From positions 24,853 through 88,852 of the forward strand of contig CAISRB010000032.1 in NCBI GenBank assembly GCA_903887775.1: DNA of 64,000 nucleotides, written 5' to 3'. The DNA comes from an uncultured Bacteroidales bacterium. Its GTDB lineage: Bacteria; Bacteroidota; Bacteroidia; Bacteroidales; FEN-979. Both the position numbers and the translations under genes were made by a program. Of the stretch, positions 1 to 64,000 are shown piece by piece. Positions within the stretch are counted from its first letter, which is position 1. Each line of letters begins with the position of its first letter. The notes below the pieces were generated by a model. It worked only from the letters and a program-made list of their open reading frames with translations, did not search any database and had not been told where the DNA came from.

Positions 1-551
1 GCGACACCCTGGAAAGAGTTCTCAAGCTGGGTCTTTACAGGCAGGGAGGGGCTGTTTTTCATTGCGTCTATCTTATGCTGGACCTGAACAATAAGGTCGT
101 TTATCTCGCTGTCGTTCAGGTTCTGCGCTTTGATCGCGTTAAGCTCATTCTGGAGCTCTGCAGCCGACTTCCCGTCCTTATTCAAAAGCATGTCAAGCAA
201 TTGCGCCTTTGCTGCATCAACTTTCTGCTGGTGCAACATCGCTTTCGAAGCGTAAGCTTTTTTAATGGCCTGCTGGGCCTGGATGATCATATCGTTAACT
301 GTGGGATCATTGAGTTTTTTATTAATAATCTCACTCACCAGTTTTTCCTGGTCGGGAAGTGAAAGTGTTGTGGTTTGGTCGATGATTCCCTTCAACTGTT
401 GTTTGGCAAGTTCGATTGCGGCTTTGCGCTCTTTCTTGCTCATTTTGCCGGTTGATTTGCAACTTTCAGTGCCAGCTGCAAGCATTACTACGGCGAGCAG
501 CAATACCACCGGCCAGTGTGTTAACCTGATTTTACTAATTACTTGTTTCAT
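1..551 (-). CDS. hypothetical lipoprotein (partial, runs off left edge)
   Basis: Minus-strand open frame from the ATG at 551-549 to the window edge. It is absent from the ORF track because it has no stop in the window. The N-terminus MKQVISKIRLTHWPVVLLLAVVMLAAGTESC is a signal peptide with a lipobox-like Cys, and the rest is K/Q/A-rich helical sequence. Plus-strand ORFs 75-362 and 265-618 look like its antisense shadows. Confidence 0.5.
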   Translation of the reverse strand, partial: MKQVISKIRLTHWPVVLLLAVVMLAAGTESCKSTGKMSKKERKAAIELAKQQLKGIIDQTTTLSLPDQEKLVSEIINKKLNDPTVNDMIIQAQQAIKKAYASKAMLHQQKVDAAKAQLLDMLLNKDGKSAAELQNELNAIKAQNLNDSEINDLIVQVQHKIDAMKNSPSLPVKTQLENSFQGV

Positions 552-639
552 ATGTATAAACTTTTGGGTTCGTGATAATGGTTATGGTTTTCATAAAGCT
601 TGCATCTTCATAACGTAAATTTGCCAGGAATAGTATAAA

Positions 640-1728
640 TTATCCTTTATAAAACGGGAACTTCACGACATGTGCTTTCAACACTTTTTCCCTGACTTTC
701 ACATAAATCGTTGAGCCTTCCTTCGATAGTTCAGCCGGTACATATCCCATGCCAACAGGTATTTTAACCGAGGGCCCCATAGTGCCGGAAGTGACCTCCC
801 CTGTTTTATTCCCGTTCGCATCGGTGATGTCGTAGCCGTGACGGGGGATTCCTTTATCGTCCATCACAAAGCCTACGAGGCGTTGCTTCACGCCTTCATT
901 CTTCTGCTTTAACAGGTATGCCTTATCAATAAAATCTTTATGGTCGGCAAACTTCGTGATCCAGCCTAAACCTGCTTCAATGGGAGAAGTTGTATCGCAG
1001 ATGTCGTTTCCGTAAAGGCAGTAGCCCATCTCTAAACGTAGGGTGTCGCGGGCCGCCAGGCCGATTGGTTTGATGCCATATGCTTTTCCTGCTTCAAATA
1101 CGGCATTCCAGATCTTCGGAGCATCTTCGTTGGCCATGTAAATCTCGCATCCGCCTGAGCCGGTGTAGCCGGTCGTGGCGAATATCACATCCTTAACGCC
1201 GGCAAAAGTGAGTTTTTTAAAGGTATAATATTCCATGTCGGTGACCTTCGTATCGGTGAGCTTCTGCATAGCTTCCAAGGCTTTAGGTCCCTGGATTGCA
1301 AGCTGCGAGATCTCATCCGAAGCATTATAAAGATCAGCGCCGATTGTATTATTTTTGGTGCACCAGGTCCAGTCCTTATCAATATTAGCTGCGTTCACGA
1401 CAAGGAGATACGTGACGTCATCCACCTTATATACCAGCAGGTCATCCACAATACCTCCCTTTCCGTTGGGGAAGCAGCTGTACTGCACCTTGCCGGGAAC
1501 CAGCTTCGACGCATCGTTTGAAGTAACCCACTGAACAAAATCCAGCGCCTTTGGGCCTTTCACCCAGAACTCACCCATATGCGACACATCGAACACCCCT
1601 ACTCCCTTGCGGACGGTTTCATGTTCTGCAATAACTCCTTCGTACTGCAGGGGCATATAATATCCTGCAAATTCCACCATCTTGGCGCCCATGGCCTCAT
1701 GGAACTTTGTAAAAGCTGTGTTTTTCAT
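640..1728 (-). CDS. gcvT: glycine cleavage system T protein (aminomethyltransferase)
   Basis: 362-aa [34 protein letters not shown]...[11 protein letters not shown], together with the length and C-terminal beta-barrel region, is typical of GcvT. Confidence 0.95.
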
Positions 1729-1945
1729 GTGTTAATATTTATTTTTTGCAAAGTGGTCACATGGAATACCCATATAATCATTCATGGTTTTTATGAATAT
1801 TGTTCGTATGGGTATTTCATTATAGCGATTGTTGAAATGTCGGAGAAAAAAGCAAAGATAAAAAAAACACCCGGCCTGCGACCGGATGTTCATATATTTT
1901 AAAGTCATTAATAATTGAACGGGATTATTTACTTTTGATGACGCT

Positions 1946-3817
1946 ATGAACATTATTACACTTCGCAGGAATACCCCCAGGGGCGTCATCTGGCTCATCG
2001 ACATGCTGATCGTACTGGGTTCCATTTTCCTGGCTTACCTCCTCCGGTTCAATTTCGACATCCCTCCCAGCGAAAGCAGGCCTTTCGCGATACTCATCCC
2101 CTGGATGCTTGCCGTGAGAGGCATCAGCTTTTTAATTTCACGCACCCATGCAGGCCTGATAAGGTATACGAGTACTGCCGATGGACAGAGGGTACTCATC
2201 ACACTGCTGGCCGGCAGTATGGTGTTCGGGCTTACGAACCTCATTACCTGGTTTACGATACAATGGTTCATGATCCCCACGACCATCATCCTGCTCGAGT
2301 TCCTGATCACGACGATGGGAATGATCTTTTTCAGAATGAGTGTGAAGGTTGCGTGGCTTGAATTCCAGAACCCCGAACGTCAGAGGGTCGATGTGATCAT
2401 CTATGGAGCCGGGGAGGAAGGCATCAATGCGAAGCATGTGATGGACCGTGACGCCGCGACGAAGTATAAAGTGATGGCTTTTATCGACAGCGATCCGGCG
2501 AAGGTGCATAAGAAACTTGAACGGATCGACATCCTGCCGCCTTCGAGGCTTGAATCGCTTTTGAAAGACCGCACCATTGCTCAGCTTATCCTCGCCATCC
2601 ATCCTGTGGATCCTGCCTATAAGCAGGAACTGGTCGATCTCTGCCTGAAATATAATACGAAAGTCCTGGCAGTGCCTCCGGCAATTCAATGGGTCAACGG
2701 GCAGCTCAGCTTTGCCCAGATCAGGCAGGTGAATATCGAAGATTTGCTTGAGCGGGATGTGATCGAGCTTGACACAGACGACATCCGAGAGTACCTGAAC
2801 GATAAAGTAGTGATGATCACCGGCGCTGCAGGTTCGATCGGCTCGGAGATCGTGCGCCAGGTTTCAAAGTTTGGCCCCGCCCGTATGATCCTGATCGATT
2901 ATGCCGAAACCCCGCTTCACAGCCTCGGGCTCGAATGCGCTGCCTCGATCAGGGGTGTTGCCATTGACTTTATTTTAGGGAATGTCTGTAATGTACTGCG
3001 GATGAGATCGCTCTTTGAGCAATACAAACCCGGGATTGTTTTCCATGCCGCGGCCTACAAGCATGTCCCGGTTCAGGAGGCCCATCCCGGCGAAGCCGTC
3101 TTTACCAATGTACATGGAACGCGTGTGATGGCGGACCTTTCGATGGAATTCGGCGTTAATAAATTTATTATGATCTCGACTGATAAGGCCGTGAACCCGA
3201 CGAGTGTGATGGGGGCCAGCAAACGGATAGCCGAGATTTACTGCCAGGCAATGAACAAGCTTAACAAAACGCATTTTATAACGACCCGTTTCGGCAATGT
3301 GCTGGGCTCCAATGGGTCGGTTATCCCCTTGTTCAGGAAGCAGATCGAAAAAGGCGGTCCTGTTACCGTGACACATCCCGAGGTGACCCGGTTTTTCATG
3401 ACTATCCCCGAAGCCTGCAGGCTTGTGCTGGAAGCAGGCGCTTTGGGAAAAGGTGGTGAGATCTTTATTTTCGACATGGGTAAGCCCGTCCGTATCCTTG
3501 ACCTGGCGAAACGGATGATTCAGCTTTCGGGGCTCGAAGCAGGGAAAGATATTCAGATTGAATACACCGGCATGCGGCCCGGCGAAAAGCTTTATGAAGA
3601 ATTGCTGAACCTCCAGGAAAATACGATGCCTACACATCACCCGCTGATCATGATCGCCAGGGTGCGCGAACAGGATCCTAAACAGGTAAGTGCCGATGTT
3701 GAATCCCTCATCGAACTCACAACCCGCCCAGATGACATCAAAGTTGTGCGAAAGATGAAGCAGATTGTACCTGAGTACAAGAGCCGGAATTCGGTGTATG
3801 AAGCGCTGGATAAATAA
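1946..3817 (+). CDS. membrane-bound nucleotide-sugar 4,6-dehydratase, CapD/PglF/WbpM family (polysaccharide biosynthesis)
   Basis: 623 aa with N-terminal TM helices. It has two Rossmann motifs (IYGAGEEG, ITGAAGSIGSE) and the HAAAYKHVP SDR motif typical of CapD-like proteins. Confidence 0.9.
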   Translation: MNIITLRRNTPRGVIWLIDMLIVLGSIFLAYLLRFNFDIPPSESRPFAILIPWMLAVRGISFLISRTHAGLIRYTSTADGQRVLITLLAGSMVFGLTNLITWFTIQWFMIPTTIILLEFLITTMGMIFFRMSVKVAWLEFQNPERQRVDVIIYGAGEEGINAKHVMDRDAATKYKVMAFIDSDPAKVHKKLERIDILPPSRLESLLKDRTIAQLILAIHPVDPAYKQELVDLCLKYNTKVLAVPPAIQWVNGQLSFAQIRQVNIEDLLERDVIELDTDDIREYLNDKVVMITGAAGSIGSEIVRQVSKFGPARMILIDYAETPLHSLGLECAASIRGVAIDFILGNVCNVLRMRSLFEQYKPGIVFHAAAYKHVPVQEAHPGEAVFTNVHGTRVMADLSMEFGVNKFIMISTDKAVNPTSVMGASKRIAEIYCQAMNKLNKTHFITTRFGNVLGSNGSVIPLFRKQIEKGGPVTVTHPEVTRFFMTIPEACRLVLEAGALGKGGEIFIFDMGKPVRILDLAKRMIQLSGLEAGKDIQIEYTGMRPGEKLYEELLNLQENTMPTHHPLIMIARVREQDPKQVSADVESLIELTTRPDDIKVVRKMKQIVPEYKSRNSVYEALDK

Positions 3818-3821
3818 TAAA

Positions 3822-4739
3822 ATGCCCGTCATTCTCGGACCAACGGCCTGCGGTAAAACCGCGGTGGCGGCGGGTATTGCATATGAGATGGACGGGGAAG
3901 TAATCTCTGCTGATTCTCGCCAGGTATACCGGGGCATGGACCTGGGTTCAGGCAAAGATCTCAGCGATTACGCAGTAAAAGGACGGAACATCCCTTATCA
4001 TCTGATCGATATTGCCGAACCGGGTTCAGAATACAATATTTTCGAGTACCAGAAGGATTTTGCAAGGGTTTATGCCGACATTACAGGCCGGGGTAAACTG
4101 CCCGTATTATGCGGGGGAAGCGGCATGTACCTTGAAGCCGTGCTTAAAGACTACTCTCTTCCCGAAGCTCCCTCCGACCCGGCATTTACTGCACAAATGG
4201 AAACCCTGGGCGATGAAACCCTTCTTGAAGAACTGGGGCGCCTCAAAAAACTTCACAGCACCACCGATACCGTTGACCGAAGAAGGATGCTCAGGGCGCT
4301 TGAGATTGAATTGAAACGTCGTGACCAGGATCAAAACGATGTCCAGGGATCCCGTGTTCCTCATATGATTTTCGGCATCAACCCGGGCCGTGAGACCGTT
4401 CGCCAGCGGATCACCGAACGGCTGGAGTCCAGGCTCGCCGGAGGCATGCTCGAAGAAGTACGCAGCCTTCTTGACCAGGGCATACCCCCCGGGCGCCTCA
4501 AAGCTTACGGGCTCGAATATAAATACCTCACCCGGCACATCCTGGGCGAACTGAGTTATGACGAGATGTTCCGCCTGCTCAACACCGCCATCCACCAGTT
4601 TGCGAAAAGGCAGATGACCTGGTTCCGCCGTATGGAACGACAGGGCATGAAGATCCACTGGATCGAAGTCAACCTGCCATCCTCAGAAAAAGTGAAGATA
4701 ATCAGGGAAATTTTAGAAATGAAAAGGGATGTTGATTAA
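3822..4739 (+). CDS. miaA: tRNA dimethylallyltransferase
   Basis: P-loop ILGPTACGKT and ISADSRQVYRGMDLGSGK are MiaA family patterns. The ORF-track start at 3765 is a TTG overlapping the capD-like gene. I prefer the ATG at 3822, 5 nt after that gene's stop. Confidence 0.9.
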   Translation: MPVILGPTACGKTAVAAGIAYEMDGEVISADSRQVYRGMDLGSGKDLSDYAVKGRNIPYHLIDIAEPGSEYNIFEYQKDFARVYADITGRGKLPVLCGGSGMYLEAVLKDYSLPEAPSDPAFTAQMETLGDETLLEELGRLKKLHSTTDTVDRRRMLRALEIELKRRDQDQNDVQGSRVPHMIFGINPGRETVRQRITERLESRLAGGMLEEVRSLLDQGIPPGRLKAYGLEYKYLTRHILGELSYDEMFRLLNTAIHQFAKRQMTWFRRMERQGMKIHWIEVNLPSSEKVKIIREILEMKRDVD

Positions 4740-4763
4740 AGAATATGGGCAGGAAAAACCTTT

Positions 4764-5171
4764 TTATAGCATCCCGGCATTTCTGAGAATCTCTGCAAGC
4801 TTAGGTTGAAATCTGGAATATTCCATAAGGACTGACTTCAACTTCTCATCTTCGCGTTTCAAAGGAGCGAGAGAGAGTTTACGGTCCCAAAATGCAAATC
4901 CAAATACACTGACCATCATCGTTGTAAATATTCCGATAATTGCCCAAAGAAAGTTAAAAAGCTGATCAAAACGCTTGTCAATACTTTCAAAACGCTTATC
5001 AACACCTTCAAAACGGGCATTCATCTCCGCTTTAATGGCTTCAACCTTTTGTTCGGTCCTGATGATCCTGTCACGGTCATCGAGAGTAAAAGGAATCTCT
5101 TTTGTCTCCGCCTTGATAAACAACGGCAGAAACAGCAATAAAAAAACAAAAATTCTTTGAATGGCTTTCAT
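4764..5171 (-). CDS. hypothetical membrane-anchored coiled-coil protein
   Basis: 135 aa with a signal peptide (MKAIQRIFVFLLLFLPLFIKA), the repeated motif DKRFESIDKRFDQLF and one C-proximal TM helix (FLWAIIGIFTTMMVSVFGFAF). I do not recognise the family. Confidence 0.55.
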   Translation of the reverse strand: MKAIQRIFVFLLLFLPLFIKAETKEIPFTLDDRDRIIRTEQKVEAIKAEMNARFEGVDKRFESIDKRFDQLFNFLWAIIGIFTTMMVSVFGFAFWDRKLSLAPLKREDEKLKSVLMEYSRFQPKLAEILRNAGML

Positions 5172-5273
5172 CTGGTTCCGGATTAAGTTTTACTTATTAA
5201 TCCGGTTTCAATACAAAAGTAATACATTTTTTACCGGTAAGTTCTTCATGACCCAAATTCGCTATCCTGAAAT

Positions 5274-5306
5274 AAAAAACCGGCCCCATACGGAACCGGT
5301 TTTTTC
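5274..5306 (-). terminator. putative rho-independent terminator downstream of the tricorn-like protease gene
   Basis: AAAAAACCGG-ccccatacgga-ACCGGTTTTTT. It is a short GC stem flanked by A and T runs, so it could function in either direction. Confidence 0.4.
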
Positions 5307-5332
5307 ACATTAAGGATTAATGTTTCTATTCG

Positions 5333-8300
5333 CTATTTTGTCTTATCGGGGAATGGCGGTATGCCCGGCAACTCCTTCGGCAAGGATTTCAGTTCTTCCT
5401 TCATCTGGTCGATGGCGCGGTTGAGCTGCTGGTCTTCACCTGCATATTCCTTAGCGGGATCGTTATCGACGACGATATCGGGATCAACACCATGGCCTTC
5501 GATGATCCATTCTTTGCCGTCGGTACTGTATGGGGCAAATTCGGGCCTCATCATCATACCTCCGTCAACAAAAGGCAGGGAACCGCGGATGCCTACAACG
5601 CCGCCCCAGGTTCTCAAACCGATAGCCTTCCCTATCTTCAGTTTCTTAAACTGGTAAGGGAAAAGGTCACCGTCGGATGCGGAATAGTTGTCGATAAGTA
5701 TGCACTTCGGACCAACCTGCATTTCGAGGCGCCCGGGGACCGGCTCGGTGTTCCTCGACATGGTCATCATGGTCATTTCACGGTTCAGGCGCTCGATGAT
5801 CATGGGTGAAACATTACCGCCCCCGTTGCCCCTGTCATCGATGATCAGGGCGCGCTTGTTCAGCTGCGGATAAAAATGTTTCACAAATTCGTTGAGGCCT
5901 TCAACACCCATATCGGGAATATGGATGTAACCGACTTCGCCATTGGTTGCATCGTTCACCTTTTTGATATTGGCTTCAACCCAGTTGTAATAATACAGCT
6001 TGGCTTCGTCATCAACGGGAACGACGATGATTTTGTGCGCGCCATCCGGCGAAGCCTTCGCATTAACGGTAAGCTCGACCTGGTTGTCGGCTGCGTTCAC
6101 GAGCGCTTCGTAAATATCGTTCATATCCTTCGTAGGCTTGCCGTTGACGGCAATGATGAAATCGCCCTCTTTCACATCCACTCCCAGTTCAGTCAAAGGA
6201 GAACGTTCTTCGCGTGTCCAGTTCTCTCCCTTCAGGATCTTATCGATATGGTAATAACCCGAAGCATCGCGGCTGAGCCTTGCCCCGAGCAATCCCAACT
6301 TGACTTTTTTAGGTTCGGGGCGATCGCCTCCGCCGACATAGGAATGGCCTATGCTGATCTCGCCGACCATTTCACCCAGGATGTATGTGAGGTCGTAACG
6401 GTTGTTTACGTATGGCAGAAGGGGTTCGTACTTTTTCTTAATATTGTCCCAGTTCAGGCCCTGCATGTTGGGTGCATAGAGGAAATACTTCATCTGCCGC
6501 CATGCTTCATGATAGATCTGGTCCCATTCCGATTTCAGGTCAACCATCAGCTTCATATTCGAAAGATCGGCCCAGTCCTTAACCTCGACTTTGCCGCCTT
6601 TCGGAAGGTCGATCACAGCGTACTTACCCTGGGCCATGACCAGCATTTTCTTCAAATCGGCAGAGATATCATAGCCGTAAAAATCGCCAAGGACTGATTC
6701 TTTCTTGTCCTTCAGGTTGAAAGTTGCAAGACCGCCCTGACCGCGGCGCCCGCCCTTGATATAATATACATTGTCGCCTACTGATGAAACCCCGTAGTAA
6801 TTCGAGGCATCTACCGGAAGCACGACGATGCGGTCAATGATGCCATCCAGATCGACTTTCACGTCGGGAACAGCGTCTTTTTTCACATCTTTCTTGGCAT
6901 CCTTGTCTTCGTCTTTCTTCACATCCTTCCCGCTATCCTTAGTTTCATCCTTCTTTGCATTGCTGTCTTCGTCCTTCTTCACACTCACTTCATCATTCTC
7001 ATAAGCGAACGGATTCGGTGTTGCCTTTGCCAGCGTAACGAAATAGATCTTTGTCATGTCGCCATAACTGTGGTTCCATTCGGTGGCTGAATAAGTAGGG
7101 TTGAAATCGCGGTTGGAAGTAAAGAACAGGTATTTGCCATCATTGCTGAAAGCTGAACTTCCTGAGCTGTACCAGCTGTCGGTCACCGGGGTCTTTGTTT
7201 TTGAAGCAAGCTCGTAGATATACACAATGCTGAAGCTGCGGCGGTCGGGGTAGGTATAAGTGATCCATTTGCTGTCGGGCGACCAGTTATAACTATTGAA
7301 CTCCCAAGCTTTAGCCTGGTCTACAATGGTCACTTCCTTCGAATCAACATCCACGTATTGCAGTCTCAGCATCTTGTCGGACCACAGTAGTTTCTTGCTG
7401 TCGGGCGACCAGAGGGGAGAATATTTATAAGTATCTGCATTTTTAGTCAGCTGGATCACATCGCCGGTACCATCCTGTTTTGCGATAAAGATCTCGTCTT
7501 CACCGGTACGGTCAGAGATGAAAGCAATAGTTTTCCCATCGGGCGACCAGGCCACGTCGCGATTGTGGACGCCTTTGGTCTGTGTGATGTTGCGGGTAAT
7601 CCCCGTCTTTGCAGGAACGGTCCAGACATCTCCCCGGGCATCAAAAGCAATGCGCTTGCCGTCGGAAGATATCGAAGATGAATTGATAAACTTGCTTGCA
7701 TCTTTCAGCTGGTTCCTGCCAGTGATGAGGTCATTCGCAATGTTCACGGTCACTTTGCCGTATTTCTGTGTGGCCAGGTCGAACACATAAAGGAATCCGC
7801 CGTTCTCGAATACAATCGCATTATCGCCGAGCGACGGGAACTTGATGTCGAATTCCTTGAAATCGGTGAGTTTCTTCGTTTCCTTTGTTTTAAGGTCATA
7901 TACAAAGAGGTTCATCGTACGGTCGCGGTCGGATGCGAAATAGATCTTATCGCCGGCCCACATGGGAAATATATCCTGGGCGGGATTGTTCGTGATGTTC
8001 TCGGTTTGTTTTGTTTTAAAATCGTAGATCCAGATATCATCGGCCATGCCTCCGCGGTAATATTTCCAGGTACGGAATTCCCTGAAAACGCGGTTGTAGG
8101 CAAGTTTTGATTTATCAGGGGAATAGCTGCAGAAACCTCCTGCAGGCAACGGGAGCTCCTCGCTGAGGCCGCCTTTTACGCTCGTTATAAAAAGCTGTCC
8201 CTTGAAGTCGTTGAACGACTGCTTGCGCGAACGGTATACTATACTTTCATCGTCTCTCCATGTCATCACGATATTGTTCGGGCCCATACGGTCCGATACA

Positions 8301-8635
8301 TCGTCGCGGTTCAGGGTAGCGGAATAGGTGAGGCGAACAGGTACCCCGCCATCCGCAGGCATAAGATAAACTTCCGTATTGCCGTCATACTGGGCTGTGA
8401 AAGCAATCTGCTTTCCGTTCGGAGAGAACCTGGCGAACATTTCATAACCGTTCTCGTCGCTCGTTAGTTTGCGTGCCAATCCCCCGGCCTTTTCAACCGA
8501 GTACAGGTCGCCTGCATAGGTAAATACGATCTGGTTCCCGTGGATGGCGGGAAACCGCATAAGCCTTGCTTCGTTCTGGGCTGATATGAACCCGGTGAAC
8601 AGCATGGCAATAACAATCATGCTAAGTTGTTTCAT
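5333..8635 (-). CDS. tricorn protease homolog (S41 peptidase with TolB-like beta-propellers and PDZ)
   Basis: 1100 aa with a signal peptide and many PD40/WD40-like repeats (SPDGK..A). It has a PDZ-like region and a C-terminal S41 region (LIIDDRGNGGGNVS, NYSASDGDLF). It also carries a K/D/E-rich low-complexity insert. Confidence 0.9.
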   Translation of the reverse strand: MKQLSMIVIAMLFTGFISAQNEARLMRFPAIHGNQIVFTYAGDLYSVEKAGGLARKLTSDENGYEMFARFSPNGKQIAFTAQYDGNTEVYLMPADGGVPVRLTYSATLNRDDVSDRMGPNNIVMTWRDDESIVYRSRKQSFNDFKGQLFITSVKGGLSEELPLPAGGFCSYSPDKSKLAYNRVFREFRTWKYYRGGMADDIWIYDFKTKQTENITNNPAQDIFPMWAGDKIYFASDRDRTMNLFVYDLKTKETKKLTDFKEFDIKFPSLGDNAIVFENGGFLYVFDLATQKYGKVTVNIANDLITGRNQLKDASKFINSSSISSDGKRIAFDARGDVWTVPAKTGITRNITQTKGVHNRDVAWSPDGKTIAFISDRTGEDEIFIAKQDGTGDVIQLTKNADTYKYSPLWSPDSKKLLWSDKMLRLQYVDVDSKEVTIVDQAKAWEFNSYNWSPDSKWITYTYPDRRSFSIVYIYELASKTKTPVTDSWYSSGSSAFSNDGKYLFFTSNRDFNPTYSATEWNHSYGDMTKIYFVTLAKATPNPFAYENDEVSVKKDEDSNAKKDETKDSGKDVKKDEDKDAKKDVKKDAVPDVKVDLDGIIDRIVVLPVDASNYYGVSSVGDNVYYIKGGRRGQGGLATFNLKDKKESVLGDFYGYDISADLKKMLVMAQGKYAVIDLPKGGKVEVKDWADLSNMKLMVDLKSEWDQIYHEAWRQMKYFLYAPNMQGLNWDNIKKKYEPLLPYVNNRYDLTYILGEMVGEISIGHSYVGGGDRPEPKKVKLGLLGARLSRDASGYYHIDKILKGENWTREERSPLTELGVDVKEGDFIIAVNGKPTKDMNDIYEALVNAADNQVELTVNAKASPDGAHKIIVVPVDDEAKLYYYNWVEANIKKVNDATNGEVGYIHIPDMGVEGLNEFVKHFYPQLNKRALIIDDRGNGGGNVSPMIIERLNREMTMMTMSRNTEPVPGRLEMQVGPKCILIDNYSASDGDLFPYQFKKLKIGKAIGLRTWGGVVGIRGSLPFVDGGMMMRPEFAPYSTDGKEWIIEGHGVDPDIVVDNDPAKEYAGEDQQLNRAIDQMKEELKSLPKELPGIPPFPDKTK

Positions 8636-8748
8636 ATGTTTTATTGGATTAGTGGATCTTTGAAAATTAACATAGCAAATTTATTGATTTAAAAGGATCT
8701 GCCCAGTGAAATCGGTGAAATCCGTGGAAAAGTCGCTGACTGTGCTTG

Positions 8749-8850
8749 TTTTTTGCAATTTCTGCGGATGTTGTGATGATTTATCCCCGGATTTTGGATT
8801 TTGCGCAGAATTTATCTCCTGCATTGTGAATATCAGTTTTGATCTGCATC
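8749..8850 (+). promoter_or_regulatory. conserved 5' element, copy 1, upstream of the small FISUMP gene
   Basis: Blocks TTTTTTGCAA (8749), GATTTTGGATTTT (8790) and ATCAGTTTTGAT (8832) recur at 11128, 11169 and 11211. The spacing is identical (41 and 42 nt). The distance to the following ATG is 62 nt here and 61 nt in copy 2. Confidence 0.45.
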
Positions 8851-8893
8851 GGGGCGGCCTTACTTTTAATCGTGGAACTTAAAAGCAATACCG

Positions 8894-9925
8894 ATGAAAA
8901 AAATTGCCCTTATCCTGATCGCTGCCATATTTAATATGCATGCGCTTCAGTCACAGAACCAGCCAATTGTTCCGAAGAAAATGTACCAATTGTCACTGGA
9001 ACCGAATAATGGGGAGAAAAAAAAGACCAGGATGCTGTTTGAATTGAAAGATTCGGCCATACTGATCTCCAATTCATTTCAGCGCGAGGACTATACGAAG
9101 GGGTTCTATAAACTGTCGAAGGTGGATGTAAAAAATATAGATGTACTCAGGCTGAAGAGAAAGGGAAGCGGGGCTGCCATCGCGATCGGGGGCGCTTCGG
9201 GCATGATCCTTGGAGCGATACTGAGCGTTTCATATAACAATAGCCTTAAAAAGAATATGAATCCACTGGAATACGCTTTCGGGGGAGGCATACAGGCCGT
9301 AATTCCATTTTTAGTTTCAACGGCAATCGGTTTTGGGGCAGGGATTGCGTTCGGCCTTTCCAGGGTTACATTTCATCTCAACGGAAGCCAGGAAAAATAT
9401 GAGACGGTGAGGAACGAGATGAACGACTATGCAGTTCATCCGGTTGATATAATTAAAAATGCCAGGGTCGCGGGATCATTTTCAATACTTAAGGATTCTG
9501 TGATTGATTTAGACAACAATGTTTACCATACTCTTGCTCTGGCAGGACAGGTATGGATGGCCGACAACCGCGGCCTGTGTCCGAAAGGCTGGCACGTTCC
9601 TTCAATGCCCGAATGGGAATCTATGGTCGCCTGCCTGGGAGGAGCTGATTCTGCAGCGATCAAGCTCACTGATCTGGTCACTAAATATGCCGGGAATGAC
9701 AAACAGTCATACATAGCCGGGCATGTTTTTGCAGTGCCCGGGGGCTTTCGCTTCAGCACAGGAGAATTTTCACCAAATAAAACCGCATCGTATCAGTGGT
9801 GGTCGTCGACACCTCAGGATCCTGGAACAGCAAAATCCATCCAGCTTGGCAATACTGAAAACGGGATCTTCTTTAGCGGCTCGGAAAAGAAATCGGGACT
9901 GTCGGTGAGATGTTTGCGCGATTAA
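8894..9925 (+). CDS. FISUMP-domain protein with signal peptide and glycine-zipper segment (short paralog)
   Basis: 343 aa with a signal peptide and Gly-rich hydrophobic segments (GSGAAIAIGGASGMILGAILS; AIGFGAGIAFG). The C-terminal region NVYHTLALAGQVWMADN..RGLCPKGWHVPSMPEWESM...GFRFSTGEF...WWSST...GLSVRCLRD matches the Fibrobacter succinogenes major paralogous domain pattern. It lacks 54 aa of the domain core relative to the paralog at 11706-12839. Confidence 0.85.
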   Translation: MKKIALILIAAIFNMHALQSQNQPIVPKKMYQLSLEPNNGEKKKTRMLFELKDSAILISNSFQREDYTKGFYKLSKVDVKNIDVLRLKRKGSGAAIAIGGASGMILGAILSVSYNNSLKKNMNPLEYAFGGGIQAVIPFLVSTAIGFGAGIAFGLSRVTFHLNGSQEKYETVRNEMNDYAVHPVDIIKNARVAGSFSILKDSVIDLDNNVYHTLALAGQVWMADNRGLCPKGWHVPSMPEWESMVACLGGADSAAIKLTDLVTKYAGNDKQSYIAGHVFAVPGGFRFSTGEFSPNKTASYQWWSSTPQDPGTAKSIQLGNTENGIFFSGSEKKSGLSVRCLRD

Positions 9926-9941
9926 CTTATTGGGATGCAGC

Positions 9942-10949
9942 TTAACCCCTCCGTTCTATCCTTTGCCTGAGGGCTTTCACTTTTTCATGAAGCGAGTTAA
10001 AAAAATGGTGCCTTTCCTTCGCTGATGTCCCGCTAATCAACGTTGATTTCTGCATCAGGTTGCGAAGAAAATTTTCAATCTGATCACAAAACAAGGGGTT
10101 TTTTGTGATCATTTGATTGATGACATTATAGGTCAGGTAAGCAGTTTTCCTGCCATCGGTATTGACGAGGATGGTATTATCGTTTACAAGGATCTCGTTA
10201 TGAAATAATTTATACGTATTCTCTATCCCTTCAGCCGGCCTTTGATGCATATACTGATAACCATGTTCAGCCTGGCTTTGCACATGATTAAGCCAGACTG
10301 CTATCACGTCGCAGAGTTTCAGGGCATCTTCGTTCAGGAAAAAGAAACCGGATTCGAGGCAATAATCGATTTGCCGGATGATACTTGAAATGGTATCTTC
10401 ACTCCAGATCTCAATAACCGGGATTTTCGTATAGCAGGTAAGCAGCTTACGTCCTGTTTCAAAGAGTTCTCCGGGAACATCCAGAATGATATGATCATGG
10501 TCATACCCTCCTGATGGAATTAGCACTTTATGCCAGAAGAAGAATTTAAAAGCGGCTATTTCTGGAAATTCAAAATAGTAAAAAATGGGAACGTCCTTCG
10601 CCGCATAAATGATCTCCCTGTTCCGGCATTCGTAGATCTTTTTCATCTCAACCAGAAGGGAATGCAACCAGTTTTCAAAGGTGAACCCATCCTTCCTTAT
10701 TGCCAGGGTAGTGAACGACACATTGTTGGATTGGAAATTCAGGGTTTCGTCCATCGAAATACTGTAGTATTCACATATTTTTTTCACCTCTTCCAGGGTC
10801 AGGTCTTTCTGACCCCTGATCCTTCGGTAAGCACTATCGTAACTTATACCCAGTAGTTCCGACAGATCATGTACAAATGAAATATTGGGTGCAAGCTTGC
10901 TTTTGATAAGATTAAAAAGCATCTCCTGGATTCCGGAATTCCCGTTCAT
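9942..10949 (-). CDS. putative HTH transcriptional regulator with uncharacterised C-terminal domain
   Basis: 335 aa. The N-terminus LSELLGISYDSAYRRIRGQKDLTLEEVKKICEYYSISMDE looks like an XRE/BetR-type helix-turn-helix. I do not recognise the remaining roughly 270 aa. Confidence 0.6.
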   Translation of the reverse strand: MNGNSGIQEMLFNLIKSKLAPNISFVHDLSELLGISYDSAYRRIRGQKDLTLEEVKKICEYYSISMDETLNFQSNNVSFTTLAIRKDGFTFENWLHSLLVEMKKIYECRNREIIYAAKDVPIFYYFEFPEIAAFKFFFWHKVLIPSGGYDHDHIILDVPGELFETGRKLLTCYTKIPVIEIWSEDTISSIIRQIDYCLESGFFFLNEDALKLCDVIAVWLNHVQSQAEHGYQYMHQRPAEGIENTYKLFHNEILVNDNTILVNTDGRKTAYLTYNVINQMITKNPLFCDQIENFLRNLMQKSTLISGTSAKERHHFFNSLHEKVKALRQRIERRG

Positions 10950-11127
10950 GGGTTTTGATTGGATGTTGTAAAGATAGGTAGATAAAATAAAAAAGTCAAT
11001 AGCGGGGTTATTAGTTATATCATCTGCCGGATTCAGACTGATGAAAAATCCATCTTACATCAGTTTGCATTTATCTTAAGCCGGGAAAAAAAACCATTCT
11101 GTGCAACTTAAACGTTCATCATCCTCA

Positions 11128-11231
11128 TTTTTTGCAAATCCTGCAAATCATGACTGTCGAAATATGTAGATTTTGGATTTTATGCAACCCGGGACTCCCG
11201 GGTTGTGGAAATCAGTTTTGATTCCCTTCAT
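11128..11231 (+). promoter_or_regulatory. conserved 5' element, copy 2, upstream of the membrane-protein/FISUMP gene pair
   Basis: It has the same three blocks and the same spacing as 8749-8850 (see that feature). Confidence 0.45.
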
Positions 11232-11271
11232 CACAGCCGTAATTTTGATACAGAACCTTTACACAGGAATT

Positions 11272-11691
11272 ATGAAAAACATAACCGGCAATCTGGCAAC
11301 CTTTCTTGGGGCAACGATCCTTCTTGTTTTCGGGCTTATCTATTTGTTCAGGAACAGTTTTATGCCATACCATTCTGCTGCCGTATCGATGGAATGGGCC
11401 CAGCTTGGCCCTGCCAGCCAATATCTGATTCTTGCACTCATGAGAGCAACCTCAGGAGGCTTCATCTCATCGGCTTTCGCGATGATCTTCCTGCAATATC
11501 AATATTCACGTTACAGGATCACCTGGATCCCTTTACTGATACTTGTCACAGGGACCATCGCAATGATCTGTATCTCCTATGCCACGCTCATTATCAGTTT
11601 GCATACCCCCGGCAGGCCCCCTCTTGCCCTTGCAATCGTCGGAGAAGCCTTGCTTATTGTTGGATTTATCTTTAACCGGAGATGTCATTAA
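11272..11691 (+). CDS. small 4-TM membrane protein, hypothetical
   Basis: The ORF-track start at 11173 is a TTG inside the conserved element, which is non-coding at the other locus. The ATG at 11272 (MKNITGNLATFLGATILLVFGL...) sits at the same distance from the element as ATG 8894. It has four hydrophobic helices. An alternative ATG at 11182 cannot be excluded. Confidence 0.6.
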   Translation: MKNITGNLATFLGATILLVFGLIYLFRNSFMPYHSAAVSMEWAQLGPASQYLILALMRATSGGFISSAFAMIFLQYQYSRYRITWIPLLILVTGTIAMICISYATLIISLHTPGRPPLALAIVGEALLIVGFIFNRRCH

Positions 11692-11705
11692 AAGCCATAT
11701 TTATT

Positions 11706-12839
11706 ATGAGAACAACTATACTCATTGCAGCGCTGATCCTTTGTTTGGCCAGTCCGGCAGCAACTCAGAAAGACTCGATCCCGAAAAAGAAACTTTATAA
11801 AGCCTGGCTGAAGCTGAATACGGACCCTGTGAAACAAAAAGGCGTACTTTTCGAAATACAGGACTCCTCGGTTGTACTCTCCGATGCAAAAAACCTGGCA
11901 GATTATATTGACGGCAAATTCACTGTTTCCCAATTTAAAGTCAGCTCCATCGAGAACATTAAGATCAGGAGGAAGCGCAATATCAACAGGGGGGCATTGA
12001 TCGGCATGGCTGCAGGGTTTGTGGCGGGGGGTATTGCCGGGGCGTTCCTCGGCCAGGGAAATGCCGGGGCCATATTATGGGTAGGTTGCTGGGGGTTAGG
12101 TCTTGGTGCGGCCGTTGGAGCAGCTATAGGTTCAGTGAAAATTTCTATCCCCATTCACGGTGATCAGGTAAAGTTCAATGAGAGACGGAAGAAACTGATG
12201 ACTTATGCTTTCAATAACCACTATACTATTGTCCCGCCTGCACACTTTATCAGGCTCCATAGCGATGTGGCGGATACCGACGGCAATGTCTATCATACCC
12301 TCGCTCTTGCCGGCCAGGTGTGGATGGCTTCGAACCTGAAAGTTACACACTACCGGAACGGTGATCCCATTACCAAAGTAAAGGCAGGCGGGGATTGGGG
12401 GAAAGCTGCTACCGGCGCTACCTGTTATTATGTGAATGATTCTTCAGCAAACAATAACCTGGGCAATCTGTATAACTGGAATGCCATAAACGACACCCGC
12501 GGTCTTTGTCCGAAGGGATGGCATGTCCCATCATTATCAGAATGGTCATCACTTTTAACCTGCCTGGGAGGCGAATCTGAAGCAGGAAAGAAAATCACAG
12601 AACCCATACCTGCCGTTACGGGAAGCTTGAGCGAAGATCCATTCGCCCTTCCGGGTGGCTTTCGTTACAATAGCGGAGAATTCTCCTCAAAGAAGGGGCT
12701 GTCATATCAATGGTGGTCAGCGACCTCTGTGGATACGGCAGAGGCAAAAGCATTTTATATGGGCAATGACGACGGGGGCATCATGTTTACAAATAGTGAT
12801 AATCGATCAGGGCTGCCAGTAAGGTGTTTGAGAGACTGA
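11706..12839 (+). CDS. FISUMP-domain protein with signal peptide and glycine-zipper segment (full-length paralog)
   Basis: I prefer the ATG at 11706 (MRTTILIAALILCLASPAATQ) to the start at 11682. It has the glycine zipper GALIGMAAGFVAGGIAGAFLG..GLGLGAAVGAAIG. The complete FISUMP pattern is present: DTDGNVYHTLALAGQVWMASNLKVTHYRNGDPI...LGNLYNWNAI..GLCPKGWHVPSLSEW...GLPVRCLRD. Confidence 0.85.
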   Translation: MRTTILIAALILCLASPAATQKDSIPKKKLYKAWLKLNTDPVKQKGVLFEIQDSSVVLSDAKNLADYIDGKFTVSQFKVSSIENIKIRRKRNINRGALIGMAAGFVAGGIAGAFLGQGNAGAILWVGCWGLGLGAAVGAAIGSVKISIPIHGDQVKFNERRKKLMTYAFNNHYTIVPPAHFIRLHSDVADTDGNVYHTLALAGQVWMASNLKVTHYRNGDPITKVKAGGDWGKAATGATCYYVNDSSANNNLGNLYNWNAINDTRGLCPKGWHVPSLSEWSSLLTCLGGESEAGKKITEPIPAVTGSLSEDPFALPGGFRYNSGEFSSKKGLSYQWWSATSVDTAEAKAFYMGNDDGGIMFTNSDNRSGLPVRCLRD

Positions 12840-12908
12840 TGAATCTCGGATGAAACAAATTGAAGCAATATCAGCCGGGCAGGCCTCGTATACGCCGGAT
12901 ATCCAATC

Positions 12909-12937
12909 CCTGATCTCGTGATGATCAGGATTTTTTG
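12909..12937 (+). terminator. putative rho-independent terminator after the FISUMP gene
   Basis: CCTGATC-tcgtgat-GATCAGG followed by ATTTTTT. Confidence 0.5.
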
Positions 12938-12974
12938 TATTTTTGCGTCCTAAAACCCACTAACATATCTATAC

Positions 12975-13370
12975 ATGTCAATAGAAGTATATTTTGCAGG
13001 ACCGAAGAAGGTTAATGCAAAACTCAATGGATTTACCGTCGAAACTGACCAGCCCGTGCGCGCCGGCGGAGAGGAAAGCGCTCCCACCCCATTTGCCCTG
13101 TTCCTGTCGTCCCTGGCAACCTGTGCAGGGATCTTTGTGAAGGGTTTCTGCGACCAACGCGGGCTCCCCACCCAGGATGTCAGGCTCAGCCTTGATTATG
13201 CAATTGACCCGGAAACTAAAAATGTCGGAAAATTCCTTATTAAGATTTTCATTCCTTCACATTTTCCTGAAAAATATGATGCAGCCCTGATCCAGTCGGC
13301 AAGCCTCTGTACCGTAAAACGCCACCTGAACCCGGCTATTGAAAACGAGATCATCGTCGTGAGGAACTAA
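12975..13370 (+). CDS. OsmC family protein
   Basis: 131 aa. The pattern GGEESAPTPFALFLSSLATCAG ... SLCTVKRHL, with the two conserved Cys regions, is typical of the OsmC/Ohr superfamily. Confidence 0.85.
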   Translation: MSIEVYFAGPKKVNAKLNGFTVETDQPVRAGGEESAPTPFALFLSSLATCAGIFVKGFCDQRGLPTQDVRLSLDYAIDPETKNVGKFLIKIFIPSHFPEKYDAALIQSASLCTVKRHLNPAIENEIIVVRN

Positions 13371-13409
13371 CACCACAATATTCACTTTGTTTATAATTCC
13401 TTCATTTTT

Positions 13410-14591
13410 ATGAAAAAGAAACATTCCGGATTCAATTCCGCACTTGTGCATGGCGAGGGATTCAAAGATCCCCACGGCAGCGTGATCATGCCCATCTACC
13501 AGACTTCTACCTTTGCATTCGACAGCGCCGAGCATGGGGCCCGCCTTTTTTCGGGCGAGAGCGACGGCTATATTTACACCCGTATTGACAACCCGACAAC
13601 GCTCGATCTTGAAAAGACCATTGCCATGCTCGAACACGGGCACGACGGCATAGCCACATCTTCAGGAATGGCAGCTGTTAACACGGTTTACATGAGTTAC
13701 CTCGGTGCAGGAAAACACATCGTCAGCCATAACGCCGTTTACGGCCCGGCCCGCGGTATCATGGAAGGCACTTACGCAAAATTCGGGGTGGAATCCACTT
13801 ATATTGATACCACCGACCTGGATCAGGTACGAAAAGCCATCCGCCCGAATACAAGCCTTATTTACCTTGAATCCCCGGCCAATCCCACGATGGGCATTTC
13901 AGATATACCCGCCATTTGCGGGATTGCACATCAGCACAATATCCCCGTCTGCGTCGACAATACATTCTGCAGCCCTTATCTTCAGAATCCTTTGGACCAG
14001 GGGGCGGATATCGTTCTCCATTCGCTGACAAAATTCCTCAACGGCCATGCCGATATCGTAGGCGGAATGATCATAGTAAAAGATCCCGCCGAGTACAAAA
14101 GGGTGCGCACAATGATGGTGAACCTCGGCTGCAATATGGACCCCCACCAGGCTTTCCTAACCCGGCGCGGACTAAAAACACTGGCAATCCGCCTTGACCG
14201 CGCACAGGAAAATGCAGTGAAAGTTGCCGGATATCTCGAGAAACACCCGAAGGTTGAATGGGTGCTTTATCCTGGATTGAAATCACATCCACAGTACGAG
14301 CTTGGAAAGAAAATGATGCGCGGCCCGGGAGCCATGATATCGTTCGGCCTGAAAGGCGGACTTGAAGCCGGCCGCAAGATGATGAACGCTGTTGAATTCT
14401 GCGTTCTCGCAGTTTCCCTCGGAGGTATCGAAACCCTGATCCAGCATCCGGCATCGATGACCCATTCGAAACTTTCGCCTGAAGCAAGAAAACAGGGCGG
14501 AATTACCGATGAATTAGTTCGGCTCTCCATAGGTATCGAGGAATCGGAAGATATCATCGCTGACCTGGAGCAGGCGCTCGAGAAAGTCTGA
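13410..14591 (+). CDS. PLP-dependent Cys/Met metabolism enzyme, methionine gamma-lyase/cystathionine gamma-synthase family
   Basis: 393 aa. YTRIDNPT and the SLTKFLNGHADIVGG PLP-lysine motif are present, and the length fits MGL-like enzymes. Exact specificity cannot be determined from the sequence alone. Confidence 0.85.
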   Translation: MKKKHSGFNSALVHGEGFKDPHGSVIMPIYQTSTFAFDSAEHGARLFSGESDGYIYTRIDNPTTLDLEKTIAMLEHGHDGIATSSGMAAVNTVYMSYLGAGKHIVSHNAVYGPARGIMEGTYAKFGVESTYIDTTDLDQVRKAIRPNTSLIYLESPANPTMGISDIPAICGIAHQHNIPVCVDNTFCSPYLQNPLDQGADIVLHSLTKFLNGHADIVGGMIIVKDPAEYKRVRTMMVNLGCNMDPHQAFLTRRGLKTLAIRLDRAQENAVKVAGYLEKHPKVEWVLYPGLKSHPQYELGKKMMRGPGAMISFGLKGGLEAGRKMMNAVEFCVLAVSLGGIETLIQHPASMTHSKLSPEARKQGGITDELVRLSIGIEESEDIIADLEQALEKV

Positions 14592-14674
14592 CAGATTACC
14601 GAACCGATGGTGGACCAGGTTTAGCCCTTCGCATTTCTCAATTTGCTTTACCTTTGATCATCCAAATCTGCCTG

Positions 14675-16963
14675 ATGTTCAAACAAGCATTTATATTTCT
14701 CACAGTCATTTTGTTTTTTAACCTGCCTGCACAGTCCCAGAAAGTTGCTGTGATCCTTTCGGGAGGCGCCAGCAGGGGCGGAGCACATATCGGGGTGCTC
14801 AAAGCATTGGAAGAACAGCATATCCCGATCAGTTGCATTGCGGGGACCTCGGTAGGAGCTATCGTCGGCGGCTTATATGCTTCGGGCTACACCCCCGACG
14901 AGATCGAAAAAATGATCAGCTCCGATGAGTTCCAGAAGAATGCCTCAGGCCTCATGTATGAAGAGTATGTATATTACTACAGGAAAGAAGAACCTAATGC
15001 TTCATGGGTCTCACTGGATGTCAACCCGAAAAAGAAAATCACTTCAGCCCTCCCGACCAGCCTGAAATCCCCTTTCATGATAGACTTTCGTTTCATGGAG
15101 ATGTTCGCGCCTGCAAATGCAGCCGCAGGGGGCGATTTCGACAAACTGTTCATCCCTTTTCGCTGCGTTGTGGCCGATATCGATTCCTCATCCGCAGTCA
15201 TCATAAAAAAAGGAGACCTTGGAAGTTCAATAAGGGCATCGATGAGCATTCCCTTTGTTTATAACCCTGTAATCCTCAACGGCAAACTGATGTACGACGG
15301 GGGTATGTATAACAACTTCCCTACCAATGTTGCTGCGGATGATTTCAAGGCGGATGTCATTATCGGGAGCCGTGTCGCTGAACGTTATGACAAGCCTGAT
15401 CCCGAGGATCCAATATCCCAGTTGTTAGTCATGCTGATGGGCAAGCAGAATTCCACTATCCCATACCCTAACTCGGTGCTGATCCTTCCGAACGTGCCTA
15501 AAATAGATCTGTTCGACTTCAGTCATACGTCTGTTCTGGCCGATAGCGGGTATGCAGCTGCCATGCGAAGTATCCCCGCGATACGGCAACTGGTGCACGA
15601 CAGTGCAACTGCCGTGGAACTTATCCGCAGAAGGGAGAAATTCAGGAATAAACAGCCTGAGCTTATCTTCGATTCCATCATTACAAACGGACTGACCAGG
15701 GCCCAGAACGCTTATGTGAAGCAGGTGCTCAAACACGGCAAACAACTGGTCGGCATGAAGGAACTCCGTCCCGGATACTACCGCTTCATCGACGAGGGCT
15801 TTGTGAAAACCATATATCCCGAAGCAAGGTTCAACCCGGCGAGCGGGCATTATGACCTGCTTCTGGACATACGCCTTGCCGACAAATTCAGCGTCGATTT
15901 CGGAGGGAATCTTTCGCTGGGAACAGTTAATGAAGCATTTCTTGAATTACGGTATAAACTTTTATGGTCAAAAGCCCTGCATTTTCTCGCAAACGGGTAT
16001 TTCGGAAAATTCTATGCCTCTGCCCGGCTTGCGGCCAGGATGGATTTCAACTCAAAATACCCATGGTACATCGATCTGAGCTATACTTTTAACCATTTCG
16101 ATTATTTTAAAAATTCCACTTTTTTCTTTGACGATAAAACCCCAAGCTATATCATTGAGAGAGAATACTTTGGCGACATAAGCCTCGGACTTCCGCTGAC
16201 CAATGCAGGGAAGCTGGGGATCGATTTCACCTATGCCTTTACCAATGATAAATACTACCAGTCGAACCAGTTTACCCGCTATGACACGGCTGACCAAACG
16301 GGGTTTAATTTTTTCGCGCCATCAGTCAGCTTTGAACTGAACAGCCTGAACAGGAAGCAATATGCCAATGCCGGAGCCAGGCTTAAAATCAGTATTGCCT
16401 ATGTTAACGGGCATGAAGACTTTTTGCCGGGATCGACGACCATCGGAAAAAATGAGATCGAGGCACAGCTTGATTGGTTCAGCTTCAGGGTACTTTACGA
16501 CAATTACTTTAAAACCTTCGGTCCTGTAAAATTTGGCTTTTACGGGGAAGCCTCAATCTCAAACCAGCCGCTGTTCAGCAATTATGTATCTACGCTGATC
16601 CATTCACCCGCGTTTCAGCCTGTTCCTGAAAGCCAGACGCTGGTGCTACCAAATTTCAGGGCCCTGAATTACGGAGCTGCGGGGCTGAAAGTCGTTGTAA
16701 GGGTGTATAAGAAGATTGATTACAGGCTCGAAGGATACCTTTTCCAGCCTTACCAGGCAATTATTGAAGACCCGGTAACCAATACAGCGAACCTGGGCCC
16801 TGTGTTCAGCGACCGATCCTGGATGGCTTCCACTTTGTTCGTGTATAACAGTCCGCTGGGCCCTGTATCCCTGGGAGTAAACTATTATGACAAGTCAACC
16901 GACAGTTTCAATGTGAACCTTAACTTCGGATATATTATTTTCAACCGCAGTGCGATGCCGTAA
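14675..16963 (+). CDS. patatin-like phospholipase fused to an Omp85/surface-antigen-like beta-barrel
   Basis: Patatin motifs GGASRGGAHIGV and GTSVGA are present, plus a catalytic Asp region (MYDGGM). A long aromatic-rich C-terminal region ends in F-x-N-type beta strands. I prefer the ATG at 14675 to the TTG at 14654. Confidence 0.85.
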   Translation: MFKQAFIFLTVILFFNLPAQSQKVAVILSGGASRGGAHIGVLKALEEQHIPISCIAGTSVGAIVGGLYASGYTPDEIEKMISSDEFQKNASGLMYEEYVYYYRKEEPNASWVSLDVNPKKKITSALPTSLKSPFMIDFRFMEMFAPANAAAGGDFDKLFIPFRCVVADIDSSSAVIIKKGDLGSSIRASMSIPFVYNPVILNGKLMYDGGMYNNFPTNVAADDFKADVIIGSRVAERYDKPDPEDPISQLLVMLMGKQNSTIPYPNSVLILPNVPKIDLFDFSHTSVLADSGYAAAMRSIPAIRQLVHDSATAVELIRRREKFRNKQPELIFDSIITNGLTRAQNAYVKQVLKHGKQLVGMKELRPGYYRFIDEGFVKTIYPEARFNPASGHYDLLLDIRLADKFSVDFGGNLSLGTVNEAFLELRYKLLWSKALHFLANGYFGKFYASARLAARMDFNSKYPWYIDLSYTFNHFDYFKNSTFFFDDKTPSYIIEREYFGDISLGLPLTNAGKLGIDFTYAFTNDKYYQSNQFTRYDTADQTGFNFFAPSVSFELNSLNRKQYANAGARLKISIAYVNGHEDFLPGSTTIGKNEIEAQLDWFSFRVLYDNYFKTFGPVKFGFYGEASISNQPLFSNYVSTLIHSPAFQPVPESQTLVLPNFRALNYGAAGLKVVVRVYKKIDYRLEGYLFQPYQAIIEDPVTNTANLGPVFSDRSWMASTLFVYNSPLGPVSLGVNYYDKSTDSFNVNLNFGYIIFNRSAMP

Positions 16964-16980
16964 GCTTCTGACACGATGAT

Positions 16981-17014
16981 TTTGTCAGCCATTCATTTTA
17001 TTTATTTATATTTG
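16981..17014 (+). promoter_or_regulatory. candidate Bacteroidota-type promoter for the DUF349 gene
   Basis: TTTG at 16981-16984 and TATATTTG at 17007-17014 resemble the -33 TTTG and -7 TAnnTTTG consensus. The site is 79 nt upstream of ATG 17093. Confidence 0.3.
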
Positions 17015-17092
17015 CTTCCTTTTTGGAAATTATCATCACCGGCTTCGGTCGGATTCTGAACATTTATATGCTTAACCGGACTTTGATTTATA

Positions 17093-19069
17093 ATGAAAAA
17101 CACAGAAAACACCCCGAATCCCGGGACAGTAGAAGATACTGTACGGGAGGAGATTTCTTCATCTGCAGTTAATGCAGAATCTAATGAGATTAATCCTCTG
17201 CCAACTGAGTCAAATCAGACAGAACAAGTAAAAACCGAAGAACTCCCCGCCGAACTGGTTCCACCTCTGGCTGAGGACCAGGAAGAACACGAAGAAGAGC
17301 TTGCAGCCGAGCACGAAAGTCACGAAACCCAGGTGAACTATGATCAGCTCACACGCACAGAGCTGGTCGACATCCTCGAAAAAGTTGTAAAGGAAGACGA
17401 TATCAACGCGATCAAAACCACGATCGCGCTGATCAAAGTTGCTTTTCTGAGGAAGAAAAAAGAAGAAAGCCTTACCAAATACGAGGCAGCTCTCGGCCAG
17501 GAAAGCGAAGTTAAGGAAGGCGAAGTAAAGCCAGAACTCCCTCCTGAACAGGATGAGCTGGACCTGAGATTTAACGAGACCTTCAATATTTACAAAGCAA
17601 ACAAAGCCAGGTTTTTAGAGGAACAGGAGAAGCTGAAGCACGAAAACCTTAAGAAGAAATTCCAGATTATCGAGGATCTTAAGCAGCTGATCAATTCAGA
17701 GGAGACCCTGAAGAAGACCTACGACGAGTTCAAGGTATTGCAGGATCGCTGGAAGAACGTTGGCATGGTTCCCAGGGGAGAGATCAACAATCTCTGGCAG
17801 AACTACCATTTTCTCGTCGAGAAATTCTTCGAAAAGGTCAAGGTTAATAAGGAACTTAAAGATCTTGACCTTAAGAAGAACCTTGAAGCCAAGATGGCTC
17901 TCTGTGAAAAAACCGAGGAGCTTCTTCTTGAAACCTCCATTCTGAAATCATTCAAGAAACTTCAGAAGTACCATGAGGAATGGAAGGAAATAGGCCCGGC
18001 GCCAGCCGATAAAAAAGACGAGATCTGGGAAAGGTTTAAAAATGCCACTGATAAGATCAACGAACGCCGAAGGGAACATTACTCACGCATAGAGGGAGAA
18101 CAGGGCAAGAACCTGGAGACTAAAACCGCTTTATGTGAACAGGGAGAGGAAGTTCTTACGATAAAGAACGAATCTGTAAAAGAATGGCAGGAGCAGACCA
18201 ATAAGGTCAACGAACTGCTGCAGATCTGGAAAAGTATTGGCCCGGTGCCTCAAAAAGTAAATTCAGAGATCTGGAACAGGTTTAAGACCAGCCTGGATGG
18301 CTTCTTTTCCAATAAAAAAGAATTTTTTGACAAGCTGAAGGATCAGCAGCTGCACAACTACAATCTTAAGGTTGAATTGTGCATGCAGGCTGAATCATTG
18401 AAAGCCAATACAGACTGGAAGAAAACCAGTCAGGAGCTGATCCGGCTCCAGGGTGAATGGAAGAAGATAGGCCCGGTACCGAAAAAGCATTCCGACAAGA
18501 TATGGAAACGGTTCAGGGCCGCCTGCGACGAATTCTTCCATGCAAAATCGGCTTACTTCAGCAACATTCAGGCTCACGAGGATGAAAACCTCGCGAAGAA
18601 GAACGACCTTCTTCAAAGGCTGAAGGAATTCCAGTTCAGTGAAGACAAAAACGCCAACCTCGAAACCCTGAAGAACTTTCAGAGGGAGTGGACCGACATC
18701 GGTCATATTCCGATGAAGGATAAGGACAGGGTGCAGAATGAATTCAGAGCGATTGTCAACGAACATCTCGACCACCTCAAAATAAGCGAGATCGAGATCT
18801 CTACGATGAACTACCAGAACCGCATGGATCATCTCAAAAACGATCCCAATGCCCGCAGGGTGATGGGTCGTGAAAAGGAACTGCTCATCGGCAAGATCAG
18901 CAAGTTGAAAGAAGATGTGAATCTCTGGGAAAACAATATCGGTTTCCTCGCGAAATCGAAGAATGCAGCCATCCTGAGAGAAGAATTCGAGAACAAGATC
19001 AATAAGACGAAGAGCGAGCTGAAGGTGATGGAAGCCAAACTGAAGATACTGAAGCAGCAGCAGGTTTGA
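17093..19069 (+). CDS. DUF349 repeat protein
   Basis: 658 aa with an acidic N-terminus. It has about six repeats of the W(K/Q)xIGP(V/A)Pxxxxxx(I/L)WxRF pattern that characterises DUF349. Confidence 0.85.
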
Positions 19070-19070
19070 T

Positions 19071-20081
19071 ATGGCCGGAAACTCATTCGGAAAAATACTC
19101 GTGCTGACCACCTTCGGGGAATCACACGGAACCCTCACAGGAGGGGTACTCGATGGTTTTCCATCCAATTTTCCGGTTGACCTTCATTTCATACAGTCCG
19201 AGCTTAATCGCAGAGCCCCCAGCTTCAGTGACTTTTCTTCGCCCCGCAAGGAAGAAGACAGGATTGAGATACTTTCAGGAGTCTTTGAAGGTAAAACCAC
19301 CGGTGCACCCATTGCGTTCATCATTCCCAACAAAGATCAACGGCCGGAAGATTATTCATCATTAAAGGAAATATACCGCCCGTCGCATGCCGATTACTCC
19401 TGGGAGAAAAAATACGGGCATCGCGATTACCGTGGAGGCGGGAGGACCTCGGCCCGGGAAACGGCCGCAAGGGTTGCCGGAGGTGCATTTGCAAAACTTT
19501 ATCTCAACTCAAAAGGCATAAGCATTATTGCTGAAGTATGTGAGATCGGGGGATTCAGGATTCCCGAAGAAGAAGCCAAAGCCGGTGAATTTTTAAAAAG
19601 CCTGAAAGAAACCGGGGACACTACCGGGGGTATCATCAGTTGCACCATAAACCATCTTCCTGCAGGCCTTGGTGAACCGGTTTTTGACAAGCTGCAGGCT
19701 GAACTGGCAAAGGCCATGCTCAGCATCAATGCAGTTAAAGGATTTGAGTACGGGAGTGGATTTGCAGGTTCGAGGATGAAAGGCTCGGAACATAATGATG
19801 CTTTTCTTACCGGCAATGAAGCCGAAGACCTTATCACGAAGACCAATTTCTCGGGAGGCATACAGGGCGGTATCTCGAACGGGATGCCGGTTGTTTTCAG
19901 GCTTGCTTTCAAACCTGTTTCATCTATCAGGATGCAACAGGAAACAGTTGATAAGAACGGGCAAAAAGTTCAGTTCACAGGGACCGGCCGCCACGATGTA
20001 TGCGTGGTTCCCCGTGCGGTTCCTATTGTCGAAGCTATGGCAGCGCTGGTGATAGCAGACAATCTATTGCTCAACAAATAA
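19071..20081 (+). CDS. aroC: chorismate synthase
   Basis: [37 protein letters not shown]-like and [18 protein letters not shown] are canonical AroC motifs. The start lies 1 nt after the DUF349 stop. Confidence 0.95.
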
Positions 20082-20084
20082 GAA

Positions 20085-20193
20085 GCGAAAAGCGAAATAA
20101 TTTCACCTTTCGCTTTTCGCCTTTCGCTTTTCACCTTTCGCCTTTCGCTTCTCGCCTTTCGCTTTTCACCTTTCGCCTTTCGCTTCTCGCCTT
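20085..20193. repeat. 13-bp perfect hairpin followed by a 12-unit heptamer array (TTTCGCY)
   Basis: GCGAAAAGCGAAA (20085-20097) pairs with TTTCGCTTTTCGC (20108-20120). From 20108 to 20191 there are 12 x 7-bp units with a 35-bp higher-order duplication. The repeat fills the whole aroC/aguA convergent spacer. Confidence 0.85.
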
Positions 20194-21249
20194 TTATTCC
20201 GGTTCCTGCTGGCTCAGGCAATGCCATGATCCCAGTCCCCAGATGATCTCAACTGAATCTATCCCGACAACTTTGCGGCCGGGGAAACATTGCTGAAGTA
20301 TCCTCATAGCCTGCTCATCCTGCTTGCAGCGGTACAGAGGAACTATCACCGAATTGTTCGAGATATAAAAATTGGCATATGAAGCCGGCAGCCGCTGGTC
20401 CTCGAACACCACCGGATCAGGCATGGGGAGTTCAACAATATCAGCTTGCCTGCCATTTAGGAGGCGGAAAGTCTTCAGCTTTTTCAGGTTAGCTTCAAGA
20501 ATCGCATGATTGGGGTCAAGATGGTTCGGTTCCACCATAGTGATCAACCCATCGGGTTTGAAAAAGCGGGTTATGTCATCAATATGGCCGTTGGTATCGT
20601 CACCTTCAATGCCATCCTCGAGCCATAATACCTGGCTGATGCCATAAAAATTCATCAGGTATTCCTCTATCTCATGTTGTAACAGCTGTGGATTGCGGTT
20701 TTCGTGAAGCAGGCAGGCCGTTGTTGTCAGCAGAGTCCCTTCCCCGTTGAAATCAACTGCCCCTCCCTCCATCACGATGCCGGGATAATATACCGGAAGA
20801 TCGAGGAATTTACCAACCAGGCCGGGGATTTGTTCATCCAGTTCGTGAGGATATTTATCACCCCAGGCATTATATCGCCAGCTCACGATCACCTTAGGCT
20901 TTTCAGCCTTTTGATTGATGAGGAAGGCAGGGCCATGATCGCGGCACCAGGCGTCGTTTGTGGGATGGATCAGAAAATCAATCGTTGACAGGTCTATACC
21001 TCCCGACTCCAGTTCCTCCATTACTTTAATTTTAAACCCTTCATTCCTGATATTGAGGCAAACCCTCTCCCCTTTTGAAAGTTCCTTTATAAAGGCATGG
21101 TAATAGGGGTATATATTCTGAAGAGTGCCCGGCCAGGAATAGGAATCATCATGCGGATAACTCAGCCATGTGGCCCTGTGGGTATGCCATTCGGCAGGAA
21201 AATTGTAGCCAAGGTCTTTCGGAGTGGGATGCACAATACCGTTTTTCAT
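20194..21249 (-). CDS. aguA: agmatine deiminase
   Basis: 351 aa. The N-terminal pattern FPAEWHTHRATWLSYPH and the C-terminal GSWHCLSQQ active-site Cys region fit the Porphyromonas-type peptidylarginine/agmatine deiminase family. Confidence 0.9.
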   Translation of the reverse strand: MKNGIVHPTPKDLGYNFPAEWHTHRATWLSYPHDDSYSWPGTLQNIYPYYHAFIKELSKGERVCLNIRNEGFKIKVMEELESGGIDLSTIDFLIHPTNDAWCRDHGPAFLINQKAEKPKVIVSWRYNAWGDKYPHELDEQIPGLVGKFLDLPVYYPGIVMEGGAVDFNGEGTLLTTTACLLHENRNPQLLQHEIEEYLMNFYGISQVLWLEDGIEGDDTNGHIDDITRFFKPDGLITMVEPNHLDPNHAILEANLKKLKTFRLLNGRQADIVELPMPDPVVFEDQRLPASYANFYISNNSVIVPLYRCKQDEQAMRILQQCFPGRKVVGIDSVEIIWGLGSWHCLSQQEPE

Positions 21250-21265
21250 GACAGGAAGGATCTTG

Positions 21266-22153
21266 TTAAATCAGGTCAGCGGAATCATCGATGAAGCGGC
21301 TCATCACAGGCCTGTAGCTGTCGATCCGCCTGTCGCGAAGAAAGGGCCAGTGAACCCGGATCTCATCAATCATCCCCAGCTTAAGTTCCAGCACATGCAC
21401 TTCTTCCCTGTCATGGGAAGCCTGGAACATAAGGTCGCCAAAGGGAGAGGAAACAAAAGAACCGCCCCAGAAATTCATTTGGCCTTCGATGCCTGTACGG
21501 TTAACGGAAACAATATACACTCCGTTGGCAACAGCATGCCCCCTTTGAACAGTCTGCCAGGCCTGGTATTGCTGCCGGTTTGTTTCGGCGTCCTGGTTTG
21601 TTGCCCAGCCGATAGCGGTCGGATAAAAAATGATCTCGGCCCCTTTCAGGGCAACGATACGTGCTGCTTCGGGATACCATTGATCCCAGCAGATCAGGGT
21701 GCCTATGCGGCCATATTTTGTTTTAAAAACCTGGTATCCGCCATCTCCCGGAGTGAAGTAGAATTTCTCGTAATAACCGGGGTCATCGGGAATATGATGT
21801 TTGCGGTACCTGCCAAGGTATTTTCCATCGGCATCGATCACGGCAACGGTATTGTGGTAAATGCCCCGGGCTCTTTTCTCAAAAAGGGAAACAACAAGAA
21901 CGACGTTGAGCTCAGCTGCCAGCTCCCGGAAAAGTTTGGTCGTCGGACCGGGTACGGCCTCAGCCTGATTGAAATAATCATAATTCTCTTCCCAGCAGAA
22001 ATACCTCGATAAAAATAATTCCTGAAGGCAGATGATCTGAGCCCCTTTCGCAGCAGCTTCCCTTATCCTGCTCACCGATTTCTCAAGGTTGTTGGCCATA
22101 TCAGCCACACAGCTCATCTGGATCAAACCTGCGATTACGTTCTTACCTGACAT
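21266..22153 (-). CDS. aguB: N-carbamoylputrescine amidase (carbon-nitrogen hydrolase)
   Basis: 295 aa nitrilase-superfamily protein (CLQELF, ICWDQWYPE catalytic Cys region). It is adjacent to and co-directional with aguA. Confidence 0.9.
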   Translation of the reverse strand: MSGKNVIAGLIQMSCVADMANNLEKSVSRIREAAAKGAQIICLQELFLSRYFCWEENYDYFNQAEAVPGPTTKLFRELAAELNVVLVVSLFEKRARGIYHNTVAVIDADGKYLGRYRKHHIPDDPGYYEKFYFTPGDGGYQVFKTKYGRIGTLICWDQWYPEAARIVALKGAEIIFYPTAIGWATNQDAETNRQQYQAWQTVQRGHAVANGVYIVSVNRTGIEGQMNFWGGSFVSSPFGDLMFQASHDREEVHVLELKLGMIDEIRVHWPFLRDRRIDSYRPVMSRFIDDSADLI

Positions 22154-22172
22154 CCGAAGTGAAAATTATCCG

Positions 22173-23108
22173 TTAAAAATGAAGCATGAACTTCTTTGTA
22201 AATGTTTTCCCGTCATGCTGAACAGCCAGGATATACAATCCCTGCCTCAGGCCTGTATACGGGATCACCTGGCGGCCGCAGGCAATCGAAACCGGGCCCT
22301 GTGAAGCAACCTCCAACCCGCTCATGTCATATAACCGCGAAACAACATTCCGGGCCGTCGGGAAATCGCAGAATACGATCAGGCGGCTGGTCTCCTTATC
22401 CTGGTAAACCGAGATCCCGGCCGAGGGATCCTGCTCGCTGAAGCCAACTGTATAATCGAGGTACAGATCATCCACATAAAGTGTTGTATTGGGATGCATA
22501 TCGGTTTGTGCACTTGACAAGGCAACGATGTTCATTGTATCAGCAGTCTTGTCGCTATTATAGATGATCCAGGCCGAAAAATGGGTCCAGTCAGTTACCG
22601 TGGCTGTCGTACTGAAATATCCGATGGCAATGGTATCCCTCACCCCGCTTTCTGTTTTGTAAAGAATCATGCCGATGGCGCAGGAATCCCCTCCGACAGG
22701 CTGGTATTTGTAATATCCCATAAGGTGAGTGGGACGGTCATTGATGGGCGAACCCCCGGTCACCGAAAAGGTCTGGTTTATGAGATCGGCATGAAGCTTT
22801 CCAAGGGTAATGAATCCAGGACAGTCAAACGAAGCGCCGGGTATGTTAATGGCCTTCGTTATCAACTTTGCAGAATACAATCCTGTGTAATGATCGGCCG
22901 ACATGAAAACCACAGGCTGACCGAAAAACGGGATGGTCATCAGTATCGAATCAGGTGAATCCCAGTAAGCAGGGTTGCTGTAATTGGAATGTACTCTCCA
23001 GGCCTCAAAATCCCCGTTGGGAATAGTCGTCTGTGCATTTACAAGGGCTGGCGCCATTGATATGGCTGCAATAAAAGACAGTAAAGTATATAATCTCAGG
23101 ATTTTCAT
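22173..23108 (-). CDS. secreted hypothetical protein with T9SS type-A C-terminal sorting domain (PCMD-like N-terminal region)
   Basis: Signal peptide. The N-terminal IPNGDFEAWRV...YWDSPD resembles the putative carbohydrate metabolism domain. The C-terminal roughly 80 aa (...GLYILAVQHDGKTFTKKFMLHF) has the Por secretion tail pattern. Confidence 0.6.
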   Translation of the reverse strand: MKILRLYTLLSFIAAISMAPALVNAQTTIPNGDFEAWRVHSNYSNPAYWDSPDSILMTIPFFGQPVVFMSADHYTGLYSAKLITKAINIPGASFDCPGFITLGKLHADLINQTFSVTGGSPINDRPTHLMGYYKYQPVGGDSCAIGMILYKTESGVRDTIAIGYFSTTATVTDWTHFSAWIIYNSDKTADTMNIVALSSAQTDMHPNTTLYVDDLYLDYTVGFSEQDPSAGISVYQDKETSRLIVFCDFPTARNVVSRLYDMSGLEVASQGPVSIACGRQVIPYTGLRQGLYILAVQHDGKTFTKKFMLHF

Positions 23109-23186
23109 AAATACTATGCCCCAGTAATTGCGGTTTAAAGTGTAAAAATAACATAAAACCCCCTAACTTTGAAAAAATAATTCCTT

Positions 23187-25166
23187 ATGAGGCCGGGCCT
23201 GCTTTTTGCTTTTCTTATTGCGGCTTTACCATTTGCTAACATGGCGCAGGCTGACGGAATGCAGGTTGACTCCTGCAAACTCACCCTTGATAAAAAACTT
23301 GAAAAAAAATACAACGATGCCACGATCAGCTTCAAGCATGGTAACTTCGTAAATACAATTATCCTGCTTAAGGAAGTTCTCAAAGAGGAACCAGGTTATA
23401 CTGATGCCGCTTACCTGATGGGCCTGGCCAATGTCAAAAAAGCAACACCGAATTACAGGGATTCTGAGAAGTGGTTCCTGCAGGTGCTCACCACCTGCCC
23501 AACTTATGATATTTACCTGTATTTCTATCTTGGGCAGATCGCATACGGAGCTGAACGTTACGAAGATGCCGTGAAATACCTTGAGGTCTTTCTTAAAGAT
23601 GTCGACAGGATAAAAAGCGATGAAGATTATGACAAGGCCACAGAACTTATTAAATATGCAAAGTTCACGGTTGATGTGGTCTCCCATCCTGTTCCTTTTG
23701 ACCCAAAGGTGGTGGAAGGCATTTCCACCCCACAGGATGAATACCTTCCAATTCTTTCTCCTGATAACCAGGTGGCTTTGTTTACGAGGGTAGTGAAACT
23801 TGAAGGAGATAAGAATTCGGTGGTATCCTCGGCAAGGAGCAGGGAGAAATTCATGTTCAGCGAACAGGGCAGGGACGGCAGCTTTGGCCCGGGCGAAGAA
23901 ATGCCCGAACCGTTCAACATCCAGGACAATGAAGGAGGCGCTACGCTTACCGCCGATAATAATTTTCTGTATTACACGGTTTGCAAGTATGATAATGCAA
24001 AGCATTACCTTAACTGTGACATTTACTATTCGGAAAGGGTTGACGGCGACTGGACTCCGATAAAAAGTGTGAGCGACAAGATAAACCTGCCTTATTCATG
24101 GGAATCACAGCCCAGCATTTCGGCGGATGGCAGAACGCTGTATTTTGTAAGCGACCGTCAGGGAGGGTTCGGGGGCTACGATATCTACCGTTCAATAAAA
24201 ACTGCAAACGGTGAATGGGGAACCCCGATCAACCTGGGTCCGGTCATCAATTCAAAAGGCAATGAAAAGTCTCCTTTCATTCATCCTGATGGCAGGACTC
24301 TTTATTTTTCTTCGGATGGGTGGATAGGGCTCGGGGGTTACGACATTTTTTATTCAAGGATGAACGATAACGGCAGCTGGTCAAAAGCCAGAAACATTGG
24401 CTATCCCATCAATTCGCCGGATGATGAGGTCGGTTTTTTTGTGAGTACCGACGGGACGAAAGGCTTCTTCGCCTCAAATAAATATAATGGAAAAGGAGGA
24501 TGGGATCTGTATTCCTTTAACCTGTATGAAGATGCCCGGCCCGACAGGATACTTTTCCTGAAGGGTACGGTTCGAGAAGAGAATACGACTGAACCTGTAA
24601 AAGCCAGGATAGAACTGAAAAATGTGGAGACCAAAAAAGTGGAAGAGATACCCCTGGATACGAATACAGGGAATTACTTTGCCGTTGCACCTTATAATAC
24701 CGATTACGTGATGACGGTAAAAAAGGAAGGCTTTGTATACGAGACGAAGTATATTGCGAAGGTCGACAGTTCACACCCTGTGGTCAGGAATGTGGATGTA
24801 GATATCAAACCCATTGAACTTAACCAGTCTTACCGCATCAATGATATTTACTTCGGATTTAACAAATCGGACCTTAACGGGGAATCGAAGTCCGTGCTTG
24901 ACCAGCTGATCGAATTCCTTAGTGAAAACCCTGCAATTTGCATACAGATACAGGGTCATACCGACAATATAGGCAACGATGCAGAGAACCTCAGTCTTTC
25001 CGAGAACCGCGCCCGTTCAGTTTATAATTACCTGGTAATAAAGGGGATCTCGGCAAAACGCCTGATGTATAAAGGCTTTGGGAAGACCATGCCTGTTGCT
25101 GACAATAATACGGAAGAAGGCAGGGCCAAAAACAGGCGGACGGTGTTTGTGATCACTAAGAAGTAG
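23187..25166 (+). CDS. OmpA family protein with TPR and TolB-like (PD40) repeats
   Basis: 659 aa with a signal peptide and TPR-like N-terminus. It has repeated SxDGxTLYFxSDR..GxGGxDI(Y/F) PD40 units. The C-terminal OmpA domain shows GHTDNIGNDAENLSLSENRA..V..YL and GRAKNRRTVF. Confidence 0.85.
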   Translation: MRPGLLFAFLIAALPFANMAQADGMQVDSCKLTLDKKLEKKYNDATISFKHGNFVNTIILLKEVLKEEPGYTDAAYLMGLANVKKATPNYRDSEKWFLQVLTTCPTYDIYLYFYLGQIAYGAERYEDAVKYLEVFLKDVDRIKSDEDYDKATELIKYAKFTVDVVSHPVPFDPKVVEGISTPQDEYLPILSPDNQVALFTRVVKLEGDKNSVVSSARSREKFMFSEQGRDGSFGPGEEMPEPFNIQDNEGGATLTADNNFLYYTVCKYDNAKHYLNCDIYYSERVDGDWTPIKSVSDKINLPYSWESQPSISADGRTLYFVSDRQGGFGGYDIYRSIKTANGEWGTPINLGPVINSKGNEKSPFIHPDGRTLYFSSDGWIGLGGYDIFYSRMNDNGSWSKARNIGYPINSPDDEVGFFVSTDGTKGFFASNKYNGKGGWDLYSFNLYEDARPDRILFLKGTVREENTTEPVKARIELKNVETKKVEEIPLDTNTGNYFAVAPYNTDYVMTVKKEGFVYETKYIAKVDSSHPVVRNVDVDIKPIELNQSYRINDIYFGFNKSDLNGESKSVLDQLIEFLSENPAICIQIQGHTDNIGNDAENLSLSENRARSVYNYLVIKGISAKRLMYKGFGKTMPVADNNTEEGRAKNRRTVFVITKK

Positions 25167-25392
25167 CGAAATTGTACTGAGCGAAGCATTATAAACAAGC
25201 CGCATCAGGTGGAGGGTAGGGAGCATTTTGCGTAAGCGGCCTCAGGTGGAGCGCAGCGACACCGTAGCCGCGACGCAAAGATGCGACCGTATAGCGACAC
25301 CGTAGCCGCGACGCAAAGATGCGACCGTATAGCGACACCGTAGCTGCGACACAAATATGCGAGTAAAAGCGGCGGTGTAAAAATGCGAGCGA
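25167..25392. repeat. composite dispersed intergenic repeat, copy A (includes 3 x 38-bp tandem units)
   Basis: It starts immediately after the OmpA stop and ends at the ribH stop. It contains GAGCGAAGCA, two AAGC(C/G)GC(A/C)TCAGGTGGA blocks and three 38-bp units GCGACACCGTAGCCGCGACGCAAAGATGCGACCGTATA (25256-25369). It is the reverse complement of the elements at 34210-34424 and 57237-57413. Confidence 0.85.
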
Positions 25393-25854
25393 TTATATTT
25401 CCTTCACCACATTCGCCATTTCGATAGCAGCAAGCGCTGCATCAAACCCTTTGTTTCCGCTTTTCGTGCCGGCTCTTTCGATAGCCTGTTCAATATTATC
25501 AGTCGTAAGCACACCATAGATCACGGGTACTCCTGAATCCATGCCGGCTGCAGCTACACCTTTCGATACCTCGGCTGCGACATAGTCGAAATGAGGCGTT
25601 GCCCCGCGGATCACTGCCCCCAGGCATATTACTGCGTTGTATTTCCCACTTGTTGCAAGTTTTTTGGCTAAGAGTGGGATCTCGAACGATCCCGGAGCCC
25701 AAACCAGGTCTATCGCTGCCTCATCGGCACCATGGCGTTTCAGTCCGTCAAGACATCCACTCAGCAGTTTCCCGCTTATGAACTCATTGAAACGTGCGAT
25801 CACGATTGCAAATTTCAATCCTTTCGCATCCAGTTTTCCTTCAATTGTACGCAT
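25393..25854 (-). CDS. ribH: 6,7-dimethyl-8-ribityllumazine synthase
   Basis: 153 aa. The pattern [12 protein letters not shown]..., [10 protein letters not shown] and [14 protein letters not shown] is canonical for RibH. Confidence 0.95.
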
Positions 25855-25880
25855 AATATTCAGTTTTAGGTTATTTTTTT

Positions 25881-25990
25881 ATGAGGCATGTGCCATGAGA
25901 CATGAGACATGAGCCACGAGGCATGAGGCATGAGCCATGAGCCACGAGCCATTAACTTTTTCGCTTTTCGCTTCTCGCTTCTCACTTTTT
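25881..25990. repeat. two adjacent heptamer arrays (10 x ATGAGNC, then 5 x TTYTCRC) in the ribBA-ribH spacer
   Basis: 25881-25950 reads atgaggc atgtgcc atgagac atgagac atgagcc acgaggc atgaggc atgagcc atgagcc acgagcc. 25957-25990 reads ttttcgc ttttcgc ttctcgc ttctcac ttttttc. Confidence 0.9.
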
Positions 25991-25993
25991 TCA

Positions 25994-27232
25994 TCAGCTT
26001 CTTCCCAACTCTCCAACTTTCACTTCCTCGAGCACCAGCATATGCCCCATCTTTTCTTTCTTCGTCCTGAGGTACTTCAGGTTGCGTGAATGTTTGATAA
26101 TCTGTATGGGAACACGCTCGACTATTTCAAGTCCGAAACCATGTATCCCGGACAATTTTTTAGGGTTGTTTGTCAGCAACCTGATTTTTTTAATTCCCAG
26201 GTCAGCCAGGATCTCAGCCCCGGTACCATAATCGCGGAGGTCGGCTGCAAACCCGAGAGCATTGTTTGCCTCCACCGTATCCATGCCTTTATCCTGAAGG
26301 GAGTAAGCTTTCATTTTATTCGGGAAGCCAATACCCCGTCCTTCCTGGCGCATATATAACAAAACCCCCCTTCCCTCATTGATAATAGCTTTCATCGCAT
26401 AATCAAGCTGGTCTCCGCAATCGCAGCGCATCGAACCGAACACATCGCCGGTAAGACATTCGGAATGAACACGAACCAGTATCGGTTCACTGCCGTCCAC
26501 CTTGCCCCTGACCAGCGCAAGATGGTTCTCGCCATTGATCTTGCTTACATAACTGTAAGCTATGAATTCCCCGTATTTTGTCGGCATCTGCACCACGGCT
26601 TCGCGCGCTATAATCTTTTCGGTTCGCCTCCGGTAATCGATGAGGTCTTTTATCGTAATGATTTTCAGGTTATGCTTTGCTACATATTCCATAAGCTCAG
26701 GCACCCTCGCCATCGAGCCGTCTTCATTCATGATCTCACAGATAACACTTGCAGGATAAAGACCTGCCAGTTTTGCCAGGTCAACCGAGGCCTCAGTATG
26801 GCCTGCCCTGACCAGAACCCCTCCCTCCTTGTATTCGATCGGGAAGATGTGCCCCGGCCTTGTGAAATCCCTTGCGCCGGACTTGGGGTCGAGAACCTTT
26901 TTCACAGTGAGTGCTCTTTCATGAGCCGATATCCCCGTGGTGCATTCGATGGCATCGATCGAAACAGTAAACGCAGTACGGTTAGGGTCGGTATTCTTGC
27001 TTACCATGCGGTCAATGTTCAGTTCTTCAAGCCGTTCCCTGACCACAGGCAGGCATATCAGTCCGCCCCCATGCTTGGCCATGAAGTTGATAATATGAGG
27101 TGTGACTTTTTCGGCCGGTATCACCAGGTCGCCTTCGTTTTCACGATCCTCATCATCCACAATAACGATCATCCTGCCTTTGCGGAACTCTTCAACTGCT
27201 TCTTCTATCGTGTTAAAATTGAATTCAGACAT
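25994..27232 (-). CDS. ribBA: bifunctional 3,4-dihydroxy-2-butanone-4-phosphate synthase / GTP cyclohydrolase II
   Basis: 412 aa. DRENEGDL... marks the DHBP synthase half. The [19 protein letters not shown] zinc site marks the GTP cyclohydrolase II half. Confidence 0.95.
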
Positions 27233-27250
27233 AATTTCATTTTCTTTGTT

Positions 27251-27889
27251 TCAAAACCCGTATTGATCAAGAAACTCCCTGTTTATCCTGCCTTCCGGGC
27301 CTGTTTTACCAGTGAATTTCTCGATGTATTTCGCAACCATATCGCATTCGATATTCAGAGTATCCCCTTGCTTCTTATCTTTTAGTGTTGTTACAGCCAT
27401 CGTGTGGGGAATGAGAGAGACGTCAAACGAAGTCGCATCCGTATGAACTACCGTAAGGCTTATTCCATCCAGGGATACGGATCCTTTCGGGATCATGTAG
27501 CGGAGTATCTCAGGACCGGTTGTTACGGTGATCCATAATGCATTATCTTCTTTTTTTATCTGGTGGATCAGTCCTGTACCGTCAATATGACCGGCTACCA
27601 TATGCCCCCCCAGCCGTGACGACAGCTGAAGCGCCCGTTCAAGGTTCACCGGGTTTCCGGGTATGAGGCTCTGAAGATTGGTTCTCCGCATCGTTTCCGG
27701 CATCACATCAACCGTAAAAGAGTTCCTGCTGATTGAAGTGACTGTGAGACAGGCGCCGTTCGTATTGACGCTGTCACCCGTCTTCAGGTCCGACGCTACC
27801 ACATCCGCAGAGATCAGCATCGAAAAGGATTTTGCCCCTTTCGTTACTGACTTTACTATTCCAATTTCTTCTATTATACCTGTGAACAT
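27251..27889 (-). CDS. ribE: riboflavin synthase
   Basis: 212 aa. It shows [10 protein letters not shown], the internal duplication ([13 protein letters not shown] / [12 protein letters not shown]) and the typical RibE/RibC length. Confidence 0.95.
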
Positions 27890-27890
27890 G

Positions 27891-28064
27891 TTGGCGTTAT
27901 TGCGTTATTGCGTTCTGCGTTATTGCGTTATTGCGTTCTGCGTTCTGCGTTATTGCGTTCTGCGTTATGGCGTTATTGCGTTATTGCGTTATTGCGTTTT
28001 GCGTTATTGCGTTATGGCGTTATTGCGTTCTGCGTTCTGCGTTATTGCGTTCTGCGTTATTGCG
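27891..28064. repeat. 23-unit GCGTTATT / GCGTTCT microsatellite filling the entire ribD-ribE spacer
   Basis: The array runs from the nucleotide next to the ribD stop (28065-28067) to 1 nt from the ribE start codon (27887-27889). Units are 8 bp (GCGTTATT, with GCGTTATG variants) and 7 bp (GCGTTCT, with one GCGTTTT). A roughly 45-bp higher-order duplication is present. Confidence 0.9.
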
Positions 28065-29159
28065 TTACTTTAGGTATCCTTCAATCATCAGGTCCTCTCC
28101 CACCTTTCTGACCCTCATATCGGAAAGATTCAAAGCGTCCTCCATGGCCCTGATGCCTGAACCTCCTACCGGGGAAGGAGCAGAAGCCCCTCCAAGAATC
28201 TTTGGAGCCACAAAAGCTATTACCTTGTCAACAAGGCCATCTTTCAGCGCTGAAAAAGCCAGGGTGCTTCCGCCCTCAAGCAGAACACTGTCAATATCCA
28301 TATCGCCGAGCCGGCTAAAAAGAAATGGCAGGTCGACCCGCTGATCCTTTTCATTGCAGACCAGGACCTGGGCTCCCCTCCTCCTGATCTCGTTAATTTT
28401 ATCGGTTGCTGCTTTTCCGGTAGTGGCGAACAGGCAAAGCTGGGGTTCGTTCGTAAGGACCCGGGCTTCAAGGGGTACCCTGAGCCCTGAGTCTGCAATG
28501 ATCTTTAACGGCATTTTCCGCTTTTTTCCAGTCAGCCTAACATTTAGCAGGGGGTCGTCATAAATCACGGTATCTGCACCTACCATTACGGAGCTCATAC
28601 CATGCCTGAGCCTGTGGACGATGTTTCTCGATTTCACGCCGGTGATCCACCGTGAAGCATTATCCACAGTGGCGATTTTACCATCGAGGGTCATCGCAAA
28701 CTTAAAAATTACAAAAGGCTTGTGCGTGGTGATGAACTTAATGAAGACTTCATTCAGCTTTTTGCATTCTTTTTCCAGTATTCCTGTTTGAACTTCTATT
28801 CCATGCTGCCGCAGGAATGCCGTGCCTTTCCCGTTTACCAATGGATTCGGGTCCTGCATGCCTATCGTAACCTTTTTTATACCACTGCGGATGATGAGCC
28901 CGGTGCAGGGAGGCGTTTTTCCCTGATGGCAACAGGGTTCGAGATTGACATAAAGTTCAGCGCCTTCAGCCTGTGCACCAGCCTGTGCAATGGCATTCAC
29001 TTCGGCATGGGCGGCGCCGAATTCTGTGTGCCATCCCTCGCCGATAATCACTCCATCCTTCATCACAACCGCACCAACGAGTGGGTTTGGAGAGACAAAT
29101 CCTGCCCCCCTGGCTGCAAGGGCCAGAACACGTTTCATAGTTTTCGTGGCAGTCATCAT
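28065..29159 (-). CDS. ribD: bifunctional diaminohydroxyphosphoribosylaminopyrimidine deaminase / 5-amino-6-(5-phosphoribosylamino)uracil reductase
   Basis: 364 aa. The deaminase zinc motifs HAEVNA and LEPCCHQGKTPPC are present, followed by a C-terminal reductase domain. Confidence 0.95.
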   Translation of the reverse strand: MMTATKTMKRVLALAARGAGFVSPNPLVGAVVMKDGVIIGEGWHTEFGAAHAEVNAIAQAGAQAEGAELYVNLEPCCHQGKTPPCTGLIIRSGIKKVTIGMQDPNPLVNGKGTAFLRQHGIEVQTGILEKECKKLNEVFIKFITTHKPFVIFKFAMTLDGKIATVDNASRWITGVKSRNIVHRLRHGMSSVMVGADTVIYDDPLLNVRLTGKKRKMPLKIIADSGLRVPLEARVLTNEPQLCLFATTGKAATDKINEIRRRGAQVLVCNEKDQRVDLPFLFSRLGDMDIDSVLLEGGSTLAFSALKDGLVDKVIAFVAPKILGGASAPSPVGGSGIRAMEDALNLSDMRVRKVGEDLMIEGYLK

Positions 29160-29190
29160 AGTTTAGTTTCCGGTCGGGCCAGGTCCGGTC

Positions 29191-29230
29191 ATAAAAAAAA
29201 CAGAGCCCAAAAACGAATTTCAGGGCTCTG
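29191..29230 (-). terminator. riboswitch-associated intrinsic terminator (attenuator)
   Basis: On the minus strand it reads CAGAGCCC-tgaaattcgttttt-GGGCTCTG followed by TTTTTTTTAT. It lies between the FMN aptamer and the ribD start. Confidence 0.7.
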
Positions 29231-29274
29231 AGTAAAAACCAAAAAACATGAGGGTATGTTACCTCAATATCCAA

Positions 29275-29420
29275 AGTCTTCTTCCATCCAGACTGTAACT
29301 GTCGGTACCGTAGTTTCAACGGTTCCCTCCGAAAATAAATGAATGATTCTGCATCCACAGATCTCCGGAATCGCGGACTTTACCGCCGATCGGGAATTTC
29401 ACCCTGCCCTGAAGATTATA
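29275..29420 (-). promoter_or_regulatory. FMN riboswitch (RFN element)
   Basis: The minus strand reads TCTTCAGGGCAGGGTGAAATTCCCGATCGGCGGTAAAGTCCGCGA...GGAACCGTTGAAACTACGGTACCGACAGTTACAGTCTGGATGGAAGAAGA. This is the conserved RFN core with P1 pairing TCTTC/GAAGA. It sits directly upstream of the rib operon. Confidence 0.92.
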
Positions 29421-29567
29421 TCTCAAAAAGAACGAAATTCAAATCAATAAGTTCCTGGTTTAGCCAGTCCTCCGGGCCCGCAGCAAGCTGCAGAATTTTA
29501 CCAGGAGGGATTTGTTGTGCAAATATACAACATCTTTAGCATCTGTTAATGAATTCACAAATATTTT

Positions 29568-30881
29568 TTATTGAACCAGGAGTTTACCGCTTACAACATC
29601 CCCTCCTGCGATTACTTTGATGAAGTAAATTCCCTTCGCATAGGAAGAAACATCAAGCGTTCCCTTAAAAGCTCCCGCCTGGACGGAGGTTTCCTCCGAA
29701 AACAGGATTTTTCCATCAATACTGACAACAAAGTAATTGATTTTCTGGTCTTTCAGTCCGGAAACGGACAGCCTGACTGATCCTTGCGCCGGATTTGGTT
29801 TTATTGAAAGCTGCAGTGACACTTTTCCCGGGTTGTCGATTCCTGTACATGGCGTGAACTGAACCTGTTTTATGACATTTACGCTGTTTACGCAAGGGCT
29901 GACGGGAGTGGCGGCAAGTGAAATACTGACAGATCCGGCAGATTTATCGCCTGTGCCGGGATAATAATAGGTGCCGGCCTGGGTGGGGTAACTAAAGGTT
30001 CCGTCCCCGCTGGTCGACCATAACAAAGAAGTGTAGCCGGTTGCACTGCCGTTCAACCAGAATATATTGGCCCAGTCACAAACAATAGTATCCCCTCCTA
30101 TGCTAACAACCGGCTTTGCCTGGACGCTCACCGTGGCCTGTGCTGAAGTACTGGCTGACCCGTCATTTACAACGACAGTGTAAACAGAATTAGTTGTTGG
30201 CTGAACAATGGGGTTTTTAGAGGTAGAAGTAAATCCCGAAGGTGATGAGGTCCACGAATAGGTATAGTTTCCTGAGCCGCCTGCCGGGTTACAGTTCAGC
30301 TGGGAATTTGAACCGTTACATATCGATGACGGAGTTGCGCTGGCTGTGACCGTAAGAGGCTGGGCAGTATTCTCCTGCACGGTTATATTTTCAATCTTAA
30401 CAACTGAAATCGTGATCGCATATGCTGCATAGAAAGTGACATTACCTGTCCCTGCAACGGGGGCCTTCCACTGGAACACCCAGACTGCCGGGTTTGTACT
30501 TATTCTTGAATTATGTGTGAGGTATTTGGTTCCCCCTCCTGATGGAAAATGGTTGTTCGTACCGGCAATCAGGGTCCCCAGCTGGGTGCCTGCTGCATTC
30601 TGGGGGGAAACCTCAAAACCTTTGTTCCCGGCTCCCGGGAGTGTTACTGTGATCTGGTAAGTACTATCGGCTTTATAACCTGCTGCAGGAATATTTGTGC
30701 TGATCATACCGCTCGTAGCAGTGGCGGATCCCCCATGGCATGAAGTGCAATTATGGCCATCACCCGGAGAGCCTGTGTAACCGGCAGGCGCACCGGATCC
30801 ATGGGCACCGCTAAAAGCTGTCAATCCTGCTACTGCGGCTGCAGATACAAATGCGAGAACAAAAAATAGTTTTAAATTCAT
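29568..30881 (-). CDS. secreted T9SS cargo protein with Reeler/DOMON-like N-terminal domain carrying a CxxCH motif
   Basis: 437 aa with a signal peptide. The N-terminal domain begins GYTGSPGDGHNCTSCHGG. Two Ig-like modules follow, and the type-A T9SS tail ends ...KGIYFIKVIAGGDVVSGKLLVQ. The family name is my recollection only. Confidence 0.7.
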   Translation of the reverse strand: MNLKLFFVLAFVSAAAVAGLTAFSGAHGSGAPAGYTGSPGDGHNCTSCHGGSATATSGMISTNIPAAGYKADSTYQITVTLPGAGNKGFEVSPQNAAGTQLGTLIAGTNNHFPSGGGTKYLTHNSRISTNPAVWVFQWKAPVAGTGNVTFYAAYAITISVVKIENITVQENTAQPLTVTASATPSSICNGSNSQLNCNPAGGSGNYTYSWTSSPSGFTSTSKNPIVQPTTNSVYTVVVNDGSASTSAQATVSVQAKPVVSIGGDTIVCDWANIFWLNGSATGYTSLLWSTSGDGTFSYPTQAGTYYYPGTGDKSAGSVSISLAATPVSPCVNSVNVIKQVQFTPCTGIDNPGKVSLQLSIKPNPAQGSVRLSVSGLKDQKINYFVVSIDGKILFSEETSVQAGAFKGTLDVSSYAKGIYFIKVIAGGDVVSGKLLVQ

Positions 30882-30954
30882 AATGAGGTTTTAGGTTAAT
30901 AAGTACAATTATACTTTTTAAAGATTGAAACTATGTTTTTTATGCAGGCCGGAC

Positions 30955-30988
30955 AATAAAAAAACCCCCCGGGTTGCCCCAGGGGGTC
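30955..30988 (-). terminator. rho-independent terminator after the 783-aa T9SS cargo gene
   Basis: The minus strand reads ACCCCC-tggggcaaccc-GGGGGGT followed by TTTTTTTATT. Confidence 0.6.
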
Positions 30989-31008
30989 GGTTCTTTATGA
31001 AGAATTTA

Positions 31009-33360
31009 TTACTGGATTATAATTTTCCCGATCTTGCTCCTGGTATCAGTTTTTACCTTCAGGATATAGCTGCCCTTTGGCAGGAATGAAAGGTTCAGGC
31101 GGTCTTTCAGACTGTTTCCGGCAGCCTGGAATGCCTGGTGGTAAACTGAATGACCCTGGAGATCGGTAACCACAACATCAGCAGTCTGATTCAGAAGATT
31201 ATCAATATTCAGGTCAAAGGTGCCGTTCGATGGATTGGGTTGAACATCGATGCTCAGATCACCGGCTTGTTGATCCAAGACACCGGTACATGGGTCGAAC
31301 TTAATGAAAACGGTATCGCCAACAACTCCATGGCAAGGTTGTAATGCCAGCACCTGGAGAACCAGTGCAACCCCATTGGCTTTATCGGAGGCCATAGGAT
31401 AATATTGTGTTACCATTGCTGAAGGATCGTCAAAATAGCCGTCGCCAAGGGTTGACCATAGGCCCAAGCTGTAGCCTGCACCGCTGCCATGAACTGTTAT
31501 CACAGGCACATAGTTGCAATACGTTGTATCGTTACCGGCATTTGCTACGGGAGCAATCTGGACCGTCACAAGCACTGAATCGACGATAGAATTGGTACCA
31601 TCGCTCACTGTTGCCTTGTATATCGTGCTGACGAGGGGATGTACCCATGGGTTTTTCTCAGTGGAAGTATAGCCGGCAGGATTGGATGTCCATGAATAAG
31701 TGTAAGTGCTGCTTCCGCCGGATGCCATTATATTAAGCTGGGAACTGTCACCAAAGCAAATAAGGCTGGGTGCCGCAGATACCGTGGCCATAAGACTGCT
31801 TCCGAATGAAAAGGCGCCTATCCTGGTTTTCCAGCCAGTGCTTGAAGTAGTCTGGTAGTACTCCTGTGTATACCAGAATTTGCCCGGTGCCGAAGGGTCT
31901 GCATTCATAGCGCTATAATCGCCCCACCTGGACCTGTTTCCACTGTATGTCTGGCAACCACTGCCGTCAACAATACTCTTTTCTCCGATTGATAATGTGT
32001 TGAGCGGATCACTTGAGGTACGGCCTGCATAGTAAACAGAAGGATATACTGAAGAACCTGACAGGGAATATCCCAGTGCAATATTATTCAAAGCGTCGAT
32101 GGCTATACTTCCCATCCAGCGGTTATTAGTATCCGGGACAAAAGTACTTTCCTGGTATTTGCTCCAGCCCGCAGGGTTGCTGCCGCTGTTGCGGAGTTCC
32201 CACCAGCGCACAGCGGCATTGCCGCCTACGTTAACTGTTGCATTACATACCATGGCCCAATGGTCGCTGAATTTCCTGAAAGGAAGGCGGAACATGAGGC
32301 GGCCGGCAATAGGATCTACCTTAGCAGTTGTTCCTTTCTGCTTGATCCCTGAAATTGATCCGCTATATGCAGAGACCGGGATATTGCAAAGCAGGGAATA
32401 GGTTGAATTTGTCGGAGTGGACCAGTCCACCTGAAAACCATAAATATTGATATTACCGGAACCCAGCCAGGCAAAAAAGTTTGGTGTTCCCGCAGGAGGA
32501 TAAACTCCGTCACAATCAGAAGGAAGCACTGAATAGGCATCGTAGGAACCGGGAAGGGTAAAGAAAACCATCTGGGCTGAATCCGACCCGGCGTACATTG
32601 ATTCTTTATCAAAAGCTGCAGCGCCGGTACCCATATAACTTGTAGAGCCTGCTGAGAACCTGTTCGTGGTCATATAAATACCATCGGGCCATACACCAAG
32701 TTTGGGATAGTCGGGCATATCTGTGAACTTGAACTGGTAACGATACCAGGAACCGGTGGGATCGCCGGTCGCGGAAACAGCAACCATCTCATAAAACGGT
32801 CCGTTGGGATAATTTGGCAGTGAAAATTGCGAAAAAATCCAACGGTCCGACGCTTCATCATACAAAACCACAGCGTCCCCGCTATTGGCGTTGTTTGGAA
32901 AGCCATTAAACATTGAACTGTTCAAGCTGGGGCCAATGAGTTTGTTCCCGGCTTTATCATAAATTGCAAAATGCAAATTGACTACCTGAAAATAATTATG
33001 AGGACCAACATCCCCATCAGTATCAGGAGGGAAAACGTTGTCGAGGTTGCCTACACCGTCAAAAGAAAGTAAAAGGCTGTCGGCAGTGCTGGTCCCTTGA
33101 TGATTCTGTATGGTGTGATCGGGGGCGTTCAATGGCATATCTTTGGGTACGCCAAAAGGATAAAGGTTATTTTTAACAATACCGTCTTTCCAGGAGTTAT
33201 CGGCTTTCTGAGGAGCCATCTTTACCATATCCCTCAGCGGCGGGGATACATCGTGGTATACACATCTTGAAACCTGGGGTTTCAAAACAGACCTGTCCTG
33301 TGCCATTGCACTTCCGAAGGTCAGGAAACAGCATATTGAAAGGGTAATGAATCTGTTCAT
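31009..33360 (-). CDS. secreted T9SS cargo protein, unknown roughly 520-aa head domain
   Basis: 783 aa with a signal peptide. I do not recognise the large N-terminal domain. The C-terminal roughly 260 aa (two Ig-like modules plus the T9SS tail ...KGSYILKVKTDTRSKIGKIIIQ) is homologous to the C-terminus of the neighbouring 437-aa protein. Confidence 0.7.
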   Translation of the reverse strand: MNRFITLSICCFLTFGSAMAQDRSVLKPQVSRCVYHDVSPPLRDMVKMAPQKADNSWKDGIVKNNLYPFGVPKDMPLNAPDHTIQNHQGTSTADSLLLSFDGVGNLDNVFPPDTDGDVGPHNYFQVVNLHFAIYDKAGNKLIGPSLNSSMFNGFPNNANSGDAVVLYDEASDRWIFSQFSLPNYPNGPFYEMVAVSATGDPTGSWYRYQFKFTDMPDYPKLGVWPDGIYMTTNRFSAGSTSYMGTGAAAFDKESMYAGSDSAQMVFFTLPGSYDAYSVLPSDCDGVYPPAGTPNFFAWLGSGNINIYGFQVDWSTPTNSTYSLLCNIPVSAYSGSISGIKQKGTTAKVDPIAGRLMFRLPFRKFSDHWAMVCNATVNVGGNAAVRWWELRNSGSNPAGWSKYQESTFVPDTNNRWMGSIAIDALNNIALGYSLSGSSVYPSVYYAGRTSSDPLNTLSIGEKSIVDGSGCQTYSGNRSRWGDYSAMNADPSAPGKFWYTQEYYQTTSSTGWKTRIGAFSFGSSLMATVSAAPSLICFGDSSQLNIMASGGSSTYTYSWTSNPAGYTSTEKNPWVHPLVSTIYKATVSDGTNSIVDSVLVTVQIAPVANAGNDTTYCNYVPVITVHGSGAGYSLGLWSTLGDGYFDDPSAMVTQYYPMASDKANGVALVLQVLALQPCHGVVGDTVFIKFDPCTGVLDQQAGDLSIDVQPNPSNGTFDLNIDNLLNQTADVVVTDLQGHSVYHQAFQAAGNSLKDRLNLSFLPKGSYILKVKTDTRSKIGKIIIQ

Positions 33361-33504
33361 GATAAGGTTTATTTTTACTGGATGGTACTTGATTTACAAT
33401 TCTTAGCCTGATATTTCAAAATACAAAAGTAGAGGAAAGTTCCGTACGTATTCACAACCGATGCGTTTTTTATCTAATTTTAGCTTCACGAAAACGACAT
33501 AACG

Positions 33505-34209
33505 ATGAACATCATAGTAACAGGAGCGGGGAAGGGTATTGGTTATGAACTGGTTAAAATACTTTGTAAACATAAACAGAACCATATCCTGGCAATTTCG
33601 CGTAAAATGAATGAGCTGAAGGAATTAGTAAGCGACTGCCATAAGCAAACACCTGAAGCAAAGATCACCCCCTACGAGTTTGACCTGAACCAGTTTGATT
33701 TTTATCCTTTTATCGCCCAAAGGATGGAAGCTATCCTTCACAAGGTTGATATCATCATTCACAACGCAGGGCGGATGGTCAACAAACCGTTTGCAAAGAT
33801 CGAACAGGGCGACTTCGACGAGGTTTACAATGTCAATATAAAAGCTCCGTTCTTTTTCACCCAGGCCTTGCTGCCGCTTATGAACAAAGGGGGTCATATC
33901 GTAATGATCAGCAGCCTCGGAGCAATACCAGGGACAAAGAAATTCGCCGGGCTTTCAGCATACAGCTCCAGTAAAGGCGCACTTGCCATCCTGAGCCAAT
34001 GCCTTGCCGAAGAAATGTCAGATATGGATATCCATGTCAACTGTCTGGCACTGGGAGGCGCCCAGACGAAAATGTTTGAAAAAGCTTTTCCGGGCGCAAA
34101 AGCTCCGCAGTCGCCTCAGCAGATGGCGGTTTTTATTGCTGATTTTGCCGTTAACGGACAGAAATATTTCAATGGGAAGGTGCTGGAGGTGGCGCTTTCG
34201 GGTACATAA
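33505..34209 (+). CDS. short-chain dehydrogenase/reductase (SDR) family oxidoreductase
   Basis: 234 aa with TGAGKGIG cofactor motif, NAG and the YSSSK catalytic motif. Confidence 0.85.
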   Translation: MNIIVTGAGKGIGYELVKILCKHKQNHILAISRKMNELKELVSDCHKQTPEAKITPYEFDLNQFDFYPFIAQRMEAILHKVDIIIHNAGRMVNKPFAKIEQGDFDEVYNVNIKAPFFFTQALLPLMNKGGHIVMISSLGAIPGTKKFAGLSAYSSSKGALAILSQCLAEEMSDMDIHVNCLALGGAQTKMFEKAFPGAKAPQSPQQMAVFIADFAVNGQKYFNGKVLEVALSGT

Positions 34210-34424
34210 ATTGAAATATCGAAGTATCAGAACCGCTCGCATCTTTGCAACGCGGCTACGGTGTCGCTTTCGGTCGCAACTTCACAACGCCGCTACGGTG
34301 TCACTTCGTTCCACCTGATGCGGCTTGTGTGAATTGCTCCCTCCGTTCCACCTGATGCCGCTTATGCAAAATGCTTCGCTCAAATAATTTCGCCACCTCG
34401 CTACCTCACTACCTCACTACCTGT
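34210..34424. repeat. composite dispersed intergenic repeat, copy B, with 4 x 8-bp CCTCRCTA tail
   Basis: It fills the SDR/hydF convergent spacer. It has two GCTACGGTGTC(G/A)C units and two TCCACCTGATGC(G/C)GCTT blocks (e.g. 34310-34326), then GCTTCGCTC. The tail cctcgcta cctcacta cctcacta cctgtcta ends at the hydF stop. Confidence 0.85.
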
Positions 34425-35654
34425 CTACAGGTAATCCCCCCTGTCCCCCATCTTCCCGGTAAACGGTGCGATAGCACGATGATAGATCCCATGCACCCAG
34501 GCAATGGCCATGCCGTAGTTCGTGACAGGTATTCCCGCATCAAGGGCCGGCTTGAGCCGGTTATGAAGCTGCTTCCTCGTAATCATGCAGCCTCCGCACT
34601 GTATTACCATCGCATAATCGGTAACTGGCCCTGGCATAGCGCCTAGTCCGGATACGACATCGAAAGAAAGGTTTTTCCCGGTGAAATTATTCAGCCACCT
34701 CGGGATTTTCACCCTTCCGATATCATCACAGGAAACATGATGTGTGCAGGATTCGAGTATGAGCACCCTGTCTCCCTGTTTCAGCCTGCTGATCTCCGGA
34801 GTGCCCTTCAGGTAATTCTCAAAATCGCCTTTCTGGCGCGCCAGCACAATACTGAAACTGGTTAAAGGGATCTCTTTCGGGACTGCTGCATCGGCTTTCG
34901 GGAAGACCTGGCTGTCGGTGATCGCCAAAACAGGCTTGGGATGCATTTTCTTTATATAGGCATCCACTTCCCTTTCCTTGCATACAACGCATATCCCATC
35001 ATGATCAAGCACATCCCTGATCACCTGAACCTGGGGCAATATCATCCGCCCCTCGGGGGCTTCAATATCAATAGGAGTAATAAGCAGAACCGTATCGCCA
35101 TACGAAATCAGGTCTCCGACAAGAGGCCTTTTCGTATAAGCCGATTCGGGCATTGTTTCATACATAATGCGGATGACATCCTCCAGCTTATCGGGCCTGA
35201 GGGAAGAAAAATCCAGAACGGGCACATTGAACCTGTCTTCCAATACTCTTGATAAATCTGTATCCAGGGCCTCCTCATCCGACTTATTGTGAATGATGAC
35301 AAACGGCAAACCAGCCTTCTGAAAATCCCTGATCAGGTTTTTCTCCGCATCTTCAAAAGTATTATGTGCAATGAGCAGGATGGCGAGGTCGACCTGGCTG
35401 AGCGCTTCCTTTGTTTTGGCAATTCTCTTTTCTCCAAGTTCTCCCTGGTCGTCAATACCGGCGGTATCGATAAGCACAACCGGACCAAGCCGGGGTATTT
35501 CAATCGACTTTTTAACAGGATCGGTCGTGGTCCCTGCAATGTCAGAAACAATGGCCACTTCATGTCCGGCAAGAGTATTGATAAGAGAGCTTTTCCCGAT
35601 GTTCCTTCGTCCAAATATTCCGATATGGGGTTTTGTGTCGCGTCCGCGTTTCAT
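34425..35654 (-). CDS. hydF: [FeFe]-hydrogenase H-cluster maturation GTPase HydF-like
   Basis: 409 aa with GTPase motifs GRRNIGKSS (G1), DTAG (G3) and NKSD (G4). The C-terminal Cys/His cluster CTHH...QCGGC is in the position of the HydF FeS-binding motif. Confidence 0.8.
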   Translation of the reverse strand: MKRGRDTKPHIGIFGRRNIGKSSLINTLAGHEVAIVSDIAGTTTDPVKKSIEIPRLGPVVLIDTAGIDDQGELGEKRIAKTKEALSQVDLAILLIAHNTFEDAEKNLIRDFQKAGLPFVIIHNKSDEEALDTDLSRVLEDRFNVPVLDFSSLRPDKLEDVIRIMYETMPESAYTKRPLVGDLISYGDTVLLITPIDIEAPEGRMILPQVQVIRDVLDHDGICVVCKEREVDAYIKKMHPKPVLAITDSQVFPKADAAVPKEIPLTSFSIVLARQKGDFENYLKGTPEISRLKQGDRVLILESCTHHVSCDDIGRVKIPRWLNNFTGKNLSFDVVSGLGAMPGPVTDYAMVIQCGGCMITRKQLHNRLKPALDAGIPVTNYGMAIAWVHGIYHRAIAPFTGKMGDRGDYL

Positions 35655-35662
35655 AGCTGACA

Positions 35663-35703
35663 GGGGTTAGGGGTTAGGGATTAGGGATTAGGGGTTGGGG
35701 GGG
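35663..35703 (+). repeat. telomere-like G-tract array (AGGGRTT heptamers), potential G-quadruplex
   Basis: GGGGTTAGGGGTTAGGGATTAGGGATTAGGGGTTGGGGGGG. It has six G-tracts of 3 or more G. It directly abuts the stop codon (35704-35706) of the aspartase-like gene and lies 8 nt from the hydF start codon. Confidence 0.9.
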
Positions 35704-37155
35704 TCACGATTCTAAGGTATATCCCATTTTCAACAGGTTCTCCGGTTTAAGAATTTCCACAAGCCTTTCCGGTTCAACAAGTTTCAGCCGGTCATTGGCT
35801 GAGATAACCGACAGGTTCTCCGATTTCATCAGCCTGGCAAGTTCAGAGGCCTTGTTATATCCTATAACGGGCAGAAGGGCTGTCGTGATCGAGGGGCTTC
35901 GCATAAGCTGTTCATGGCTGACCTCCTTGTTGACAATCAGTCCATCGAGCATGTTTTGTTTTATTGAATGATTGGCTGCAATAAGCAGTTTCAGGCTGCT
36001 GATCATGGCATGCCCGATCGATGGCAGGTATGCGTTGAGTTCAAGGCAGCCCTGGCCGCAAAGCCCCGATAGGAGCTGGTCGTTGGCATATACCTGGTGT
36101 GAACAGCTGATCACAAATTCGGGGATCACAGGGTTGACTTTACCCGGCATGATAGTGCTTCCGGTCTGCCTCGCAGGGATACTCAGAACCGGCATAGGTT
36201 TCGTAAGGTCGGAGGCCATCAGCCGGATATCAGAGGCCATTTTCTCGAGGTTCACGGCATGGGCTTTTAGAGTGGCATGGACTTCAACGAAACTGTCGAG
36301 GTTGGAGGTTGTATCTCCCATATTTTCGCTTCTGGCGACCGGCAGGCCGGTAAGTTTCTGAAGATTCGACAAAACTTCCATGATAAAAAAGCGGGGTACC
36401 GACAGGCCTGTGCCGATGGCCCCGCCTCCGAGGTTGACCAGTTTCAGCCGCTCTGAACATTTTGAGACCCTCCACCAGTCGCGCGAAAGCGCCTCACTGT
36501 ATGTGCTGAATAATTTTCCGAACGAAGAAGGAACAGCTTCCTGCATCTGGGTATATGCGATTTTAAGGGAGTTTCTGTTGCCCGATTCCAGCCGTTCAAC
36601 AACAGCTCTTGTTTCGTTAACCGAGCTCTCAAGCAAACCGAGTAGTTTAATTACGCAAACTTTCAAAGAAGTCGGGATGACATCATTGGTCGACTGAAAA
36701 ATATTGGCATGTTCAAAGGGATCGACCACAGAGTAATCACCCGGTTTCCTTCCAAGTTTGATCAAGGTTGCATTCGCGATGATCTCATTGGCATTCATAT
36801 TGATGCTGGTACCGGCTCCACCCGATACAGCCGGAACTATCCAGTGATGAAAATATAATCCCTCTGCAACTTCAGAAGCAGACATTATCAGTGCCCCGAG
36901 CAGCTCATCAGGTAAAGTTTTTATATTTTTTTCCGGGAATTTCCGGGAAGCCGCTTTAAAATAATCCCGGCAGGTTATATAACATGCCTGTTTAACAATG
37001 CCGATAGCCTCATACCACTCTCTGTGAAAGGCTGTGCGGTCAGGGAAGTTCTCCCTGGCCCGGCAGGAATGGATACCATACAGGGCTTCGGAAGGAATTT
37101 CAATTTCTCCCAGAAAATCCTGTTCTTTTCTTATTCCAGCGTTAGGTTTATTCAT
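35704..37155 (-). CDS. aspartate ammonia-lyase family protein (fumarase/aspartase superfamily)
   Basis: I chose the start at 37155 (MNKPNAGIRKEQDFLGEIEIPSEALYGIHSCRARENF) because it aligns with aspartase N-termini. The signature loop is GSTIMPGKVNP. The longer ORF-track start (37299) would overlap the divergent giant gene. Confidence 0.85.
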   Translation of the reverse strand: MNKPNAGIRKEQDFLGEIEIPSEALYGIHSCRARENFPDRTAFHREWYEAIGIVKQACYITCRDYFKAASRKFPEKNIKTLPDELLGALIMSASEVAEGLYFHHWIVPAVSGGAGTSINMNANEIIANATLIKLGRKPGDYSVVDPFEHANIFQSTNDVIPTSLKVCVIKLLGLLESSVNETRAVVERLESGNRNSLKIAYTQMQEAVPSSFGKLFSTYSEALSRDWWRVSKCSERLKLVNLGGGAIGTGLSVPRFFIMEVLSNLQKLTGLPVARSENMGDTTSNLDSFVEVHATLKAHAVNLEKMASDIRLMASDLTKPMPVLSIPARQTGSTIMPGKVNPVIPEFVISCSHQVYANDQLLSGLCGQGCLELNAYLPSIGHAMISSLKLLIAANHSIKQNMLDGLIVNKEVSHEQLMRSPSITTALLPVIGYNKASELARLMKSENLSVISANDRLKLVEPERLVEILKPENLLKMGYTLES

Positions 37156-37187
37156 ACTCCTTACCTTGTAATTTATCGTACCTTTAC

Positions 37188-40100
37188 ATGAATTTAACCC
37201 GGTTCTTAATCTTGAAACGATTTCACTTTCTCTTTTTACTGTTTCTTCTCCCCTTTCTGCTGCCCGCTCAAAGTAATACCGATTTCTGGTTCGCAGCACC
37301 GGAGATAACTTCCGGCCATGGCGACCAGCCTATTTATTTTCGGCTGACCTCTTTCAGCCAGACTGCAAATGTAACGATTTCGGAGCCGGCAAACACAATG
37401 GCGAATTTTCCTCCGATAATGGTTACAATACTTGCAAATTCGACATTTACAGTCGACCTGACCTCCCGGAAGAGCAAGGTCGAATGTACGCCTCCGAACA
37501 CAACCCTGAATCTTGGATTATTAATTCACTCCACTGTACCAATCACCGCTTATTACGAGGAAGCTCATATGAACAACCCTGAAATTTTTACATTGAAGGG
37601 TAAAAATGCGATGGGGACTTCTTTTTTCATACCCTCCCAGAATGTAATGGATAACTATCCCGACTTAACCCCTCCTGCATACAATTCATTTGATATTATT
37701 GCAACTGAGGATAATACTACGATAACAATTACTCCCAGGAAAGCGATTGTAGGGCATGCTGCCGGAGTTCCATTCACGATAACCCTGAATAAGGGCCAGG
37801 TATACAGCGCTCAGGCCACAAGCCAGCTTGGCGCCAATCATCTCCAGGGATCTAAAGTCACTTCCGACAAAGCTGTATGTATTACCGTTAAAGACGATTC
37901 GGACAGATATCCGGGACAGGGATGCTGGGACCTTACAGGCGATCAGATTGTACCCGTGAATATTGTTGGTCAGGAATATATCGTGGTGAGGGGCTATACG
38001 AACAGTACAATGAATGACTGGGCGTTTATCACTGCCACCGTTGATAATACCGTCGTTAATGTAGGAGGGTCTCCGTATGCAATTCTGAATGCTGGAGAAA
38101 CATACAGATATGCGCTGAACTCCACTGATCTGTCGTCATATATTGAGACGACCCATCCGGCGTATGTTTGGCATCTCACTGGTTATGGTTGTGAAACAGG
38201 TACAGCTCTCCTTCCTCCGATGGATTGTACAGGTTCATCCCAGGTTGCCTTTACGCGCACAACACAGTATGCATTCGAGCTCATCATTCTTACCAGAGAG
38301 GGAGCCCAGGGTTCCTTCACTCTTGACGGGAGCTCCACTAAGGTGACAGCCTCAATGTTTTCACCGGTTGCCGGCAACCCGGCTTTCGTTTATGCTAGGA
38401 TTGAATTTCCGGTTGGCAACCTCTCTGTTGGGGCACATATCCTTTCGAATTCCCAGGATATTTTTCATATGGGGGTTATTCATACTTATGATGCCAGCCA
38501 GCTGGGTTGTTCCTATGGGTACTTTTCCGATTTCGCCAGCCTTAACCTGGGGTCCGACAAAACAGTATGTCCGGGCACTTCCGTCACTTTCGATGCAGGG
38601 CCAAACCGGCAAAGCTATGACTGGTTCTTTAACGGCAATCCTTATGCATCCGGAGTTCAAACAATTACTGTAAGCAACCCGGGTGTTTATTCTGTTACTG
38701 TGAATGACCACGGATGTATTTTATCCGACCAGGTCCAGCTTTTTAATTATCCCAACCCCAGCCCTGTCATTATAGGAGTAACGGATTTCTGCATGGGGGC
38801 TTCGGAGCAGCTCAGCGTCAGCGGCACATACAGTTCTTATCTGTGGACTACCGGGGAAACTACTCAATCTATCACAGTCAGCGCCAGCGGCACCTATGGA
38901 GTCACTGTTACTAATATTTCAGGGTGCCATGGATCTGCTTCCGTGGTTGTAACAGTGCATCCCCTGCCAACTGTGACATTGGCCCAGCCTGCATCTGCCT
39001 GCATCAATATGACTCCATATGCACTTACCGGTGGCAGCCCCCCGGGAGGGGTTTATTCAGGGCCGGGGGTAACTTCTTCAACAGGCATTTTCAGTCCTTC
39101 TGTGGCAGGTTTGGGAGACCATGTAATAACATATACCTATGCGTCAGCAGAAGGCTGTTCGAATTCGGATTCCAAAACACTTACCGTTTATCCCCTGCCT
39201 GCGGTTCAGCTTTCAGCCCAGGCTCCCGTCTGTATTTCAGCTTCCCCTTATGCCTTAAGCGGCGGTACACCATCAGGAGGTACTTACTCCGGCCCCGGGG
39301 TCACTTCCTCAACCGGAATTTTCAGTCCTTCAGTTGCCGGTCCGGGCGATCATACGATAACCTATTCTTATACTTCAGCTGAAGGCTGTAGCAGCTCAGC
39401 TTCAAAAACCCTCACCGTTTACTCTCTTCCCGCAGTTCAGCTGGCTGCTCAGCCTTCAGTCTGCATATCGGCCTCACCTTTTCATTTAACAGGAGGGACC
39501 CCGGCAGGAGGTGTTTATTCCGGCGCCGGGGTTAATTCATCTACAGGTATTTTCAGTCCTTCTATTGCAGGTGCAGGGGATCATACTATAACCTATACTT
39601 ACACTGATGCGAACACCTGTGTCAACTCAGCATCTAAAATTCTTACTGTTTACGCCCTTCCTGTGGTGCAGCTGGCAGCTCAACCATCAGTTTGCATCTC
39701 GGCGCCGCCTTTTCTTTTAACAGGCGGGACTCCCTCAGGAGGGGTTTATTCCGGCTCCGGGGTCAATTCATCCACCGGTATTTTCAGTCCTTCTGTTGCC
39801 GGCCTGGGGGATCACACAATCACCTATACTTACACCTCAGCTGCAGGTTGTACCAATTCAGACTATAAAGTTCTCACAGTCAACCCTCTTCCTGTTGTAC
39901 AGCTCTCGCCCCAGCCTGCCGTCTGTATCTCTGTCCCGCCTTATGCCTTAAGCGGGGGAACGCCGGCAGGAGGTACATATTCCGGTTCCGGGGTGAATTC
40001 CTCAACCGGTATATTCAGCCCTTCTGTGGCAGGTACAGGAGATCATATTATAACCTATTCTTTTACCACAGCCGCTGGGTGTACCAGCTCAGCTTCGAAA

Positions 40101-41942
40101 ACACTTACCGTTTATCCGCTTCCTTCGGTTCAGCTCTCTGCACAGGCTGCTGTTTGCATCTCGGTCCTGCCTTATGCCTTAAGCGGTGGTACGCCTGCAG
40201 GAGGTACATATTCCGGGCCAGGGGTCAATCCATCAACCGGCATTTTCACCCCTTCTCTGGCAGGTCCGGGAGATCATGTAATAACCTATACATACACCAA
40301 CGCCAACTATTGTACCAACTCAGCTTCTAAAACTCTTACCGTGTACTCCCTTCCCGTGGTTCAGCTGGCCGATCAGGCAGCCGTCTGCATTTCAGCTCCT
40401 CCTTTTACCTTAAGCGGTGGCGCCCCTGCAGGAGGGTCATATTCAGGTCCCGGTGTGGATCCGGCTACCAGTGTTTTCGATCCTTCTTCAGGGCCGGGAG
40501 ATCACCTGATCACCTATACCTATACCGATGCCAATGGTTGTACCAACACAGCTGCTAAAATACTTACCGTCAACTCCCTTCCGGTAGTACAGTTTCCTCT
40601 GCAGGCGGCAGTTTGTATTACTGCCCCGCCTTTTGCCCTGGCAGGGGTCACACCTGCAGGAGGGACATATTCAGGGACCGGGGTCGATCCGTTAACTGGG
40701 ATATTTGACCCTGCCTCAGGGGAAGGAGTTCATTTATTAACTTATACATACACCGATGCGAATTTTTGTACGAACATGGCTTCATCGAGCATCAGCGTGA
40801 TCCCCCTGCCGTTACCAACAGGGACTATCACCGGGCCAAATACGGTTTGTGAAGCAACACAGAATATTTCTTACATCCTGAGCGGCGCCGACCCGCTTGC
40901 CACAACCTTCAACTGGGAGATCAGCCCTCTCGCTGCAGGAACTATCAGCGGAACAGATGCATCCCCGGCAGTATCTTTAAATATCGGGTATTCGGGCAGC
41001 ATCATTATTAGGTTTCAGCCTGTAAGCAATTGCGGGGCAGGGAACTTCTCATCTTATACCAGCATTACAGTCAACCCAAATCCTTACGTCATGTTGCAGT
41101 CCTGTAATGACCCGGTTACAAGCAGAGGCGCACAACCCTTCCTGCTGAAAGGCGGAGTTCCCCCCGATGGTATTTATGCCGTTGACGGGAATGTTCTGAC
41201 TTCACCTTCCATTCTTGATCCTTCAACCCTGAGCCCAAGTCCACCCGATCATACCATTACATATACTTATACCAACCGTTTTGGCTGTGCTGTAACCCAA
41301 TCCCAGTCCCTGAAGGTCAAGAGTGCCTCCGGATTTATTTGTAAGAACATTCTAACCGATATACGCGACGGGAAAACGTATCCTACTTTTGAAGTAGTGA
41401 CAGGAACCACTCACCGCTGCTGGATGTCGGCAAATCTGAATTACGGCAGCTTTATCCGGGGCAATGCAGCACAAACCGATAACTGCAGCATCGAGAAGTA
41501 CTGCGAAGGGGATGATGCCGCAAAATGCAACGAATCAGGCGCTCTTTACCAATGGGATGAACTCATGAATTACGCATCTGCCGATATTGTATCTGCGGAA
41601 GGGAAACAGGGCTTATGCCCACCCGAATGGCATGTCGCGACGGAGGCGGAATGGATGATGCTGGAGAATTATTACCTGGGACCCGGGCTTGCCGGATGGA
41701 CTCTTTTGGACCCTAATCCATCGTATGGTTTTTATGCTGAGAACAAAGGGATTTATTACCAGAATCTCATCTGGGCTTTTTTACCCCCGGGGTTTTCAGC
41801 CACCTTATTCTGGACCTCGACCCCGAACCCGTCAGACAATACAAAAATACTCAGTCACGGTTTGAATGATATTAACCCCAGTGTGTCAAAATATTTCTCA
41901 ACGCGGGGCAACGCTTTGCCGGTTCGCTGTGTCAAGGATTAA
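37188..41942 (+). CDS. giant secreted protein: IgGFc-binding-like head, 8 tandem Ig-like repeats, PKD-like module, adaptor, C-terminal FISUMP domain
   Basis: 1584 aa with signal peptide MNLTRFLILKRFHFLFLLFLLPFLLPA. The head begins TDFWFAAPE. Eight 76-77-aa repeats follow, then a C-terminal DIRDGKTYPTFEVV..CWMSANLNYG...GALYQWDE...GLCPPEWHVATEAEW...LPVRCVKD (FISUMP pattern). There is no T9SS tail. Confidence 0.85.
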   Translation: MNLTRFLILKRFHFLFLLFLLPFLLPAQSNTDFWFAAPEITSGHGDQPIYFRLTSFSQTANVTISEPANTMANFPPIMVTILANSTFTVDLTSRKSKVECTPPNTTLNLGLLIHSTVPITAYYEEAHMNNPEIFTLKGKNAMGTSFFIPSQNVMDNYPDLTPPAYNSFDIIATEDNTTITITPRKAIVGHAAGVPFTITLNKGQVYSAQATSQLGANHLQGSKVTSDKAVCITVKDDSDRYPGQGCWDLTGDQIVPVNIVGQEYIVVRGYTNSTMNDWAFITATVDNTVVNVGGSPYAILNAGETYRYALNSTDLSSYIETTHPAYVWHLTGYGCETGTALLPPMDCTGSSQVAFTRTTQYAFELIILTREGAQGSFTLDGSSTKVTASMFSPVAGNPAFVYARIEFPVGNLSVGAHILSNSQDIFHMGVIHTYDASQLGCSYGYFSDFASLNLGSDKTVCPGTSVTFDAGPNRQSYDWFFNGNPYASGVQTITVSNPGVYSVTVNDHGCILSDQVQLFNYPNPSPVIIGVTDFCMGASEQLSVSGTYSSYLWTTGETTQSITVSASGTYGVTVTNISGCHGSASVVVTVHPLPTVTLAQPASACINMTPYALTGGSPPGGVYSGPGVTSSTGIFSPSVAGLGDHVITYTYASAEGCSNSDSKTLTVYPLPAVQLSAQAPVCISASPYALSGGTPSGGTYSGPGVTSSTGIFSPSVAGPGDHTITYSYTSAEGCSSSASKTLTVYSLPAVQLAAQPSVCISASPFHLTGGTPAGGVYSGAGVNSSTGIFSPSIAGAGDHTITYTYTDANTCVNSASKILTVYALPVVQLAAQPSVCISAPPFLLTGGTPSGGVYSGSGVNSSTGIFSPSVAGLGDHTITYTYTSAAGCTNSDYKVLTVNPLPVVQLSPQPAVCISVPPYALSGGTPAGGTYSGSGVNSSTGIFSPSVAGTGDHIITYSFTTAAGCTSSASKTLTVYPLPSVQLSAQAAVCISVLPYALSGGTPAGGTYSGPGVNPSTGIFTPSLAGPGDHVITYTYTNANYCTNSASKTLTVYSLPVVQLADQAAVCISAPPFTLSGGAPAGGSYSGPGVDPATSVFDPSSGPGDHLITYTYTDANGCTNTAAKILTVNSLPVVQFPLQAAVCITAPPFALAGVTPAGGTYSGTGVDPLTGIFDPASGEGVHLLTYTYTDANFCTNMASSSISVIPLPLPTGTITGPNTVCEATQNISYILSGADPLATTFNWEISPLAAGTISGTDASPAVSLNIGYSGSIIIRFQPVSNCGAGNFSSYTSITVNPNPYVMLQSCNDPVTSRGAQPFLLKGGVPPDGIYAVDGNVLTSPSILDPSTLSPSPPDHTITYTYTNRFGCAVTQSQSLKVKSASGFICKNILTDIRDGKTYPTFEVVTGTTHRCWMSANLNYGSFIRGNAAQTDNCSIEKYCEGDDAAKCNESGALYQWDELMNYASADIVSAEGKQGLCPPEWHVATEAEWMMLENYYLGPGLAGWTLLDPNPSYGFYAENKGIYYQNLIWAFLPPGFSATLFWTSTPNPSDNTKILSHGLNDINPSVSKYFSTRGNALPVRCVKD
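38958..40799 (+). repeat. in-frame tandem coding repeat, 8 units (6 x 231 bp + 2 x 228 bp)
   Basis: Unit starts are 38958, 39189, 39420, 39651, 39882, 40113, 40344 and 40572. The consensus is (Y)xLPxVQLxxQxxVCISxxP(Y/F)xLxGGTPxGGxYSGxGVxSSTGIFSPSVAGxGDHxITYxYTxAxGCxxSxSKxLTV. Long identical DNA stretches occur between units. Confidence 0.92.
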
Positions 41943-41953
41943 GCATTTAGTTG

Positions 41954-41961
41954 TACTTTTG
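41954..41961 (+). promoter_or_regulatory. candidate -7 box (TACTTTTG) upstream of the second giant gene
   Basis: It matches TAnnTTTG and lies 80 nt upstream of ATG 42041. I see no clear -33 TTTG. Confidence 0.25.
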
Positions 41962-42040
41962 TCATGACTGTTTTTTTAAATAATCCGTTTGTTAGGGTAA
42001 AACTTCTTATTATGTTAACAAACGCCTTAAGAATTAATTG

Positions 42041-45000
42041 ATGTTTTATTCCGGCATCTATTTAACTTTTCCCGATATCACCAGGAGAATTATTATTCTC
42101 AGCCTGATATTTTTACTATCGGTCTGCCCTTTTGATGTATTCCCTGAGGGATCAAAGGAAGTTTATATAGGTACTCAAAGTGTTACATTCTATTTATGCA
42201 ACGATTTTACTAACAAATGCAATCCTCCCACTAATCCTCAAGGCGATCGATGTCAGTTTGCAATTTATGGTTGCAGCCGAAGTGAGCGTTTGTATTTTAT
42301 TACAACCTCTCCTAATGAGACTGTTTATCTTGGATTTAATAGTCCCACATCCGGAACAGGTGGCAACCAGCAACACACTGTATGGAGGATCAAGGATCAT
42401 AACGACAATATAGTATATCCTCCCGGAGGAGGTGAACTTACTGCGGCTTCATCAGGCAGGGGTTTTATTTCATCAATAAGCAATGCAAGGATAGGCCCCA
42501 CAGAGATACCGGGCAATACCGGCGGATATGAAGGCGCAGATTTCCATCCTGCTGCCGCTGACACTTTTTACATCGAATTCAACCGTAAGAATTCCTCAGG
42601 GAATGTAGTTACTACCAATTTCAATATGGACTTGATTGATATTACGGTCTATGACTCAGTTGCCGCACAAGTCAAAACAGGCAGACTTTTTTGCAAAGCC
42701 TGGCAGTTTCAGGTAAACAACACTGCAGGCCAAGGTTATTCCGGGACCAATTACATTTATTCCACTGACAGCATCATTACATCCGCAGCGTTTAGCTCAT
42801 TGCAAGGAGGAGTGTGGATTCAGTTTTGCAACCACAATGGTTGCGCCAATACAGGCAACTTCACAAATGACAGGAAATCAATCCCGAACCAGCAGGCTTT
42901 TTTTCCGGAATATCGGGTTTTTCTTAATTCTCCTGATCAGACACTATTTCCTCCTGCTAAAGTTCTTGGATCTATTATTGGAACTCCTACCTACCAAAGG
43001 AATTGTTCCAATGGCAGTGTAGACTTTAATGTTACAGTTGATAAAGCGGCCAGTGTAGAAATAATTCTTAGTTTTGGTGCCCCGTACACAAATGACACCA
43101 TTGCAACCACTGTGATTGTCGGTTCTAATACGATCACATGGGATGGTTTAGATGGCAGTTCTCCTACGAGGCTGCCTGTTCCGAACAACAGATCAATTAC
43201 ATTTACTGTTAATTATATCAATGGGTTGACAAACCTCCCCCTGTATGATGTTGAAACTAATTCAAATGGTTTTACTATTGGATTGGTAAGTCCTGCAACA
43301 ACAATTCCTAAAGTTTATTGGGATGACCGAAAAATCAACAATGGGACTGCAAATTTGAATGGTTGCCAAAGTCCTCCCGGTTGTCATAGTTGGGTGAATA
43401 GCTGGGGAGATCACCATACAATAAATACATGGTGGTATACCGTTTCAAGCCCTACATCTCCGGCCACTTTTGTCGAATTCAGGAATCCTCAACTGATAAC
43501 TTTTCAAACTACCCCGATCAATGCCTGCAGCGGGGCAAACAATGTAACTGTTACTGTCGTTACAGAACCCAACACAGAAACTTACAATTGGGGATATACC
43601 GGTACCGGCGCCACATTTGTCCCTTCAGCTACCACGACTACTAATTCGGTTACTGTTAATTTTGCGCCAAATGCAACTTCTGGTAACATTACTGTTTACG
43701 GAACAAACACGAATTGTAACACTACGCCCGGCCCCACTTCAAGCCTGGCTGTTACCATTCTTCCCAACCCTGTTCCTGTGATCACCGGCCTTACATCCGT
43801 ATGCCTTAACAGTTCTGCCACTTATTCCACAGCTTCAGGAATGAGCAATTATATCTGGAATGTAACCGGGGGGACTAAAATTTCAGGAGGGACATCCACC
43901 GATAATACGGTTACCATTACCTGGAACACCTTAGGCACTCAGTCTGTTTCGGTGAGTTACACGAATGCGAACAATTGCACAGCAGTAGCGCCAACCGTTT
44001 ATAATGTTACCGTTCAGAATCTTCCCGTTCCGACTCTGAGCGGACCCACCAATGCCTGTATCAGTAATGTATCAGATTATACCACCCAGTCGGGTGCCAC
44101 TTCATACACCTGGGACCTGCAGCCATTAACCGGCCGGACTATTATTTCGGGCGGCGGGGCGAATGATGATCATATCCAGGTTCAATGGGACAATGCCGGA
44201 ACATATGTCATCAGTGTTAATTATACAGTAGGCACGGGATGCACTGCGCCTTCCCCCACAACCTATAACGTTGTCGTCAACCCTTCACCAAGCCCGGTGA
44301 TCTCAGCTGTACCTGCATCAGCTTCCCCTTGCGGAAACACCCAGGTGACTTACTCAGTGGGAGCTGCTCTGCCAAACCATGCCTATTTATGGACCATCAG
44401 CGGCGGAACCCCGGCTTCCGGCAACGGTTCAGGTATTGTCGTGACCTGGGGAAACACGAATCCGGTCTCGGTGGATGTCGTGGAAAGCATCACCTATGCT
44501 CCCGGAGTGGTTTGTTCGGCTCATGCCCCTGCCTTCCCCGTTACACTGAATCTAATCCCCGATGCAGCCGGAACGATTTCAGGCCCGTCCGCAGTTTGCC
44601 AGGGCCTTACAAAGACATTTTCGGTGAACACCATAAACAATGCCGACAGTTATACCTGGTGGTATACTCCTTCAACCGATGTAACGTATGTCAACAATGG
44701 GAATAATGCTGATTTCACCTTTGGGCTTTCATCTGCAAGCGGAAACCTCTTTGTCCAGGGGAACAAGTCCGGTTGTGCTTCAGGGTCAGCTTCACCGGCT
44801 TATGCCATCACAATTCATAATCCTCCGACTGTAACATTAACAGGCTGTAATGACCCGGCCACTACAACCACTTCAAGATCCTTTGCCTTACAGGGAGGTC
44901 TGCCACCGGGTACAGGAGGGCAGTACTTCATCGATGGAGTAGCGACTGCCAGTGGCATATTCGACCCTTCGGCTCTTTCTCCGATGCCTCATCAGATCAC

Positions 45001-45676
45001 CTATAAGTTTACCGATTTTAACAGCTGTTCGAACACATCATCTCAATTTACGATAAATGTGATCACAGGCAGCTCCGCTGGAAGCTGCCCTCTGTCCTTT
45101 ACTGACCCCAGGGATTCCCGCAGCTATAGTGCATTCATTTTAGGCAGTCGTTGCTGGATGCTCTCCAATCTCAATTACGGCGCAAAAATGGCTTCAGATC
45201 TTCAGTCTCAAAGCGATAACTGTATCTCTGAGAAATACTGCCCCGCTGCCGATGCAAGCTGTTCAAACTACGGAGGACTTTACCAATGGGACGAACTGAT
45301 ACAGTACCAGGTTCCTTCTTCTGTTTCTGTGCAGGGGCTTTGTCCGCCCGAATGGCATATTCCCACCCAACTGGAATGGCAGGGTCTGATTGATGCTATT
45401 GCAGGCATGGCATACGGGGATGGAATTGCAGGCAGTTATCTAAAAGACCCTAATCAGAGCAATGGATTCCATGCGTTGCTCGATGGCATTTATTATCTTA
45501 ACAACACCTGGGCATTTACTTCGGGCAATCAACTTAATTCAACAATATTCTGGACATCAACAACGAGTGGAACCTCACGTGCAATAGCCAGAGGAATGAA
45601 TAATTACAACTACAGCGTGTCATTTTATCCTTCCTCCAGGGCAAATGCATTTCCTGTCAGATGCGTAAAAGACTGA
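42041..45676 (+). CDS. giant secreted protein: unknown roughly 430-aa head, PKD-like repeats, adaptor, C-terminal FISUMP domain
   Basis: About 1211 aa from ATG 42041 (the track start at 42038 is a TTG). It has a hydrophobic N-terminal signal/anchor, and the head begins EGSKEVYIGTQ. Several PKD-like modules follow (e.g. ITGLTSVCLNSSATYS...YIWNVTGG). The C-terminal DPRDSRSYSAFILGSRCWMLSNLNYG...GGLYQWDE...GLCPPEWHIPTQLEW...FPVRCVKD is the FISUMP pattern. Confidence 0.85.
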   Translation: MFYSGIYLTFPDITRRIIILSLIFLLSVCPFDVFPEGSKEVYIGTQSVTFYLCNDFTNKCNPPTNPQGDRCQFAIYGCSRSERLYFITTSPNETVYLGFNSPTSGTGGNQQHTVWRIKDHNDNIVYPPGGGELTAASSGRGFISSISNARIGPTEIPGNTGGYEGADFHPAAADTFYIEFNRKNSSGNVVTTNFNMDLIDITVYDSVAAQVKTGRLFCKAWQFQVNNTAGQGYSGTNYIYSTDSIITSAAFSSLQGGVWIQFCNHNGCANTGNFTNDRKSIPNQQAFFPEYRVFLNSPDQTLFPPAKVLGSIIGTPTYQRNCSNGSVDFNVTVDKAASVEIILSFGAPYTNDTIATTVIVGSNTITWDGLDGSSPTRLPVPNNRSITFTVNYINGLTNLPLYDVETNSNGFTIGLVSPATTIPKVYWDDRKINNGTANLNGCQSPPGCHSWVNSWGDHHTINTWWYTVSSPTSPATFVEFRNPQLITFQTTPINACSGANNVTVTVVTEPNTETYNWGYTGTGATFVPSATTTTNSVTVNFAPNATSGNITVYGTNTNCNTTPGPTSSLAVTILPNPVPVITGLTSVCLNSSATYSTASGMSNYIWNVTGGTKISGGTSTDNTVTITWNTLGTQSVSVSYTNANNCTAVAPTVYNVTVQNLPVPTLSGPTNACISNVSDYTTQSGATSYTWDLQPLTGRTIISGGGANDDHIQVQWDNAGTYVISVNYTVGTGCTAPSPTTYNVVVNPSPSPVISAVPASASPCGNTQVTYSVGAALPNHAYLWTISGGTPASGNGSGIVVTWGNTNPVSVDVVESITYAPGVVCSAHAPAFPVTLNLIPDAAGTISGPSAVCQGLTKTFSVNTINNADSYTWWYTPSTDVTYVNNGNNADFTFGLSSASGNLFVQGNKSGCASGSASPAYAITIHNPPTVTLTGCNDPATTTTSRSFALQGGLPPGTGGQYFIDGVATASGIFDPSALSPMPHQITYKFTDFNSCSNTSSQFTINVITGSSAGSCPLSFTDPRDSRSYSAFILGSRCWMLSNLNYGAKMASDLQSQSDNCISEKYCPAADASCSNYGGLYQWDELIQYQVPSSVSVQGLCPPEWHIPTQLEWQGLIDAIAGMAYGDGIAGSYLKDPNQSNGFHALLDGIYYLNNTWAFTSGNQLNSTIFWTSTTSGTSRAIARGMNNYNYSVSFYPSSRANAFPVRCVKD

Positions 45677-45725
45677 ACGGATCCCGGTTTCATAAAAGGT
45701 TGGTTCTGAAAAGACTTTGGGTTTG

Positions 45726-48700
45726 ATGAAAAAAGAGCAGTGCAATTTTGCATTTCTTTCGTTTACATTTTTTCTCTTTATTTTTTTGTTTTCCATTAAT
45801 CCGGAAGCTTTCAGCCGGACTATTGCTTACGATGTTCAGGCCTGGAATTCAAAAGTCCCCGTTAATGCCGGTACTGTTCTGTGTGCAGATGAGTCAATTG
45901 ACACTCTTCAGACAATAGTCAGGTTTGATCACGAAGAGAACGGGGTTTATTATTACCTCGTGAAATTATCCCAATTTCATTCTGAATTTGAAAGGCTTCA
46001 ATTTTACACACTGGCAGGTGAGCGGGGAATTTTTATTGCTGATAAGAATGAGTACCATGATGATGATGCTCTTTTTATAACAAAATTTGATGATGAACAG
46101 GCCCGGCTTGCATTCCGGGATATTTTACAACGTGAAAAAGAGGTTGATTTATCCACGAGCGATTCAGCCAAAATGAATTTTGTGAGATCATCTCCGTTTC
46201 ATTACCCTGCAGATTCTAAACAAACCAATGGGCCCGGCCCCCCGGGACCGGTCCCATGTGATGGTGCTAAGGTTGCATGTTCTGCAAATACTTATTCATT
46301 TCCTGCCGGTACAACCGGGTACGCCCCTGACCCTGACCCTGCTGGCTATCCGAATTATGGATGTCTTCAGAAATCTCCGGTACATTATGCTCCTGGCCCT
46401 GCATGGTATTTTATGCAGGTAGGAGTAGCAGGCAACATCGTCATAAATATATCGGCGTCATCGCCGATAGGTGCTACTATGGATGTTGATTTTGTTTGCT
46501 GGGGACCTTTCCCCAGCCTTACCGATGGATGTGGAAGCGGCCTGACCGGCACCTGCAACATTGCAGGGCAACCCAATTGCTGTAATAATAACGATTTACC
46601 AACCTGCAGTAATTTCTACCCAAGGGGGAACATTACTGATTGTAGTTACTCACCAAGTGCAACAGAAACATGCCATATATCAAATGCCCAGGTTGGGGAG
46701 ATGTATATTCTTCTCCTTTCAAACTTTAATGGAAATTCAGGAATAATAACATTCTCACAGACAGCTAGTAGCACAGGAGTAACGAATTGTAATATTGTCA
46801 GTAATTGTTCGATCATCGCAATCACATCCAATCCTACAGGCTGTGATCTGTTGACCAATACCTTTTCAGTTAACGGGAACATTGAATTCACTAATCCTTT
46901 GGCTACCGGCACTTTGACGATCACTGACAATACAGCGGTTCCACCGGTATCACAAACCTTTGTCCCTCCATTAACAAGCCCCCTGCCTTATAATCTTACG
47001 AATATCCCCTGCGATGGAGCAGTCCATTCCCTTACTGCCGTTTTCTCAGACAACTTAAGCTGTACCCTTACAAAGCAGTTTACATCTCCTGCACCAACCT
47101 GCCCACAGGCTCATATCAGCGGAGGGGGTTCCATTTGCAATGACGGAATACATCAGGCTACTGTTTCTGTTGATTTCCCGGTCGGAATGCCCCCATATAC
47201 TTTTATATATGCTATTAATGGAATCAGCCAGACTGCTATAACACATAACAGCAACACTCCTTATCAATTATCGACTACTGTTCCCGGTACCTATACCCTT
47301 GTTTCGGTTTCAAACCAGGTTTGTTCTTCCGGGTCAGTCTCCGGCAGCGCTACCGTTATTGTGAACCCAATTCCCAATGTCAGTACGTCAGTGCCATCAC
47401 CCGTTACCATATGTTCTGGAGCCACCGCACAGCTGGCCCTCTCCTCCACTGTCCCGGGTACCGAGACTGTTACAAGCTTCGCCTGGACAGCCTCAGGGAA
47501 TGCTTCCACAATTATTCCGGTCCCTTCAGGCATCTCCGGCAATGGAAATATAGTTCAAATGCTTAGCAATACGGGTAATGTTGTTGAACCGGTAGTGTTT
47601 CATATTATGCCAACCACAACAGCCGGCTGTTCTCCCGCTACACCAACCGACTTTATTTTCAATGTCAACCCCGTCCCTTCCGTTACTACCCTCACACAGG
47701 GAATTCCCTCAACAGAACAGAGCGTATGCAGCGGCAGTTCAACATGGCCCGTAAATCTTCAGACCAATGTTTCTGGACCGGCAGTAAGCTATAACTGGAC
47801 CAATACCTGTGATCCGGGAATCACAAATTGCCCTCCGGCATCAGGTAACAGCAATCCGATCCCGGTTTTTGCCCCGGTCAATCCCACAACCACGATACAG
47901 AACATTGTATATTCAATTGTAGCCTCGGTTAATGCCGGATCAGGAACATGCCCGGGCCCTCCTGCTTCATACACCGTTCATGCCAATCCACTGCCTGTTT
48001 CAAGCTTTACCGGCAGCACCACCGTTTGCCAGCTTCATCCTGACCCTTATCTCTATCCAGCCAATACAGGCCCTGCCTGTTCGTACACCTGGTCCATCTC
48101 TCCCGCTTCATCCGGTTCGATCGCCAATGCGAATGTTTCCCCTGCTTCCATCACCTGGAACAATCCGGGGACGGCTACCCTGAGGCTCGATGCCTACACC
48201 GGTATTGGTTGCACTTCTTTTAGTTCTTCAGGTATTACTATTAATCCCAAACCGGATGCATCCATGACATCATGCTCCGACCTGGCTACAAGCCGCAGTG
48301 CCAAACGGTTCCTCCTTAAAGGCGGCTTACCCGTGACGCCCACTCAGGGTGAATACCTGGTAACTCCTGCAAGCCCGGCCCTGGTCTTTGATGCCGGAAA
48401 CTATTACTTTGATCCAAGCCTGGTACCTGGTAATTCATCAGCTACATTTAACATTTCCTACAAATATACCTCTTCGCTGTTCGGATGTCCCGCCATTTCC
48501 CCCACTTCGATAGCTGTTTCGGTCCTTGGCGCCAATCCCCCATGCGGCACTTCGATGATTGATTATCGGGATAACACCACCTATCAAACGGCAGATTTTA
48601 ATGGAATATGCTGGATGACAGAGAACCTGAGGTATGGCGCCCCGATCGCCGCGGCGACCCCCCAATCCGACAATTGCATCACGGAAAAATACTGCGAATC

Positions 48701-49133
48701 AGGAGATTGCACTTCCTATGGTGCCCTTTATCAATGGGATGAGCTTATCCTGTATGGCGTAACTGCCGGACCGGCCTACCAGGGTGTATGCCCCCCGGGA
48801 TGGCATGTTCCTTCCCAGCTGGAATGGCAGGATCTGATTAATGCTGTTTCAGGCTCATCAACCGGAACCCCCGGTGATGGAATTGCAGGGAGTTATCTCC
48901 TCGACCCAAATCAGGCCAACGGGTTCCATGCCTTGCTCAATGGTGTTTACTATCTTAACAATACATGGGCATTCACTTCAGGCAATCCACTGAGCGCAAC
49001 CATGTTCTGGACATCAACAACCAGCGGTTCTTCACATGCCGTTGTCCGTGGATTGAATAATTATACCTACAGCGTTTCATTTTATTTGTCCTCCCGGGCC
49101 AATGCCTTCCCTGTAAGATGTGTTAAAGATTGA
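45726..49133 (+). CDS. giant secreted protein: Cys-rich head, Ig/PKD-like repeats, adaptor, C-terminal FISUMP domain
   Basis: About 1135 aa from ATG 45726 (the track start at 45717 is a TTG), with a signal peptide. The Cys-rich head reads PCDGAKVACS...WYFMQV...DVDFVCWGPF...CSYS. Ig-like modules follow. The C-terminal DYRDNTTYQTADFNGICWMTENLRYG...GALYQWDE...GVCPPGWHVPSQLEW...FPVRCVKD is the FISUMP pattern. Confidence 0.85.
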   Translation: MKKEQCNFAFLSFTFFLFIFLFSINPEAFSRTIAYDVQAWNSKVPVNAGTVLCADESIDTLQTIVRFDHEENGVYYYLVKLSQFHSEFERLQFYTLAGERGIFIADKNEYHDDDALFITKFDDEQARLAFRDILQREKEVDLSTSDSAKMNFVRSSPFHYPADSKQTNGPGPPGPVPCDGAKVACSANTYSFPAGTTGYAPDPDPAGYPNYGCLQKSPVHYAPGPAWYFMQVGVAGNIVINISASSPIGATMDVDFVCWGPFPSLTDGCGSGLTGTCNIAGQPNCCNNNDLPTCSNFYPRGNITDCSYSPSATETCHISNAQVGEMYILLLSNFNGNSGIITFSQTASSTGVTNCNIVSNCSIIAITSNPTGCDLLTNTFSVNGNIEFTNPLATGTLTITDNTAVPPVSQTFVPPLTSPLPYNLTNIPCDGAVHSLTAVFSDNLSCTLTKQFTSPAPTCPQAHISGGGSICNDGIHQATVSVDFPVGMPPYTFIYAINGISQTAITHNSNTPYQLSTTVPGTYTLVSVSNQVCSSGSVSGSATVIVNPIPNVSTSVPSPVTICSGATAQLALSSTVPGTETVTSFAWTASGNASTIIPVPSGISGNGNIVQMLSNTGNVVEPVVFHIMPTTTAGCSPATPTDFIFNVNPVPSVTTLTQGIPSTEQSVCSGSSTWPVNLQTNVSGPAVSYNWTNTCDPGITNCPPASGNSNPIPVFAPVNPTTTIQNIVYSIVASVNAGSGTCPGPPASYTVHANPLPVSSFTGSTTVCQLHPDPYLYPANTGPACSYTWSISPASSGSIANANVSPASITWNNPGTATLRLDAYTGIGCTSFSSSGITINPKPDASMTSCSDLATSRSAKRFLLKGGLPVTPTQGEYLVTPASPALVFDAGNYYFDPSLVPGNSSATFNISYKYTSSLFGCPAISPTSIAVSVLGANPPCGTSMIDYRDNTTYQTADFNGICWMTENLRYGAPIAAATPQSDNCITEKYCESGDCTSYGALYQWDELILYGVTAGPAYQGVCPPGWHVPSQLEWQDLINAVSGSSTGTPGDGIAGSYLLDPNQANGFHALLNGVYYLNNTWAFTSGNPLSATMFWTSTTSGSSHAVVRGLNNYTYSVSFYLSSRANAFPVRCVKD

Positions 49134-49196
49134 CCTGAAATTTGAATTTGCCCTGATTTGTCGTATATTGCGTTTCAAATCAATGAAATCGCAAAT

Positions 49197-49751
49197 ATGG
49201 ATTATTCGGTAAAGTATAATTTCAAATGGAAAGATCTGGGTGATATCGCCCTTGGGAGACCGAATCTGGGACCTCTTACAAAAGTCGCTGTTTACCGCCT
49301 GATGGAATATACCATGCGTGATGTCCTTGAAAAAAGGTATGGCGCAGTGGAAACAAATAAGATTTTTTTTGATTCCGGCTTTCTTGCAGGGAGTGAATTC
49401 TGCAGGAACGTTCTTAATAAATCATTAAAGTTCAATGAATTTATTTCAGATCTGACCCAGAAGCTGCTTAACTTTCAAATTGGTGTTTTACGGGTTGAAT
49501 CGGCGAATCTCGAGACATTCTCTTTTGTGCTTACTATCAGCGAGGATCTTGACTGCTCCGGACTGCCATTTTACGGCGTACCGGTATGCGATTATGACGA
49601 GGGGTTCATCGCGGGGATACTTCATATGTATTCCGGGAGATCGTTCGAAGTCAAGGAAATCGACTGCTGGGGAACCGGGGAACGAACATGCAGGTTTACC
49701 GCAAAACTTATAAACCAGCCTGAAATGTCAGAACTGACGGCAACCAACTAA
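49197..49751 (+). CDS. V4R (4-vinyl reductase-like) domain protein, putative small-molecule binding
   Basis: ATG at 49197 (the track start at 49158 is a TTG). The C-terminal half PVCDYDEGFIAGIL...EIDCWGTGERTCRF shows the Cys pattern I associate with V4R/COG1719 hydrocarbon-binding proteins. Confidence 0.65.
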   Translation: MDYSVKYNFKWKDLGDIALGRPNLGPLTKVAVYRLMEYTMRDVLEKRYGAVETNKIFFDSGFLAGSEFCRNVLNKSLKFNEFISDLTQKLLNFQIGVLRVESANLETFSFVLTISEDLDCSGLPFYGVPVCDYDEGFIAGILHMYSGRSFEVKEIDCWGTGERTCRFTAKLINQPEMSELTATN

Positions 49752-49762
49752 ACAAGACGTTT

Positions 49763-50251
49763 ATGAAAAAAACCCTGGTTTACCTGCTGATCGCATTCAT
49801 CGGATTTGCATTTGCCTGCCGCAAAACAAACAACCCTCCACCTGTTCCTTTTACGACATTTAAGGTTAACGGTACGCCGCTGACATATTACAATTATTCA
49901 AGATTCTGCAAGGATTTCTGCGGTTCCTCCACGTTTTGCGGAACTTTTGACCTGGCTGATAATATTCTGCCGGCTGAATTACTGAAGATTGGACTTCCGG
50001 GCAACCCTGTGACCGGACAGGTTTTCAAAAGCGGGGACTACCGTTTCGTTTTCACTTATGTTGATGCCAGCCAGACATGGTTTAATATCAGCGGCGGCAG
50101 TTTGAAACTCACAATAAACAAATGGGAAGGCCAAGGTGGTTGGGCTATTGGTTCATTCTCCGGCACTTTAAAGGCTTCAGATACCGACAGCGTGAATATC
50201 ACTGAAGGTTACTTCCAGAACTGGATCTGGACAACCATAAAGAATAAATAG
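49763..50251 (+). CDS. hypothetical lipoprotein
   Basis: 162 aa with lipoprotein signal MKKTLVYLLIAFIGFAFAC. It starts 11 nt after the V4R gene. I do not recognise the family. Confidence 0.6.
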   Translation: MKKTLVYLLIAFIGFAFACRKTNNPPPVPFTTFKVNGTPLTYYNYSRFCKDFCGSSTFCGTFDLADNILPAELLKIGLPGNPVTGQVFKSGDYRFVFTYVDASQTWFNISGGSLKLTINKWEGQGGWAIGSFSGTLKASDTDSVNITEGYFQNWIWTTIKNK

Positions 50252-50303
50252 CGAACCTGTCACAATCCCAGAGAGCAAAGTAACTATCGCTCAATTACTG
50301 CCA

Positions 50304-51989
50304 TCACCTGATCTTCCCGTTTACCATCGCAAGAATTTTTTCTTCCCTTGCTTTAGCTGCGTCAACAATCTCCCCGGCTTCCTTCAGCAGTTTATCAAGA
50401 AAAGTTTTATCCTTCAGGCCGGAAGCATTGATCTTGACATTCAGGTAAGCCCCGATAACAGCCGACCTCACACAAAGAGCTCCCACACCGGCATCAGTCA
50501 CAGAGTTGGGGTTTCCTTTATCAACCATAGCCTCGATGATATCGAAAGATTCATACGCCTTTTTCATCGTCTTAAAAGGGATCTCGATAGCATATTTTGT
50601 TGCATCCTGTATCGCCGCTGAACGTATGGCTTTCTCTTCTTCTGATCCTTTGGGAAGCCCGAAAGCGTTCATGATACGGTTGAAAGCGCGGGTATCTTCA
50701 TCAACTAAGAAAAGTAATTCATCTTTGAGGTTTTGTCCTTTTTCGGCCCAGTCGCCAAACCATTCCCACTCCTCATCCCATCCTGGCTTATGGGAAGAAA
50801 GGTTCGCAACCATTGTCCCCAGGGAAACCCCGAGAGCGCCGATATATGCTGATACGGAACCGCCCCCGGGAGCAGGGGATTCCGAAGCCGTCTCGTTTGC
50901 GAAACCTTCAGCGGTCATTCTTACAAGCTTCCGGTCTGCAGTATCCTCAAGTATAAATTCAATGATCTTTTCTTTCGGATTAAAGGGTTTCAGGTCATCC
51001 AGCCCAAGTGATTTAACGGCGATCCTGATGATCTCATCTTCTGAAACACCAGCTGACCGCTGTTGTTTCCTGAGGAAATACTTCCCGGCCTCAACCATAG
51101 CCCGTTTGGGGATAAGGCCGACGAGTTCGCTGCCGGTAACCCTCATTCCGCGTGCCAGGGCTTTTTCACAGGCAACTTCAAAAGCCAGATGCACCGGGGT
51201 AATACTGATGTTGGTCAGATTGATCGAAACCTGGGCAATGCCGTATTCCTCAATAAACCAGCCAATGGCTTTGCAGGCTTTCAGCGCACCCGGAACCCAT
51301 ATTTCATCTCCTTTTTCATCTTTCTTTATTTTTCCTGTAACCTGATTGCCTTCGCGGACAGGCCGTCCCTTTTCGCGTATGTCATACGCAACAGCGTTGG
51401 CCCTGCGCGTTGAAGTCGTATTCAGGTTCACATTGTATGCAACCAGGAAATCTCTCGCTCCTATAGCTGTTGCACCTGTGCGCGGATTGAACAGGGCCGG
51501 GCCAAAGTCAGGTTTCCAGCGGGGATCGGCAAGCTTTTTCGGAAGGCCTTCGTATTCGCCGGCCCTGCAGTTGGCCAGGTTGCGGCGTTCTTCAGTGAAG
51601 GCAGCATTCTCGTAACAGTATACAGGTATCCCGAGTTCCTTTCCAACACGCTCGGCCAGTTTGCGGGCATAAGCCGCGGTTTCTTTGATGCTGATGTTTG
51701 AGACCGGGACCAGAGGGCAAACATCGGTTCCCCCGAACCTGGGATGTTCCCCCTTATGTTTGCTCATATCAATTACCTCCGATGACTTTTTGATAGCCTG
51801 GAAAGCAGCTTCCAAAACAGCATCCGGACTGCCTACAAAAGTCACCACGGTACGGTTGGTTGCCTTTCCGGGATCAACGTCCAGCAGGCGAACACCGTCA
51901 ACATTCTCAATTTCATCGGTAATCAATTTAATCAGATGCATGTCAACCCCCTCAGAGAAATTGGGGACACATTCGATGAGCTGTTTCAT
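50304..51989 (-). CDS. bifunctional glutamate formimidoyltransferase / formimidoyltetrahydrofolate cyclodeaminase
   Basis: 561 aa. The start MKQLIECVPNFSEG is the formiminotransferase signature. The C-terminal roughly 200 aa is helical and cyclodeaminase-like. The enzyme belongs to the histidine degradation pathway. Confidence 0.9.
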   Translation of the reverse strand: MKQLIECVPNFSEGVDMHLIKLITDEIENVDGVRLLDVDPGKATNRTVVTFVGSPDAVLEAAFQAIKKSSEVIDMSKHKGEHPRFGGTDVCPLVPVSNISIKETAAYARKLAERVGKELGIPVYCYENAAFTEERRNLANCRAGEYEGLPKKLADPRWKPDFGPALFNPRTGATAIGARDFLVAYNVNLNTTSTRRANAVAYDIREKGRPVREGNQVTGKIKKDEKGDEIWVPGALKACKAIGWFIEEYGIAQVSINLTNISITPVHLAFEVACEKALARGMRVTGSELVGLIPKRAMVEAGKYFLRKQQRSAGVSEDEIIRIAVKSLGLDDLKPFNPKEKIIEFILEDTADRKLVRMTAEGFANETASESPAPGGGSVSAYIGALGVSLGTMVANLSSHKPGWDEEWEWFGDWAEKGQNLKDELLFLVDEDTRAFNRIMNAFGLPKGSEEEKAIRSAAIQDATKYAIEIPFKTMKKAYESFDIIEAMVDKGNPNSVTDAGVGALCVRSAVIGAYLNVKINASGLKDKTFLDKLLKEAGEIVDAAKAREEKILAMVNGKIR

Positions 51990-52032
51990 ATTGATGGATC
52001 AATTAATAAAATTCGCTGCAAATTTATAAACT

Positions 52033-54525
52033 TCAGCTCTTCCTGCGCAACTCTTCTGCTTTCTCGCGCAGTTGCGAAAGCAAAACAGGAATGGACTCCC
52101 TCAGGCTTTTCACGAGCCCAGGTAACTTTTCAAGGTTTTCATTATTCCTCGAGTATTGATGAATAAGTTTGATGTTCGACCGCAGGGCTCCCGAAGCCAG
52201 CATCTCGAGGCTTGATTTGATCTTATGCGCTGCCTTTGCCAACTCGTCCATGTTGTTCTCATCAAATGCCGTGAACAACTCTTCCGAATATTCGGGTGTG
52301 ATCAATATGAATTGATCAATCATGTCGATGATACCTTCTTTATTGCCGCCAAGAAGTTTTGAGAGTTTGCCGAGATCATAATGCAGGGTGACCAGGTCAG
52401 CATCCTGGGGCCCGCTTTGTAAATTTAATTCCGGATCTGAGAGGTAGCGGGGGCTGATGCCGAAGGAAAATAAAAGCTGGCTGTAAAGAGTCTCCTCTTC
52501 AAATGGTTTGGTCAGGTAACCGTTCATGCCTGCTTCAACGGTCTGTGCAATGGCTCCCTTCGTGGCAAAAGCGGTCAGGGCAATCACCGGTATCGAAATA
52601 TTCAGTTCTTTCCTGATAACCCTGGTGGCAGTACAACCATCCATCACAGGCATCTGCATATCCATCAGGATAAGATCGAAATTCTTTTGACTGACTAATT
52701 CGATAGCATCCATGCCATTCGAGGCTATCTCTGTCATGATGTTCCACTTGCCGAGTATTGATTTGACAATGAACTGGTTGAACTTATTATCCTCGACTAC
52801 AAGGATGGTCTTGCCCCTTAATACATCAGTGTCGATAAAGATCTTCTGGCTTGCATCGTGAAGCAAAGAAAGATCAGTGGTTTCAAATTCAACAGTAAAA
52901 AAGAACCTGCTCCCCTTGCCTTTCTCACTTTCCACCTGCAGATCGCCTCCCATCAGGCTTACAAGTTGCCTGCTGATCGCCAGCCCAAGGCCTGTCCCGC
53001 CGTAAACACGGGTAATGCTCTCATCCTCCTGCTTGAACTTCTCGAATATGGCCCCCAGGTTTTCTTCACTGATCCCAATCCCGGTATCCGAGACTGAAAA
53101 AAGGAAGGCCGCGTTATTGCCGGTTTCATTCACCAGGGTGCAGGATAAATCAACCCCTCCTTCGGAAGTGAATTTGATGGCATTATTAACGAGGTTGGTA
53201 AGGATTTGCTGAAGCCGGCCGGGATCGCCTATCACAGCTTTTTTAAAGGGTTCATTCAAAGAAGTCGTCAGGATAATGGTTTTTTCTTCAGCAGCATTCG
53301 AAAGGGAACCGTAGACTTTCGGGATAACCTTGTTAACATTGAACGGTATCTTTTCGAGCTCGACCCTGCCGGCTTCAATCTTCGAAAAATCGAGAACTTC
53401 ATTGATGATACCAAGAAGGTTTTCGCCTGAGATCAGCAGTTTGTCGTTGAGAATTTTTTGCTCCTGGGTCATATGTGTATCCCGCATCAACCTTGACAAG
53501 CCGATTACAGCGTTGAGAGGCGTCCTGATCTCATGGCTCATATTCGCAAGGAACGAACTTTTAGCCATGTTTGCTGACAGGGCTTCCGCAGTTGCTTTCC
53601 TCAGGTCTTTCTCAATCGTAACCCGGCCCGTGATATCGCGGTACTGCCACAGGTTTCCCAGAAACTTGTCTCCCTGGAAAATCGGTATATAATCACGTTC
53701 GAAAATACGGCCGTCGGTTAATTCAAGCTCCTCGCCTGTCACCGTGACTTTATCCATAAGGATGGTGTCGATGCGGCTTACAAAATTCACGGGATCAACA
53801 AACAAGCCCTTCGATTGCTCTGCGGAATCAGAGCAGTCCGACCCAACCAGCAGCTCAGGCGCCACCGGGATCCCGAACATTTCGCAGAAGCGCTTGTTGA
53901 TCAGAGCGATATTTCTGTCCTGGTCCTCCACAAGGATCCCAAACTGGAGGTTTCTGATGAGGGTTTCAAGCCTTATCGTGATTGCCGCCAAATTGTCATG
54001 AGCCTTTTTCTGTTCAGAATTGTTTATGATATTGGCATAAATGCTTCCGGCAATGTTACAGATAAAGGAAAGTATAACCAGGTGCTCCTCGCTGAATCTG
54101 TTTTTCTGAGAGCTCACAATACCGAAAGCGCCTACAGGCTGGCTGCCGTTAAGTACGGGAATATAAAGCCTTGAACGGACTACGAAACTGCGTTTGGATG
54201 ATACCGTAAGGTTTGAAGCATCACTCTCGGTATCGGGGATATTAAGTATCTTCCCGGTTTTGAAAACATATCCGGGATGCCTGTCCATTGCGGTGCTGTC
54301 TGCATCTGCCCTTTCCTGTTCGGTAAATCCTTTCGCGACCAGAAGTTTGAGTCTCTTTTCCTCGAAATCATAAAGATACAAACCCGATGATTCAATGTCT
54401 AACAGATCTTCCAATACTTCACTCACATTGGTGGCGAGTTGTTCAATGGTTGTGATCCTTGCGAAACACTGGGAAAAGTTGTCAATCCTTTTCAGTACCT
54501 CCAGCTTATCAGGGATTTTTGTCAT
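52033..54525 (-). CDS. cytoplasmic hybrid sensor histidine kinase / response regulator (GAF-PAS-HisKA-HATPase-REC-HPt)
   Basis: 830 aa with no obvious TM helix. It has H-box MSHEIRTPLNAV, ATPase G-box GGTGLGLAI, receiver DLILMDMQMPVMDG and C-terminal HPt AHKIKSS. Confidence 0.9.
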   Translation of the reverse strand: MTKIPDKLEVLKRIDNFSQCFARITTIEQLATNVSEVLEDLLDIESSGLYLYDFEEKRLKLLVAKGFTEQERADADSTAMDRHPGYVFKTGKILNIPDTESDASNLTVSSKRSFVVRSRLYIPVLNGSQPVGAFGIVSSQKNRFSEEHLVILSFICNIAGSIYANIINNSEQKKAHDNLAAITIRLETLIRNLQFGILVEDQDRNIALINKRFCEMFGIPVAPELLVGSDCSDSAEQSKGLFVDPVNFVSRIDTILMDKVTVTGEELELTDGRIFERDYIPIFQGDKFLGNLWQYRDITGRVTIEKDLRKATAEALSANMAKSSFLANMSHEIRTPLNAVIGLSRLMRDTHMTQEQKILNDKLLISGENLLGIINEVLDFSKIEAGRVELEKIPFNVNKVIPKVYGSLSNAAEEKTIILTTSLNEPFKKAVIGDPGRLQQILTNLVNNAIKFTSEGGVDLSCTLVNETGNNAAFLFSVSDTGIGISEENLGAIFEKFKQEDESITRVYGGTGLGLAISRQLVSLMGGDLQVESEKGKGSRFFFTVEFETTDLSLLHDASQKIFIDTDVLRGKTILVVEDNKFNQFIVKSILGKWNIMTEIASNGMDAIELVSQKNFDLILMDMQMPVMDGCTATRVIRKELNISIPVIALTAFATKGAIAQTVEAGMNGYLTKPFEEETLYSQLLFSFGISPRYLSDPELNLQSGPQDADLVTLHYDLGKLSKLLGGNKEGIIDMIDQFILITPEYSEELFTAFDENNMDELAKAAHKIKSSLEMLASGALRSNIKLIHQYSRNNENLEKLPGLVKSLRESIPVLLSQLREKAEELRRKS

Positions 54526-54952
54526 TGGTTTCCTTTTTTAATGAATCCAGGGCAGCAAGGGCGCATTCCTGGTCTTTACTATAATGTCCGCCACTGATGC
54601 CGATGGCTCCGATCAGCTGGCTGCCGGAAACAATGGGCATTCCTCCACCCATCAGCATAAAATCCATAAACCCATGCACACCCTCCCTCAGGATCGGGTC
54701 GTCTTTGATAAAACTGAACCAGGAGTCTCCTGTCGGAATGCCTAAACCCACTGCAGTTATTGCCTTCTTTCTCGAAGCATCGACCGCAATGAGCGGTGCA
54801 TTGTCCATCCTGGCAAACAGTTTGAGAATCCCGCTTTCATCCACTATTGTAACGGCAATGGCCATCCCGAGTTCCCTGGCTTTCTCAAAGGCAGCCTTTG
54901 TCATATGTTCTGCATCCGTAAGGCTGACCGATCTTTTAATATAATCTTCCAT
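54509..54952 (-). CDS. GlcG/HbpS-like (DUF336) putative haem-binding protein
   Basis: MEDYIKRSVSLTDAEHMTKAAFEKARELGMAIAVTIVDESG...IGAIGISGG is the DUF336 pattern. I prefer the ATG at 54952 to the upstream TTG at 55012. Its 3' end overlaps the sensor kinase start by 17 nt. Confidence 0.8.
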   Translation of the reverse strand: MEDYIKRSVSLTDAEHMTKAAFEKARELGMAIAVTIVDESGILKLFARMDNAPLIAVDASRKKAITAVGLGIPTGDSWFSFIKDDPILREGVHGFMDFMLMGGGMPIVSGSQLIGAIGISGGHYSKDQECALAALDSLKKETNDKNP

Positions 54953-55184
54953 TGGATTGCTTTTAACGAGGTAAATATAAGCAAATTCAAAGAAAAGCAT
55001 CGGGATCAACAACCATCAGGCAATGTAAAAAAAAATGAAAATATTATATTCAGGCGGATTTTCTAAATTTGTAAAGATTAAAAATTATTACCAAATGAAA
55101 TACACATAAGGACTACGTTCATACTAATCGTGAATGTTAATTATGTGTATTCCATGTGACCATTAAAAAACAAATTATTAACAC

Positions 55185-57236
55185 ATGAAAACGTATTTAC
55201 TATTACTCATTCCCATGGTATTGATCCTGACTGAGTGCCGGCAGAAAGAAACTTCTGAACAGAAACAGAACGTACAGTTTGTCACCCAAAGTACGGTTGA
55301 TACTGTTATTAAAGTTCTTGTCGCAAAGTATGGCGAAAGCCAGAAAGCAAGAATTGAAAAAGGAATTAAGCAGGCCGCAGCACTGTGGACCGAAAAAGAC
55401 GGCAAAGATATCGACTTCAGGGACCTCTGCCTGAAGTATTTTGTGGGCGACCCGTCTAAACTCGACCTGCTGTTCAACCGCCTTTCCGGCAATTTTGAAC
55501 AGCTTTTTGGCCGTTACAACCTGATCACGCTCTCGATGAAATGGGCCGTCCATATTGACATTGGCGAGATGCTCGATGTGGATGAGATCTTCGGGGCATG
55601 GGACCCTGCAGCTCACTTCAACGATGATTTCTTTACGAACAAGATCGCTTTCATCACCTGCATGAATTTTCCTTTTTACACTCTTGCTGAGAAGGAACAA
55701 CAGGGCCCGAAATGGTCAAGGAAGGACTGGGCATACTCCCGCCTGGGCGATATGTTCACCGCCAGGGTTCCTGCCGACGTGAGCCAGAAAGTATCCGACG
55801 CTCTGTCATCCGCCGAAAATTACATCAGTAATTATAATATTTACATGGGGAACCTGCTTGATGAAAAAGGACAGACCCATTTCCCGAAGGAAATGAAGCT
55901 GATCTCCCACTGGAATCTCAGGGATGAACTTAAAGCCAATTATAACAAGGGAGATGAAGGACTGCTCAAGCAGAAGATGGTTTACAATGTGATGCTGCAC
56001 ATCATCGACCAGAGCATTCCCGATTCGGTCATCAACAAGTCCGGATACCAGTGGAACCCTTTCTCCAACAAGCTTTTTAAAGATGGCAAAGAAATCTCCG
56101 CCTCTCCCGAACCGAACAGGCGCTATGATATTTTCCTGAACAACTTCAAGGCTATGAAGACGATGGACCAGTACACTCCTTTATACCCGACATACCTCCT
56201 CAGGGCCTTTGACGGGGGCATGGAGATCAGGCAGGAGCAGGTTGAAAAACTCTTCACCGACCTGTGTTCATCTGCCGAAGTGAAAGCAGTCGGGAGTTTG
56301 ATCAGTAAAAGGCTGGGCCGCCCGTTACAACCCTTTGATATCTGGTACGACGGGTTCAAAGCGAGAAGTACGATGAACCAGGATGAACTGGATAAAATCA
56401 CAAGGGCAAAATACCCCGATCCCAAGGCGTATGAGGCCGATATCCCGAACATGCTTATCAAGTTAGGTTTTAAACCTGAAAAAGCGAAAGAAATCGCATC
56501 GCATATCACTGTTGACCCTGCCCGCGGCAGTGGCCATGCATGGGGGGCACAGATGAAGGGCGACAAAGCCCACCTTCGCACACGTATTGCGAAGACCGGC
56601 ATGGATTATAAAGGATATAATATTGCTGTTCATGAGATGGGGCATAATGTTGAACAGACCATTTCGCTTTACATGGTTGATAACTATATGATGCAGGGAG
56701 TTCCCAACACCGCATTCACAGAAGCCCTCGCATTCATTTTCCAGAAACGCGACCTGTTCCTTCTTGGCAAGAAAGACAATGACCCGAACAAGGAAGCACT
56801 GGCAGCAATAGACCAGTTCTGGATGAGCTATGAGATCATGGGTGTTTCCCTCGTCGATATGGCAGTCTGGAAATGGCTGTATGAGAACCCTAACGCCACT
56901 TCGGAACAATTAAAGGAGAAAGTGATCGGCACGGCAAAAGATGTCTGGAACAAGTATTATGCCGGTATTTTCGGGGTTCAAGATTGTCCTTTGCTGGCAA
57001 TTTATTCCCATATGATCGACAGTCCCCTTTACCTTCCGAATTACCCGGTTGGCCATCTGATCGATTTTCAGATCGACGAATACCTGAAAGGAAAGAATTT
57101 TGCAGATGAGATCATGCGCATTTACTCGGCCGGCCGGCTGATCCCTCAGCTGTGGATGAAAAATGCCGTCGGCAGCGAGATCTCAATCAAGCCTATCCTC
57201 GATGCAACGGATAAAGCGCTGAAGACAATTAAGTAG
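55185..57236 (+). CDS. putative gluzincin metallopeptidase lipoprotein (HEMGH...E)
   Basis: 683 aa with lipoprotein-type signal (LLIPMVLILTEC). The zinc motif VHEMGHNVEQ has a downstream Glu (FTEALAF) about 26 residues after the second His, as in M2/M3-like gluzincins. The exact family is not recognised. Confidence 0.6.
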   Translation: MKTYLLLLIPMVLILTECRQKETSEQKQNVQFVTQSTVDTVIKVLVAKYGESQKARIEKGIKQAAALWTEKDGKDIDFRDLCLKYFVGDPSKLDLLFNRLSGNFEQLFGRYNLITLSMKWAVHIDIGEMLDVDEIFGAWDPAAHFNDDFFTNKIAFITCMNFPFYTLAEKEQQGPKWSRKDWAYSRLGDMFTARVPADVSQKVSDALSSAENYISNYNIYMGNLLDEKGQTHFPKEMKLISHWNLRDELKANYNKGDEGLLKQKMVYNVMLHIIDQSIPDSVINKSGYQWNPFSNKLFKDGKEISASPEPNRRYDIFLNNFKAMKTMDQYTPLYPTYLLRAFDGGMEIRQEQVEKLFTDLCSSAEVKAVGSLISKRLGRPLQPFDIWYDGFKARSTMNQDELDKITRAKYPDPKAYEADIPNMLIKLGFKPEKAKEIASHITVDPARGSGHAWGAQMKGDKAHLRTRIAKTGMDYKGYNIAVHEMGHNVEQTISLYMVDNYMMQGVPNTAFTEALAFIFQKRDLFLLGKKDNDPNKEALAAIDQFWMSYEIMGVSLVDMAVWKWLYENPNATSEQLKEKVIGTAKDVWNKYYAGIFGVQDCPLLAIYSHMIDSPLYLPNYPVGHLIDFQIDEYLKGKNFADEIMRIYSAGRLIPQLWMKNAVGSEISIKPILDATDKALKTIK

Positions 57237-57507
57237 CGAGCAGTGAGGTAGCGAAATCGCTCGCAATCTTGCACCGCTTCTACGGTGTCGCTTACGCTCG
57301 CAACTTCACACCGCCGCTACGGTGTCACTTCATTCCACCTGATGCGGCTTGTGTGAATTGCTCCCTTCGCTCCACCTGAGGCAGCTAGTGCAAATTGCTT
57401 CGCTCCAATAATTTCGCTTTTCGCTTTTCGCTTTTCGCTTTTCGCTTTTCGCTTTTCGCTTTTCGCTTTTCGCTTTTCGCTTTTCGCTTTTCGCTTTTCG
57501 CTTTTCG
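57237..57507. repeat. composite dispersed intergenic repeat, copy C, plus about 13.5 x GCTTTTC heptamer array
   Basis: 57237-57413 is homologous to 34210-34424 (e.g. TCCACCTGATGCGGCTTGTGTGAATTGCTCCCT at 57334-57366). 57414-57508 is (TCGCTTT)n. GTGAGGTAGCG (57243-57253) is inverted as CGCTACCTCAC (57514-57524), inside the hutI 3' end. Confidence 0.88.
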
Positions 57508-58761
57508 CTACCTCGCTACCTCACCATTTAGTATCACTGTCTCGACCTTATTGCTGCCATAGGCATACGGCATAAACTCATAGGAAGGGATAGGTTTGGT
57601 AATAAAGAGGTTTGCCTTTTTGCCCACCGCTATGCTTCCGTATTCCTCGCTCAGGCCCATGGCATAAGCCGAGTTAATAGTGACCGCGTTGATGGCTTCT
57701 TCGGGCAGCATACGGTACTTGATACAGGCCATTGAAAGGACAAACTGCATATTTCCTGATGGAGACGAACCGGGGTTAAAGTCACTGGCCATCGCCACAG
57801 GCAGTCCCGCATCAATCATCTTCCGTACCGGTGCATATCCAAGTCCCAGGAAAAAAGCGGCGCCGGGGAGGACTGTCGGCATAGTCTCCGATCCAAGCAG
57901 GCATTCTATCTCGGCATCGCCGGTACATTCGAGGTGATCCACCGAAAGCGCATTGTATTTAACACCAAGCTGTACACCACCTGAGAAATACATCTCATTC
58001 GCATGGATCTTCGGTCTCATCCCGTATTTCATCCCTGCGGTGAGGATACGCTCGGTATCTTCAACCGTGAAGAATCCTCTTTCGCAGAACACATCAATAT
58101 AATCGGACAGTTCCTCAACGGCCACCTGGGGTATCATTTCGTTGATCACAAGGTCGACAAATTCCGTTTGCCTGCCTTTATACTCTAAGGGTACGGCATG
58201 TGCCCCAAGAAAAGTGGGGACCAGTTTAAGGGGAGTCAGGTCCTGCAACCTGCGGATGACTTTCAGCATCTTCAGCTCATCCGCTGTACTCAATCCATAC
58301 CCGCTCTTGATCTCAACAGCTCCTGTTCCCAGTATCATGATCTCTCTCAGCCGTGGCAGTGCATTTTCAATAAGTTCTTCTTCTGATGCCTTCTGCAGCC
58401 TTCGGGCAGAGTTCAGTATCCCTCCTCCCCTTGCAGCGATTTCTTCATAGGACAGCCCCCTGATCTTGTCGATATATTCTATCTCTCTGTTCCCGGCATA
58501 AACCAAATGCGTATGTGAATCGCAGAAAGAAGGAAAAACCATGCGATCAGCGGCATCAAGCACATTCATCTTCATTCCCATGGAGTTACCATATTCAGGA
58601 ATATCTTTCATCTTCCCGAAATCGCTGATCCTGTCACCTTCTATATAAACCCAGGCATCCCTGATGGTGTTAAGTTTTGCCATGCCTGATCCCTCAACCT
58701 TCAGCCTTGGTTTTTTCTCAACCTGAACGAGCTCCCGGATATTTTTAATCAACAGAGCCAT
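57508..58761 (-). CDS. hutI: imidazolonepropionase
   Basis: 417 aa amidohydrolase with the DSHTHLVYAGNR metal site. The length and motifs are typical of HutI. Confidence 0.95.
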   Translation of the reverse strand: MALLIKNIRELVQVEKKPRLKVEGSGMAKLNTIRDAWVYIEGDRISDFGKMKDIPEYGNSMGMKMNVLDAADRMVFPSFCDSHTHLVYAGNREIEYIDKIRGLSYEEIAARGGGILNSARRLQKASEEELIENALPRLREIMILGTGAVEIKSGYGLSTADELKMLKVIRRLQDLTPLKLVPTFLGAHAVPLEYKGRQTEFVDLVINEMIPQVAVEELSDYIDVFCERGFFTVEDTERILTAGMKYGMRPKIHANEMYFSGGVQLGVKYNALSVDHLECTGDAEIECLLGSETMPTVLPGAAFFLGLGYAPVRKMIDAGLPVAMASDFNPGSSPSGNMQFVLSMACIKYRMLPEEAINAVTINSAYAMGLSEEYGSIAVGKKANLFITKPIPSYEFMPYAYGSNKVETVILNGEVAR

Positions 58762-58911
58762 AAAATCCTTTTATGTTATCCATTTATTACAAAGATAAAG
58801 AATTTTTGATACCTTTGAAGCTGCTTAGTTTCGAAGATTCCGAGCCCTTAAAAAAGTATCATTTTCTGTTCCAAAATGCAAACCGATCTTCTTTAACATA
58901 AAAATCCTGTC

Positions 58912-61050
58912 ATGAGAAAGAAAATTACCCTCGTCATATTGCTGCTTTCAGCGGTTCTCTTGGTATCTGCAAAACAAGCCGATCAGTCGGTGATCCGTAA
59001 GGTCGCTCTCAGTTTTTTTTATGAGCATGCCAGGCTCAGCGAAGGCTTTAATTCCAATTTGATCGGAATAAAGGAAATGGTTCCAACCTTGCTGAATGGC
59101 CGTATCGTATATTACACCCTGACGATGAGCCCCGGTGGATGGATCGTTGTATCTGCTGACGATGCTGTGACACCTGTTCTGGCATACTCTTATGAGGATA
59201 ATCTGAATGCAGCAACCCTGCCTCCGCAATTTCTCTCATGGATGGAAAAATACCAGAAACAGATTGACGATGCAGTGAACAGGAACCTCCCGGCATCAGC
59301 CAATATCAGCGCTGCCTGGGCAAACTATGTGAACTATGACCAAAACCAGCCCCAGTCGCCGTTGAGGCTGACAGGGGTTGCCCCTTTGATCATTCATACC
59401 TGGGACCAGGGTTATCCTTATAATTTATTATGCCCGGTTGACCCGGCCGGTCCGGGAAATCATCCATGGGCGGGTTGTGTTGCCACAGCAATGTGCCAGC
59501 TGATGTATTATTACCGTTTCCCGCAAACCGGAAATGGCCAGCACTGTTACACCCCCAGCGGTTATCCTCAGCAATGCGCCGATTACGGAGCTACTGCATA
59601 TAACTGGGATGCAATGTTGAACACTTTGTCGGGAGCCAGGCCTGATAACGACAGCGCCGTCGCTCTGCTTCTGTGGCATGCGGGCATTTCAGTTAACATG
59701 ATGTATAGTCCCAGCGGTTCCGGCGCATATTCGGAAGATGCGAGAAATGCTATGGTGAATAACTTCAGGTTCAGCCAGGCTGCATCGTATATCCACCGTG
59801 GCGACTTTCCGGAATCTGCATGGGATAGCATCCTGAAAGCCAACCTCGATAAAAAAATGCCGATATACTATGATGGTTACGGCACCGGCGGCCATGCATT
59901 CAACTGCGACGGCTACGAAGGCACGAACCATTTTCATTTCAACTGGGGATGGAGCGGGACAGCTAACGGCTACTACTACCTTGATAACCTGAACCCTGCG
60001 GGGGATAATTTTTCCCAGGGCGAAGGCGCCATCGTTAACCTGTTCCCGGATAGTGTATCTAATACTTACCCTTACAACTTTCAGACCCAGTCACTGCTGA
60101 CTTCCATTTACGGTACTTTTGACGATGGGAGCGGACCTGCACTCAATTACCGGAAAAACAGCAACTCTTCCTGGCTGTTATCTCTTCAAAGCCCTGATGA
60201 TTCGGTCCAAAGCATCACCTTTACATTCAATTATTTCAATACCATTGCCGGTAGCGGGATCGTACGCATCTACAAAGGCGAAAGTACTTCTGACTCGCTG
60301 GCAGCTGAGTTTTCGGGCGAAACCATACCACCTGTCATTACCGTCAATGGCCCCAGGGCCCTCGTGACTTTCACATCCGGCTCCGGAGCTACCGGCCCGG
60401 GCTGGCTGGTCTCCTATACCGGAAAAGTCCTGGAATGGTGCAAGAATATACAAACACTGAGTGATTCAAACGGTACAGTGTCAGATGGCAGTCTTCATTT
60501 CAACTACCATAACTATTCAACCTGCCGTTGGAAAATAATTCCTTCCGCATATGAAGGTCCGCTAAATCTTTCCTTTACCTCTTTCCGCACACAGCCAGAT
60601 CATGATTATGTGCAGATCTTTGATTACGTAACAGGTGAAAACCTGGCAGAATATTCCGGCGTTTATACCGGGTCAAACTTGCCGGCTCCCGTTACCGCCC
60701 AGAGTGGTCAGATGTACGTTGTTTTTACTACCGACCAATCAGGCACTGAAGCCGGCTGGGAAGCAAGATATTCAACTTTGGTCGGCTGTGACAACAGCAA
60801 ACCTGTTCCGGAGATCCAGGTATATCCCAACCCGGCAAAAGATATTTTGTACATCCGGTCCCTGTCGGGACAAAACAATGTGCTGCAGATAGAAATCAGC
60901 GACATTAACGGGCTTCAGGTATTATCCCGTAAACTCAGTACCGGCGGCAACTCCGCAAAGCTTGATGTGTCGGAACTGAAAAGCGGCATGTATTTTCTCA
61001 GGATCACTTCAGACAGTGGAAGCGTAGTTAAGAAGATAGTGATTGAGTGA
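58912..61050 (+). CDS. C10 family (streptopain-like) cysteine peptidase with Spi-type propeptide, CUB-like domains and T9SS tail
   Basis: 712 aa with a signal peptide and an N-terminal inhibitor-like propeptide. The catalytic Cys is in WAGCVATAMCQLMYYY and the His in GGHAFNCDGY. CUB-like regions follow (CRWKIIP...YVQIFD), and the tail reads QVYPNPAKDILYI...SGMYFLRITSDSGSVVKKIVIE. Confidence 0.85.
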   Translation: MRKKITLVILLLSAVLLVSAKQADQSVIRKVALSFFYEHARLSEGFNSNLIGIKEMVPTLLNGRIVYYTLTMSPGGWIVVSADDAVTPVLAYSYEDNLNAATLPPQFLSWMEKYQKQIDDAVNRNLPASANISAAWANYVNYDQNQPQSPLRLTGVAPLIIHTWDQGYPYNLLCPVDPAGPGNHPWAGCVATAMCQLMYYYRFPQTGNGQHCYTPSGYPQQCADYGATAYNWDAMLNTLSGARPDNDSAVALLLWHAGISVNMMYSPSGSGAYSEDARNAMVNNFRFSQAASYIHRGDFPESAWDSILKANLDKKMPIYYDGYGTGGHAFNCDGYEGTNHFHFNWGWSGTANGYYYLDNLNPAGDNFSQGEGAIVNLFPDSVSNTYPYNFQTQSLLTSIYGTFDDGSGPALNYRKNSNSSWLLSLQSPDDSVQSITFTFNYFNTIAGSGIVRIYKGESTSDSLAAEFSGETIPPVITVNGPRALVTFTSGSGATGPGWLVSYTGKVLEWCKNIQTLSDSNGTVSDGSLHFNYHNYSTCRWKIIPSAYEGPLNLSFTSFRTQPDHDYVQIFDYVTGENLAEYSGVYTGSNLPAPVTAQSGQMYVVFTTDQSGTEAGWEARYSTLVGCDNSKPVPEIQVYPNPAKDILYIRSLSGQNNVLQIEISDINGLQVLSRKLSTGGNSAKLDVSELKSGMYFLRITSDSGSVVKKIVIE

Positions 61051-61064
61051 GTGGGTATTCATTC

Positions 61065-61463
61065 CTATTTATAAAGAATATCGATTTCCCCTCTCTTTTC
61101 AATGCATTCCATGAGTTTTGATTTAAGTTTCCAGCAGGTCATCTGACGTTTTTCAAGCTGGCGCGATAACTCATAGGATGATATCTCAGGATCATGGCAA
61201 ACAATATATACCATTCGCAAAGCCTCTGTGATGGGAATATGGCAGCGGTGAAAAATGGTATTCGCAGTTGCGGATTCTTCAGATTTGCAGCGCGTACATC
61301 TTCTTGAAAATGCAGTTTTACCTTTGCAGAAATTTGTGTGACCGCATTTTTTACAAACGAACCCTTCCGACCATTTTAGTTCAGAAATAAATTTATAGCA
61401 ACTTTCCTCCGTGGAGAAAAGGCTGTTGAATTGATTGACGTTCAGTTTTTTAATATTCAACAT
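61065..61463 (-). CDS. IS1595-type transposase N-terminal zinc-ribbon domain only (no DDE domain)
   Basis: 132 aa. ESCYKFISELKWSEGFVCKKCGHTNFCKG...RRCTRCKSEESATANTIFHRCHIPI matches the Zn-ribbon found at IS1595/ISXO2-like transposase N-termini. No catalytic domain or terminal inverted repeats are evident. Confidence 0.6.
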   Translation of the reverse strand: MLNIKKLNVNQFNSLFSTEESCYKFISELKWSEGFVCKKCGHTNFCKGKTAFSRRCTRCKSEESATANTIFHRCHIPITEALRMVYIVCHDPEISSYELSRQLEKRQMTCWKLKSKLMECIEKRGEIDILYK

Positions 61464-61622
61464 GCTGTTTTTAGTAAGAAAATCGCTCTCTGAGTTTTGA
61501 ATTATAACAGTTCATTGTAGTAATAATATGCAAAAATAAATAAAATAGTGATACTTATGCGATTTATAATAAATAATTTGTAATTTTGCAGCCGAAACAT
61601 CATCCATTTACAACTAAGTATT

Positions 61623-62120
61623 ATGCAAAAGATCAGCTTACTCTTCGGTTTATTTGTTCTTTACAGCCTGAATGCATGCAGCGGAACTCCGGCAGTCATG
61701 GGCGCTAATGCAACCTCTAAGAAGGCAGCTCTTGAGCTGAGCTCAGAAGGCAAAGCCGTTCACCTTGACCAGAATATTTTTCGTGAACTGGTGTGGGATT
61801 ATAAGAAAAATTCCACAAACTGGGATTTTGAAGGAGACATACCGGTTATCGTTGATTTCTATGCCGACTGGTGCCGTCCCTGCAGGGCCCTGGCCCCGAC
61901 GATGGACGAACTGGCGATGGAGTATAAAGGCAAGATCCGCATTTATAAGATCAATACTGATGAGAACAAGGAAATATCCGGGCTTCTCGGGATCAGTTCA
62001 ATTCCTGCTCTTTTATTCGTCCCGAAAGATGGAAAGCCAAGCTTTTCTCTGGGCGCTCTTCCGAAGGACAGGCTTAAAAGCATGATTGATGAGTCCCTGT
62101 TACTTCAGAAAAAGAAATAA
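61623..62120 (+). CDS. exported/lipoprotein thioredoxin-like protein
   Basis: 165 aa with signal peptide and Cys (LYSLNAC). The thioredoxin fold carries a WCRPC active site. Confidence 0.8.
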   Translation: MQKISLLFGLFVLYSLNACSGTPAVMGANATSKKAALELSSEGKAVHLDQNIFRELVWDYKKNSTNWDFEGDIPVIVDFYADWCRPCRALAPTMDELAMEYKGKIRIYKINTDENKEISGLLGISSIPALLFVPKDGKPSFSLGALPKDRLKSMIDESLLLQKKK

Positions 62121-62140
62121 TCAATTAAACAAAAACATAA

Positions 62141-62509
62141 ATGGCAACAGAACACCTGACAAAAGAGACTTTCACTGAGAAAGTATTCAATTTCGAACAG
62201 AACCAGGACTGGAAATTTGAAGGCAAACTTCCATGTATCATAGATTTTTATGCCGACTGGTGCGGCCCATGTAAAATGGTGGCCCCGATACTGGAAGACC
62301 TTTCGACTGAATATGCCGGAAAAATCAACATTTACAAAATAGATACTGAAGCAGAGCAGGAACTGGCCGGTGTTTTCGGGATCAGGAGCATTCCTTCGAT
62401 GTTGTTTTGCCCGGTCGACGGACAACCCCAGATGGCTGTAGGCGCTCTTCCGAAAGATTCATTGATACAGGCTATCGACGACGTTCTGCTGAAAAAGAAC
62501 GCAAACTGA
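62141..62509 (+). CDS. thioredoxin (cytoplasmic type)
   Basis: 122 aa with no signal peptide and a WCGPC active site. Confidence 0.85.
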   Translation: MATEHLTKETFTEKVFNFEQNQDWKFEGKLPCIIDFYADWCGPCKMVAPILEDLSTEYAGKINIYKIDTEAEQELAGVFGIRSIPSMLFCPVDGQPQMAVGALPKDSLIQAIDDVLLKKNAN

Positions 62510-62521
62510 TCTTTGAGAAGT

Positions 62522-63151
62522 ATGGCCGGTGAAGCCATCATCGTCTCTACCTCCTATCTTCCTCCTGCAAGGTATGTCTCGGTTTTGCTGAAAGCCGGGC
62601 AAATAGTCATCGAACTTGAGGAAACTTACCCTAAACAGACCTGCCGGAACCATGCCAATATTTACGGGCCAAACGGTAAACAAACTCTCAGCATTCCTGT
62701 AAATAAGCCAGGGGGAAATCATACGAAAACGAGGGATATCAGGATTTCATATGCCCTGCCCTGGCATAAAACCCACTGGAAGGCGATAGAAGCCGCCTAT
62801 AACAACTCTCCTTTTTTTCTTTACTACCAGGATTATTTCAGGCCTTTCTTTGAAAAGGAATATGATTTCCTGGCGGATCTCAATTCGGAAATACTTGAGA
62901 CCCTTTTCAGATTGCTGGGGGTTTCGAAGCAGGTCAGGTTCACCGAAACCTATGTGAAACATCCGGAAGGTATCCTGGATTTACGAACGGAGCTGACTTC
63001 CAAATATGCAGGTGTCATATGCGCTCCCTACACTCAGACTTTTACTGAAAAACATGGTTTCATTCCCAATCTCAGCATCATTGACCTGATTTTTAATTTA
63101 GGCCAGGAAACGACGGAATACCTGCTTTCGATCCCGGACAGGTTTCATTAG
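62522..63151 (+). CDS. WbqC family protein
   Basis: IVSTSYLPPARYVSVLL...IELEETYPKQTCRNHANIYGPNGKQTLSIPV resembles the WbqC-like family pattern. I prefer the ATG at 62522 to the TTG at 62513. Confidence 0.7.
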   Translation: MAGEAIIVSTSYLPPARYVSVLLKAGQIVIELEETYPKQTCRNHANIYGPNGKQTLSIPVNKPGGNHTKTRDIRISYALPWHKTHWKAIEAAYNNSPFFLYYQDYFRPFFEKEYDFLADLNSEILETLFRLLGVSKQVRFTETYVKHPEGILDLRTELTSKYAGVICAPYTQTFTEKHGFIPNLSIIDLIFNLGQETTEYLLSIPDRFH

Positions 63152-63256
63152 AGATCTCCTGCTGAGATTCCTGTGCTACGGCCTTCGACGACCCACCATC
63201 GGCGAAGATTTCCGAAAATGAATTTTATATTTCATCCGAAATAAAGTAAATATTTG

Positions 63257-63264
63257 TACCTTTG
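63257..63264 (+). promoter_or_regulatory. candidate -7 box (TACCTTTG) upstream of feoAB
   Basis: It matches TAnnTTTG, and its 3' end lies 21 nt upstream of the proposed TTG start at 63286. Confidence 0.25.
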
Positions 63265-63285
63265 CGTTAATTTAATCTAAATTAA

Positions 63286-64000
63286 TTGTCGACACTTTTT
63301 GACCTCCGGGAAGGCGAACATGGACTTATTACGAAAGTCCGCGGCCGGGGCGCGTTCCGTAAACGAATTACCGAGATGGGATTCGTCCGCGGGAAAGAAG
63401 TAACTGTCATTAAATCCGCTCCATTGCTCGATCCTGTGGAGTACAAAATACTGGGATACAACGTCTCGCTGCGCCAGACGGAGGCCCGCCTGATCGAGAT
63501 CATCCCTGTCGGGGCCGAAACCGCGTCCACATCCGCAGAAAAAGAAAAAAACCATTATAACGGCACCCTCGAGGAAGAAACCCTGAGGGAACTTGATGGA
63601 GACCGGGGAAAAACCATTGATATTGCATTGGTAGGCAATCCGAATTGCGGTAAGACAACCCTGTTCAACCATGCATCCGGATCACATGAAAGGGTAGGCA
63701 ATTTCGGAGGCGTGACCATCGACAGCAAAACTGCGAAATTCAGGCAGGGCGGGTACACATTCAACATCACCGACCTCCCCGGAACATATTCCTTAACTGC
63801 CTATTCTCCCGAGGAACTGTTTGTAAGAAAGCATATCACCGAAAATATTCCCGATATCGTTGTAAACATCATTGATGCATCGAACCTTGAGCGAAACCTT
63901 TATCTGACCACCCAGCTTATCGATATGGATATACGCGTGGTTATTGCACTCAACATGTATGATGAGTTTGAAAAGAAAGGACATGCGCTCGATTACAAAG
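63286..64000 (+). CDS. feoB: ferrous iron transporter FeoA-FeoB fusion (partial, runs off right edge)
   Basis: The frame opens right after a TAA. The only in-frame start is the TTG at 63286, giving (M)STLFDLREGEHGLITKVRGRGAFRKRITEMGFVRGKEVTVIKSAPLLDPVEYKILGYNVSLRQTEARLIEI, a FeoA domain. A linker follows, then the FeoB G-domain (IALVGNPNCGKTTLFN, DLPGTYSL). It is absent from the ORF track because no stop occurs in the window. Confidence 0.9.
   Translation, partial: MSTLFDLREGEHGLITKVRGRGAFRKRITEMGFVRGKEVTVIKSAPLLDPVEYKILGYNVSLRQTEARLIEIIPVGAETASTSAEKEKNHYNGTLEEETLRELDGDRGKTIDIALVGNPNCGKTTLFNHASGSHERVGNFGGVTIDSKTAKFRQGGYTFNITDLPGTYSLTAYSPEELFVRKHITENIPDIVVNIIDASNLERNLYLTTQLIDMDIRVVIALNMYDEFEKKGHALDYK

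Follow-up and report, generated by a model that had tools for sequence, protein, structure and literature searches.

The three repeats analysed here belong to a previously undescribed family in an uncultured freshwater Bacteroidales lineage, although of a familiar kind, similar to the REP elements and to the Rickettsia palindromic elements (RPEs). We consider it likely that they represent a non-autonomous, selfish family of palindromic DNA comparable to REPs/REPINs and RPEs. The window, i.e. the whole stretch of 64 000 nt that was analysed, holds three copies, for which an earlier note had proposed, among other readings, a REP/BIME-like or MITE-like dispersed repeat. This general reading is borne out by our data: the family is palindromic and multi-copy and occurs in several genomes and metagenomes, the number and the presence of its units vary within the population, and copies are found in all intergenic contexts as well as in-frame within genes.

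Three nested palindromes and their hairpin module

All three copies are real, and every motif listed for them in the earlier note was found at its place; reading and alignment of the copies also confirmed that the motifs follow each other in the same order (Table 1). The A motif AAGCSGCMTCAGGTGGA occurs six times in the window, and only within the three copies (chance expectation 0.34), the B motif GCGACACCGTAGCSGCG seven times (chance expectation 0.07), and the head GCGAAATTATTKGAGCGAAGCA is exact in two of the copies. TRF detected a 38-nt B array at 25255–25362 and a 37-nt array at 57258–57330. Some details had to be revised. The A unit, previously given as roughly 45 bp, has a period of 37 nt (25197 to 25234), and GAGCGAAGCA, previously listed as a motif of its own, is the start of the first A unit. 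The copy at 57k is present as described, but together with its microsatellite and its inverted outer arms it extends over 57233–57524. These arms pair at 57243–57254 with 57513–57524 (100% complementary) and at 57242–57256 with 57503–57517 (93%). The inverted-repeat finder works without gaps and misses interrupted stems; the outer arms of copy 3 are all that it reports.

Each of the three spacers is filled from stop codon to stop codon. At copy 1 the head GCGAAATT overlaps the TAG stop of a PD40/OmpA gene and the tail abuts the TAA stop of ribH, with a partial unit (about 25363–25389) whose GCGGC arm is complementary to the outer A unit. Copy 2 is flanked by hydF, which ends in TAG, and by an SDR gene, which ends in TAA, and at copy 3 the TAG stops of both neighbouring genes are located inside the outer inverted arms. 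From the coordinates, the TAG stops at copies 1 and 3 fall within the GTAGCGA arm sequence of the elements themselves.

Table 1. Positions of the repeat copies, their parts and their neighbouring reading frames in the window
Feature	Position	Strand	Composition or remark	Evidence
Copy 1, whole element	25166..25392	+	GCGAAATT head, 2 A units, 3 B units and a partial fourth, tail; spacer completely filled	Motifs, alignment, ORF ends
Copy 1, two A units	25180..25253	+	37-nt period	Motifs at 25197–25213 and 25234–25250
Copy 1, central hairpin module	25223..25284	+	Innermost A and innermost B	R1, 90.4 bits, E = 1.6e-22
Copy 1, B units	25255..25389	+	2.8 copies of 38 nt and a partial unit	TRF, motifs
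ORF ends converging on copy 1	23187..25166 / 25393..25854	+ / -	Neighbours PD40/OmpA and RibH	Pfam, neighbour look-ups
Copy 2, whole element	34210..34424	-	(GGTAGTGA)n microsatellite, GCGAAATTATTT head, 2 A units, 2 B units, tail with ATTTC	Alignment, motifs, ORF ends
Copy 2, central hairpin module	34276..34337	-		R1, 86.9 bits
Copy 2, 113-nt segment absent in deletion allele	34286..34398	-	A1, A2, B1; ends approximate, the junction being in a GCGA microhomology	
Copy 2, octamer microsatellite at foot	34395..34422	-	GGTAGTGA x3.5	TRF
ORF ends converging on copy 2	33505..34209 / 34425..35654	+ / -	Neighbours SDR and HydF	Pfam, neighbour look-ups
Copy 3, whole element with outer inverted arms	57233..57524	-		Inverted-repeat finder, ORF ends
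Copy 3, central hairpin module	57300..57361	-	Whole copy z = -4.7	R1, 87.3 bits
Copy 3, microsatellite at foot	57412..57509	-	(GCGAAAA)x14; 8–9 units in 99%-identical contigs	TRF
ORF ends converging on copy 3	55185..57236 / 57508..58761	+ / -	Neighbours a 683-aa protein without an assigned name and an amidohydrolase	
Microsatellite palindrome without module	20083..20194	.		TRF; R1 no match

Folding brought out a feature that the earlier note had missed, namely that A and B units are imperfect reverse complements of each other. As a result, the last A folds with the first B into one long hairpin, and each copy is a nested palindrome. The basic module is an asymmetric hairpin of ~62–74 nt that has tandem G.A pairs, internal loops of invariant sequence and, at its apex, C(GNA)G. 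It starts with two base pairs and a tandem G.A at the base, continues through stems of 4, 7, 5 and 4 bp, which are separated by a bulged G and two invariant internal loops, AA/G and MTCA/GTA, and ends with a second tandem G.A and a 2-bp stem capped by the GNA triloop. GNA triloops closed by a C-G pair are known to make unusually stable DNA mini-hairpins.

The structure was named on an ungapped alignment of 46 distinct 62-nt hairpins, in which 96.7% of the cells are paired. The aligned and folded copies show compensatory pairs: changes on both sides occur in 9 of the 22 pairs (127 cells), e.g. UA/AU/GC in columns 4–59, UA/CG in 7–55, AU/GC in 8–54 and CG/GC/UA in 16–47. None of 500 shuffles reached the observed pairing and covariation values, and with partners slid along the alignment pairing dropped to 24–60%. 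The pattern used to collect the hairpins fixed parts of stems 3 and 4 and left the lower stems and the apex pair free to vary. Unpaired positions are nearly invariant. In the flanks the stem is extended by a second tandem G.A and 2 bp, which occur in compensatory forms, GC/GC (20 copies) or GG/CC (15 copies). The named structure was reproduced when single copies were folded independently by minimum free energy, and whole copies fold with z = -4.2 (copy 2) and -4.7 (copy 3). The top strand is the more stable one, by 0.7–0.9 kcal/mol as DNA and by 3.6–4.3 kcal/mol as RNA, and G.T mismatches in the stems outnumber A.C mismatches 18 to 6. In a DNA palindrome, covariation of this kind could also stem from templated repair of one arm by the other rather than from selection.

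Distribution, genomic context and copies within genes

Public collections were searched with the conserved apex pattern. In the genome collection we found 12 loci in a single MAG (uncultured Bacteroidales bacterium Kiruna_bin-10044) and further ones in two other Bacteroidota MAGs. As the pattern is loose, about 15 of the 28 matches in this collection are chance hits, e.g. L014 and L046 in GC-rich coding DNA, and were discarded. In the metagenome collection the pattern picked up 55 loci, spread over about 24 datasets. Identity to the window is about 99% for four metagenome contigs and, in the shared genes, about 75–82% for the Kiruna MAG. No copies were found in viral contigs. A covariance model, R1, built from the 46-hairpin alignment, gave exactly three matches in the window (87–90 bits; next best 16 bits) and 83 matches in 543 kb of related loci, with up to four or five per contig of 8–14 kb. 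Rfam returned only the FMN riboswitch for the window at the gathering threshold and only noise (E≥2) for two of the copies in E-value mode; the family thus has no match in Rfam. Its core 11–12-mers were not found in the literature searched by sequence string. A CRISPR array was considered and rejected: the units are contiguous, the 37–38 nt period equals the unit length, and the two halves are inverted.

The conserved, covarying secondary structure would also fit a family of small RNA genes or of cis-regulatory RNAs such as riboswitches or leaders. We regard this as extremely unlikely, given that Rfam offers no match beyond that noise at the gathering threshold or at E≤10, that no promoter-like signal stands out at the three junctions, that unit number varies and modules are nested, and that copies lie on either strand relative to their neighbours and even inside ORFs. 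The suggestion of a small RNA gene in the earlier note is therefore not supported.

To describe the genomic context we counted 74 non-identical copies, using crude ORF calls. Tandem spacers between co-directional genes are the most frequent site (35 copies), followed by convergent (12) and divergent junctions (10); ten copies lie inside a called ORF and seven at contig edges. As tandem, convergent and divergent spacers are all occupied, convergent junctions are not a property of the family, and the convergent placement of the three copies in the window is a sampling accident of this window. The statement that every copy sits exactly between two converging stops thus holds for these three and not for the family, which includes tandem and divergent copies. 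In tandem contexts, 23 of the 35 copies are oriented opposite to the genes and 12 in the same direction. The core lies nearer to the upstream stop (median 49 nt, versus 103 nt to the downstream start), the upstream stop being the closer one in 24 loci and the downstream start in 10. This mild 3'-of-gene bias resembles that of REPs, which are likewise mostly extragenic. With respect to GC skew, the orientation counts are 48 versus 27, a weak bias towards the G-rich strand from data points that are not independent.

REPs of E. coli act as barriers to 3'-exonucleases and thereby stabilise mRNA. A host-selected RNA structure of this type at gene 3' ends, or a bidirectional terminator, would agree with the position of the window copies at convergent gene ends in completely filled spacers, with the proximity of tandem copies to the upstream stop, with the strength of the hairpins (z -4 to -5), with the 18 G.U pairs versus 6 A.C mismatches and with the higher stability of the top strand as RNA (3.6–4.3 kcal/mol). 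However, no T/U tract follows any of the three hairpins, and indeed no intrinsic terminator, i.e. a GC-rich hairpin followed by a T/U run, was found at the three junctions. Furthermore, 10 copies are divergent and three are located within coding sequences, the orientation relative to co-directional genes is mixed (23 opposite versus 12 same), and an allele from which the hairpin is deleted segregates in the population. The distribution over contexts (21% convergent, 18% divergent, 61% tandem) looks like a random draw from spacers. A host-selected RNA structure thus seems unlikely, and bidirectional termination is not supported as the defining function of the family, since the T-run is missing, divergent and in-gene copies exist and the deletion allele persists. 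Under the reading of a selfish palindromic family, effects on transcript 3' ends or on protein loops would be a by-product.

Three copies were found in-frame inside genes, namely in murF-alr and mutY; the remaining cases inside ORFs appear to be mostly false ORFs running through the arrays. Overall about 4% of the sampled copies are intragenic. One contig (L057) carries a module within an 876-aa ORF that encodes a MurF-Alr fusion according to Pfam. The 26 residues encoded by the module are missing from the 72%-identical ortholog in contig L011, and compared with MurF of S. pneumoniae (PDB 2am1) about 37 extra residues are present between domains 1 and 2; against both references the insert amounts to 26–45 residues. 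L011 in turn carries a degenerate module and an in-frame (GCTACTT)x3 microsatellite at a second site of murF-alr. At the first site L011 retains a heptamer palindrome as a remnant, and at the second L057 retains a fragment of a B unit. Because the other species holds a remnant at each site, both insertions predate the species split, and they decayed without breaking the reading frame. The third copy (L065) lies in a MutY homolog, where 47 residues are inserted exactly between residues 168 and 169 of PDB 3g0q.

Variation, nesting and a possible route of movement

Nearly every copy adjoins a tandem repeat of 7–8 nt on its 5' side, the unit of which differs by locus (GCGAAAA, GCGAGAA, GGTAGTGA, GGATGCR, GGCGGAT, GAATATY, GCGTTATT and GGTGAAAT); some copies have an inverted or direct copy of the microsatellite on the 3' side, too. 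The window holds several further arrays without a hairpin module. In one of them (20083–20194, in the spacer between a chorismate synthase and an agmatine deiminase-like gene), GCGAAAA x2 faces (TTTCGCN)x13 around GAAATAATTTC. This palindrome accounts for GCGAAAAGCGAAATAATT, which is present at 20085 and which the earlier note took for a piece of the end motif; the array may represent a site of the element system that is empty or has decayed.

Roughly 200 metagenome samples carry the population of the window, and within it the copies vary. The 113-nt deletion allele of copy 2 removes A1, A2 and B1 and shows GCGA microhomology at its junction; it was found in two independent samples (L054, L090), whereas the copy is complete in L088, L089 and most other contigs. 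Copy 3 has 14, 9 or 8 units in its (GCGAAAA) array among 99%-identical contigs. In the ~80%-identical species orthologous sites are occupied but decayed: the site corresponding to copy 3 lacks a hairpin centre; it holds an inverted arm, a truncated A unit and another microsatellite, (GGTGAAAT)n. The hairpin of copy 1 is identical over 62 of 62 nt to one at a non-orthologous locus of the Kiruna MAG, versus 45–46 of 62 for the other two copies of the window. Stem subfamilies are thus shared across species, which points to either constraint on a replicating 'master' sequence or recent movement. No insertion event was observed directly, the polymorphisms seen being deletions and slippage, and the family could to a large extent be fossil, as several sites are old and common to more than one species.

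Binding of gyrase, IHF or a nucleoid protein has been proposed for BIMEs. An array of structural DNA sites, bound or processed by such proteins or by replication or repair enzymes and serving chromosome organisation, might explain the invariant unpaired bases and the C(GNA)G apex, the high density (up to one copy per 2–3 kb) and the weak bias to the G-rich strand. We nevertheless rate it as very unlikely: a single population shows differences in the number and the presence of units, orthologous sites hold decayed copies, some copies lie inside coding sequences, and no candidate protein is at hand.

The composite copies of ~200 bp are hairpins nested inside hairpins. In loci with at least two A and at least two B units, some of which are related to each other, the outer A pairs better with an outer B than with the innermost B in 19 cases, worse in one, with four ties (18 against 5 when G.U is counted as a full pair). 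Moreover, inner and outer pairs often come from different subfamilies, e.g. in copy 2, where pairing of the outer A with the outer B amounts to 15 versus 12. Slippage alone makes neighbouring units alike, and inverted duplication erases the asymmetry between A and B. As neither fits the mixture of subfamilies and the conserved A/B asymmetry, we infer that entire modules have been inserted into the apical loops of modules already in place. Slippage also acts, as seen from identical neighbouring units (L039, L044, L059) and from the duplicated B units of copy 1. No correlation was seen between the loop sequences on either side of nested modules.

Taken as a whole, each element forms an inverted repeat, copy 3 at 57k carries outer inverted arms of 12–15 nt, and the family is dispersed and includes size variants; all of this would be expected of a classical MITE, i.e. 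an internally deleted insertion sequence with terminal inverted repeats that is moved by a DDE transposase and leaves target-site duplications. In addition, a MITE with an internal minisatellite, BrickBuilt, is known from another member of the Bacteroidales, Porphyromonas gingivalis (PMC4596501). Like the present family it is intergenic and dispersed, varies between strains in the number of minisatellite units and breaks assemblies (PMC4596501). BrickBuilt is, however, built from a 23-nt direct repeat (AGAYCATARTATCCTCTCRTRTG) between a long distinct leader and tail with IS5-like inverted ends (GAGACCTTCGCA), and it is strictly intergenic, whereas our family also occurs in-frame in genes; its unit AGAYCATARTATCCTCTCRTRTG had no match in the window at up to 3 mismatches. 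The outer arms of our elements vary by locus and are built of microsatellite units, the apex is conserved and not the termini, and no related full-length insertion sequence was found in 543 kb of flanks. Target-site duplications are also missing. The GAGCGA...GAGCGA ends looked like a candidate and turned out to be a stem extension with compensatory GC/GC and GG/CC forms; the weak signal of a flank permutation test (57 of 2000) is explained by the same base-paired extensions. We therefore judge a classical MITE to be decidedly unlikely, and the strict form of this proposal in the earlier note is not supported, as neither target-site duplications nor, in these flanks, a related insertion sequence were found.

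The reading that we favour is a non-autonomous selfish palindrome. Copies are tolerated wherever this is not lethal, i.e. in spacers of all kinds, often supplying the stop codon, and in-frame in loops of MurF-Alr and MutY. They are lengthened by slippage of single A or B units and lose segments through microhomology deletion; new copies probably often land in the apical loop of existing ones. The fixed unpaired bases and the better-folding top strand suggest that the hairpin is recognised by an enzyme acting in trans, with the invariant loops as the surface recognised by the protein and only one strand being active. Such an enzyme would probably act on single-stranded DNA. The best candidate would be a RAYT-type Y1 HUH transposase; enzymes of this type do not duplicate their target, which fits the missing target-site duplications, and we put such an enzyme forward as a tentative hypothesis. 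Two RAYT subclasses, 2.4 and 2.6, have been described from Bacteroidetes, the second of them bordered by 'atypical secondary structures' of which the genome holds repeated copies (PMC6006769). When the family loci and the window (752 kb in all) were translated in six frames, no HUH...Y..NP motif was seen; the sole match came from the chance-hit locus L014 of Armatimonadia and is unrelated. The 543 kb of flanks around the copies likewise contain no recurrent transposase of any type; their recurrent ORF clusters comprise only paralogous surface proteins and syntenic genes. A more specific version, which we consider doubtful, would describe the module as a self-targeting single-stranded DNA element without terminal repeats or target duplication, which is moved by RAYT 2.4/2.6 or another enzyme and inserts preferentially into its own apical loops, and whose processing or stalling of replication seeds the heptamer microsatellites at the feet.

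Relation to known repeats and implications

The family shares many properties with REP/BIME/REPIN elements, which are likewise short and imperfectly palindromic, vary in their stems by compensatory changes and keep their unpaired bases conserved (PMC3733652, PMC6006769, PMC3116915). Like these, it forms clusters with variable numbers of units, reaches high copy numbers, lies mainly outside genes, preferentially on their 3' side, and occasionally within them, leaves no target duplication and has subfamilies that persist across species; as in REPINs, two inverted repeat units form one long hairpin. There are also clear differences. Canonical REPs carry GT[AG]G 0–2 nt 5' of the hairpin foot. In our family the feet are SS-GA...GA-SS, and the invariant GTAG is found instead in the internal loop of the 3' arm (alignment columns 42–45). 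Modules are longer (62–74 nt, compared with 20–40 nt for REPs), units are nested (A A | B B) instead of alternating with linkers as in REP/BIME, and locus-specific heptamer microsatellites at the feet are absent from the latter. A cognate single-copy RAYT gene flanked by repeats, as is typical for REPs/REPINs, was not found in the family loci or the window.

RPEs are palindromes of ~100–150 bp that are found in spacers and in-frame in unrelated housekeeping genes; the host gene stays open and gains a peptide loop (PMC10969869), as is the case here for MurF-Alr and MutY. Intragenic location has been described for REPs and in-frame insertion for RPEs (PMC3733652, PMC10969869). The CGTC tag of RPEs (PMC3733652) is absent from our family, and the two are probably unrelated in sequence; GACG/CGTC occurs here only in the 'GCG' stem subfamily, where it lies in a covarying stem and is not conserved at an end. 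RPEs also belong to a different phylum and lifestyle, and in some of their families nearly half of the copies are intragenic, compared with about 4% here. BOX elements of Streptococcus pneumoniae likewise have an internal unit of ~40 nt in variable number, form stable folds, lie between genes and occur in clusters or inserted in other repeats (PMC10969869). Their architecture is boxA-boxB(n)-boxC, with direct boxB repeats between distinct ends, whereas the arms of our family are mutually complementary nested arrays. Finally, the heptameric microsatellites of other bacteria (cyanobacterial STRR, Xanthomonas GGGAATC, Nostoc GGGGAYT) resemble those at the element feet in that 7-nt repeats are over-abundant in spacers, sometimes form inverted pairs and vary in length between close relatives (PMC4692102). 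In contrast to these, the microsatellites found here comprise many different units, are joined to hairpin feet and also occur in-frame in genes. The unusual traits of the family are thus its nested modules, its microsatellite feet and its ancient in-frame copies.

If the doubtful self-targeting version were true, it would connect REP-like hairpins with heptameric microsatellites, two features that are prominent in cyanobacteria as well, and in-frame copies would represent a standing source of new surface loops in essential enzymes. For the annotation of this lineage the arrays matter in a practical way: they break MAG assemblies, create false ORFs and shift the stop codons of neighbouring genes, and should be masked. 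Taken together, our analysis provides the Bacteroidota, in which REP-like elements are poorly described, with a repeat family that has a proven fold and its own covariance model. Its nested modules of different subfamilies and its segregating deletion alleles provide material on how such elements spread, persist and decay, and the same questions are served by identical modules in species that differ by 20% in their genes and by in-frame murF and mutY copies that predate the split of species.

Gene order, coding repeats and assembly at repeat arrays

In the relative whose orthologous genes are ~80% identical to those of the window, window genes 50304..51989 and 55185..57236 have orthologs that lie side by side and point away from each other (locus L002, 2113-2376; locus L059, 7144-7575), and a hairpin element separates their starts. 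Between the same two genes the window carries two additional ones, 52033..54525 and 54509..55012; the difference in gene order is a rearrangement or an indel adjoining an element.

Coding DNA of the window is also repetitive: a tandem repeat lies within the first (1584 aa) of three adjacent paralogous giant ORFs; relatives elsewhere carry Por_Secre_tail (T9SS) domains. Hairpin or microsatellite arrays form the end point of several MAG and metagenome contigs (L016, L021, L023, L027, L091), which indicates that such arrays fragment assemblies, and ORF callers predict false ORFs of 90–180 aa through them.

In L014, from an Armatimonadia MAG, we observed a stop-free 223-aa stretch with the motifs NHAH ... 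YIERNP, which are typical of RAYT-like Y1 transposases. This stretch has no relation to the hairpin family, because L014 is a chance hit whose match to the pattern falls within GC-rich coding DNA.

Microsatellites in spacers and genes

Many spacers of the window genome are filled by microsatellites of 7–8 nt, the unit of which differs at each. Long arrays separate some genes of the riboflavin operon, upstream of which lies an FMN riboswitch. The G-rich heptamer array between hydF and the next gene is telomere-like, could form a G-quadruplex and resembles the GGGGAYT repeats known in Nostoc (PMC4692102).

Features of the window
Feature	Position	Details
Spacer microsatellite	20101-20194	
ribH	25393-25854	riboflavin operon
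Spacer microsatellites	25881-25989	
(ATGAGCC)x10	25881-25952	riboflavin operon
(TTTTCGC)x4.6	25958-25989	riboflavin operon
ribBA	25994-27232	riboflavin operon
ribE-like	27251-27889	riboflavin operon
Spacer microsatellite (GCGTTATT)x22	27894-28069	riboflavin operon
ribD	28065-29159	riboflavin operon
FMN riboswitch	29272-29420 (-)	104 bits
Spacer microsatellite	34395-34422	
Spacer microsatellite AGGGGTT/AGGGATT x5.7	35662-35701	beside hydF
Giant ORFs	37188-49133	three paralogs
First giant ORF	37188..41942	
Tandem repeat	39053-40691	unit 228-231 nt, 6.6 copies, 73% matches
Spacer microsatellite	57412-57522	

In the MurF-Alr ORF of locus L011 (847..3513, minus strand), the alanine racemase half contains an extra 'RYRMSDIGYQISDIGNQ' segment (residues about 655-675) that is absent from the ortholog. 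Its 7-residue period suggests coding by three heptamers per 21 nt, and the segment points to a microsatellite expanded in frame within the gene. In the spacers, the microsatellites are a genome-wide trait, tied only partially to the hairpin element.
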